Below are positions 1 through 40,000 of a stretch of 40,000 bases of DNA, piece by piece; positions within the stretch are counted from its first letter, which is position 1; every line of letters starts with the position of its first letter. The notes beneath the pieces are model-generated. The model did no database searches and was not told where the DNA came from. It saw only the letters and a program-made list of their open reading frames with translations. The DNA comes from Methylophilus sp. 14 (GTDB lineage Bacteria > Pseudomonadota > Gammaproteobacteria > Burkholderiales > Methylophilaceae), in the NCBI RefSeq assembly GCF_015354345.1, contig NZ_JADKYS010000003.1:52856-92855 (forward strand), in the 5' to 3' direction. The position numbers and the translations under genes are program-made.

Positions 1-333
1 GATTTGAAAGCCTATGGTCAGCACTGGGTTGAGTGACGTCATCGGCTCCTGGAAAATCATGGCCATTTGCCGACCACGCAGACGTTGCATGGCGGTTTCA
101 CTCAACTGGCTGATGTCCTGGCCCTGAAAGAACACTTGTCCTTGCATGCGCAGTTGCGGTGAAAGCAGTTTCATCACACTCAGCGCAGTCAGGCTTTTGC
201 CACTGCCGGATTCGCCGACGATGCAAGTGGTTTTGCCTCTTTGCAGCGCGAAAGACACCTGCTTGACCAGTGTGCGCTCAGGCGCATGGGCTGGCGAGAT
301 GCTGAGTTGATCGATGCGTAAAATTTCAGTCAT
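1..333 (-). CDS. ABC transporter ATP-binding protein, N-terminal fragment (gene continues past the window start)
   Basis: Manual - strand translation from the ATG at 333 gives MTEILRIDQLSISPAHAPERTLVKQVSFALQRGKTTCIVGESGSGKSLTALSVMKLL..., with Walker A GESGSGKS. The N-terminus looks DppD/OppD/YejF-like. ATGA start/stop overlap with the upstream gene. It is absent from the ORF track because no stop lies in the window. Confidence 0.8.
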   Translation of the reverse strand, partial: MTEILRIDQLSISPAHAPERTLVKQVSFALQRGKTTCIVGESGSGKSLTALSVMKLLSPQLRMQGQVFFQGQDISQLSETAMQRLRGRQMAMIFQEPMTSLNPVLTIGFQI

Positions 334-1085
334 TCGATGTTATACACCACGGTGACTACCACACGGGCAATTTTATCCACGGTGGATTTGTCATAAATGC
401 CACCGTAGCTCTTGTCGCTGTCTTCACCACCTGTCGCAGGCAAGATATAAAACGCGCCCTGGCTGGCTGATTTCATAACGCCTACTTTCACGCCATCCTG
501 CTTCACGAATTCGGTCGCGCGCGTACGGGCATTTTTAGTCGCATCAGCAATCAGTGACATTTTGACGGTTTCCAGATTGCTGACCAGGTATTCGGGTGGT
601 TGGGAGGTGACTGGATGGTTATCGGCGCGCAAGGTTAAAATGGCCTGATTGGCTGCCGCGATTTTCTTGAGGTCTTTGCTGCTGATATGCACGCTTTGAT
701 AGCCCTCAAAACCGCGTTGTACCTGGCGTGGGCTGTCGTGGATATATTCTTCTTCGTAATGCGGCCCCAGTGTTTGCACATCTACCGTGCGCATGCTGGC
801 ATCCAGGCCTTGCAGGTCGAGAAAGTTTGCCAGAACGGCACGCTCACGGTCTATGGCTTGCAGGGTTTCTGCCTGCGTGGGCGCGACCACACCGATGTTA
901 ATCGTCCATTGCGCTCGATCTGCCTTGACTGGTTTTTCTGCCAGGCCCTTCACGGTAATGGATTGCTGGCTGGAAACGGCATGTTTTGCCTGCACGCCCA
1001 GAATAAAGGCTGCCGATGCCATGCCCACTGCCAGAAGCAGGCCCAATGCCGTCATGGCATTAAAAAAGTGTTTTTGCTCTGACAT
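330..1085 (-). CDS. SIMPL (DUF541) domain periplasmic/membrane-anchored protein
   Basis: 251 aa ORF with an N-terminal TM/signal anchor (ALGLLLAVGMASAAFILG). The remainder has the general layout of YggE/SIMPL-family proteins. Assigned by recognition only. Confidence 0.55.
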   Translation of the reverse strand: MSEQKHFFNAMTALGLLLAVGMASAAFILGVQAKHAVSSQQSITVKGLAEKPVKADRAQWTINIGVVAPTQAETLQAIDRERAVLANFLDLQGLDASMRTVDVQTLGPHYEEEYIHDSPRQVQRGFEGYQSVHISSKDLKKIAAANQAILTLRADNHPVTSQPPEYLVSNLETVKMSLIADATKNARTRATEFVKQDGVKVGVMKSASQGAFYILPATGGEDSDKSYGGIYDKSTVDKIARVVVTVVYNIE

Positions 1086-1109
1086 CTGGCCTCCTGTGGC
1101 GTGAAGCGA

Positions 1110-2369
1110 TTAACTGGATTGAACGATGCTCAACACCTGATCAAGTTTAACGCGTGCTTGTTCGCCCTGTCCCAGCATGGGCTTCAGGCTGAGCTCGTTC
1201 GCGGCGGCTTCGTCATCGCCCAGAATGGCGGCAAATTTGGCACCGCTGCGGTCGGCTTTTTTCATTTGTGATTTAAAGCTGCCACCACCGGCGTGCAGCA
1301 CCACACTTAAGCCCATGCTACGCAGGCTTTCGGCGATGGTAAAGGCTTTTTGTTCGGCCAGTTCACCGACATTGACCAGGTAAATATCCGCCTGGTTGGC
1401 GGCGGTCACGCCGTATTCTTGCATGAGCAGGAACACACGTTCCAGGCCAATGCCAAAGCCGCAGGCCGGAGTCGCATTACCGCCGATGCGCTCTACCAGG
1501 GTGTCGTAACGGCCACCGCCAGCAATCGTACCCTGGGCACCCAGCTTGGTCGTCACCCATTCAAACACGGTGCGGTTGTAGTAATCAAGGCCGCGCACCA
1601 ATCTATGGTTAATGGTATACGCAATCCCCGCATGGTCGAGCAGGGCGCGTAATTGCGCAAAGTGCTGCTTGGAAGTCTCTCCCAGGCAATCCATTAGTTT
1701 AGGCGCGGCTTCGCACATGGCTTGCATGCGCGGGTTCTTGGTATCCAGAATGCGCAAAGGATTGCTATGCAAACGGCGCTTGGCATCTTCATCCAGCAAG
1801 TCTGCATGCTGCTCAAAATAGGCAATCAGTGTTTGGCGATATTGCGCCCGCTCGTCCGCATCACCGATGCTGTTTAACTGTAATTCAACGTCGGTTATGC
1901 CCAGGGCTTGCCACAAGCGTGCCAATAACACGATTTGTTCGGCATCGACATCCGGGCCATCAAAGCCAAAAGCCTCGACGCCAATCTGGTGGAACTGACG
2001 CTGGCGGCCTTTTTGCACGTTTTCGTGGCGGAACATCGGGCCCATATACCACAGGCGCTGTGGGCCATTGTAGGTGAGGTTATGCTCAACCACGGCACGC
2101 ACGCAACCGGCGGTGCCTTCTGGGCGCAGGGTCAATTTGTCGCCATTGAGCTTGTCTTCCCAGGCATACATTTCTTTTTCAACAATATCAGTATGTTCGC
2201 CGACACTGCGCACAAACAGTTCAGTCGGTTCGACCAGTGGCATACGGATATTGTTGTAACCATACTGACCCAAAATGCGGCGGGCAGTATCTTCGAGTTT
2301 AAACCAGAGTGGGGTGGCTTCCGGCAAGATGTCGTAGAAGCCTTTGATAGATTGAAATTTTTGCGTCAT
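1110..2369 (-). CDS. hisS: histidine--tRNA ligase
   Basis: 419 aa. Class II aaRS motifs and a typical HisS N-terminus (IKGFYDILPE...RMPLVEPTELF...LRPEGTAGCVRA). Confidence 0.95.
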   Translation of the reverse strand: MTQKFQSIKGFYDILPEATPLWFKLEDTARRILGQYGYNNIRMPLVEPTELFVRSVGEHTDIVEKEMYAWEDKLNGDKLTLRPEGTAGCVRAVVEHNLTYNGPQRLWYMGPMFRHENVQKGRQRQFHQIGVEAFGFDGPDVDAEQIVLLARLWQALGITDVELQLNSIGDADERAQYRQTLIAYFEQHADLLDEDAKRRLHSNPLRILDTKNPRMQAMCEAAPKLMDCLGETSKQHFAQLRALLDHAGIAYTINHRLVRGLDYYNRTVFEWVTTKLGAQGTIAGGGRYDTLVERIGGNATPACGFGIGLERVFLLMQEYGVTAANQADIYLVNVGELAEQKAFTIAESLRSMGLSVVLHAGGGSFKSQMKKADRSGAKFAAILGDDEAAANELSLKPMLGQGEQARVKLDQVLSIVQSS

Positions 2370-2372
2370 AAA

Positions 2373-3653
2373 CTAAATAGCAACGATAGGAATCACGCTG
2401 GCTTTGGCAGCGCGTAGCTTGCCACCTTCGGCGTAGTGCGTGCGGACATATTCGTCCACAATGTCTTGAAATTCTTCGGCAATATGGTCGCCCTTGAGAG
2501 TGACGGTTTTCTCGCCATCGACAAAGACGGGTGCGACTGGGGTTTCGCCTGTGCCTGGCAAGCTGATGCCGATATTGGCCAATTTGGACTCACCGGGACC
2601 ATTGACCACGCAGCCCATCACGGCCACATTGAGGGTTTCCACACCAGGGTATTGCGCGCGCCAGACCGGCATCTGGGTGCGTAGCCAGGTTTGGATTTGC
2701 AACGCCAGCTCTTGAAAATAGGTGCTGGTGGTGCGGCCACAACCTGGGCAAGCGGTCACCAAGGGGGTAAACGAGCGTATGCCCATGGTTTGCAAAATCT
2801 CTTGAGCAACCACGACTTCCTTGGTGCGGGATTCTCCAGGCTCAGGCGTGAGTGACACGCGTATGGTGTCGCCTATGCCTTGTTGCAGCAAAATGGCCAG
2901 GGCAGCGGTGGAGGCGACTACGCCTTTGGAGCCCATGCCTGCTTCGGTCAGGCCCAGATGCAAAGGGTAGTCGCAACGTTTGCCCAGCTCCTGATATACC
3001 AGGACCAAGTCTTGCACATTGCTCACTTTGCAAGAAATAATGATTTGATTGGGATTTAAACCCAGGTCTACTGCTTGTTGTGCGCTTTCAAGCGCAGACT
3101 GAATCAAGGCTTCACGCATCAAGGCATCGGCAGATAAAGGATTGGCGGCTTTGCCGTTGTCATCCATCATTTGTGCCATTTTTGCCTGGTCCAGGCTGCC
3201 CCAGTTCACGCCGATGCGCACAGCTTTTTTGTAGTGGATGGCGGCTTCAATCATGGCGGCAAACTGTTCGTCACGCTTGCTGCCTTTGCCGACGTTGCCA
3301 GGGTTGATACGGTATTTAGCCAGTGCCTCAGCGCAGTCAGGATAAGCTTGCAGCAACTTGTGGCCGTTAAAGTGAAAGTCACCCACCAATGGTACATGGC
3401 AACCCAAGGCATCCAGGCCTTTGCGAATGGTGGAGACCTGGGCGGCAGCTTCGGCGCTGTTTACGGTAATGCGCACCACTTCTGAACCGGCTTGCCACAG
3501 CTCGTATACCTGAGCAATGGTGCCCGCAGCATCGGCGGTATCAGTATTGGTCATACTCTGCACGACGACCGGGGAGACGATCGTGCCATCCAGGCCGCCA
3601 CCGACTGCCACATGGCCGACCATTACCTGACGGGTGTTTCTACGGGATATCAT
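2373..3653 (-). CDS. ispG: 4-hydroxy-3-methylbut-2-en-1-yl diphosphate synthase (flavodoxin)
   Basis: 426 aa. IspG/GcpE signature regions ([23 protein letters not shown] Fe-S cysteines). Conserved position next to hisS. Confidence 0.95.
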
Positions 3654-3655
3654 GG

Positions 3656-4909
3656 TTATTTCAATTGAATGCGTGCCACGCGGCCACGGGTAGCCTGGGT
3701 TAAATCATAAGGCTGGTTATCAATGGTCAATTGGGTGCCGCTGGCATGGCCTACAGTAATGTTGACTGGTTTTTCAGTCGTGACCTGGCGCTCGGAACCT
3801 GCGGGCATGACTTCGCTAAAGACTTTTTTACCTTGCAGGTCTTCAATACGCACCCAGGAGTCTTCATTGACTTTAAATACCAGGCTGGCTTTTTGCGGCT
3901 CGCTTGCCTGTAATGTCGTGCCTTCTGCTGCCTGCGTGGTGGCTGGTGTCGGTGTGCTGACAATGGTGTTATTTGTCACCGAGTTGTTCGCAGGGAATGC
4001 CGTTGTTGCATTTGCGCTTGCATCATTGCCAGTCGTTGCTGGAGCAACTGCAGAATTATCCACGGCTGCTGCGCTGGCATCTACATTTTGCGCCGCCGGT
4101 GCTACAGGGGCAATGTCAGTTGGCGCGGGCGTTGCTTCAGGCACAGGAATCGGGATTTCCTGCCCAGTGGTCTCAGCAATCTCATCCACATCCAAGGCCA
4201 AAGCCGCATCTTTTAAGGCTTGTGGCTTAATATGGTTAATATAAAAATACGCTGCAATGCCTGCCAATACCAGAAAAATCAGGAATGTCAGCAATCGTTG
4301 CGGACGGAATCCTGGCGCTGGCTGATCTATCACTGACCGGCTGGCGTTGGAGCGCACGCTCAGTGGCAGCGGTGCTTTATTGGGCACAATGCGTTGATAG
4401 GCCTCAAGAATCGGGTTGACGTCAATATTGAGCAAGCGGGCGTAGTTGCGAATAAAGCCACGCACAATACTTGGCTGTGGCAGCTTGTCAAAGTCATCCT
4501 GTTCAATGGCCTGGATCTGTTTGAGGCCTAGTCTCAACTGGCTACACACCTCATGAATACTCAGGCCTTGCGCCTCGCGCGCTGCTTTCAGCACGTTGCC
4601 GCAACCAGAGCCATAGGCCAGCGTGGCACTGGCGGGTTGTGGTGCGCTTTCCAAGGCCATGGCTGCGCCATATTCTTCGGGGGCGTCCAGGTGTTCGGCA
4701 GCGGTGGCCTGCGTTACATCACTGCTGGCTTGCGCCTGTTGGCTATCCATTTGCTGGCTCTCTATGCCCTGGCTTTCCATGGCGACCTGATAGGCCTGCT
4801 CAGGGGCAGGCTCGGTCACCGTTTTGCGTTTGCGACCACGTTTAGGTTTGTCTGCTGCCTCTGCCGGTACAGGGTTGACGTTGGTTTTGTCTTCTGACGT
4901 CACGCGCAT
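3656..4909 (-). CDS. rodZ: RodZ-like cytoskeleton protein (XRE-type HTH, TM segment, Pro/Ala/Thr-rich linker, C-terminal beta domain)
   Basis: 417 aa. HTH ([33 protein letters not shown]), one TM ([19 protein letters not shown]) and a low-complexity linker. Sits between pilW and ispG as in many beta/gammaproteobacteria. The start is uncertain: the HTH begins near residue 100 and an internal ATG at 4660 is possible. Confidence 0.7.
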
Positions 4910-5710
4910 TTACTCCATTTTCAGCAATTGTTTGGTTTCGTTGGCATTCGGGAACAATTTATGCAATTGCACACTGTAGTAGCTGGCATCATCCGGCATG
5001 TGTAATGCACGGCAAATGCGTACTGCCAAAAATAATGACTCTGGTGTGGGGGCAACGTTCACACTATTTTGCAAGGTATTCAGTGCCAGCGCTGGTTCGC
5101 CACGTGAAAATTGCAGGTTGGCCAGTTGATAAGCACTGGCGTGTGCCAATGGATCAACTTGCAAAGCCTGGAAGAAATAGTTTTCTGCCTGTGTTTTTTG
5201 CTGTGCGCGCAACGCACACACGCCTGCGTTGTAAAGCGCCACTTGCGGAGTTTTGTAGAGCGGGTTTTTCACCGCCTGCATAAACTCTTTTTGTGAGGCG
5301 TCATATTTACCCTGGTCGCACAAGAAGCGGCCATAGTTGTTATGCGATTCGGAGTTAGCTGGTTGTAACTGGATAGCGCGTTTAAACGCTTCTTCAGCGC
5401 GGCCTTGTTCGCCAATCGCCGCATACACCAGGCCCAGGCCATTGTAAGCCAGCGCATAGTTTGGGCTACGCTCAATCGCGGTGTTAAATTCTTCCAGCGC
5501 CACTTCGTAACGTCTGAGGCGGAAATACTCAGCCCCTAACTCGGTATGAACGCGAGCAGATTCCACATCGCCAGTTTCGCGGCCTATGGGTTGCTGGTCA
5601 TACGGAGAGTTATTGCTACTAGACGACGGGTTTTGTGCACAACCCGCCAGCCACAGCGCAGAGGCCAAGGTAAGCATGACCGCGGATGGCGTGAAGAAGG
5701 TTGTTTTCAT
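4910..5710 (-). CDS. pilW: type IV pilus biogenesis/stability lipoprotein PilW (TPR repeats)
   Basis: 266 aa. Lipobox LAGC followed by TPR-like repeats. Conserved rlmN-pilW-rodZ context. Confidence 0.7.
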   Translation of the reverse strand: MKTTFFTPSAVMLTLASALWLAGCAQNPSSSSNNSPYDQQPIGRETGDVESARVHTELGAEYFRLRRYEVALEEFNTAIERSPNYALAYNGLGLVYAAIGEQGRAEEAFKRAIQLQPANSESHNNYGRFLCDQGKYDASQKEFMQAVKNPLYKTPQVALYNAGVCALRAQQKTQAENYFFQALQVDPLAHASAYQLANLQFSRGEPALALNTLQNSVNVAPTPESLFLAVRICRALHMPDDASYYSVQLHKLFPNANETKQLLKME

Positions 5711-5713
5711 GGC

Positions 5714-6838
5714 TTACTGTTCCGGATGAATCGCGATGGTTTTTTCTGACCGTTTGGTTTTGTCCAATACTTTGCCTGCGAGTTGTCCGCAGGCCGCATC
5801 AATATCATCGCCACGCGTTTTACGGACGGTGACGACAAACCCAGCCTGCATTAACATATCACGAAACGCGCGTACCTGCATCGGTTTGGAAGTGCCGTAG
5901 CCGCTGTTCGGGAACGGGTTAAAAGGAATCAGGTTAAATTTGCACGGCACATTGCGCACAATATTAATCAGTTGCTTGGCGTGTTCCAGCGTGTCGTTCA
6001 CACCGTCCAGCATCACATATTCAAACGTCACAAAGTCGCGCGGTGCCTTGACCAGATAGCGCTCGCACGCAGCCATCAGGTCTTTGATCGGGTATTTCTT
6101 GTTGATCGGCACGATTTCGTCGCGCAGGGCGTCGTTAGGCGCATGCAATGACACCGCCAGGGCTACCGGACAGTCTTCTTTCAAACGGTCCATGGCTGGC
6201 ACCATGCCGCTGGTCGATAAGGTGACGCGGCGGCGGCTGAGACCGTAGGCGCTGTCATCGAGCATGATTTGCATGGCGGTGACGACATTGTCGTAGTTGG
6301 CCAGTGGCTCGCCCATACCCATCATCACCACGTTGGAGATAATACGTTCGCCGGGCGGCAGCAAATCGTAGCCGGGCGCCTGGCGCAAGGCGTGATTAGC
6401 GATCCACAACTGGCCAATGATTTCGGAGACGTTTAAGTTACGGTTAAAACCCTGGCGGCCGGTACTGCAAAACGTACATTCCAGAGCACAGCCCACCTGG
6501 CTGGAAATGCACAACGTGCCACGGTCATCTTCAGGGATAAAGACGGTTTCTACGCTATTGGCAGTGCCGTCTTTAAGGTTGTTGGTGCCGACCAGCCATT
6601 TGCGTGTGCCATCATCAGACACTTGCTCCAGCTGAATGTCAGGCAATTTGAATTCGGTTTCCTGACGCAGTTTTTCGCGCAGGGTTTTGGCAATATCGGT
6701 CATCTGGTCGAGGTCTAGTACCCCGAAATGATGCATCCAGCGCATTAATTGCTTGGCGCGAAAAGGCTTCTCGCCGAGACTTGCAAAGTACTCGGCGAGT
6801 TGCGGTTGGTTAAGATTGAGTAAATTAACCGGATTCAT
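5714..6838 (-). CDS. rlmN: 23S rRNA/tRNA (adenine-C2)-methyltransferase, radical SAM
   Basis: 374 aa. Radical-SAM CxxxCxxC ([11 protein letters not shown]) and typical RlmN N- and C-terminal regions. Confidence 0.95.
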
Positions 6839-6971
6839 TTCTTATACCAAAATCAATTAAGCTTCTAAATGAGACAAGGCGCGCGTAAAAAATGATGACG
6901 CCACATACATATGCGTATGCAAGGAAATCATTTTTTGCAAGCAACGCCGTATCATGACGAAGATTAGTTGA

Positions 6972-7376
6972 TTAACCGAAGAAGTATTTGATTTCGATCG
7001 CTGCATTTTCCAGTGAGTCGGAACCGTGCACAGCGTTCGCATCAATGCTTTCAGCGAAGTCAGCACGAATCGTGCCTGGCGCTGCATCTTTAGGGTTGGT
7101 TGCACCCATCAGTTCGCGGTGTTTCAACACAGCGTTTTCGCCTTCCAGTGCTTGAATCATCACTGGACCGGAAATCATGAACTTCACCAGGTCGTTGAAG
7201 AAAGGACGCTCTTTGTGCACAGCGTAAAAGCCTTCAGCTTCAGCTTGTGTCAATTGCGTGAATTTAGCAGCCACGATTTTCAAACCGGCGTTTTCAAAAC
7301 GGGTGTAGATTTGACCAATCACGTTTTTTGCAACTGCGTCTGGTTTGATAATGCTGAGTGTGCGCTCTAAAGCCAT
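6972..7376 (-). CDS. ndk: nucleoside-diphosphate kinase
   Basis: 134 aa. [15 protein letters not shown]...NAVHGSDS contains the catalytic His motif. Confidence 0.95.
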
Positions 7377-7624
7377 GAGAACTCCAATAAGTTAATTAAC
7401 AAGAAAACAAACGAGCATTCTACTATTTTTAACGTGATTGATAAACCGCATTGATATATCTAAGTGATGACTTTTGTCAGTTTATTGCTTTAAATAGCAG
7501 GCATTCATTGCTTTATTTTTTTTATCTATCCAACATAGATGTTTTATGATGTGTTGGTTTCCAACGATCACGTGTATATTCGTTTTCAATAAATGGACGA
7601 TCAAAACGAGAGACCTCATAAGCC

Positions 7625-8833
7625 ATGACAAATCAACAAGACAGTATGCATGCATGCCCGGCCTGTGGCTTGCTATGTGACGATATTTCGGGGGATGCCA
7701 TTGCCAGGCAGCAATTTTCGTGTGGCAAGGCAGCAAAATTCTATGCGCGGGTCAGCACGGGCGCACAACCACAGATTGCCGGACGCGCTGCGTCGCTGAC
7801 AGACGCGGTTGCTGCCGCGGTTGCCGTGCTCAAGCAGGCAAACACACCACTGGTGGCTGGTAGTAGTACCGATGTGCATGGCGCGCGCGCCTTGGTGCGC
7901 CTGGCCCAGCAGACTGGTTCAGCGATGACACACATGAACGCCAGCAGCACGCTGCGCAATATGAAAGTGTTGCAGCACCGCGGCTGGCAAACCACCACGC
8001 TGACCGAGGTACGTAACCGTGCAGATGTCATCCTGATGATAGGCACCGATGTGGTGACCCACAATACGCGTTTCTTTGATCGCATCGTTTGGGTGGATGA
8101 CGCCATGTTTACCGACCCTGCTGCGCGCAAGATTATTTACCTGGGTGGCGATAAGTTGAGTACCAAACCGGGTGTGTCACCCGATGGTCGTGCGCCGGAA
8201 GTGATCGCGTGTGCTGCTGAGCATTTACCCGAGGTAGTAGCGACTTTGCGAGCATTGGTGATGGATAAACCAGTGACGGCGGCCTCAGTGGCCGGTATTG
8301 CCGTCAGCACCTTAAAAACATTGGCTGATACCTTGAAGGCAGCTAAATATGCCACGCTGGTCTGGGTGTCTAAAGACCTGCATTACGACCATGCTGAACT
8401 CACCATTGAAAATATTACCGAAACCGTGGTCGCGCTCAACCAGAAGAGCCGCGCCATGGGCTTGTCGTTAGGTGGTAGCGATGGCGACACCAGCGTCAAT
8501 TATGCGCATACCTGGCTCAACGGCGTCATTATTGATGCACCTGAGTGGGAGAGCCATGATGCGGTCGTGTGGGTGAATAGTTACAGCCCGGACGCCATGC
8601 CACCGGCTGGCACGGGCCCGGTCATTGTACTGGGCGCGCCTGACAGCCAGTTTGATGCCACGCCTGCTGTATTTATTCCAGTGGCGACGCCAGGGCTGGA
8701 TTGTAATGGCCAGCAGTTCCGCGTCGATGGTTCTGTGACCTTGCCGCTGACTGCTGCCAAACCTTCCGATTTGCCGACTTTATCGCAAGTGGTGGCTCTG
8801 ATAGAAGCCCAATTACAAGGAGATTTGGCATGA
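7625..8833 (+). CDS. fhcB: formyltransferase/hydrolase complex subunit B (formylmethanofuran dehydrogenase subunit B homologue)
   Basis: 402 aa. N-terminal Cys cluster (CPACGLLCDD) and a size typical of FmdB/FwdB-like proteins. First gene of a 4-gene coupled operon with fhcA/D/C. Confidence 0.8.
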   Translation: MTNQQDSMHACPACGLLCDDISGDAIARQQFSCGKAAKFYARVSTGAQPQIAGRAASLTDAVAAAVAVLKQANTPLVAGSSTDVHGARALVRLAQQTGSAMTHMNASSTLRNMKVLQHRGWQTTTLTEVRNRADVILMIGTDVVTHNTRFFDRIVWVDDAMFTDPAARKIIYLGGDKLSTKPGVSPDGRAPEVIACAAEHLPEVVATLRALVMDKPVTAASVAGIAVSTLKTLADTLKAAKYATLVWVSKDLHYDHAELTIENITETVVALNQKSRAMGLSLGGSDGDTSVNYAHTWLNGVIIDAPEWESHDAVVWVNSYSPDAMPPAGTGPVIVLGAPDSQFDATPAVFIPVATPGLDCNGQQFRVDGSVTLPLTAAKPSDLPTLSQVVALIEAQLQGDLA

Positions 8834-10494
8834 TTACGCTACTCAAAAATGCCAAAGTGATAGACCCTGCCAACCACAAAGATGGCGTGGTGCAGGATAT
8901 TTATATTCGCGATGGCCGTATTATTGCCAAACCGGCTGACAGTGAAAAAATCGGCCAGGTGCATGACCTGAATGGCAAGATCGTCATGGCTGGTGCCATA
9001 GACATGCACAGCCATATTGGTGGCGGCAAAGTGAATATTGCGCGTATGCTGCTGCCAGAATATCAGGCCATGCGTCGCCTGGAAGAGCCGGAAGCACATA
9101 TCTGCGGCGCCAACTGTAGTCATCATGCGACACCGAATACCACCGATACTGGCATGCGCTATATCGAAATGGGTTACACCGCCGCATTTGAGCCTGCCAT
9201 TTTGGCCGTGAATGCGCGTCAGGCACATATGGAAATGGGTGATACGCCCATGATCGACAAAGGCGGCTACGCCATGTTGGGCAATGACGATTACTTTTTA
9301 CGTTTGCTCAGCCAGAATGCTGACCAGAAAACCATTAACGATTACGTGGCCTGGACGCTGCATGCGACACAAACCATAGGCATTAAAGTGGTCAATCCGG
9401 GCGGTATTTCTGCCTTTAAATTCAATGAGCGTCGCCAGGATTTAGACCAGCAGCACAGCCATTACCACATCACGCCGCGCCGTATTTTGCAGGCCTTAAG
9501 CCGTGCGGTGAACGAGATTGGCATTGCCAAGCCTTTGCATGTGCACTGTAATAACCTGGGCGTGGCGGGTAACTTCCAGACCACTTTAGACACCATGGGC
9601 GCAAGCGATGGCTTACCCATGCATCTCACGCATATCCAGTTTCACAGCTACGGCACAGAGGGCGATAAAAAGTTTTCTTCTGCCGCGGCCAATATTGCTG
9701 AGGCGATCAATAGCAATAAACATATCACTGCCGATGTTGGCCAGATCCTGTTCGGGCAAACCGTGACGGCTTCTGGCGATAACATGATGCAGCATTTAAA
9801 TGCCAAAGTCGCCAACCCGAAAAAGTCAGTGATTATGGACATTGAATGTGATGCCGGTTGTGGCGTGGTACCGTTTAAATATCGCGACCAGAACTATGTG
9901 AATGCCTTGCAGTGGGCGATTGGCCTCGAGGTGTTTTTAAGTGTAGATGACCCTTGGCGCGTGTTTTTAACCACTGACCACCCGAACGGCGCACCGTTTA
10001 CCAGCTATCCGCACCTGATTCGCTTGCTTATGGACAAAACCTTCCGTAACGATGCGTTTGACAAGCTCAACCTGGATGCGCAAGCCATGAGCAACCTGAA
10101 GTCGCTGGACCGTGAATATAGCTTGTATGAAATCGCCACCATGACACGTTCAGCGCCAGCCAAGTTGATCGGCCTGCAAGACCGTGGGCATTTGGGCGTA
10201 GGTGCGGCGGCTGATATTACGGTGTATACCGACCAGGCCGACAAAGAAGCCATGTTTGCCAAGCCAGACCTGGTGTTTAAAGACGGCGAGCTGGTGGTGA
10301 AAGAGGGCAAAGTGGTGAAGGTGGTGTGGGGTGCAACGCATACTGCCAAACCAGCATTTGATGTGGGCGTGGAAAAAGACATCAAACAGTATTTTGACCG
10401 CTACCACACCATGCAAATGAACAACTTTAAAATTTCGAATGACCATATTGCGGAAGATGGCCGCAACCATGTCATTAACCATGCGCAGGGGTAA
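8830..10494 (+). CDS. fhcA: formyltransferase/hydrolase complex subunit A (amidohydrolase, FmdA/FwdA homologue)
   Basis: 554 aa. Amidohydrolase metal motif (IDMHSHIGGG). ATGA overlap with fhcB. Confidence 0.85.
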   Translation: MITLLKNAKVIDPANHKDGVVQDIYIRDGRIIAKPADSEKIGQVHDLNGKIVMAGAIDMHSHIGGGKVNIARMLLPEYQAMRRLEEPEAHICGANCSHHATPNTTDTGMRYIEMGYTAAFEPAILAVNARQAHMEMGDTPMIDKGGYAMLGNDDYFLRLLSQNADQKTINDYVAWTLHATQTIGIKVVNPGGISAFKFNERRQDLDQQHSHYHITPRRILQALSRAVNEIGIAKPLHVHCNNLGVAGNFQTTLDTMGASDGLPMHLTHIQFHSYGTEGDKKFSSAAANIAEAINSNKHITADVGQILFGQTVTASGDNMMQHLNAKVANPKKSVIMDIECDAGCGVVPFKYRDQNYVNALQWAIGLEVFLSVDDPWRVFLTTDHPNGAPFTSYPHLIRLLMDKTFRNDAFDKLNLDAQAMSNLKSLDREYSLYEIATMTRSAPAKLIGLQDRGHLGVGAAADITVYTDQADKEAMFAKPDLVFKDGELVVKEGKVVKVVWGATHTAKPAFDVGVEKDIKQYFDRYHTMQMNNFKISNDHIAEDGRNHVINHAQG

Positions 10495-10496
10495 TT

Positions 10497-11423
10497 ATGG
10501 TGATTAACGGAGTAGAGATAGACGATACCTTTGCCGAAGCATTCAATATGCGCGGCACGCGTATCCTGATTACCGCGCAAAACCTGCGCTGGGCTTATAA
10601 CGCTGCCAATGCCATGACCGGCTTTGCCACCAGCGTGATTGGTTGTGGCGTAGAGGCGGGCATAGAGCGCGAATTGACTGAGGACGAAACGCCTGATGGC
10701 CGTCCTGGCCTCAGCGTACTCATGTTTGCCATGGGCAGCAAAGTGCTGATGCAACAGCTGGAAACGCGTATGGGGCAATGTATTCTCACATGTCCAACGG
10801 CGGCGGCATTTGCTGGTATTGAGTCTGAAGACATGATTAGCCTGGGCAAGCATTTGCGCTTTTTTGGCGATGGTTACCAGGTCTCCAAGCAAATTCCGGA
10901 TGCCAACGGCAAACTCAAACGCTACTGGCGTATCCCCGTCATGGATGGCGAATTTTTGACCGAAGAAACCACCGGTATGGTGCGCGCCATTGGTGGCGGC
11001 AACTTTTTGGTATTGGGCGCCAGCCAGGCGCAAGTGCTCACCGCCTGTGAAGCGGCGATCGATGCCATGCGTCAATTACCCAACGTGATTATGCCTTTCC
11101 CAGGTGGCGTGGTGCGTTCCGGCTCCAAGGTCGGTAGTAAATACCCGAAAATGTTTGCCAGTACCAATGATGCTTTTTGCCCGACCCTCAAAGGCGTGGT
11201 CAAGAGCGAGCTCGATCCACGTGTAGAAAGCGTGATGGAAATCGTGGTCAACGGCCTGACGTTTGAGGATATTGCGGTTTCCATGAAAGCCGGGATTGAG
11301 GCGGCTTGCAGCCTGGGCAAAGACAATGGCATTTTGCGTATTTCTGCCGGTAACTATGGCGGCAAGCTAGGCCAGCATCACTTTAAGTTACGCCCAATTT
11401 TAAGCGGGGAGGTCAGCGCATGA
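10497..11423 (+). CDS. fhcD: formylmethanofuran--tetrahydromethanopterin N-formyltransferase (Ftr family)
   Basis: 308 aa, the size and composition of Ftr/FhcD. Starts 2 nt after the fhcA stop. Confidence 0.8.
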   Translation: MVINGVEIDDTFAEAFNMRGTRILITAQNLRWAYNAANAMTGFATSVIGCGVEAGIERELTEDETPDGRPGLSVLMFAMGSKVLMQQLETRMGQCILTCPTAAAFAGIESEDMISLGKHLRFFGDGYQVSKQIPDANGKLKRYWRIPVMDGEFLTEETTGMVRAIGGGNFLVLGASQAQVLTACEAAIDAMRQLPNVIMPFPGGVVRSGSKVGSKYPKMFASTNDAFCPTLKGVVKSELDPRVESVMEIVVNGLTFEDIAVSMKAGIEAACSLGKDNGILRISAGNYGGKLGQHHFKLRPILSGEVSA

Positions 11424-12091
11424 GCCATATCACTTTAACGGCAAAAGCCGTTGCACGTAGCGTTGATTGCCGAGCGTTGTTGCCAGAAGCCTTGCAAGGC
11501 AAAACAGTGGCTGAGATCGCAAGTATCAAACTGGCCGCTAACCTAAGCGTGGCCGATGTGTTTGAAGTTAGCGTAGACACAGCTTCAGAAGCGGCGGCGG
11601 TGACTTTTAAAAACACCACGTCTGCCCATCAATACATAGGCTTTGGCATGACCACCGGCCAAATCAACGTGGTTGGCGACGCCGGTGACTTTTTAGGCGC
11701 ACAACTGCAAAATGGTGTATTGATTTGCACAGGCAACGCGGGGGCTCGGGCGGGTGACCGTATGCGCCGCGGCATGTTGCTGATTGAAGGTAATGCCGGG
11801 GATTATTGTGGCTCTGACATGATGGCGGGCACGCTGGGCGTGCTGGGCACCACGGGCGCGCACCTGGGTTATGGCATGAAGCGCGGTACTTTGTTATTGG
11901 CCCACACACCCGCCGCGCAAGCGACCTGGGTAGACTGCGGGTTCCATAAATTACCTTTCCTCAATATTCTGTATAAGTCATTCAAGCGCCTCGATAGCCG
12001 TTTTGCGCAGATCAGCAGCCAGCGTGTGCAACGCTGGATGGGCGATATGGGCGGCCTGGGCAAAGCGGAAATTCTGGTGATTCAGTCCTGA
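11420..12091 (+). CDS. fhcC: formyltransferase/hydrolase complex subunit C (FwdC/GXGXG-repeat domain)
   Basis: 223 aa. Repeated G-x-G-x-G-type beta-helix motifs (VVGDAGDFLGA, CTGNAGARAGD, IEGNAGDYCGS). ATGA overlap with fhcD. Confidence 0.8.
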   Translation: MSHITLTAKAVARSVDCRALLPEALQGKTVAEIASIKLAANLSVADVFEVSVDTASEAAAVTFKNTTSAHQYIGFGMTTGQINVVGDAGDFLGAQLQNGVLICTGNAGARAGDRMRRGMLLIEGNAGDYCGSDMMAGTLGVLGTTGAHLGYGMKRGTLLLAHTPAAQATWVDCGFHKLPFLNILYKSFKRLDSRFAQISSQRVQRWMGDMGGLGKAEILVIQS

Positions 12092-12116
12092 TGGGCTGTT
12101 TTAACGATGTGAGATG

Positions 12117-12144
12117 AACGGGCCTAGTGCCCGTTTTTCTTTTT
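12117..12144 (+). terminator. intrinsic terminator after fhcC
   Basis: Hairpin AACGGGC-ctagt-GCCCGTT followed by TTTCTTTTT. Confidence 0.75.
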
Positions 12145-12199
12145 GCATCAGGGGGTTACAGTGGTAAAATCGCGTTTTTGAAATAAAGCCTGTTCTCAA

Positions 12200-13126
12200 A
12201 TGAGTCAATTTCTTACTGCCGCCCTCTACAAATTTGTCACGCTGGATGATTACCAAGCCCTGCAACAACCGATTTTAGAGGCTTGCCAGAAGCTGCATAT
12301 CAAAGGCACCTTGTTACTGGCAAAAGAGGGCATTAACGGCACCATCGCCGGTGCGCCGGATGACATCCGCGCCATTCTGGCACATTTACGCCAGGATCCG
12401 CGTCTGGCTGACCTCGAACATAAAGAGTCCTGGGCCGACAGACATCCGTTTTACCGCATGAAGGTCAAGCTGAAAAAAGAAATCGTCACCATGGGCGTGC
12501 CCGAGGTAGACCCGAATCTGGTCGTCGGCACTTATGTGAAACCAGAAGACTGGAATGCGATTATTTCTGACCCGGACGTGATTGTGCTGGATACACGCAA
12601 TGACTACGAAGTGCATATTGGTACCTTTAAAAATGCAGTAGACCCGAAAACGACTACCTTCCGTGAGTTTCCCAAATACGTGGCAGACAACCTGGACAAA
12701 ACCAAGCACAAAAAAGTGGCCATGTTCTGCACCGGTGGCATCCGCTGTGAAAAAGCCTCTTCTTATATGAAGCAACAGGGTTTCGAAGAGGTTTATCACT
12801 TGCAAGGCGGTATCCTCAAATACCTTGAAACCATCCCTAAAGAACAAAGCCTGTGGGAGGGCGACTGCTTTGTGTTTGACCAGCGCGTGGCCGTGAAACA
12901 CGGCCTGGAAGTGGGCGACCATGACCAATGCTATGCCTGCCGTATGCCGCTCACCCAGGAAGAAATGCAAAGCGAGCGATACGAAGCGGGTATCTCTTGC
13001 CCGTATTGCTTCGACAAACTCTCTGCCGATAAAAAAGAGTCGCTACGTGAGCGCCAGAAGCAAGTCAAACTGGCCAGGTTGCGTGGCCAGAGCCATATTG
13101 GGGATAGTCAGAAATCTCAAGACTAA
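12200..13126 (+). CDS. trhO: rhodanese-domain tRNA uridine(34) hydroxylase (YceA/UPF0176 family)
   Basis: 308 aa. Typical YceA N-terminus (ALYKFV.L.D) and a rhodanese active-site loop ([11 protein letters not shown]). Confidence 0.85.
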
Positions 13127-13257
13127 CGCTATTCAAGTCAGTCGGCATACGCATTTTTTGTGAGGAACTATTTAAAATAATTATATTTATGCTAAATTAA
13201 ACCGCTACATTAGACCACCAAGACATCAGTCAAAAGCTCTCAAATAAGGAGATTGTG

Positions 13258-15441
13258 ATGAAGTGCCCTGCAATACTGGCCAATGAACAATCAAGGTTGC
13301 AAGCCTTGTATGACCATGGATTGAATAGTGAAGGTTTAGTAAAAAGCCTGGATCCCGTCGTCCAGATTGCTGCGCGTATGTTTGATATGCCGGTGGCTGC
13401 CGTCAATATGATAGGTAGCGATCATGTCTTTTTTGCCGCGGTGACTGGGGTCGGTGAAGTAGATATGCGGCGCGACGTTTCTTTTTGTGCCCATGCCATT
13501 AATCAGGTTGAGGTGATGGTGGTGCCCGACGCCAGGCAGGATGAGCGTTTCCATGATAATCCACTCGTCACTGGCGATACTCAGTTGCGGTTTTATGCCG
13601 GCGTCCGTTTGCTTTCGCCCGATGGCCTCGCACTGGGCGCCTTGTGTGTGGTCGATAGTCGGCCACGGTTCGATTTCTCTTCCGATGACCAGCGGCGCTT
13701 GCAAGAGCTTGCGCAAATGGTTTCCGACCGGCTGGAGCTCAAGCGTATTGAAACCCAGACCAATCGTTCCCGCCCGGATTTTGCTTCTTATGCCGGGCAC
13801 TCTTCCACGCCTGTGGTCTGGTTTAATGACCACGGACAAATCACCGCCTGGAACACAGCCGCCGCCCAATCTCATGGTTACAGCCTGGCTGAGGGTATAG
13901 GCCAGCCGGTTGAAATGCTGCTGGTTGAGCGTGACCGCGCAACTTTCCGCGATATGATCTCGCGCGCAGTGGTCGCCGGGTCGCTGGACGACCTTGATGT
14001 GTCTTTTGAAGCACGTGGTTTGCGCAAAGGGGGCGGCGAGTTTCAATTAGGCTTCTCTTTGTTTGGCTGGAAAGCCGACGGTGAAATGCGCTTTGAGGTC
14101 ATCCTGAAAGACATTACTGCGCAGCGATTGGCCGAGTCAGAGATTGATCAGCAGAACACGCTGGACCCACTCACTGGCATGGCCAACCGTGCCAGATATT
14201 ACCGGGTGGTCGAGGACGCGATTATCGCCAATATCCCCATCGCAGTGCTCATGATTGATTTGGATAGCTTTAAAGATATCAATGACACCTTGGGGCATGC
14301 CTGCGGCGATCACATCCTTAAAGAAATGGCACACCGCCTGAGCCAGATGGTCGGCACGGCCGGTGTCGTGGCACGCATAGGCGGCGACGAATTTGCGATT
14401 GTGCTGCTGGATGTCGCCAGCCCAGAGTATGCCTTAGCACTGGCTGAGCAGGCCATTAACCTGATTGCACAGCCGATTGTGATACATGAAGACGAAGTGC
14501 GTGTGATTGCGAGCTGCGGTGTGGCGCTGGCACCGATACACGCACACGAAACCCTAGAACTGGTTAGCGATGCCGATTTGGCCTTGTTTAAAGCCAAAGC
14601 CATGGGGCGAGGGCGCGCCTGTGTATTCAGCCCGGTATTACGCCTCGAGGCCGTCGCCAGACGCTTGTATGCCATGGAGTTGTATCGTGCAGTAAATGAA
14701 GGCGAGTTTTTGCTCTATTACCAGCCACAGGTTAACCTGACCACTGGCACAGTGACCGGTGCTGAGGCCTTAATCCGCTGGCGTCACCCCAAGCGCGGCA
14801 TCCTGGCGCCGATTTCGTTTTTGCCTGCGCTTGAAAATGGCACGCTGGCCGCTACCGTCGGCGCCTGGGTGATGGATGAGGCCTGTGCGCAAGTGGCATA
14901 TTGGCGCAGGCATACTGGCGCTGAGCTGCGTATTGGCGTCAACCTGTTTGGGGCACAGTTTCAGGCGGGAGACTTATATGCCGAGGTTGTTTCCACCCTG
15001 GCAAGACATGGTCTGCCGCCTTCAGCACTGGAGCTGGAAGTCACAGAAAATATCGCACTCGATGGCGACGAAGTGGTGCTGAATATCCTGCGCCGACTTA
15101 AGGAATACGGCGTTGGGATTGCGTTTGATGATTTTGGTACCGGATACGCATCACTCAGTTTGCTCAAAACCTACCCACTAACGCGCATTAAAATTGACCG
15201 CAGCTTTGTGCAAGGCATGCTGGAGCAAAAGAAAGACGATTCCGTCGTCAGTGCGACCTTGGATATTGCGCATGCTTTTGATCTGCAAGCTATTGCAGAA
15301 GGCATAGAGACCCAGCCGCAATATGAGTATTTACGCGCCAAAGGCTGTGAAGAAGGGCAGGGGGAATTGTTTGGCAAGCCCATGCCTGCAGAGCAGTTCG
15401 CACATTTGATTGGGATGAACCAATACTCATCTGCGGCTTAA
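13258..15441 (+). CDS. GAF-PAS-GGDEF-EAL signalling protein (c-di-GMP cyclase/phosphodiesterase)
   Basis: About 727 aa. GAF-like N-terminus, a PAS segment, a GGDEF motif (RIGGDEFAIV), and an EAL domain (EALIRW, DDFGTGYASL, KIDRSF, EGIET). ATG at 13258 is preferred over GTG at 13255 because of AAGGAG spacing. Confidence 0.9.
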   Translation: MKCPAILANEQSRLQALYDHGLNSEGLVKSLDPVVQIAARMFDMPVAAVNMIGSDHVFFAAVTGVGEVDMRRDVSFCAHAINQVEVMVVPDARQDERFHDNPLVTGDTQLRFYAGVRLLSPDGLALGALCVVDSRPRFDFSSDDQRRLQELAQMVSDRLELKRIETQTNRSRPDFASYAGHSSTPVVWFNDHGQITAWNTAAAQSHGYSLAEGIGQPVEMLLVERDRATFRDMISRAVVAGSLDDLDVSFEARGLRKGGGEFQLGFSLFGWKADGEMRFEVILKDITAQRLAESEIDQQNTLDPLTGMANRARYYRVVEDAIIANIPIAVLMIDLDSFKDINDTLGHACGDHILKEMAHRLSQMVGTAGVVARIGGDEFAIVLLDVASPEYALALAEQAINLIAQPIVIHEDEVRVIASCGVALAPIHAHETLELVSDADLALFKAKAMGRGRACVFSPVLRLEAVARRLYAMELYRAVNEGEFLLYYQPQVNLTTGTVTGAEALIRWRHPKRGILAPISFLPALENGTLAATVGAWVMDEACAQVAYWRRHTGAELRIGVNLFGAQFQAGDLYAEVVSTLARHGLPPSALELEVTENIALDGDEVVLNILRRLKEYGVGIAFDDFGTGYASLSLLKTYPLTRIKIDRSFVQGMLEQKKDDSVVSATLDIAHAFDLQAIAEGIETQPQYEYLRAKGCEEGQGELFGKPMPAEQFAHLIGMNQYSSAA

Positions 15442-15451
15442 TCCATACGAT

Positions 15452-16435
15452 TTAAATCACATCCAGCGGGCTGGCCACGCCACGCCCGCCAACATTCACC
15501 ACTTTGGTATATAGCATGGTTGTACTTTCATCAGCGTGTCCCATGAGTCGCTGCACGGTTTTAATATCCTGGCCGCCTGCAAGCAAATGTGCGGCAAAGC
15601 TATGCCGCAGTGTATTAGGCGTCACCTGCTTTTTAATACCTGCCTCTGCAGCCACCTTTTTCACCACACGCTGTATCGGCTTCTCATCAGCGTGATGGCG
15701 ATATACCAGGCCGGACTGTTGTTCGACCGACAACCTGCTGGATGGAAACACATATTGCCATAGCCAGTCCTTGCCTGAGTCAGGATGTTTGATTGACAAG
15801 CTAGCGGGCATGCGTACCTCACCAAAGCCCTTGGCTAAATCCTCGGCGTGCAACGCCGCCACAGATTGTAAGTGCGTCTTTAATGGGTTAACCAAACTCA
15901 CAGGCAACAACGTGATGCGATTTTTATGCCCTTGGTCATCACGTACCAAAATTTCCAGCCTGGCAAAATCGATATCCGCTACCCGTAAACGCAAGCACTC
16001 CATGACCCGCAAGCCGCTGCCATAGAGCAAGCTCACCAACAACCACAGATGACCATCCAGCCGTGAAAGGATTGCCTGCACCTCTTGTGTGCTCAGCACC
16101 ACCGGCAACTGCTTTTTCGCCACCACTTTGGTGACGTTTTCAAGCGCAGGCAATCGTTGCTCCAACACCTCGTCATACAAAAACAGCAGAGCGCTTTTCG
16201 CCTGATTTTGCGTGCTAGCAGACACATTGCGTGCCACCGCCAAATGCGTTAAAAAGTCCTCTACCTCAGCCACGCCCATATCACGCGGATGTCGCTTGCC
16301 ATGGTGCAAAATATATCGTTTAATCCATTGAACATAAGCCTCTTCAGTACGCTTGCTGTAGTGCTTCACTCGCAAGCGCTCTACAATAGAAGGAAACAAC
16401 TTTGGTGCTGGCTTAACCTCAGGTGTGTTTTCCAT
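15452..16435 (-). CDS. intI: integron integrase
   Basis: 327 aa tyrosine recombinase. Box I (GLRVMECLRLRVADID), box II (LRHSFAAHLL...GHADESTTMLYTKV) and the integron-specific extra segment (ALHAEDLAKGFGEVRMPASLSIKHPDSGKDWLWQYVFPS). SD AGGAG sits 7 nt upstream of the ATG. No frameshifts or internal stops. Confidence 0.93.
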   Translation of the reverse strand: MENTPEVKPAPKLFPSIVERLRVKHYSKRTEEAYVQWIKRYILHHGKRHPRDMGVAEVEDFLTHLAVARNVSASTQNQAKSALLFLYDEVLEQRLPALENVTKVVAKKQLPVVLSTQEVQAILSRLDGHLWLLVSLLYGSGLRVMECLRLRVADIDFARLEILVRDDQGHKNRITLLPVSLVNPLKTHLQSVAALHAEDLAKGFGEVRMPASLSIKHPDSGKDWLWQYVFPSSRLSVEQQSGLVYRHHADEKPIQRVVKKVAAEAGIKKQVTPNTLRHSFAAHLLAGGQDIKTVQRLMGHADESTTMLYTKVVNVGGRGVASPLDVI

Positions 16436-16572
16436 AGCGCAACTCCTAAAATCAGGTGTAATATAAAGATACTCCTCATTGATTTTATTATGATAAATAA
16501 ATTTATAAATTTTATAGCCCCCAGACTAAATAAAATATTATTGTCGATTTTGGGGTCTAATTAACGTTAGGC
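16436..16572 (+). other. attI region with recombination core GTTAGGC (16566-16572); presumably also carries the PintI and Pc promoters
   Basis: AT-rich spacer between the intI start and the first cassette ORF. It ends in AACGTTAGGC, the same right-hand core as the attC sites. Promoter hexamers are not confidently assignable in this AT-rich stretch. Confidence 0.7.
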
Positions 16573-16580
16573 ATTCAATC

Positions 16581-16823
16581 GTGGCAAACATATTGTTTTG
16601 GATTGGCGTAGCAATTGCAGCCTTGGGGGCGATTTTATTATCGCCAATTGCTGACTTATTGCCTGTTGGCTTTTGGGCTTCGTTGAAAAATCATTTTCAG
16701 GGTAATAGTTCGCATTTTATGAGAGTGGTCCCTACTGAGAATGATAGTTCATTCATTTATATTCTTATTGTGCTGGGTATAGTGTTGGTTATTGTTAGCT
16801 ATGTATTTAAAGCTAGTAAGTAA
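16581..16823 (+). CDS. cassette 1: small two-TM membrane protein, unknown function
   Basis: 80 aa, GTG start 9 nt after the attI core. Two hydrophobic helices. Confidence 0.6.
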   Translation: MANILFWIGVAIAALGAILLSPIADLLPVGFWASLKNHFQGNSSHFMRVVPTENDSSFIYILIVLGIVLVIVSYVFKASK

Positions 16824-16825
16824 AA

Positions 16826-16936
16826 GCCTAACTCATCAGTCAAGCGGGACTGGCGAAAAGGTTATTTTATGAAGTGTTTATTAATAACGAGGGTTGAGCA
16901 ATCATTGTCGCCAGCCCCTTACTTCAAACGTTAGCC
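16826..16936 (+). repeat. attC 1 (long 111-bp variant)
   Basis: GCCTAAC-tcatcagtcaagcgggactggcg...(about 50 nt insert)...cgccagccccttacttcaaac-GTTAGCC. Confidence 0.85.
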
Positions 16937-16939
16937 CAC

Positions 16940-17581
16940 ATGAAAACCAGACCTCTCCGCAGCTTAGTCATGCAAGATGTGCGAAAGCACTATCTCCAGC
17001 GAATTGCTGTGGGAAAGGAACTTCGGCGGCTGCTCAATGCTGGCTCAATTGACACCTATGTTTTGCTTGCACTTGGAATCACAGCACCAGAAGGAAACTA
17101 CAGCGCGTGGGAACACAACCTAGGCTCTCGCATTCTTAGTCAAAGAACACCAGAGCCCGTGTTTTCCCTTGCAGCCGAGCTTGCGTCCTGCAATACGGCA
17201 ACCGGAATGCTCGACACAATTTATGCGGCGGCTATACCGTGGCTGAAGGTGAGCGTGGGTTCTGAAATGGCGATGATGTTGAAGCCTTCAACATTCTGGG
17301 TCGCAAACACGCGCACCGTTTGGGCGCATTTGCTCCTCAAGTACGATTTTGATTATGCCGTCGCCGATGAAGCGCTACGGCTATACCGAGTCGATGACCA
17401 AGACTCAAAAATGGCGTACCAGATTTGGAAGGCCATATATCACGAGATGGGCAGTAGCGTTGTAGCGCTTACTGCTCTCGGTAGTAGCGAAGCAGAGCAA
17501 CAGAGTGTTACGGCTGGCAAGAAACCCAACCTTTGGTTTGACGCAATCGCAAATGCGCTATACGAACAGCATGTGGGCTAA
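16940..17581 (+). CDS. cassette 2: soluble hypothetical protein (213 aa)
   Basis: ATG 4 nt after the attC1 core. The stop TAA lies inside the R'' core of attC2. Visibly more GC-rich than neighbouring cassettes. No family recognised. Confidence 0.7.
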   Translation: MKTRPLRSLVMQDVRKHYLQRIAVGKELRRLLNAGSIDTYVLLALGITAPEGNYSAWEHNLGSRILSQRTPEPVFSLAAELASCNTATGMLDTIYAAAIPWLKVSVGSEMAMMLKPSTFWVANTRTVWAHLLLKYDFDYAVADEALRLYRVDDQDSKMAYQIWKAIYHEMGSSVVALTALGSSEAEQQSVTAGKKPNLWFDAIANALYEQHVG

Positions 17582-17644
17582 CCCTGCGGTCAACGCAGAC
17601 CTTGCGCATAAAGCCGCGCAAGGCCGGTTACCTTTACGTTAGGG
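17576..17644 (+). repeat. attC 2 (69 bp, different sequence family)
   Basis: GGCTAAC-cctgcggtcaacgcagaCCTTGCGCataaagccGCGCAAGGccggttacctttac-GTTAGGG. Same core logic, but the inner arms are unrelated to the other nine sites. Confidence 0.8.
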
Positions 17645-17937
17645 GTCTTGTTATTTCGCCGTGGTTAAGTTTGTGTGCCTGGTAGGTTTTTGCAGTTTGT
17701 GAGTGCAATTGTTTTAGGTAACGTTCTGGTTTGGCGCGTAATGTTAGGGTAGGGGTTTTGGCAGTCTGCCGTAATGCGTTTGCCCCACCTCTGGCGTGGC
17801 AAGCCGCGGTCTGATGGTTTGTTGTTGGGGCTTGAGCGAGTTTTTTGGTTCTGTGTTTAATTGGTTGCTTTGCGGTCTTTGCAGAGCTTTTTTATGGTTG
17901 AGGTGCGGTATGTGTGTAGTCTATTGTGGCTTTTTAT
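17645..17937 (+). other. cassette 3: ORF-less, G+T-skewed cassette body
   Basis: Bounded by attC2 and attC3. The only track ORF (17796-17996) starts at GTG, runs through attC3 and has a composition-driven Cys/Leu/Phe/Gly/Trp content. No - strand ORF of 60 aa or more. Confidence 0.55.
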
Positions 17938-17998
17938 CCCTAACCTATCAGTCAAGCGGGACTGGCTTTCAGCCAGCCCCTTACTTCAAACGTTAGGC
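17938..17998 (+). repeat. attC 3
   Basis: CCCTAAC-ctatcagtcaagcgggacTGGCtttcaGCCAgccccttacttcaaac-GTTAGGC (61 bp). Confidence 0.88.
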
Positions 17999-18009
17999 AA
18001 ACAGAACAA

Positions 18010-18390
18010 ATGCAAAATATAAGCAATCGTGGTTGGTATCTCTACTTCTTTGTATATTTGTTGTTATTCATATCGCTATCAATATTCACAATTTATAAAG
18101 GCCAAGATTTATCAATTATTTCTTTAAGTTTAGATGTGTTGGCTCTAATTGGGCTTTATAAGTTTGCTCGCACAAATACCGTCAGCTTTTCATTCATATG
18201 GGTAATCATTGCCTCCTTCTTTACAGCTAGGCTTTTATTTGTTTGGTATATCCTCATACCCAATATATATCCATGGCTCTCAATGTTTGAACAGATGGTT
18301 TCACTTTGGGGGCTAGTTGGCTCCGCTTTTCAGGTGCCAGTCGCTTATGCACTATGGCGTTATAGTTTTCGTAAGGAACAAAATGCCTAA
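18010..18390 (+). CDS. cassette 4: four-TM membrane protein, unknown function
   Basis: 126 aa, AT-rich and strongly hydrophobic. The stop TAA lies inside the attC4 R'' core. Confidence 0.7.
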   Translation: MQNISNRGWYLYFFVYLLLFISLSIFTIYKGQDLSIISLSLDVLALIGLYKFARTNTVSFSFIWVIIASFFTARLLFVWYILIPNIYPWLSMFEQMVSLWGLVGSAFQVPVAYALWRYSFRKEQNA

Positions 18391-18444
18391 CCCATCCATC
18401 AAGCGGGACGCGCTAAAGCGCGCCCCTTATGTCAAACGTTAGAA
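18385..18444 (+). repeat. attC 4
   Basis: GCCTAAC-ccatccatcaagcgggacGCGCtaaaGCGCgccccttatgtcaaac-GTTAGAA (60 bp). Confidence 0.88.
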
Positions 18445-18448
18445 CTTT

Positions 18449-19024
18449 ATGAACGAACTATTGATAAAGCAAAATAAAGGTGCCTTAAAAACACTGCCTG
18501 TCATGTTTTTATTGGTTTTTACTTTTTTCACTATTTCAAGTTATCTGGGTTCTGGATTTTCTGCTCAAACTCAAGCAATGCTAGCGTTTACAATATTTTT
18601 TACAGTTTTTGCATTATGGTTTCTACATATACACTCTAAACGGCAAGTTCTAATTAACAAATCAACCGAGCAAATCGAAATTACTGAGTTTTCTATTTTT
18701 GGTACTCAAAAATACAAAAACTACCCCTTAGGCAACTTCAGCTCAATCCGGTCATACATCACGCATGGTAAAGGTGCAAGAAACATAGTTGAGCTTGTTA
18801 CTTCAGATGGTAATCGAGGTCTGTTTTTATCCAGTTTTTTACCATGTGGTGGTAAAAATTTCTGGTCACTTGAAATTGAAACTGAAAATCCAGAAGCTGC
18901 TCTTTTGGCATCACAAGTGGCAGCATTTCTATCAATAAAAAACATAGGCTTTATTGGGCACAAGTTTGCTACTAACCAAGTAGGTATTGAAAATAATGCT
19001 AAATTTATCAGTAATATGTTCTAA
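18449..19024 (+). CDS. cassette 5: membrane protein with two N-terminal TM helices and a beta-rich C-terminal domain
   Basis: 191 aa. The topology resembles bacterial PH-like (YdbS/T-type) membrane proteins, but that is a guess. The stop TAA lies inside the attC5 R'' core. Confidence 0.7.
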   Translation: MNELLIKQNKGALKTLPVMFLLVFTFFTISSYLGSGFSAQTQAMLAFTIFFTVFALWFLHIHSKRQVLINKSTEQIEITEFSIFGTQKYKNYPLGNFSSIRSYITHGKGARNIVELVTSDGNRGLFLSSFLPCGGKNFWSLEIETENPEAALLASQVAAFLSIKNIGFIGHKFATNQVGIENNAKFISNMF

Positions 19025-19129
19025 CCCATCCATCAAGCGGGACTGGCGAAAACAAGCATCTATGGAAACAATTTTAATAACAATGGCTGTGTCACCATTA
19101 TCGCCAGCCCCTTATCTCAAACGTTGGGC
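19019..19129 (+). repeat. attC 5 (long 111-bp variant)
   Basis: TTCTAAC-ccatccatcaagcgggactggcg...(about 50 nt insert)...cgccagccccttatctcaaac-GTTGGGC. Confidence 0.85.
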
Positions 19130-19148
19130 ATATTAAAAGGAGAATTAA

Positions 19149-19769
19149 GTGGGCTTTCATATATCTTGGGTAGCTGTAAATGGAAAATCACCTGCACAGG
19201 TTTGCTCGGAATTAAATTTACAAGACACCGATGAGCAAAGCCCTTACCCAGAAACTGATGTAGATGCACTCAAGCTCAATTCTGGATGGTACCTTTTACA
19301 TTTCAACGACCCATTACCGCCAGAGCTAGAGCTTGCGATTCTAGGCCCACTATCAATGGGAGCTGAAGTTGTAAAGTGTGTTATTGAAGAAACCTCTATG
19401 GTCTCAATGGCAAGCTATCTCTCCAACGGTAAAGAGAAATGGTCTATCGTCCATGACTCAGAACAGGGACTTACGCATCTAGATGTAAGTGGAGATCTTC
19501 CTGATTGCTACGAGGAAATTAAAAATCGATTGCTAGCTCAACTGAATGCGGATGAAGAGCCATGTGATTACTTATTTGATGTGCCCGCCGAGGTCTGTAA
19601 AAGCATCACTGGGTTCCGTCATGACGATGTTAGAGAAGATGAGGATAGTAATCCATTTGCGGTCATGGAACGGTCAAGCCAAGCCAAAGCGTCTGCTGCT
19701 TCAACAAACAATATCGAAAGTGATATTACAGATTCACAATCTACCAAACCTTGGTGGCGGTTTTGGTAA
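19149..19769 (+). CDS. cassette 6: acidic soluble hypothetical protein (206 aa)
   Basis: GTG start with the only canonical SD in the array (AAGGAG, 6 nt spacing). Shares an EKWSIV.D patch with cassette 8. No family recognised. Confidence 0.7.
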   Translation: MGFHISWVAVNGKSPAQVCSELNLQDTDEQSPYPETDVDALKLNSGWYLLHFNDPLPPELELAILGPLSMGAEVVKCVIEETSMVSMASYLSNGKEKWSIVHDSEQGLTHLDVSGDLPDCYEEIKNRLLAQLNADEEPCDYLFDVPAEVCKSITGFRHDDVREDEDSNPFAVMERSSQAKASAASTNNIESDITDSQSTKPWWRFW

Positions 19770-19770
19770 T

Positions 19771-19830
19771 GCCCAACCCATCCATCAAGCGGGACGCGCT
19801 AAAGCGCGCCCCTTATGTCAAACGTTAGAG
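19771..19830 (+). repeat. attC 6
   Basis: GCCCAAC-ccatccatcaagcgggacGCGCtaaaGCGCgccccttatgtcaaac-GTTAGAG (60 bp). Confidence 0.88.
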
Positions 19831-19837
19831 CGCAACT

Positions 19838-20153
19838 ATGTCGTTAGCTTCATCAGAACTGATCGCATATTACTTATCTGGTAAGCCAATGGTTTGCGAG
19901 CTAGATATAAATCCATACCTTTGCGAGTTCTGGCCGAAAGCAGAGTTAAATCAATATAATTTAGAGTATGAAGTGCCACAGTACGCGCCAGGGGTTTTTT
20001 GGCTTTGCCACAAACGGTGGCGGTGAGATGTTCGCTATTTCGCCCACGGGTTCAATAGTATGTTTACCTTTCATTGGTATGGATCCAGCAGTGGCTTTAA
20101 CTATAGCGCCATCTTGGTCAGCTTTTGAAGGCATGCTGCAAAATGCGCTCTAA
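19838..20153 (+). pseudogene. cassette 7: SMI1/KNR4 (SUKH-1)-like immunity-type protein, interrupted by a +1 frameshift
   Basis: Track ORFs 19838-20026 and 19968-20153 are consecutive frames of one gene. Removing one T from the G4T6 run at 19991-20000 gives a single 104-aa product, ...QYAPGVFGFATNGGGEMFAISPTGSIVCLPF..., which matches the SUKH core pattern. The stop TAA lies in the attC7 R'' core. Confidence 0.7.
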
Positions 20154-20206
20154 CCCATCCATCAAGCGGGACGCGCTAAAGCGCGCCCCTTATGTAAACG
20201 TTAGGG
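20148..20206 (+). repeat. attC 7
   Basis: CTCTAAC-ccatccatcaagcgggacGCGCtaaaGCGCgccccttatgtaaac-GTTAGGG (59 bp). Confidence 0.88.
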
Positions 20207-20210
20207 CCAT

Positions 20211-20561
20211 ATGACCAAAAAATTTAAACTTTCAGCCGATGAAATAAAACCTTTGGTTAGCGGCTTCGGGGCATGCTTCGCATCCGACATGATTACGGTT
20301 GATGGGCATCCTGTTCGTTTCATGTATAGAGAAACACCGGAGCGCGATGTTGACAGTGGGTGGCGATTTTTTTCCGGTTATGAAAGTGATGAGTTCGCCA
20401 ACACCCCAAGCAATATAGGCATTTATGGTGTAAACACTATTGCGAACTACGACCCAAGCATCATTCCAGTTCTTGAAGCACCTATCGGAAGTGCATTTGA
20501 GAAATCAAATGATGGAGAAAAGTGGTCTATCGTTACTGATTGGGCACCATCTGATGAATAA
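20211..20561 (+). CDS. cassette 8: DUF2185/Imm33-like small soluble protein
   Basis: 116 aa with YRE...DSGWRFFSG.E...Y..NTI.NYDP. The DSGW motif and size match my recollection of DUF2185 (Imm33 immunity family). Not verified by search. Confidence 0.65.
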   Translation: MTKKFKLSADEIKPLVSGFGACFASDMITVDGHPVRFMYRETPERDVDSGWRFFSGYESDEFANTPSNIGIYGVNTIANYDPSIIPVLEAPIGSAFEKSNDGEKWSIVTDWAPSDE

Positions 20562-20579
20562 TTGTTTATTTACTAAAGG

Positions 20580-20640
20580 CCCTAACCCCTCAGTCAAGCG
20601 GGACTGGCTTTCAGCCAGCCCCTTACTTCAAACGTTAGCC
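20580..20640 (+). repeat. attC 8
   Basis: CCCTAAC-ccctcagtcaagcgggacTGGCtttcaGCCAgccccttacttcaaac-GTTAGCC (61 bp). Confidence 0.88.
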
Positions 20641-20644
20641 ATAT

Positions 20645-21229
20645 ATGCAATCAAACGCTTCAGTTTTGCTTAGTCTATCGGTGCTTTTAAGCATTCCTGT
20701 ATTTGCTCCATTTGTGGCGTCGATTGAAAGATTTAAGTATTTTGGTGTTGCGCGAGACATAGTGCAAAGGTACGTACTTATTTCAACCTTTGTTATTTTC
20801 ATTGCTGCTGCTTATTTTGTTGGGCTTCGGTTTCAATCCAATGCCGCAAATATCGTTTTACAATTCATTGCTCTTGGCTCTTACTTAAATTTAGCAGGTT
20901 TTGTTTTTACTATTAAGCCTCGCTCACTCGGCTTATTACTTGGTCTTGCAGTTCTGGTGTTGTCATTATTAATAGCTCTAGGCAGTATTTTGTCTTTTGC
21001 CATTGATGGAAAAACAAACCAGATAAAATTAACGCCCACTTTTTACTGTGAGGTGAATCAATTTGGCGTTGCTGGTAGCCAAGGTGGTCTAAGTGTAAGT
21101 ATTTATCGGTATTTAGGTTTTGGCATAAGCCGTAGATTACTTCACGATACTTACCTGGACGAGATCAAATACCCATTTCAAAACCAAGAGGGTGCATGCA
21201 GTTATGCAATGGCCAAAGTTAATGGTTAA
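20645..21229 (+). CDS. cassette 9: polytopic membrane protein, unknown function
   Basis: 194 aa with about 5 hydrophobic segments and a short soluble C-terminal tail. The stop TAA lies inside the attC9 R'' core. Confidence 0.7.
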   Translation: MQSNASVLLSLSVLLSIPVFAPFVASIERFKYFGVARDIVQRYVLISTFVIFIAAAYFVGLRFQSNAANIVLQFIALGSYLNLAGFVFTIKPRSLGLLLGLAVLVLSLLIALGSILSFAIDGKTNQIKLTPTFYCEVNQFGVAGSQGGLSVSIYRYLGFGISRRLLHDTYLDEIKYPFQNQEGACSYAMAKVNG

Positions 21230-21283
21230 CCCATCATTCAAGCGGGACTGGCTAAAGCCAGCCCATTAATTCAAACGTTAGGG
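21224..21283 (+). repeat. attC 9
   Basis: GGTTAAC-ccatcattcaagcgggacTGGCtaaaGCCAgcccattaattcaaac-GTTAGGG (60 bp). Confidence 0.85.
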
Positions 21284-21289
21284 TTAAAT

Positions 21290-21811
21290 GTGAGAATAGT
21301 CACATGTGAGAAATGCCATCTCAGCATCCCTGAATCGGATAAGTCTTGGGATTTAGCGAATCAATTCAATATCTGTCCAAACTGTAAAAATACTCTAAGT
21401 CATTTTGCTAGCATACCGAGTACAGCTAAAACAAAAAGCACTATGTTTTTTGCGCATACAAAGCACCGTGCTTTTATAACCTTTACTTTTTTGGGGCCGC
21501 TTGTTGGTGCCGTTCCCTTTTTACTAATTACACCTAGTGCATATAAAGAAGGCTTCATAGTTATTATCTTTGCCTACTTAATCGGAATAATCCCAGCCTT
21601 TTTGGCTGGATTGGTATTTAACTCATTAATGCCAAGTTACGCTCAATCAAAACGACATCAAGAAATACACATTGGCGCATTGTCTGGTCTACTAGCGGTT
21701 TTACCAATAATTGTTATATTCGGTATTACTAAATCTTTAATGCTATTGATTGTTATTGCTTTAATCGGCGTAATCTCAGGGGGCATTTGTGGTCACGCTT
21801 CCAAACCCTAA
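21290..21811 (+). CDS. cassette 10: N-terminal zinc-ribbon (CxxC...CxxC) fused to a four-TM membrane domain
   Basis: 173 aa, GTG start. CEKC-x(19)-CPNC, then hydrophobic helices. The stop TAA lies inside the attC10 R'' core. Confidence 0.65.
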   Translation: MRIVTCEKCHLSIPESDKSWDLANQFNICPNCKNTLSHFASIPSTAKTKSTMFFAHTKHRAFITFTFLGPLVGAVPFLLITPSAYKEGFIVIIFAYLIGIIPAFLAGLVFNSLMPSYAQSKRHQEIHIGALSGLLAVLPIIVIFGITKSLMLLIVIALIGVISGGICGHASKP

Positions 21812-21865
21812 CACTTCTATCAAGCGGGGAGTGTTAAAGCGTGCCCGTTATGGCAAACGTTAGAG
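21806..21865 (+). repeat. attC 10 (divergent member of the family)
   Basis: CCCTAAC-acttctatcaagcggggagtgttaaagcgtgcccgttatggcaaac-GTTAGAG (60 bp). Confidence 0.8.
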
Positions 21866-21868
21866 CTT

Positions 21869-22240
21869 ATGAAATCACCAGTTCGGATTGTAGGAGTTAC
21901 ACTACTTGTTGGGGTTAGCTTCATAGCTGGAAGGTTCTATGATGAGCTATCAAACTTTTGGCAAAAACCTGTGGTTGTTCACATCACGAACGAGTCGGAG
22001 CAACCCTTGAAATCTATAGCTATTTCTTATTCTGGATATAAAACAAAAGGCACAATTAAAGTCGAACCTGAGACGTCTGAAAAAATGATAACTATTCGAT
22101 TCTATCAAGCCGGTGAAGGTAGCTTTACAATCGAAACAGAGCTTGAAAATGGCACAGTTTTAAAAGATAACGAGGGTTATATTGAGGGTGGTTATTCATT
22201 CAATAAAGTAGTAACTGCCACAGAGATTAAAAACAAATGA
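21869..22240 (+). CDS. cassette 11: secreted or membrane-anchored beta-rich protein, unknown function
   Basis: 123 aa. N-terminal signal anchor (VRIVGVTLLVGVSFIAG), then alternating beta-type sequence. Confidence 0.65.
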   Translation: MKSPVRIVGVTLLVGVSFIAGRFYDELSNFWQKPVVVHITNESEQPLKSIAISYSGYKTKGTIKVEPETSEKMITIRFYQAGEGSFTIETELENGTVLKDNEGYIEGGYSFNKVVTATEIKNK

Positions 22241-22250
22241 TGTGTATATG

Positions 22251-22284
22251 TGCTAACCCATACCCCTTGTGTCAAACCTTAGCC
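22251..22284 (+). repeat. attC relic (internally deleted, mutated right core CTTAGCC)
   Basis: TGCTAAC-ccat/accccttgtgtcaaac-CTTAGCC aligns to both ends of attC4/6/7. About 26 central nt are missing and GTT has become CTT. Confidence 0.7.
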
Positions 22285-22673
22285 TCCACGTGACATATTT
22301 AACTTTAGCCTACATTCATCTCGCAACTGTGATGCTAGCCTTTGTGCTTGGCACGCTTTTGTTATTGCAGAAAAAGGGCACTGTGCTGCACCGTTTAGTT
22401 GGCAAGTTTTTTATGGTGCTGATGTTGTTAACTGCGCTGATTGCCTTATGCATGCCTGCGCAGATTGGCCCAACTCTTTTAGGGCATTTTGGTTTTATCC
22501 ATTTGTTTTGTTTGTTGATTTTTTATGCAGTGCCGTCGGCTTATTTTGCAATAAGGCAAGGGAATTTAGCCAAACATAAAGCCAATTTAATTGGTGTTTA
22601 TGTGGGTGGCCTTTTAATTGCGGGGGCTTTTGCATTTTTGCCCGGGCGGTTGTTGCACTCATGGTTGTTTTAA
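22269..22673 (+). CDS. DUF2306-like four-TM membrane protein
   Basis: 134 aa (GTG at 22269; an alternative GTG at 22290 lies outside the attC relic). Small polytopic protein whose His-containing helices resemble DUF2306. The start is uncertain. Confidence 0.6.
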   Translation: MSNLSLHVTYLTLAYIHLATVMLAFVLGTLLLLQKKGTVLHRLVGKFFMVLMLLTALIALCMPAQIGPTLLGHFGFIHLFCLLIFYAVPSAYFAIRQGNLAKHKANLIGVYVGGLLIAGAFAFLPGRLLHSWLF

Positions 22674-22808
22674 TTGGCAATGCTGGGCAAACCATCCATA
22701 CCGACCCACCGCTTGAGGATATGGCACCTCCATCATGTTAAGCACACCAGAGTGGACGCCTGAAAGCATAGGCTTTACTATTGGTGGCTCTTGCATTTAT
22801 GCCAATGA

Positions 22809-23153
22809 GTGAGGTGTTGCGTGGCTATTCAGTTTTTACCGATTCTTAAGGCAGTGGCGCCTTATATTGCGCAGGTGGCGACGGCGGCAATCCCTGCGTT
22901 TACTGCCAAGCCTGAGGCCGCCAAGGTGGATCCTGTATTGACCAGCCAGATCGAGGAGTTGCAGGCGGCGACGATTCAGAATGCAGAGTCTATTCATTTG
23001 CTGGCAGAAAAAATGCAGCTGGCGATTCAGGCGTTGGATGAGGCAGGGCAGGCGGCAAAAAAACAGGTGGCGGCTTATAAGACGATGCTGTTTGTTTCGT
23101 TTGGCTTGTCGATGACGTCAGCGCTGCTTTGTATTTATTTGTTATTGCGCTAG
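22809..23153 (+). CDS. hypothetical coiled-coil protein with a C-terminal TM anchor
   Basis: 114 aa with a non-ATG start (GTG). Ala/Gln-rich helical region, then a terminal hydrophobic helix (MLFVSFGLSMTSALLCIYLLL). No family recognised. Confidence 0.45.
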   Translation: MRCCVAIQFLPILKAVAPYIAQVATAAIPAFTAKPEAAKVDPVLTSQIEELQAATIQNAESIHLLAEKMQLAIQALDEAGQAAKKQVAAYKTMLFVSFGLSMTSALLCIYLLLR

Positions 23154-23182
23154 TTGCAAATGATGAAATGGAGCTTTCAACC

Positions 23183-23551
23183 ATGTCTAATCTCACCGTC
23201 ACAGAAATCAAAGCCTTTGTGCCCGCCAAAAACTTTGAGCTTTCCAAGCAGTTTTATAAAGACATGGGCTTTACCATGGCGTCAGAAGGTGGCGGTGTGG
23301 CTTATTTTCATTACGCGCACGCGAGTTTTCTGTTGCAGGATTTTTGTGCTGAAAACCTGGCCGAGAATTTTATGATGCATCTGCTGGTGCAGGATGTGGA
23401 TGCCTGGTGGGACAACATACACCATAGCGGCATTATTCAGACTTATGGCGTTAAGGTATGGCCAATTCAGCTACAAAGCTGGGGCATGCGTGATTTTTGT
23501 ATCACCGACCCCTCAGGAGTGTTGTGGCGCATTGGGCAGAATGTGGATTAA
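23183..23551 (+). CDS. VOC (glyoxalase/bleomycin-resistance) family protein
   Basis: 122 aa from the internal ATG at 23183 (SD GGAG 9 nt upstream). The pattern F..AK.F..S..FY..LGF....e.......f..........h....V.DVD.W......G......WG.R.F...DP.G.LW is typical of small VOC proteins. Confidence 0.7.
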   Translation: MSNLTVTEIKAFVPAKNFELSKQFYKDMGFTMASEGGGVAYFHYAHASFLLQDFCAENLAENFMMHLLVQDVDAWWDNIHHSGIIQTYGVKVWPIQLQSWGMRDFCITDPSGVLWRIGQNVD

Positions 23552-23643
23552 TCCCCGGTGTGAGAGGCTGCAGCATTCGAACATGAAGAGCGCTTCAGCC
23601 GCGGCGCGTGTGACTACATTCTAGCCAGGCTTTTAAAGATTCA

Positions 23644-24309
23644 TCAGGTAACATCATCTTTAAGCTTATTCACAAGATCCAGGCATTGTTCATAATTCAG
23701 GCTGAAGTTTATTTTTTCTATGGCGTTGAAAATAGGCAGCAAGAATTGTTTTCGATGTTGGCATTGCTTGGTAAATTCGATGATGTTTTTTTGAAATATC
23801 TCTTTATTGTTTAAAATGTCGTCATAGTGTTTTTCGATGACTAATGCGAGATCAAGTAAATCACGTGCGGTGGCAGTATTGCCGCGATGCCAGATCTTTT
23901 TTGCAACGATTTCAACCGGGGTTTGTAATTTGACCTCTCTGCCGAGCACGACGTAGTGATTGAAGGGCTGTTGAGTGAGCGGCGTTGAGGCAACAAAATC
24001 TATTTCACCTTCTGCGAAGTTTAGCTTCAGAAATTCAGCCCCCTCTGCGTACTCCCTTGTAAGCGCCTCTGCAGGGCCACCTAGTCTAGGATTCAAATAG
24101 CCCAAAAATTGCGCTTCTGAGACAAAAATATCAATGTCTTTACTGATGCGATGTGCATAGTAAAACATCAGCACAGTGCCGCCGCCAAGTGTCCATTCCG
24201 GCGTATGCATGCCGGGGTTTTCCGCGGCAACTGCATCTAAGAGGGAATATGCTTTTGCAAGCAATGTCTGCCATGGGCCTGCTGGAAAACTTAAAGGTAA
24301 ATTATTCAA
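23644..24309 (-). CDS. Pol-beta superfamily nucleotidyltransferase, AbiEii/AbiGii (DUF1814)-like putative toxin
   Basis: NTase motif GGGTVLMFYYAHRISKDIDIF (G[GS]-x12-DxD). Size and layout resemble AbiEii toxins. TTG at 24309 is preferred (SD GGAG 5 nt upstream, 8-nt overlap with the upstream gene's stop). The track ORF extends to a TTG at 24351. Confidence 0.65.
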   Translation of the reverse strand: MNNLPLSFPAGPWQTLLAKAYSLLDAVAAENPGMHTPEWTLGGGTVLMFYYAHRISKDIDIFVSEAQFLGYLNPRLGGPAEALTREYAEGAEFLKLNFAEGEIDFVASTPLTQQPFNHYVVLGREVKLQTPVEIVAKKIWHRGNTATARDLLDLALVIEKHYDDILNNKEIFQKNIIEFTKQCQHRKQFLLPIFNAIEKINFSLNYEQCLDLVNKLKDDVT

Positions 24310-24787
24310 TGTTGCTCCAGAACTGATTGGGGGAGTGAATCTCACGTGCAATGGATGATAAGTGACGCCAAATCAATTGCGGCTTTACATTGTTTTTATT
24401 GGCAATCTGCTTGACTGCTCCGGCAACAATCGCGGTCGGCGTTTCATCTATCAGATGCACCACTTGCGCTTCAAATCCCGGGGCAATGATGCCCTTTAGC
24501 ATGACTTCTTCTAACGAGTGTATATCCATGGCGCGCGCATAACTCGTATTGATATTACCAAGGGCGATCTTGGCATAGTCTTTCTGATGTTTGCTGGAGA
24601 AAATCGGTAAATCAATCACGTTAGCAATGGCTGAGAGTTTTACTATCCCAATATCTCCAACATTCCCCTTTTCTAAATTGACGATGGTGACTCTGGAGAC
24701 GTGAGAAGCCGCAGCAAGCGCCTTCTGGCTTAGGCCGGTAGCCTTCCTCTCTCTTTTGACCAACATGCCAATCGTCATAATGTTCAT
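24302..24787 (-). CDS. XRE-family HTH protein with an uncharacterised ~100-aa C-terminal domain (putative antitoxin/regulator)
   Basis: HTH: LVKRERKATGLSQKALAAASHVSRVTIVNLEKG. The first ATG is at 24787 (another at 24778). The track ORF begins at a TTG at 24802. Overlaps the NTase gene. Confidence 0.7.
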   Translation of the reverse strand: MNIMTIGMLVKRERKATGLSQKALAAASHVSRVTIVNLEKGNVGDIGIVKLSAIANVIDLPIFSSKHQKDYAKIALGNINTSYARAMDIHSLEEVMLKGIIAPGFEAQVVHLIDETPTAIVAGAVKQIANKNNVKPQLIWRHLSSIAREIHSPNQFWSNIE

Positions 24788-24819
24788 GTTTTTATTGTGC
24801 AATACTTTCTTTAAAGTGT

Positions 24820-24836
24820 AAAGTAAACTTTACTTT
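24820..24836. promoter_or_regulatory. perfect 8-1-8 palindrome AAAGTAAA-C-TTTACTTT, candidate operator of the XRE/NTase operon
   Basis: Located 33-49 nt upstream of the ATG at 24787. Overlaps a possible - strand promoter (TTTACA-N17-CACAAT). Confidence 0.5.
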
Positions 24837-25086
24837 TATAATGGTTTAGAACCCGGATAGCGTTAACTTTGCGTGACTTACCTAACCGTATTCAGCCTTT
24901 TTTATTTTGGGTGTGTGATGCATGCCATATTGTATTGAAATTGGTTTATTTAATATTTTTTAACAAACTGCATTTTAAGTGACGATAGTTTGCTATATTG
25001 AGCGCTCAACGTCCTGCCACCGGGCGTAGTGACAGGCTGTGACGCGTTGAGCAAACCATGGGCTATTCAAAAAAGGAGAGGGCGCA

Positions 25087-25776
25087 ATGAAAAAATATGT
25101 AGCGGAATTTTTTGGCACGTTTTGGTTGGTACTAGGCGGCTGTGGCAGTGCGGTGCTCGCGGCGGCTTTTCCGGATGTGGGGATCGGCTTGCTAGGGGTA
25201 TCGCTCGCGTTTGGTTTAACTGTACTGACCATGGCCTTTGCCATCGGCCACATTTCTGGTTGCCACCTCAACCCGGCCGTGTCTATCGGGCTATGGGCAG
25301 GTGGCCGTTTTCAGGCCAAAGAGTTGCTGCCGTATATCGTTTCGCAAGTGTTGGGCGCGATTGTGGCCGGTGGCGTGTTGTATGTGATTGCCAGTGGCAA
25401 AGCAGGCTTTGATGTGGCCGCAGGCTTTGCGTCTAATGGCTATGATGCGCATTCACCAGGCGGCTACAGCCTGCTGGCTGCGTTTGTGAGCGAAGTGGTG
25501 ATGACCATGATGTTCCTGCTGGTGATCATGGGCGCCACTGATAAGCGCGCACCGCAAGGGTTTGCCCCGATCGCGATTGGTTTGTGTTTAACCTTGATCC
25601 ACCTGATTTCTATCCCGGTCACCAATACGTCGGTGAATCCTGCGCGTAGCACGGGTGTCGCGGTGTTTGTCGATGGCTGGGCAATTTCGCAACTCTGGTT
25701 GTTCTGGCTGGCACCCATTATAGGCGCCGTGTTAGGTGCGGTGATTTATCGCTTTATCGGTAGCGACGACAAATAA
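25087..25776 (+). CDS. aqpZ: aquaporin Z
   Basis: 229 aa with two NPA motifs (HLNPAVS, SVNPARS). The N-terminus [23 protein letters not shown] is typical of AqpZ. SD AGGAG. Confidence 0.93.
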
Positions 25777-25787
25777 TTGTTTTAATT

Positions 25788-25818
25788 AAAAAAGACTGGC
25801 TGCGGCCGGTCTTTTTTA
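25788..25818 (+). terminator. intrinsic terminator after aqpZ
   Basis: AAAAGACTGGC-tgcg-GCCGGTCTTTTTT. Confidence 0.8.
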
Positions 25819-25963
25819 TTTCTATGTAACGGTCATCTCTCTAACGCGATTGGCTGTGCTGGTGCTGGCGATCAAGCGTTAAGGATATCTGGCATAGCTC
25901 AAACTGGCTATTGCAAAGCTGGGTGATTCATTTATAAACAGGGTTGGCTATTTCAAACCTTGT

Positions 25964-25986
25964 GGCCCCGATAGGGGCCTTTTTTA
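25964..25986 (+). terminator. orphan terminator-like hairpin
   Basis: GGCCCC-gata-GGGGCC followed by TTTTTT. No ORF ends here. See the findings. Confidence 0.5.
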
Positions 25987-26050
25987 TGATATCGCTGAGC
26001 TTACTGGCAGTAAGAAAGTGATATGTGTTCGCAGACCAGAAAGAGTAAGG

Positions 26051-26683
26051 ATGACGAATCAGCGTCGATTATTGGGCTATCTGTTAGTTGTGCCACTGCT
26101 GGTAGCGGCTTGTTGCAGTACTGTCCCTAGCACGATCACTCAAGTGCCTGTTGTGAAGCCACAGTCTGCCTCGAAAGCGGCTTTGCACGTGATAGGCGTT
26201 TATCAGGGGCAATTGCCGGAAACGGCTGATAAACGGCCATGGTGGGCACAATGCCAGGCGATGAGTGAGTCTGCAGATAAACCAGAGCCTTCTACCGTGA
26301 GTGCGTGTCGGACATTATTGAGCCCTGGCAGGGATCAGCGCACCGTTACCGTGAATATCAGTGATGAGACAACGCCGATTATTTTAGGCCTGATGTCCTA
26401 TGAAGCAGTGACTTGGCAGATTAAAACCACGCCTGGCGTGGTGATAGAGAAAGTCATTCTGGCGGGCTATCATCAACAGCGCATTCAAGGGGTCGGCGAT
26501 GCGCAGGTTGACGTGTATAGTTATGACAATAGCCCTTGTGATCGTTGCGTGCAAAAAGGGCGCTACTTTTATGCTTATGAGCGGATGCCGTTCGAAATGG
26601 AAGTCGCTGCTGGCGTGAGGGCCACTTCCTTTCAAGGGAATTACACCGGCGGTAGTTACCAGATATTTAAAGGCATGCAGTAA
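26051..26683 (+). CDS. lipoprotein, unknown function
   Basis: ATG at 26051. Signal peptide with lipobox (LLVAAC). The track ORF starts earlier, at 26018. No family recognised. Confidence 0.65.
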   Translation: MTNQRRLLGYLLVVPLLVAACCSTVPSTITQVPVVKPQSASKAALHVIGVYQGQLPETADKRPWWAQCQAMSESADKPEPSTVSACRTLLSPGRDQRTVTVNISDETTPIILGLMSYEAVTWQIKTTPGVVIEKVILAGYHQQRIQGVGDAQVDVYSYDNSPCDRCVQKGRYFYAYERMPFEMEVAAGVRATSFQGNYTGGSYQIFKGMQ

Positions 26684-26742
26684 GCCTTGCAGGCAGGGAT
26701 GGCATCGTTCGGTGGCATTAAAGGTATTTTATTGTTGGATGT

Positions 26743-26982
26743 TTGGAGTCTGAGTTGTTACGTGGTTTGATTTATGGATTGAGTATTTTGCACCTGGGGC
26801 CAGGTTTTGCGTTTGCAGTGGTGGCCTTTGGCTGTGAGGATACATTTTCTTTCTTGCAAGCAGTTTGCCAGCAGGATGCCTTTGCAGCGTTTATCAAGTT
26901 GACATTAGCCGCCTGGGGCGTGATGATTTCTGCCTTGGTATTAAAAATTATAGTCACAAATTACATTAATAAAAATAAATAA
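26743..26982 (+). CDS. possible small two-TM membrane protein
   Basis: 79-aa ORF with a TTG start and no clear SD. Hydrophobic, but weakly supported. Confidence 0.3.
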   Translation: MESELLRGLIYGLSILHLGPGFAFAVVAFGCEDTFSFLQAVCQQDAFAAFIKLTLAAWGVMISALVLKIIVTNYINKNK

Positions 26983-27082
26983 AATATTGATTTATATTGT
27001 TTTAAATTCAAATTTTTAAGGCTGTATAAACTTTTTTGGGATGGGGGACTCGAAAAGAAGCTAGCTAACGGAGAGTCTTGTT

Positions 27083-28366
27083 TTGCATTATTCTAATCAG
27101 CGATGTTCAATCGCGACCTCTGCCCTTAGGGCATTCAGTGTTGTTGTCTTTTGTCTCAGTTGTGTCATGCCAGTTACCGCGCTGGCGGGTGACGATGTCG
27201 TACCCAGGTTATTGCTGTCTGGCAGCGAGGCGGCTGAGGCTGACAAAGAAGCCAATAAAGCCCCCGAGCCTCCAAGAATCAGTTCGGTGTTTGGTACGCA
27301 AACCCTTAAAGAGTACAAATTACCGTTTGAAGACCAGTATCCCTCCGGCCCCTTTGAGCGGCTGGATAAAAAATTATTCCTGTTTATCAGCAAGTGCGGC
27401 GAAGTTTTTTTCGTCCGCCAAAACGACAGCATGGAGTTGGTGAAACCTGGCAAACCCTTGGCCAAGTTTATCCCTGGCGGCGAAACATCCTCTGACGAAA
27501 GCAGCAGCAAGCAACTGGTGTATTGCCGCGAATTGTCTGGCGTGAAAGACTCTTTGCTGGTGGGCAAAACGTTGTATGTGGCTTATACCGCCTGGGACGA
27601 GGCGAGTAATGGCGTGCGGCTAGCGGTGAGCGAGTTTGAGGTCGATGTTGAAAATAGCGAAGTCAGTTTTAATCGCGAGATTTATATCAGCCGCCCGGCG
27701 ATTAAAGAGCCGATTTTGGGCCACCAGGTGGGTGGCAAATTGGCGCTGGGTGAAAATGAGCGCACGCTATACCTTAGCCTGGGGGATTTCTCCAAGCCTG
27801 ACCGCGTGCAAGACAAAACAACCTCGCTGGGTAAAGTGGTGCGCATTGATTTGCAACGCCTGAATGCCGAAGTCTATGCCTCAGGCTTTCGCTCGCCTTC
27901 TGGCGGCCTGTATTTTGACCGTGAAAGCAATGAGTTGTGGCTCACCGACCACGGCCCGCGCGGCGGCGATGAAATTAACCTGATCAAACGCGGCAAAAAC
28001 TACGGCTGGCCGATTGTCAGTTATGGCACCATTTATGAGCGCGATGGCATGAGCGGCTATTACGGCAACAAATTCAATAGCCATGAGGGCTACGAAAAAC
28101 CGGCGATGACCTTCGTGCCTTCTATCGGCATCGGCCCGCTGGTGAAATATCCTTCTACCGGCCGCAATGACTTTTGGGATAACGATTTGTTTGTTGCAGG
28201 CATGGGCAACACTACTTTGTACCGTGTGCGTAAAGAGGGTAGTGCGCTGGTGTATGCCGAGCCGGTGTTGAGTGGCTATCGCATACGTGCCATCCAGATC
28301 GACCAGAATGGTACGTTTTACCTCAAAACCGACCATAATCAACTGCTGATTTCAGAACAGGAATAA
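27083..28366 (+). CDS. PQQ-dependent sugar (glucose/sorbosone) dehydrogenase family beta-propeller protein
   Basis: 427 aa, TTG start with GGAGAG upstream, and a signal peptide. Family motif HGPRGGDEINLIKRGKNYGWP. Confidence 0.75.
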   Translation: MHYSNQRCSIATSALRAFSVVVFCLSCVMPVTALAGDDVVPRLLLSGSEAAEADKEANKAPEPPRISSVFGTQTLKEYKLPFEDQYPSGPFERLDKKLFLFISKCGEVFFVRQNDSMELVKPGKPLAKFIPGGETSSDESSSKQLVYCRELSGVKDSLLVGKTLYVAYTAWDEASNGVRLAVSEFEVDVENSEVSFNREIYISRPAIKEPILGHQVGGKLALGENERTLYLSLGDFSKPDRVQDKTTSLGKVVRIDLQRLNAEVYASGFRSPSGGLYFDRESNELWLTDHGPRGGDEINLIKRGKNYGWPIVSYGTIYERDGMSGYYGNKFNSHEGYEKPAMTFVPSIGIGPLVKYPSTGRNDFWDNDLFVAGMGNTTLYRVRKEGSALVYAEPVLSGYRIRAIQIDQNGTFYLKTDHNQLLISEQE

Positions 28367-28474
28367 TCTGCAAGCGTTTGTTTTTGCGGGCCTTGCTTGC
28401 CCGCGAAGGCAATCTGGCATACATTGTCAGGCATGTAATTTCTACGTTTGTTGAATCAAAAAGGAGCGGCTGGC

Positions 28475-28780
28475 ATGGCAAAGTTTACGACCGGGCAGGA
28501 AATCAGGACCAATACCTCTACCATTGAAGTCACTATTGATGCGGCGAACCCCTTACCGCCTGGCAGGCATCGTTTTCAGCTGATTGTAGAAGATGATGCT
28601 GGCAATCAGTCTGACCCGGCGACGGTGGATGTGATTGTGGTAGATCAATCCAAACCGACCGCGGTGATTGATGCGCCAACGTCGGTCGCAACCGGGGCCT
28701 CATTTACCTTGTCTGGCGCACGCTCGTTTGATTTGCCGCCAGGTAAAATAAAAAACTATCGTTGGGTACAACTTTCTTGA
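28475..28780 (+). CDS. small Ig/PKD-like domain protein
   Basis: 101 aa from the ATG at 28475 (AAGGAG 8 nt upstream). One complete Ig-like unit, then the start of a PKD-like unit (FTLSGARSFDLPPGKIKNYRW) that ends at the stop codon. Confidence 0.5.
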   Translation: MAKFTTGQEIRTNTSTIEVTIDAANPLPPGRHRFQLIVEDDAGNQSDPATVDVIVVDQSKPTAVIDAPTSVATGASFTLSGARSFDLPPGKIKNYRWVQLS

Positions 28781-28783
28781 GTC

Positions 28784-29170
28784 ATGATGCGTATTAACCT
28801 GTCCATCACCCTGACCGCCCTGGCTGGGGCATTAGCCGCCATTGGTTTTGAGATCTATGCCGCCAGTGGCTTGCAGTTTCTCAGCTACCGTACTGGGTTG
28901 CTGATGACATTATGGACAGTGATGCCCTATGTGATTATGTTCGCAGGCCGCTATTTCTTTGACCGCAGTGAAATCCAGAAACGATGGCGCAACTTCAGCC
29001 TCTTCCAGGTATGTGTGGTGGCGTGGATTTATATGCAAACCCTGGTCATGTATCCAGATGCGCAGGGAAGCCTGATTTTTCTGTTTCTGCCCTTGTTACA
29101 GTCCAGCCTGAACCTGGTAGTGGGGGTCGTATTGTATTGGTTGCAGCATCGATTAAAGCAACAGCCTTAA
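28784..29170 (+). CDS. four-TM membrane protein, unknown function
   Basis: 128 aa. Starts 3 nt after the preceding stop. Confidence 0.6.
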   Translation: MMRINLSITLTALAGALAAIGFEIYAASGLQFLSYRTGLLMTLWTVMPYVIMFAGRYFFDRSEIQKRWRNFSLFQVCVVAWIYMQTLVMYPDAQGSLIFLFLPLLQSSLNLVVGVVLYWLQHRLKQQP

Positions 29171-29257
29171 GCAGATTTCGCTGCCAATTTCGCATATCAC
29201 CAGCTTTGCTCGTCCGTGGCATCCACCATTGCTTGCTACTTTATAAAAGGGATTCTT

Positions 29258-29584
29258 TTGCTTAAAACACTGTTTTTATTTGCACTGACAGCCGTGGCCG
29301 AGATTGTCGGTTGCTACCTGCCTTATCTATGGCTCAAAGCCGGTAAAAGTGCCTGGCTATTGGTGCCTGCCGCGCTGAGCTTGGCATTGTTCGCCTGGTT
29401 GCTGACTTTGCACCCGACGGCGGCTGGCCGTGTCTATGCTGCTTATGGAGGCGTGTATATCGGCGTGGCCATCATCTGGTTATGGCTGGTAGACGGCATT
29501 AAACCGACTGGCTGGGATATGCTGGGGGTGGCAGTGGCCATGTTGGGCATGGCCATTATTATGTGTGCACCGAGGCCAGCATGA
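29258..29584 (+). CDS. ynfA: YnfA family (UPF0060) small membrane protein
   Basis: [26 protein letters not shown]...YAAYGGVYI matches the YnfA pattern. A TTG start at 29258 gives the usual ~108 aa; the track ORF starts at 29216. Confidence 0.8.
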
Positions 29585-29898
29585 GTAGGGCGATGGTTGT
29601 TGGTATCCATGCGTGTTTGGCTGTGATGCTTGCAGGCTGTGTTGCCAAGCCGCCGCTGGCAAGACCAGAGGCCGTGGTGTTTGATTGCCAGAATGGGGAA
29701 GTCTTGCGCGTACGCTTTGTGGCCGAACCTGCCAGCGCGGTGCTGATGCGCGCACAAAGTGAAATCAGCTTGCCACAGCAGCCTAGTGGCTCTGGATTTA
29801 TCTACAGCAACGGGCCGAATACCATCCGTGGTAAAGGCGATGCCTTGACGGTGGAAATTGGCCGTATGCTGCCTATTCAGTGCCAGGCAAGGTCGTAG
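29581..29898 (+). CDS. MliC/PliC-like lipoprotein (putative C-type lysozyme inhibitor)
   Basis: ATG at 29581 (ATGA overlap with ynfA). Lipobox MLAGC. F.C..G..L.V.F, SGSGFIY and RGKGD resemble MliC motifs. Confidence 0.55.
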
Positions 29899-29899
29899 T

Positions 29900-30313
29900 T
29901 TGCTGAAACGTTACTTGCGTTATGCCTGGGCATCGCCCACCAGTTTGTTGGGGCTGTTATGCGCTAGCTTGTTATTGGTCACCGGTGCTGGTGCGCGTAC
30001 AGTGGATGGTGTGCTGGAGGTATCTGGCGGTTGGCTGGCAAGCAAACTGACGCATCTCAGCAGCTTTTCTGCGTTAACCTTGGGGCATGTGGTACTCGGG
30101 CATTCTGTTGATTGCTTGCAACAGTTGCGTGCGCATGAACATGTGCATGTCCGTCAGGCTGAGCGCTGGGGGATATTGTTTATTCCGGCCTATCTGTTGG
30201 CGGGTGCCTGGCAAGCCATTTGTGGACGACATGCGTATTATGACAATCCGTTTGAGCGAGAGGCGTTTGCCGCTGAGGCGCAGTCGGCCAAGGAGTGTGA
30301 TACTCGGCCTTAA
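29900..30313 (+). CDS. hypothetical membrane-associated HExxH protein (putative zincin-like)
   Basis: AHEHVHVRQAERWG contains HExxH. N-terminal hydrophobic segment. TTG at 29900 lies 1 nt after the mliC-like stop; the track ORF starts at 29858. Confidence 0.5.
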   Translation: MLKRYLRYAWASPTSLLGLLCASLLLVTGAGARTVDGVLEVSGGWLASKLTHLSSFSALTLGHVVLGHSVDCLQQLRAHEHVHVRQAERWGILFIPAYLLAGAWQAICGRHAYYDNPFEREAFAAEAQSAKECDTRP

Positions 30314-30324
30314 ACAGAGGCAAT

Positions 30325-30352
30325 AAAAAACGCCAGCAATGCTGGCGTTTTT
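30325..30352. terminator. bidirectional intrinsic terminator between convergent genes
   Basis: AAAAAA-CGCCAGC-aat-GCTGGCG-TTTTT. Confidence 0.8.
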
Positions 30353-30367
30353 GTTGTAATGCTAGGC

Positions 30368-31201
30368 TTAGTACAGGCTTTCCCAGAACTTCCACCAAAC
30401 CTTTTCATCTTCATTGATCTTGCCGGTAATCATTGGATTTTCAGGGTAGTTGGTTTTCAGGATGCGCAATGTATCGGCTTTCAGGTCAGCCATATCCATG
30501 GCGTCATAGGCGCTGATCATCGTGACTAACGCATCCTCAACAGAACTGGAGTTCGGGTAAGTTTCCAACACGTATCTGGTGCGGTTAAGGGCTGCGACAT
30601 AGGCTTTACGTTGCATGTAGTAACGCGCAACGTGCATTTCGTGCATGGCCAGCGTATTGACCAGGTAGACCATGCGTTGGGTCGAGTCTTTGGCATAACG
30701 GCTGGTAGGAAAGCGCTCGACCAACTCTTTGAATGCGTTAAATGACACGCGTAAGGTTTTTGGGTCGCGGTCGTTGATTTCCTGCTTGGTATATTTCTCC
30801 ATGATGCCACGCTCGTTAAAGGTGGCTAGGCCTTTGAGATAGTAGGCGTAATCGAGGTTAGGGTGGTTAGGATGCAGCTTGATAAAACGGTCAACGGCAG
30901 ATAAACACAACACCGGTTCAGTTTTTTTATAGTAGGCATAGGCGACTTCGAGCTGCGCTTGCGTGGCATAAGCCCCATGCGGATAACGCGCTTCAAGCTT
31001 CTGGAAATACTCAATCGCCTTGTCGTAGTTCTTGTCGGCCATCTTTTCCTGGCCTGCAGCGTAGAGGCGTTGTTCTGCCCAGCCTTTGGTCTCATCCGGT
31101 GGATTCGGGTTGCCGAAAATGGCACAAGCACTCAAAGCCAGCGCGGTGATTAAAATAAAAGCACGCGTGAACAGGGTGTTAAGCGGTAAAATGCGAAGCA
31201 T
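30368..31201 (-). CDS. bamD: outer membrane protein assembly factor BamD
   Basis: 277 aa. Lipobox LSAC and TPR-like repeats. Conserved divergent pairing with rluD. Confidence 0.88.
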   Translation of the reverse strand: MLRILPLNTLFTRAFILITALALSACAIFGNPNPPDETKGWAEQRLYAAGQEKMADKNYDKAIEYFQKLEARYPHGAYATQAQLEVAYAYYKKTEPVLCLSAVDRFIKLHPNHPNLDYAYYLKGLATFNERGIMEKYTKQEINDRDPKTLRVSFNAFKELVERFPTSRYAKDSTQRMVYLVNTLAMHEMHVARYYMQRKAYVAALNRTRYVLETYPNSSSVEDALVTMISAYDAMDMADLKADTLRILKTNYPENPMITGKINEDEKVWWKFWESLY

Positions 31202-31248
31202 GTTGTTTAATGTTGTTTTATCAAAGGAAACTCAGGGCATTATAACTG

Positions 31249-32358
31249 ATGCCGTTTGAAAATATGAAAGAAAGCGCCTCCTTACATCTGGTCGTTCCTG
31301 GCAATCTCGGCGGGCAGCGTCTCGATCTGGCTTTGCAGCAAATGTTGCCCGACCATTCCCGTAGCCGATTGCAGGCATGGATCAAAGAGGAACTTGTCTT
31401 GCTGGATGGCAAGGCTACCACCGCCAAAACCAAGGTTTGGGGCGGTGAAAAACTGGACATCACGCCGCCTAAAAATGCGCAGGAAAACGCGTTTGAACCT
31501 GAAGATATCCCTTTGGACGTTGTTTACGAAGACGACGCCCTGATCATTATTAATAAGCCTGCCGGGCTGGTGGTGCATCCGGCCGCTGGTAACTGGAGCG
31601 GCACCTTGCTCAACGCTTTGCTGTTCCATTGGCCTGCTTTAAAAGAAGTGCCGCGTGCGGGTATTGTGCATCGGTTGGACAAAGATACCAGCGGTTTGCT
31701 GGTGGTGGCCAAAACGCTGGAGGCGCAAACCAGCCTAGTGCGCCAGTTACAGGCACGTACGGTGAAACGTGAGTACCGCGCGATTGTGTGGGGCCAGTTG
31801 TGGCGTAACGGCAAGGTCGACCAGCCTGTTGGCCGCCACCCGCATCACCGCACCAAGATGGCAGTGATTCGCCGTGGTCGCCCGGCCATCACGCATTATG
31901 AGATTCTGGAGCGCTTTGGCACCAATACTTACCTGCGCTGTAACCTCGAAACTGGCCGTACACACCAGATCCGCGTGCATTTGCAGCATTTAAAAGCGCC
32001 TATGGTCGGTGACCCGATGTATGGCATCGGCAATATTATTCCGCACAAGATGATGACGCCAGAGCTGCGTGAGGTGATTGGTAACTTTAAACGCCAGGCG
32101 TTACACGCTATTAAATTGGGCTTGATCCACCCGGTGACCAATGAGCCTATGGAATGGCAGATTGAATTGGCCGACGATATGCGTGAGCTGCTGGAAGCCA
32201 TGCGCGTGGTCAAGCCGGTAGAGGAATTGCCGCCACCTGATTTTAATGTCGATGAAAATGGCCTGTTTATCGGTGATGATGACGAAGACTGGGGCGACGA
32301 CGACTTTGATGAGTCCGAGGACGATCTGGACGAAGATTGGGGCGATGAGGACGAGTGA
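31249..32358 (+). CDS. rluD: 23S rRNA pseudouridine synthase RluD with an acidic C-terminal extension
   Basis: S4 domain, then the RluA-family catalytic motif HRLDKDTSGLLV. 369 aa, with the last ~50 aa being a D/E/W-rich tail. Confidence 0.9.
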   Translation: MPFENMKESASLHLVVPGNLGGQRLDLALQQMLPDHSRSRLQAWIKEELVLLDGKATTAKTKVWGGEKLDITPPKNAQENAFEPEDIPLDVVYEDDALIIINKPAGLVVHPAAGNWSGTLLNALLFHWPALKEVPRAGIVHRLDKDTSGLLVVAKTLEAQTSLVRQLQARTVKREYRAIVWGQLWRNGKVDQPVGRHPHHRTKMAVIRRGRPAITHYEILERFGTNTYLRCNLETGRTHQIRVHLQHLKAPMVGDPMYGIGNIIPHKMMTPELREVIGNFKRQALHAIKLGLIHPVTNEPMEWQIELADDMRELLEAMRVVKPVEELPPPDFNVDENGLFIGDDDEDWGDDDFDESEDDLDEDWGDEDE

Positions 32359-33086
32359 TGGCAGGCCTGACATTCATCACCCCTGACTGGCCTGCGCCTG
32401 CCAATGTGAAAGCCATGCAGACCACGCGCAATGGTGGCGTGAGTACGGGCGTGTATGCCAGCTTGAACTTGGGTGATCATGTCAAAGACCATCCGCAGCA
32501 CGTCGCTGCTAATCGGCAATTACTGAGCGGCTACATGCCCAGTGAGCCGATATGGCTCAACCAGGTGCATGGCGTGCGTGTGATCGACGCGGCTTTGTCG
32601 TCTTGCCTGGAAAGTGCAGATGCCAGTTTTGCTACGCGTAAGCAGGTGGTGTGCGTGACCATGACCGCGGATTGTTTGCCCGTGTTGTTGTGTAATCAGG
32701 CTGGCACGGCTGTGGCGGCGATTCATGCTGGTTGGCGCAGTTTGTGTGACGGCGTCATTGAAGCGACTGTCAACGCTATGCCTGTGCAGGCTGATCAATT
32801 GATGGCCTGGCTGGGGCCTGCCATTGGCCCTGAGGCGTTTGAAGTTGGTGGCGAGGTGAGGGCGCAGTTTATCGCGCAAGACGCTCAGGCTGAGCTCGCC
32901 TTTAAAGCCAAGGGTGACAAATGGCTAGGTGATTTATATGCGATTGCCAGCCAGCGCCTGCAAACACTCGGTATCACGCAGGTGTATGGTGGCGGCCGCT
33001 GCACATTTAATGAACCTGAGACCTTTTTCAGCTTCAGGCGCGATGGCGATACAGGCCGCATGGGGTGTTTTATCTGGCTGGAATAA
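32358..33086 (+). CDS. pgeF: purine nucleoside phosphorylase/laccase-domain protein YfiH (peptidoglycan editing factor)
   Basis: About 242 aa with YfiH motifs (TTR.GG.S...Y.SLNLG.HV.D, TADC.PV, HAGWRG, SFRRDG). TGATG overlap with rluD; a GTG at 32355 is also possible. Confidence 0.88.
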   Translation: MAGLTFITPDWPAPANVKAMQTTRNGGVSTGVYASLNLGDHVKDHPQHVAANRQLLSGYMPSEPIWLNQVHGVRVIDAALSSCLESADASFATRKQVVCVTMTADCLPVLLCNQAGTAVAAIHAGWRSLCDGVIEATVNAMPVQADQLMAWLGPAIGPEAFEVGGEVRAQFIAQDAQAELAFKAKGDKWLGDLYAIASQRLQTLGITQVYGGGRCTFNEPETFFSFRRDGDTGRMGCFIWLE

Positions 33087-33101
33087 ACAAATTCTAATTG
33101 A

Positions 33102-33175
33102 CCGCCGATAAACGCAGATGCACGCCGATACTGCTAACGGATTTTTTATCGGCGTGCATCGGCGTTTATCGGCGG
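33102..33175. repeat. 74-bp hairpin-forming inverted repeat (29-nt arms, 1 mismatch) built from four CGCCGATA boxes
   Basis: Left arm CCGCCGATAAACGCAGATGCACGCCGATA (33102-33130). Right arm TATCGGCGTGCATCGGCGTTTATCGGCGG (33147-33175). Confidence 0.8.
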
Positions 33176-33203
33176 TTAAATAAAAACAAACCTAAACACT
33201 CTT

Positions 33204-33851
33204 ATGAAACAGCATTTAATTTTTGATTTAGACGGCACATTAATCGATTCTGCACCCAGCATTTTGCATTGTTTTGGTCTGGCATTTAGCACCACCAATA
33301 CGCCATTGGCGGCACCGCTGACGCAGGATGTCATTGGCCCGCCGTTGATGGAAACGCTGAAACGGCTTTCCGGGAGCGAAGATACCACGGTATTGAACAC
33401 GCTGGCCGCGGCATTCAAACAGCATTATGACAGTACAGGTTGCCTGCAGTCTGTCGTCTTTGATGGCGTGTCAGCCATGCTGCAGCAACTCAAAGACCTA
33501 GGCTACCAGTTGTATATTGCGACCAACAAGCGTTTTTACCCGACTGAAAGAATCATGACGCATTTGGGCTGGCAGGCGTTTTTTACCGGGGTCTATGCGT
33601 TGGATTATTTTAATCCGCCACTCAAATCCAAAGCCGAGATGATAGGTCGCGTGGTGGCTGATAACGCGCTAACCGTACAGGATTGTTTGTATATTGGTGA
33701 TCGCCTGGAAGACGGGATGTCGGCCGATGCCAACCAGATGGATTTTGCCCTGGTCAGTTGGGGCTATGCCGGTGATGTTGCCATGCGCAAACCGCATTGG
33801 CATAGCTGCACCAAGGTGCAGGACCTTGCTGGTTTAATCTCAACTTTATAG
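33204..33851 (+). CDS. HAD-IA family hydrolase (phosphoglycolate phosphatase-like)
   Basis: 215 aa with motif I FDLDGTLIDS, and later the ATNK and GDR.EDG motifs. Confidence 0.8.
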   Translation: MKQHLIFDLDGTLIDSAPSILHCFGLAFSTTNTPLAAPLTQDVIGPPLMETLKRLSGSEDTTVLNTLAAAFKQHYDSTGCLQSVVFDGVSAMLQQLKDLGYQLYIATNKRFYPTERIMTHLGWQAFFTGVYALDYFNPPLKSKAEMIGRVVADNALTVQDCLYIGDRLEDGMSADANQMDFALVSWGYAGDVAMRKPHWHSCTKVQDLAGLISTL

Positions 33852-33862
33852 ATTCTTTTATT

Positions 33863-34288
33863 ATGCTCAAGCGATTACGTGTTCGACGCCATCCGGCAAG
33901 CTTTAGTACAGGTGTCGACCCTTTGTTGAGTGGTCAACGGGTCTGGCCGAATATCTTGCTGGTAGTAGGCTTGACGGCATTAATCGCTGCAGGCATGTAT
34001 CTGGATTGGGATGCCCGCGTATTAGCAGGTGTGACCGTGCTGGTTGGTTTGGTGACAGGACTATTTGTCTGGCTGGTCGGCATTATCGGCCTGGTGCCAC
34101 TCATCGGTCCCATTATCGTTAAAGTGCTCAGTTTCGGTTTTATCTGGTTGCTCAATGCTATGGGCTACCTGGTGTCCTATATCGCCATCCGCCGCGGTTA
34201 TTCGCGTGATGTGCTGACGTATCGCGGGCTGACCATGGCTTTGTTGATCGGCATTGTCATCGGTTATATTGTGGCACAGTTTATTTAA
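33863..34288 (+). CDS. four-TM membrane protein, unknown function
   Basis: 141 aa, hydrophobic. Followed by a terminator. Confidence 0.6.
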   Translation: MLKRLRVRRHPASFSTGVDPLLSGQRVWPNILLVVGLTALIAAGMYLDWDARVLAGVTVLVGLVTGLFVWLVGIIGLVPLIGPIIVKVLSFGFIWLLNAMGYLVSYIAIRRGYSRDVLTYRGLTMALLIGIVIGYIVAQFI

Positions 34289-34321
34289 GGCTTAATCGCC
34301 TGATAGTCCCTGGCGACTGAT

Positions 34322-34355
34322 AAAGCATAACTGTTTGTTTATGCTTTGTTTTTTT
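34322..34355 (+). terminator. intrinsic terminator
   Basis: AAAGCATAA-ctgtttgt-TTATGCTTT followed by GTTTTTTT. Confidence 0.75.
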
Positions 34356-34398
34356 GATAACTCACGTATAATGCGCGGCTTCCCGCAATAAACACGGC

Positions 34399-35316
34399 AT
34401 GGCTCATTTGTCTTTATTATTTTCAACGATTTCACCGCTTACCGGCATGGTGCTGGCTTGTTTGCTGGGCGGTGTCTTAAGCGTCTGTGTGGCGGCGGTG
34501 TTTGCGCTCAATGCCAAAAAGCATTGGGTACCTTTGTTGGTGAGCTATGCCATTGGCGCCTTGCTGGCCGCGGTGTTTCTCGAAATCTTGCCGCATGCGA
34601 TTGAAACCAGCCCCAATATCGAGGCCATGACCGCCACCATGCTGTTCGGCGTGTTGCTGTTTTTTACCCTGGAAAAACTGGTGTTGTGGCGGCATTGCCA
34701 CGGTGAGCATTGTGAAATGCATGCCATGCATGATGAGGCGCATTGCCCTGAGTTACATCCGGAACAGCAGGCAACTAAAAAGCCGCAAGGCGCGATCAAG
34801 TTCAAATTGCCGCAGGCTGCGCCAGCGCAGGTGGTGGGGCATCATCATGCGCATGCACACGATGGTGGCCGTAGTGGCTTGATGATTATGGTCGGTGATA
34901 CTTTCCATAACTTTGTCGATGGCATCCTGATTTGTGCAGCCTTTATGGTCGATATGCAAGTTGGCTTGGTCACGGCATTAGCGATTATTGCGCACGAAAT
35001 CCCACAAGAAGTGGGTGATTTCCTGATTTTGCTGCACTCCGGCTACAGCAAGAAAAAAGCATTCTTGTTTAATATTGCGTCCAGCCTGGCGACGCTGGCG
35101 GGTGGGCTGATTGCCTATCTGGCGTTGAATCTGGTTGAGCAGTGGGTGCCGTACATTTTAAGCCTGGCAGCGGCGAGCATGCTGTATGTGGCGGTGGCTG
35201 ATTTGATTCCTGGCTTGCATAAACGCACGGCACTGCGCGATACCCTGAGTCAGATATTGTTAATTGTGTTGGGCGTGGCATCGGTCGCCCTGACCAAATG
35301 GTTGGTAGAAGGTTAA
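34399..35316 (+). CDS. ZIP family divalent metal transporter with a His/Cys-rich cytoplasmic loop
   Basis: 305 aa. ZIP signature helices (HNFVDG, IAHEIPQEVGDF). Loop HCHGEHCEMHAMHDEAHC...GHHHAHAHD. Confidence 0.8.
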   Translation: MAHLSLLFSTISPLTGMVLACLLGGVLSVCVAAVFALNAKKHWVPLLVSYAIGALLAAVFLEILPHAIETSPNIEAMTATMLFGVLLFFTLEKLVLWRHCHGEHCEMHAMHDEAHCPELHPEQQATKKPQGAIKFKLPQAAPAQVVGHHHAHAHDGGRSGLMIMVGDTFHNFVDGILICAAFMVDMQVGLVTALAIIAHEIPQEVGDFLILLHSGYSKKKAFLFNIASSLATLAGGLIAYLALNLVEQWVPYILSLAAASMLYVAVADLIPGLHKRTALRDTLSQILLIVLGVASVALTKWLVEG

Positions 35317-35328
35317 GAGAGAATCACT

Positions 35329-36663
35329 ATGCAAAGTTCGCCTAAAGTCGGGTTTGTTTCCTTGGGTTGCCCCAAAGCGGGGTCGGATTCCGAGCGTATT
35401 TTGACCCAGCTGCGTGCTGAGGGCTATGAAATCAGCAACAGCTACGAGCAGTCAGACCTGGTGGTCGTTAATACCTGCGGCTTTATTGACTCGGCCGTGC
35501 AGGAATCGCTGGATGCGATTGGTGAAGCGCTTAATAAAAACGGCAAAGTAATTGTCACTGGCTGCCTGGGGGCCAAAAAAGACGTAGTGACTGGCGCGCA
35601 CCCTAGCGTATTGGCCGTGACCGGCCCGCATGCGCTGGAAGAGGTGATGGGCCATGTGCATACGCATTTGCCCAAGCCGCATGATCCATTTGCAGACCTG
35701 GTTCCGCCACAAGGGATTCGTCTGACGCCCAAGCATTATGCTTACCTCAAAATTTCAGAGGGCTGTAACCACCGTTGCAGCTTCTGCATTATCCCTAGCA
35801 TGCGCGGCGACCTGGTCAGCCGCCCGATTGGTGATGTGCTTAATGAGGCCGAAAGTCTGGTCAATGCCGGTGTGTCAGAAATCCTGGTGATTTCACAAGA
35901 TACGTCTGCTTATGGCGTGGACATGAAGTTCCGCAAAGGTTTCTGGAATGGCCGTCCGGTGAAAACACATATGACGGAACTCAGTAAATCGCTGGGTGAG
36001 TTAGGTGTGTGGGTGCGTTTGCATTATGTGTATCCTTACCCGCATGTGGATGATGTGATTCCGCTGATGGCAGAGGGGGCGATTTTGCCTTATCTGGATG
36101 TGCCATTGCAGCACGCCAGCCCACGTATCCTCAAGTCCATGAAACGCCCGGCCAGCAGTGAAAACAACCTGGCGCGTATCAAGGCCTGGCGTGATATCTG
36201 CCCTGAGATTGCGATCCGCAGTACTTTTATTGTTGGCTTCCCGGGTGAAACCGAAGATGACTTTAAAATGTTGCTCGACTTTATGGAAGAAGCACAGTTG
36301 GACCGCGTAGGCTGTTTTGCTTATTCAGCAGTCGATGGTGCAGCGGCCAATGCCTTGCCTGACCCAGTGGCAGAAGAAATCAAGCAAGAGCGTTTAAGCC
36401 GCTTTATGGAGGTGCAGGAGCGCATCAGTGCGGCTAAAGTGGCGGCCAAGATTGGTAGCCTGCAAACCGTGCTGGTGGATGAACTGACTGAAGATGATGA
36501 CGGCAACGTGATCGCCATTGCGCGGACCAAAAGCGATGCGCCGGAAATTGACGGTATCGTCTACCTGCAAGATGCAGATGGCTTAAATCCGGGTGATTTT
36601 GTCGATGTGCAAATCGTTGACTCGCAAGGTCACGACTTGATTGGCGCGCCGCCTGAGTTTTAA
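35329..36663 (+). CDS. rimO: ribosomal protein S12 methylthiotransferase
   Basis: 444 aa. UPF0004 N-domain ([10 protein letters not shown]), radical-SAM CNHRCSFC and a C-terminal TRAM domain. Confidence 0.93.
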
Positions 36664-36685
36664 GCCAGCTGGATATAAAACACGT

Positions 36686-36713
36686 AAAAAATGCCGCAAT
36701 CGCGGCATTTTTT
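36686..36713. terminator. bidirectional intrinsic terminator
   Basis: AAAAAATGCCGC-aatc-GCGGCATTTTTT between convergent genes. Confidence 0.8.
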
Positions 36714-36727
36714 ATTGCTCATTTCGC

Positions 36728-37123
36728 TTAGGCGGTCACTGCCGGTCGTTCACAGTCGGCGCGCTCGGCAAACACATCCAGCGTAAACGGACAGCGTTTG
36801 AGTTTTTGTTGCGCTGATTTGCGTTTGCCTGTTTGTTGCAGGTTGACATAAGGGGTTTGGCTTAAACGCACATACCCTGATTGCAGCAATTTGCTGGCGG
36901 TGGTCTCAAACTGACTCAGCGGGTTATCCATATTTTGCAAGGTAATGCCTAGCTTGTGCACGGCAACCACATGGTAAATCGCGCTGGTTTGGCCTGGTGC
37001 AGCCGGTTTGCCATAAAGCTCGCCGACATGAATATCGCTGTTGGAAGAGGGGAGTTGCGTCATGGCTGCATCATATCGCGTTTGCGCGCTGGCTTCAATC
37101 TGGCCGCCGCCATTTTGCCGCAA
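36728..37123 (-). CDS. hypothetical protein
   Basis: 131-aa ORF (an internal ATG at 37063 would give 111 aa). No convincing SD for either start and no family recognised. Confidence 0.4.
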   Translation of the reverse strand: MRQNGGGQIEASAQTRYDAAMTQLPSSNSDIHVGELYGKPAAPGQTSAIYHVVAVHKLGITLQNMDNPLSQFETTASKLLQSGYVRLSQTPYVNLQQTGKRKSAQQKLKRCPFTLDVFAERADCERPAVTA

Positions 37124-37191
37124 AGGTGGATGCAGGCAGGAGTGCGGCTGCCATGTTAAAATGGCGGGCTTGAGCGTTCAGAAAGTTATTC

Positions 37192-38598
37192 ATGTCACAC
37201 CCTGTTAAAACCCGTTTTGCCCCTAGTCCAACCGGTTATCTTCATATTGGCGGCGCACGTACTGCTTTGTTCTCATGGGCGTATGCCAAGCGCCATGGCG
37301 GACAGTTTATCTTGCGGATTGAAGATACCGATGTCGCACGTTCAACGCCAGAGGCGGTACAGGCGATTCTGGATGGCATGGCATGGTTGCAACTGGACCA
37401 TGACGAAGGCCCGTTTTACCAGATGCAGCGTATGGATACATACAAAAAAATCATTCAGAAAATGCTGGATGACGGCCATGCCTACTATTGCTATTGCAGC
37501 AAAGAAGAGCTGGACGCCTTGCGTGAAACGCAAATGCAGCAGGGGATCAAGCCACGCTATGATGGCCGCTGGCGCCCGGAAACAGGCAAGACCTTGCCTG
37601 ACGCGCCCAAAGATATCCCGCCAGTCGTGCGTTTCAAAAACCCAACCACTGGTGTGGTGGCCTGGGATGATATGGTCAAAGGCCGCATTGAAATTGCCAA
37701 TGCCGAGCTGGATGACCTGATTATTGCGCGCGCCGATGGCACGCCAACCTATAACTTCTGTGTTGTTGTTGATGACTGGGAAATGGGCGTGACGCAGGTG
37801 ATTCGTGGTGATGACCATGTGAATAATACGCCGCGCCAGATCAATATGTTGCAAGCCCTGGGGGCGCAAGTGCCGCAATATGCGCATTTGTCCATGATTC
37901 TGGGCGATGACGGCCAAAAACTCTCCAAACGCCATGGTGCCGTGAGTGTGATGCAGTATCACGAAGACGGTTACTTGCGTGAAGCGGTGCTCAATTACCT
38001 GGCGCGTCTGGGCTGGTCACATGGTGATGATGAGGTATTCAGCATGGAGCAGTTCTGTGCCTGGTTTGACCTCGACCATATCACGCCTTCTGCTGCGCAG
38101 TTTAATACCGAAAAACTCAACTGGCTCAATGCACACTATATTAAAACGTTGCCATTAGAGCGCATCGCGGATGAAGTGAAGCCACGCCTGGCTGCCCTGG
38201 GCGTGACGGAGACGCAGTCCCCAGACTTGCTGGCGGTGCTGAATTTATACCGTGAGCGCGCCAATAACCTCAATCAACTGGCGAAAGAAATTGCGTTCTT
38301 CTACCAGGCGCCTACCATCAATGAGGCTGATGCCGCCAAGCATATCCAGGAAGAAACGGCTGCATATATAGAAAGTTTCTTGGAGAAGACTCAAGATTCC
38401 GACTGGGCTGCCGATAAATTACACGATGCGCTAAATCAGGTCGTGGCTGAGCAACAGATCAAGTTCCCCAAACTGGCCATGCCATTGCGGGTCGCTTTAA
38501 TCGGTATCGCGCAGTCACCCAGTATTGATCAGGTGATGTCTATTCTGGGTAAAGAGGCCTGTTTGCAGCGTATTCGCGCATTATTTCCAAAAAAATAA
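37192..38598 (+). CDS. gltX: glutamate--tRNA ligase
   Basis: 468 aa. HIGH (PTGYLHIGG) and KMSKS-type (KLSKR) motifs. Confidence 0.95.
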   Translation: MSHPVKTRFAPSPTGYLHIGGARTALFSWAYAKRHGGQFILRIEDTDVARSTPEAVQAILDGMAWLQLDHDEGPFYQMQRMDTYKKIIQKMLDDGHAYYCYCSKEELDALRETQMQQGIKPRYDGRWRPETGKTLPDAPKDIPPVVRFKNPTTGVVAWDDMVKGRIEIANAELDDLIIARADGTPTYNFCVVVDDWEMGVTQVIRGDDHVNNTPRQINMLQALGAQVPQYAHLSMILGDDGQKLSKRHGAVSVMQYHEDGYLREAVLNYLARLGWSHGDDEVFSMEQFCAWFDLDHITPSAAQFNTEKLNWLNAHYIKTLPLERIADEVKPRLAALGVTETQSPDLLAVLNLYRERANNLNQLAKEIAFFYQAPTINEADAAKHIQEETAAYIESFLEKTQDSDWAADKLHDALNQVVAEQQIKFPKLAMPLRVALIGIAQSPSIDQVMSILGKEACLQRIRALFPKK

Positions 38599-38709
38599 GG
38601 TGCGGGGATTGAAATTGGAACAAATTAGTACAATCATAGTCATTATGATGGATTGGTGTTCAAGATAATAAAAACTCCAATACGATTAAAACAAACAAGG
38701 AGCAATTCT

Positions 38710-38952
38710 ATGAATAATAAAGGCCAAATGTTACAAGACCCTTTTCTGAACGCCTTAAGAAAAGAACACGTGCAAGTGTCTATTTATCTGGTTAATGGTA
38801 TCAAGCTGCAAGGTCAAGTCGACTCTTTCGACCAGTATGTGATTTTGTTAAAAAATACAGTGACCCAGATGGTATACAAACACGCGATTTCAACCATTGT
38901 TCCAGCGCGTCCAGTGAGTCTGGCGCCACACGAAACAGCACAAGAATCTTAA
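38710..38952 (+). CDS. hfq: RNA chaperone Hfq
   Basis: ATG at 38710 with AAGGAG 7 nt upstream. [49 protein letters not shown]... is canonical Sm1/Sm2. The track ORF starts upstream, at 38653. Confidence 0.93.
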
Positions 38953-38955
38953 TGC

Positions 38956-40000
38956 ATGTTTGATAGACCAAGCGGCGGAGATGCCGTCGTTCTGGTCAGC
39001 GTCAACTTTGGTGATGCTGACTACGAAGAAAGTTTGCAAGAACTCCGCCACCTCGCCGGCACTGCCGGATTGAATATCTCAGCGACGCTGGAAGGCAAGC
39101 GTCAGGCTCCCGATCCCAAATACTTCATCGGTTCTGGTAAGGCTGATGAGCTCAAGGCCTTATTGGCAGCACATGATAGCAAGGTGGCTGCCTTTAATCA
39201 TGACTTGAGCCCGTCGCAACAACGCAACCTCGAAAAACTGCTCGAAGCGCGTGTGGTTGACCGCACCGGCCTGATTCTGGATATTTTTGCCCAGCGCGCG
39301 CAGTCGCACGAAGGTAAATTGCAGGTCGAGCTGGCGCAACTGGAGCACTTGTCAACACGGCTGGTGCGTGGCTGGACCCACCTTGAGCGGCAAAAAGGTG
39401 GTATCGGTGTGCGTGGCGGCCCAGGTGAAACACAGCTGGAGCTGGATAGACGTATGCTGCGCGTACGCGTCAAGCAGTTGCGTGAAAAGCTGGATAAGCT
39501 TAAACAGCAGCGCGGTATGCAGCGGCGTGCGCGCAAGCGCTCTAACCTAATGACGGTGTCGCTGGTTGGCTACACCAACGCCGGAAAATCTACCTTGTTT
39601 AACCGATTGACGCACTCTGGCGTCTATGCGGCGGATCAGCTGTTCGCCACGCTGGATACCACCTCGCGAAAAATGCACTTGCCTGATGGCTACCCTGTGG
39701 TGTTGTCTGACACCGTTGGATTTATCAAGCATTTGCCTACCACCTTGATTGAAGCCTTTGGTGCTACGCTGGAAGAAGCGGCGCAGGCCGACTTGTTGCT
39801 GCATATTGTCGATGTGGCCAGCCCGAATCGCGACAATCAGATTGAGCAGGTCAATATTGTGCTGAACGAGATTGGCGCTGCTAATGTCCCACAGATTCTG
39901 GTGTTGAACCAGATTGACCGCATGGGCATGGCGCCCGGAGTCGACCTGGACGAATATGGTAACATCCGTACGGTGCGTGTCTCGGCACGAGAGGGTACTG
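38956..40000 (+). CDS. hflX: GTPase HflX, N-terminal ~348 codons (continues past the window end)
   Basis: Manual translation from the ATG at 38956: MFDRPSGGDAVVLVSV...RVVDRTGLILDIFAQRAQSHEGKLQVELAQL...GPGETQLE...VSLVGYTNAGKSTLFN (G1)...DTVGF (G3). Classic hfq-hflX pairing. Not in the track because no stop lies in the window. Confidence 0.9.
   Translation, partial: MFDRPSGGDAVVLVSVNFGDADYEESLQELRHLAGTAGLNISATLEGKRQAPDPKYFIGSGKADELKALLAAHDSKVAAFNHDLSPSQQRNLEKLLEARVVDRTGLILDIFAQRAQSHEGKLQVELAQLEHLSTRLVRGWTHLERQKGGIGVRGGPGETQLELDRRMLRVRVKQLREKLDKLKQQRGMQRRARKRSNLMTVSLVGYTNAGKSTLFNRLTHSGVYAADQLFATLDTTSRKMHLPDGYPVVLSDTVGFIKHLPTTLIEAFGATLEEAAQADLLLHIVDVASPNRDNQIEQVNIVLNEIGAANVPQILVLNQIDRMGMAPGVDLDEYGNIRTVRVSAREGT

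Follow-up and report, generated by a model that had tools for sequence, protein, structure and literature searches.

The 40 kb stretch of DNA analysed here (the window) belongs to Methylophilus sp. 14, a methanol-utilising host, and carries a tyrosine recombinase gene beside an array of small genes separated by palindromic repeats. The locus raises the question of what kind of element this is and whether its recombinase still moves genes. The evidence set out below leads us to read it, with a probability of about 95%, as a complete sedentary chromosomal integron.

The recombinase is an integron integrase

The recombinase gene, intI, is an uninterrupted open reading frame of 327 aa on the minus strand (15452-16435). 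In a profile search the protein scored 413.7 bits against the 'integron integrase' model TIGR02249 (cutoff 265), and the Pfam domains PF13495 and PF00589 were found on it. IntI aligned without a break to VchIntIA (IntI4, PDB 2A3V) over residues 15-325 with 263 bits. This alignment included the additional domain that is specific to integron integrases, which spans about 36 aa close to patch III. IntI1 residues K219, W229 and F233 have their counterparts there in K216, W226 and F230 of the window's IntI, which were invariant among 10 IntIs. The XerA alignment, in contrast, was split and skipped residues 191-247, which are the IntI-specific domain. The assignment to IntI and not to Xer, made in the original prediction from the sequence alone, was upheld by these searches. 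PRK15417 (NF011946), the sole equivalog-level integron-integrase model in NCBIfam, gave 305.6 bits, under its cutoff of 435.

It had also been predicted that the integrase was intact with its catalytic boxes. The intact reading frame and the IntI-specific domain were borne out by the 2A3V alignment, but the boxes were not entirely so. The catalytic set reads R143, K171, N274, R277, H300 and Y309, and N274 stands where a histidine is normally found. The full R-K-H-R-H-Y set of IntI1 (R146, K171, H277, R280, H303, Y312) is broken at this one position, where the box-II HxxR histidine is replaced by asparagine. IntI1 H277 was reported as invariant across 182 Shewanella IntIs (PMC9229058). The ALER motif is likewise non-canonical and reads SLSI; the canonical form occurs in only 52% of Shewanella IntIs (PMC9229058).

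attI and ten attC sites lie downstream of intI

The attI site (16512-16572, plus strand) is a conserved AT-rich block ending in AAC-G/TTAGGC. Its terminus reads ...TCTAATTAAC-G/TTAGGC, the slash marking the crossover between 16566 and 16567, and intI is divergent from it as predicted. attI was near-identical in four aligned array-bearing loci (L051, L052, L005 and the window) with identity lost just past the GTTAG core, and blastn homology with relatives stopped at 16570-16575, that is, at attI.

attC sites are recognised by inverted R'' (RYYYAAC) and R' (GTTRRRY) boxes 57-141 nt apart with the AAC and GTT triplets conserved. Ten full, co-directional sites were found on the plus strand, spaced 364-708 bp apart and 59-112 nt long, and AAC...GTT was present in all ten: attC1 (16827-16937; 111 nt with a long loop), attC2 (17577-17646), attC3 (17939-17998), attC4 (18386-18445), attC5 (19020-19131, also with a long loop), attC6 (19772-19831), attC7 (20149-20207), attC8 (20581-20640), attC9 (21225-21284) and attC10 (21807-21866). 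A complete integron is defined by the presence of intI and one or more attC sites no more than 4 kb away on the appropriate strand (PMC4889954), and here 392 bp separate attC1 from the start codon of intI. One consensus was shared by nine of the ten, as had been predicted, two of these nine carrying a loop insertion of about 50 nt. The tenth, attC2, has a sequence unlike the others and a like architecture, the latter traced by hand only. Homogeneity was high, with 86% mean column identity. A search of the sites against Rfam gave no match.

Folding of the bottom strands, proposed earlier as a check, revealed the expected R and L boxes with extrahelical bases. Their elements are an R box of 5 bp, a spacer left unpaired, an L stem whose 3' (L'') arm carries three bulges (T, G, G), and a variable loop. 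The full architecture with all three bulges appeared in the minimum free energy folds of 6 of the 10 sites; in constrained folds the L stem and bulges were seen for attC6 and attC5 and not for attC9 and attC10. The predicted folding probabilities (pfold) ranged from 0.005 to 0.93, reaching at least 0.8 for five sites (0.81 for attC1), and were low at four (attC2 0.005, attC5 0.007, attC9 0.07, attC10 0.03). Covariation agreed with the folds: among 54 attC sites from six sources, 94.6% of paired cells could pair, compared to 34-46% with partners slid, and compensatory changes occurred in seven pairs, with a covariation score of 0.232 compared to 0.077 for shuffles.

Detection of held-out sites agreed as well. 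A covariance model trained on seven attC sites recovered all three that were held out, attC1 with 64.2 bits, attC5 with 54.7 bits and attC2 with 25.2 bits (E 2e-4). Run across the 40 kb at E<0.5, it found beyond the known sites only weak opposite-strand matches at four of them, and the repeats were absent from the remaining 33 kb of the window. A chance origin of the attC sites is excluded.

The cassettes carry one firm family

All cassettes are on the plus strand and each is numbered with its attC site. Six within 16567-22278 encode small membrane proteins. Cassette 1 (16567-16930) encodes an 80-aa protein with two TM segments (ORF 16581-16823), cassette 4 (17993-18438) a membrane protein of 126 aa and 3-4 TM segments (ORF 18010-18390), cassette 5 (18439-19123) a protein of 191 aa that has a 2-TM hairpin at its N terminus (ORF 18449-19024) and cassette 9 (20635-21277) a 194-aa polytopic membrane protein (ORF 20645-21229). 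Cassette 10 (21278-21859) encodes a 173-aa protein that combines a CxxC...CxxC zinc ribbon at its N terminus with 3-4 TM segments (ORF 21290-21811), and cassette 11 (21860-22278), which ends in an attC11 remnant, a 123-aa protein with an N-terminal anchor (ORF 21869-22240). The original prediction had counted seven membrane proteins, and its tally came to 12 for 11 cassettes; the other five here are two soluble proteins, one Imm33 gene, one frameshifted SUKH-like gene and one apparently non-coding unit.

The two soluble proteins belong to widespread families that are unannotated, in line with the prediction of no recognised family. Cassette 2 (16931-17638) encodes an all-helical protein of 213 aa (ORF 16940-17581) with more than 90 homologues, in none of which a Pfam domain was found; its AF2 model (pLDDT 95) had no match when compared with the PDB. 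Cassette 6 (19124-19824) encodes an acidic protein of 206 aa (ORF 19149-19769) from a family with 2091 cluster representatives at 50% identity. Its AF2 model (pLDDT 87) gave weak YubB/Api92-like fold matches, and this cassette alone has a clear Shine-Dalgarno sequence. Cassette 3 (17639-17992) is G/T-rich with no convincing ORF, containing only ORFs of 66 aa and 45 aa. It had no match in Rfam, its fold z-scores were -0.4 and -0.6, and it is apparently non-coding.

Both cassette 7 and cassette 8 had been predicted to be immunity-like, and this was confirmed for the second. Cassette 8 (20201-20634) encodes a 116-aa protein (ORF 20211-20561) that matched Imm33 (PF09951) over 1-82 of 87 profile positions with an E value of 5.7e-34 and 116.2 bits (threshold 25.4), and it is a bona fide orphan immunity gene. 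In cassette 7 (19825-20200) a frameshift at a T6 run (19995-20000) interrupts the ORF, which after repair reached only 20.5 bits (E 7.5e-4) against SMI1_KNR4 (PF09346), under the cutoff of 25.4, suggesting only a weak SUKH-1/SMI1_KNR4 resemblance.

Imm33 was the only family assigned at curated thresholds, and the description of the cassettes as almost entirely of unknown function stands. The nine intact cassette ORFs matched no family in an NCBIfam search, resistance models included, which agrees with the predicted lack of known resistance determinants. No defence model of PADLOC-DB 2.0 was matched at E<0.01 by the nine cassette ORFs; an AbiEii protein outside the array was alone in giving a weak PADLOC match. 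Any cassette function beyond Imm33 would be conjecture. The suggestion that the array is a likely home of an undescribed system is only a prior, and it derives from V. cholerae, where 18% of the cassettes of unknown function that were put to the test proved anti-phage (10.1101/2024.07.02.601686). Cassette GC was 0.35-0.46 except in cassette 2 (0.52) and cassette 3 (0.48), and that of the genome is 0.52.

The array ends in two fossil cassettes

The original prediction described eleven co-directional units each with its site, ending at cassette 11. Ten sites are full; the eleventh (22252-22286, plus strand) is a remnant in which L'' and the loop are deleted and the GTT core reads CTT. It scored 12.1 bits (E 0.7) and no bottom-strand fold was found for it. 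The variable region does not end there and extends to about 22716-22742. It includes a fossil twelfth cassette (22279-22742, plus strand) with a gene for a DUF2306 membrane protein (22269-22673; PF10067, E 1e-13), which we place inside the variable region because flank homology resumes only at 22743. A degenerate terminal attC remnant of this cassette at about 22686-22716 aligned with the terminal truncated attC of L005, and no fold was found for it. The array is ten intact cassettes followed by two decayed fossils. The conserved distal chromosomal flank (22743-23553, plus strand) contains a 114-aa gene and a glyoxalase-family gene, lies outside the mobile array and from 22743 has 94.5% nucleotide identity to L005 and 75% to L004.

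A fixed locus with variable content across Methylophilus

intI occupies one chromosomal slot in eight further Methylophilus loci (L002, L003, L004, L005 and L051-L054). In all eight it adjoins the fhc/rhodanese cluster, and glyoxalase-family genes lie past the array where the sequence covers that side. Housekeeping genes make up the flanks in the window: fhcABCD, ndk, rlmN and one for a rhodanese. Homology to the relatives stops at the attI crossover and picks up again at 22743. What lies between is variable: in the seven loci with the array side visible (the L003 sequence is too short there) the attC counts were 0, 0, 0, 0, 9-10, 10 and about 17. The four cassette-less loci (L002, L004, L053 and L054) have intI without attC, and the attI core is mutated in all four. 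None of the window cassettes was found in L005, L051 or L052. Cassette 6 recurs in Methylophilus sp. Leaf414 with 93.9% nucleotide identity over exactly 19021-19827, so that the match starts and stops precisely at attC5 and attC6.

By the criteria of Cury et al. 2016 (PMC4889954), an integron is sedentary when it has more than 19 attC sites or is present in 100% of the genomes of a species. With 10 live sites the array is below the first figure, and at the genus level intI is at the same locus in eight further loci. The predicted label 'sedentary chromosomal' appears supported by this conserved genus-level synteny together with the homogeneous attC sites.

Is the integron still active?

An unlikely alternative is that the integron is real and functionally frozen, the box-II substitution having crippled IntI, with differences between arrays arising by homologous recombination at attC repeats, natural transformation or deletion and not by IntI catalysis in this lineage. 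Besides N274 itself, the YTH motif has become YTK, among the 120 nearest IntI cluster representatives 56 have the same asparagine, and all four cassette-less loci combine an Asn-type IntI with a degenerate attI core. The distal attC sites are decaying, and cassette shuffling by transformation has been documented (PMC12614218). Against this, Asn-type intI was of full length in all genomes examined, and its dN/dS was 0.06-0.20 (compared with seven relatives), which points to a clade-wide change under purifying selection and argues that IntI may still be functional despite N274. Asn-type loci also hold 10, 10 and about 17 attC sites with wholly different cassettes at 80-90% IntI identity, cassette 6 moved as a precise attC-bounded unit, and five attC sites still fold well. 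IntI would probably be active at present.

That a mobile integron was brought into the chromosome by a transposon, ICE or plasmid is very improbable. The small array of 10 sites and the foreign composition of attC2 and one cassette could suggest it, but the insertion locus flanked by housekeeping genes is identical in the eight further loci, the attC sites are uniform, and no NCBIfam family was matched by the nine intact cassette ORFs. Mobile integron classes 1-5 were rejected on the PRK15417 score under cutoff and on the conserved synteny of the flanks. The weakest reading, a generic XerC/D-type tyrosine recombinase beside unrelated REP/BIME-like palindromic repeats, draws on weak Xer-family matches of 120-164 bits, all far under their cutoffs as were the XerC, XerD and XerA models, and is refuted by the IntI-specific profile and additional domain, by the covariation, and by repeats that delimit one co-oriented ORF each, starting exactly at the GTT core beside the recombinase gene, that show R boxes, a spacer without pairing and bulges on the correct arm, and that are confined to the array.

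Proposed mechanism

[quoted passage not shown] Because IntI would join these two partners, promoterless cassettes would enter beside attI in a single orientation and older cassettes would shift distally. Cassettes would presumably be expressed from a Pc promoter; a search of the cassette strand revealed no such promoter, and no LexA box was found. GC skew of the plus strand was positive throughout, and therefore the attC bottom strands (the minus strand) are on the leading-strand template. Under the published strand-orientation rule (PMC5371416) this orientation gives low excision and is typical of sedentary integrons.

Comparison with known systems

The locus resembles the sedentary chromosomal integrons of V. 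cholerae (the superintegron with VchIntIA and VCR), Xanthomonas and Shewanella in having intI divergent from attI, promoterless cassettes of one ORF each, arrayed in the same orientation and mostly of unknown function, homogeneous lineage-specific attC sites with bottom strands on the leading-strand template, and a fixed chromosomal locus with hypervariable cassette content among relatives. It differs in that its array is far smaller (10 live sites compared to up to hundreds), its short attC sites (59-61 nt) form a Methylophilus-specific sequence family, its IntI has asparagine at the box-II histidine position, it has no toxin-antitoxin cassette (an AbiEii/HTH pair lies outside the array), and several congeners are empty platforms with degenerate attI. 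From the list of conserved IntI1 residues (PMC9229058), counterparts of E121, R146, K171, K219, W229, F233, R280, G302 and Y312 are conserved in the window. IntI departs from VchIntIA and IntI1 in H277 to Asn, ALER to SLSI, GKGxKxR to DQGHKNR and YTH to YTK.

By the definitions in PMC4889954, the four cassette-less relatives fit In0 (intI without attC), and the Leaf414 contig (L042), which starts inside an array, would qualify as CALIN. The window, with both intI and attC present, is neither. The rAID-type clusters of Bacteroidales, reportedly described by Ross et al. in 2019, are said to be recombinase-associated arrays of orphan immunity genes, and the window is like them in placing a tyrosine recombinase by a repeat-separated array that includes orphan immunity genes (Imm33 and the SUKH-like gene). 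Unlike those clusters as reported, it is a true integron with IntI and attC, and recognisable immunity genes make up only 2 of its 12 cassettes. As a gene-capture platform the Methylophilus sp. 14 integron is typical, and N274, at one catalytic residue, is what is unusual.

Identity and conservation of the integrase

The intI gene (15452-16435, minus strand) encodes a protein of 327 aa that scored 413.7 bits with the NCBIfam model TIGR02249 'integron integrase' (cutoff 265), and every Xer model scored far below its own cutoff. Pfam assigned PF13495 plus PF00589. The top PDB-sequence match was VchIntIA/IntI4 (2A3V, 263 bits), and this alignment was unbroken over residues 15-325. XerA aligned in two pieces, 18-190 and 248-312, and the gap between them was exactly the IntI-specific additional domain. 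The original prediction of an integron integrase carrying the IntI-specific insertion was therefore confirmed, both by the TIGR02249 score and by the unbroken 2A3V alignment through the additional domain. Homologous Methylophilus proteins are already named 'integron integrase' in NCBI and JGI, and a standard integron finder would be expected to call this locus.

The window IntI was compared with IntI1 at the key positions given in PMC9229058. Counterparts of E121, R146, K171, K219, W229, F233, R280, G302 and Y312 were all kept. The integrase had been described as intact and with catalytic boxes, and this stood for most key residues and failed at the box-II histidine (IntI1 H277), which is an asparagine in the window IntI (N274, codon ~15614-15616; PNTLRH vs PHTLRH). 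The protein also reads YTK rather than YTH after the nucleophile, DQGHKNR for GKGxKxR and SLSI for ALER. Asparagine occupied the box-II position in 56 of the 120 nearest IntI cluster representatives, which include both Methylophilus and Methylotenera types, and the other 64 had the canonical histidine. N274 is not a lesion private to the window IntI. The gene was full length in 8/8 cases examined and dN/dS was 0.06-0.20 (window vs seven relatives). With a full-length gene, these dN/dS values and an asparagine common to relatives, the substitution does not look like pseudogenisation. If active, the Asn-type enzymes would be a natural case of integron integrases that do without the box-II histidine.

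Structure and covariation of the attC sites

Ten complete attC sites were found on the plus strand distal to attI, bounded by ..YTAAC/..CAAC and CGTTRRR, each overlapping or closely trailing the stop codon of one ORF. One consensus was shared by 9/10 sites, seven of which were 59-61 nt long with a mean column identity of 86%; attC1 and attC5 carried a loop insertion of ~50 nt and attC2 had a different sequence. When folded as bottom-strand DNA, most sites showed the architecture described in PMC5371416: an R box of 5 bp, then an unpaired spacer, then an L stem whose 3' (L'') arm bulges at three single bases (T, G, G), and a loop at the tip. The bottom strand was more stable than the top strand in nine of the ten sites. 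With AAC:GTT pairing enforced, the predicted folding probability of the bottom strand (pfold) was 0.81, 0.005, 0.93, 0.84, 0.007, 0.37, 0.92, 0.82, 0.07 and 0.03 for attC1 to attC10, and this distal fall is what insertion at attI predicts.

As a control for circularity, a covariance model was trained on the seven short homogeneous sites only. The model recovered the held-out sites attC1 (64.2 bits), attC5 (54.7 bits) and the divergent attC2 (25.2 bits, E 2e-4). Over the 40-kb window at E<0.5, with filters on or off, it found nothing beyond the array sites except weak opposite-strand echoes of four of them. A larger alignment took 54 attC sites from six sources. Standard pairs filled 94.6% of its pair cells compared to 34-46% with partners slid; this alignment was model-fitted, which inflates pairing somewhat, and the seven-site MAFFT alignment agreed with it. 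Double-sided changes occurred at seven pairs of the 54-site alignment (for example GC/UA/CG at columns 25:94 and CG/GC/UA at 26:93), and its covariation score was 0.232, compared to 0.077±0.007 when shuffled. Scanning Rfam, both at gathering thresholds and by E-value, returned nothing, a result that is uninformative because, to our knowledge, Rfam has no attC family. Together, the R and L boxes with extrahelical bases seen in the bottom strands and the recovery of held-out sites bear out the identification of the repeats as attC sites.

Boundaries of the array and fossil cassettes

The intergenic region between intI and the array ended with ...TCTAATTAAC-G|TTAGGC at 16566. Nucleotide homology between the window and its relatives ended at 16570-16575, just beyond the attI crossover, and in aligned attI regions identity broke directly after the GTTAG core. 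Homology to the Methylophilus locus L005 restarted only at 22743. As homology breaks at attI and restarts at 22743, the variable region runs from 16567 to ~22742, and the array end originally placed at 22284 has to be moved outward. Eleven sites had been counted, and ten of these are full. The 11th (22252-22286) no longer has the L'' arm and loop, carries CTT as its core and scored 12.1 bits (E 0.7 over 22252-22284) with the covariance model, which found no further attC beyond 22286 with filters off. Inside the variable region lies a DUF2306 gene (cassette 12, 22269-22673; PF10067, E 1e-13). Past it, at ~22686-22716, is a degenerate stretch that could be recognised only when aligned with L005, whose array ends in a truncated attC, and this remnant no longer folds. 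Cassettes 11 and 12 were read as fossil cassettes.

A search for the LexA box CTGT-N8-ACAG gave no site near intI and a total for the window below chance. The promoter scan detected one weak PintI-like site and found no Pc on the cassette strand. Cassette 5' leaders were 9-25 nt, with most ORFs beginning 9-17 nt past the GTT crossover (16567-22278). A Shine-Dalgarno sequence was obvious only in cassette 6 (AAAGGAG), and most other cassette ORFs had no recognisable one.

The genes just distal to the arrays in Methylophilus were conserved, small, co-oriented and of cassette-typical families. In the window (22743-23553) these were a 114-aa gene and a glyoxalase/bleomycin-resistance-like gene, and in relatives AHSA1, SMR transporter, GNAT acetyltransferase and glyoxalase genes (L051 2700-5400, L052 1-1300, L053 6500-9200). 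They may be ancient cassettes that now have no attC. Just beyond this conserved flank (23644-24802, minus strand) lies an AbiEii-family nucleotidyltransferase toxin gene (PF08843, E 4e-15) whose HTH_3 partner overlaps it. The pair is absent at the equivalent position of L005, where nothing separates the glyoxalase gene from its neighbour, and is a strain-specific insertion outside the integron. On the other side, a GAF-PAS-GGDEF-EAL gene (13255-15441, plus strand) borders intI at its 3' end. The window, L001, L003 and L051-L054 have this gene and L002, L004 and L005 do not, so both sides of intI are structurally variable.

One platform from empty to full in Methylophilus

Housekeeping genes flank the integron (fhcB/A/D/C, ndk, rlmN and a rhodanese gene). 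Eight other Methylophilus loci had an intI gene in the same slot, adjoining the fhc/rhodanese cluster (M. methylotrophus DSM 46235, M. medardicus, sp. OH31, three MAGs, one JGI contig and the sp. QUAN-integrase Logan assembly). Glyoxalase-family genes lay beyond the array in the loci whose sequence covers that side. Model-positive attC sites numbered 9-10 in L005, 10 in L051, ~17 in L052 and 0 in each of L002, L004, L053 and L054; L003 was left out of the counts as it has too little sequence on the array side. The four loci without attC sites keep intI in the shared slot, intact and under purifying selection, and are empty, In0-like platforms. All four have lost the GTT core of attI, with mutated cores AATCTTAGG, GATCCCTAG, CATTTTGGA and AAGATTAAA (L002 ~9863-9880, L004 ~9837-9880, L053 and L054 ~9836-9880). 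Asn-type loci included both rich arrays (window, L051 and L052) and all four empty ones. The platform and its chromosomal position are the same in nine Methylophilus loci, and the attC family recurs on a tenth contig, from Methylophilus sp. Leaf414; this contig starts inside an array and holds at least 15 attC sites.

None of the window cassette proteins was found in the arrays of L005, L051 and L052. L051 has an IntI 90% identical to that of the window and flanks >90% identical. Only one cassette was common to Leaf414, with window 19021-19827 matching 4724-5536 of the Leaf414 contig at 93.9% nucleotide identity. The shared span began where attC5 starts and stopped where attC6 ends, and the neighbours were otherwise unrelated, which is direct evidence that an attC-bounded unit moves as a module. 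The loci form a comparative series: at one extreme are empty platforms whose attI is mutated, at the other is an array of ~17 cassettes, and hardly any content is shared. Cassette GC was 0.35-0.46, with cassette 2 at 0.52 and cassette 3 at 0.48, and the rest of the window was at 0.52. Cassette 2 (16931-17646) had higher GC than its neighbours and an attC of another sequence family with a pfold of 0.005, and was probably acquired from another lineage of integrons.

Cassette cargo

Cassette 8 encodes Imm33 (PF09951, E 5.7e-34), the sole firm assignment among the cassettes. The nine intact cassette ORFs had no Pfam match above gathering score other than Imm33, no NCBIfam match and no PADLOC match at E<0.01, in keeping with the expectation that cassette functions would be almost wholly unrecognised. 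Cassette 7 is frameshifted in a T6 run (19995-20000), giving ORFs of 62 aa and 61 aa in different frames. With the frameshift removed it encodes a 104-aa SUKH-like protein (SMI1_KNR4 20.5 bits, below the cutoff of 25.4), and the split at the T6 run could mark a true pseudogene or stem from slippage or an assembly error. By hydropathy, cassettes 1, 4, 5, 9 and 10 encode small membrane proteins, cassette 11 has a single N-terminal anchor and cassette 12 is also a membrane protein; cassette 10 has an N-terminal CxxC...CxxC zinc ribbon. Cassette 3 had no credible ORF. A structured RNA was considered and rejected (no Rfam match, fold z-scores of -0.4 and -0.6), and the cassette was left as 'non-coding or unknown'. 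For cassettes 2 and 6, NCBI has proteins of Methylophilus sp. 14 with 100% identity.

The cassette 2 protein is 213 aa and all-helical (AF2 pLDDT 95), with no significant structural or profile match. Its family had >90 members in the search made, none with a Pfam domain. Its homologues occupied accessory surroundings and were found in an Acinetobacter islet with an integrase fragment, in a Dyella MobA element, next to caspase-like and HEPN genes in Bradyrhizobium and among attC-like repeats on a 1.85-Mb Vibrio replicon, which is chromosome-sized and labelled a plasmid in PLSDB. An HhH-GPD DNA glycosylase was suggested by a GVGSE...VANTR stretch seen by eye and by the top Foldseek matches AGOG and MUTYH. 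It was not supported, as these matches had E>2 and TM 0.25-0.34, the PDB-sequence profile search was blank and PF00730 was in no family member.

The cassette 6 protein (19149-19769) is 206 aa and acidic (AF2 pLDDT 87). Its family has 2091 representatives of 50%-identity clusters at E≤1e-3 and no Pfam model, and the confidently predicted fold had no match in the PDB. Weak YubB/Api92-like fold matches (TM 0.25-0.35) and a weak DUF6461 match in 3/66 family members are leads and not assignments, and a SUKH or Imm33 relationship was rejected (hhalign probability 0.2%). The family C-terminus is a disordered Ser/Thr-rich tail with a conserved terminal KPWWxFW motif, and in one member (P0014) the domain is duplicated in tandem. 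Cassette 6 was seen as a cassette in Methylophilus and in one other assembly, and at least three lineages have it as a travelling integron cassette. It had no match in phage records. In Acidovorax sp. 62 (6450-8615 of contig L043) a P2-like prophage or remnant has a 54%-identical homologue at its end, ≤1.6 kb from the portal gene. This position corresponds to the cos-proximal hotspot for the defence genes of P2-like phages (PMC9122126), and for the function of cassette 6 it is likewise a lead and not an assignment.

It is unlikely, at roughly one chance in five, that at least one orphan cassette is an undescribed single-gene conflict system (anti-phage, anti-defence or anti-toxin). Cassette 6 is the best candidate because it belongs to a large family without a Pfam model, has no PDB fold match, is mobile as a cassette and has a homologue at a P2-like prophage. 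About 18% of tested V. cholerae cassettes of unknown function were anti-phage (10.1101/2024.07.02.601686), which makes it reasonable to expect something new in the array. Nothing in our analysis demonstrates such a system, and the expectation draws on the V. cholerae base rate. Cassettes 2 and 6 and the small membrane proteins form a short list for phage-defence or interbacterial-competition screens.

Comparison with known integrons

The window element is a real and well-formed chromosomal integron, probably of sedentary type. It has the IntI-specific profile, the additional domain, attC cores and fold, and chromosomal synteny, it fits the IntegronFinder definition of a 'complete integron' and it departs from the known type at the canonical catalytic histidine. 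The term 'sedentary' has been tied to >19 sites or presence in 100% of a species (PMC4889954), and the window array has ten complete sites. As an integron the element adds little beyond what is known. Its added value is in the Asn-type IntI clade, the empty-to-full series among congeners and two widespread unannotated cassette families. A clade of IntI in which the catalytic histidine is replaced, yet which is under purifying selection, offers a natural experiment on platform maintenance, decay and turnover outside Vibrio.
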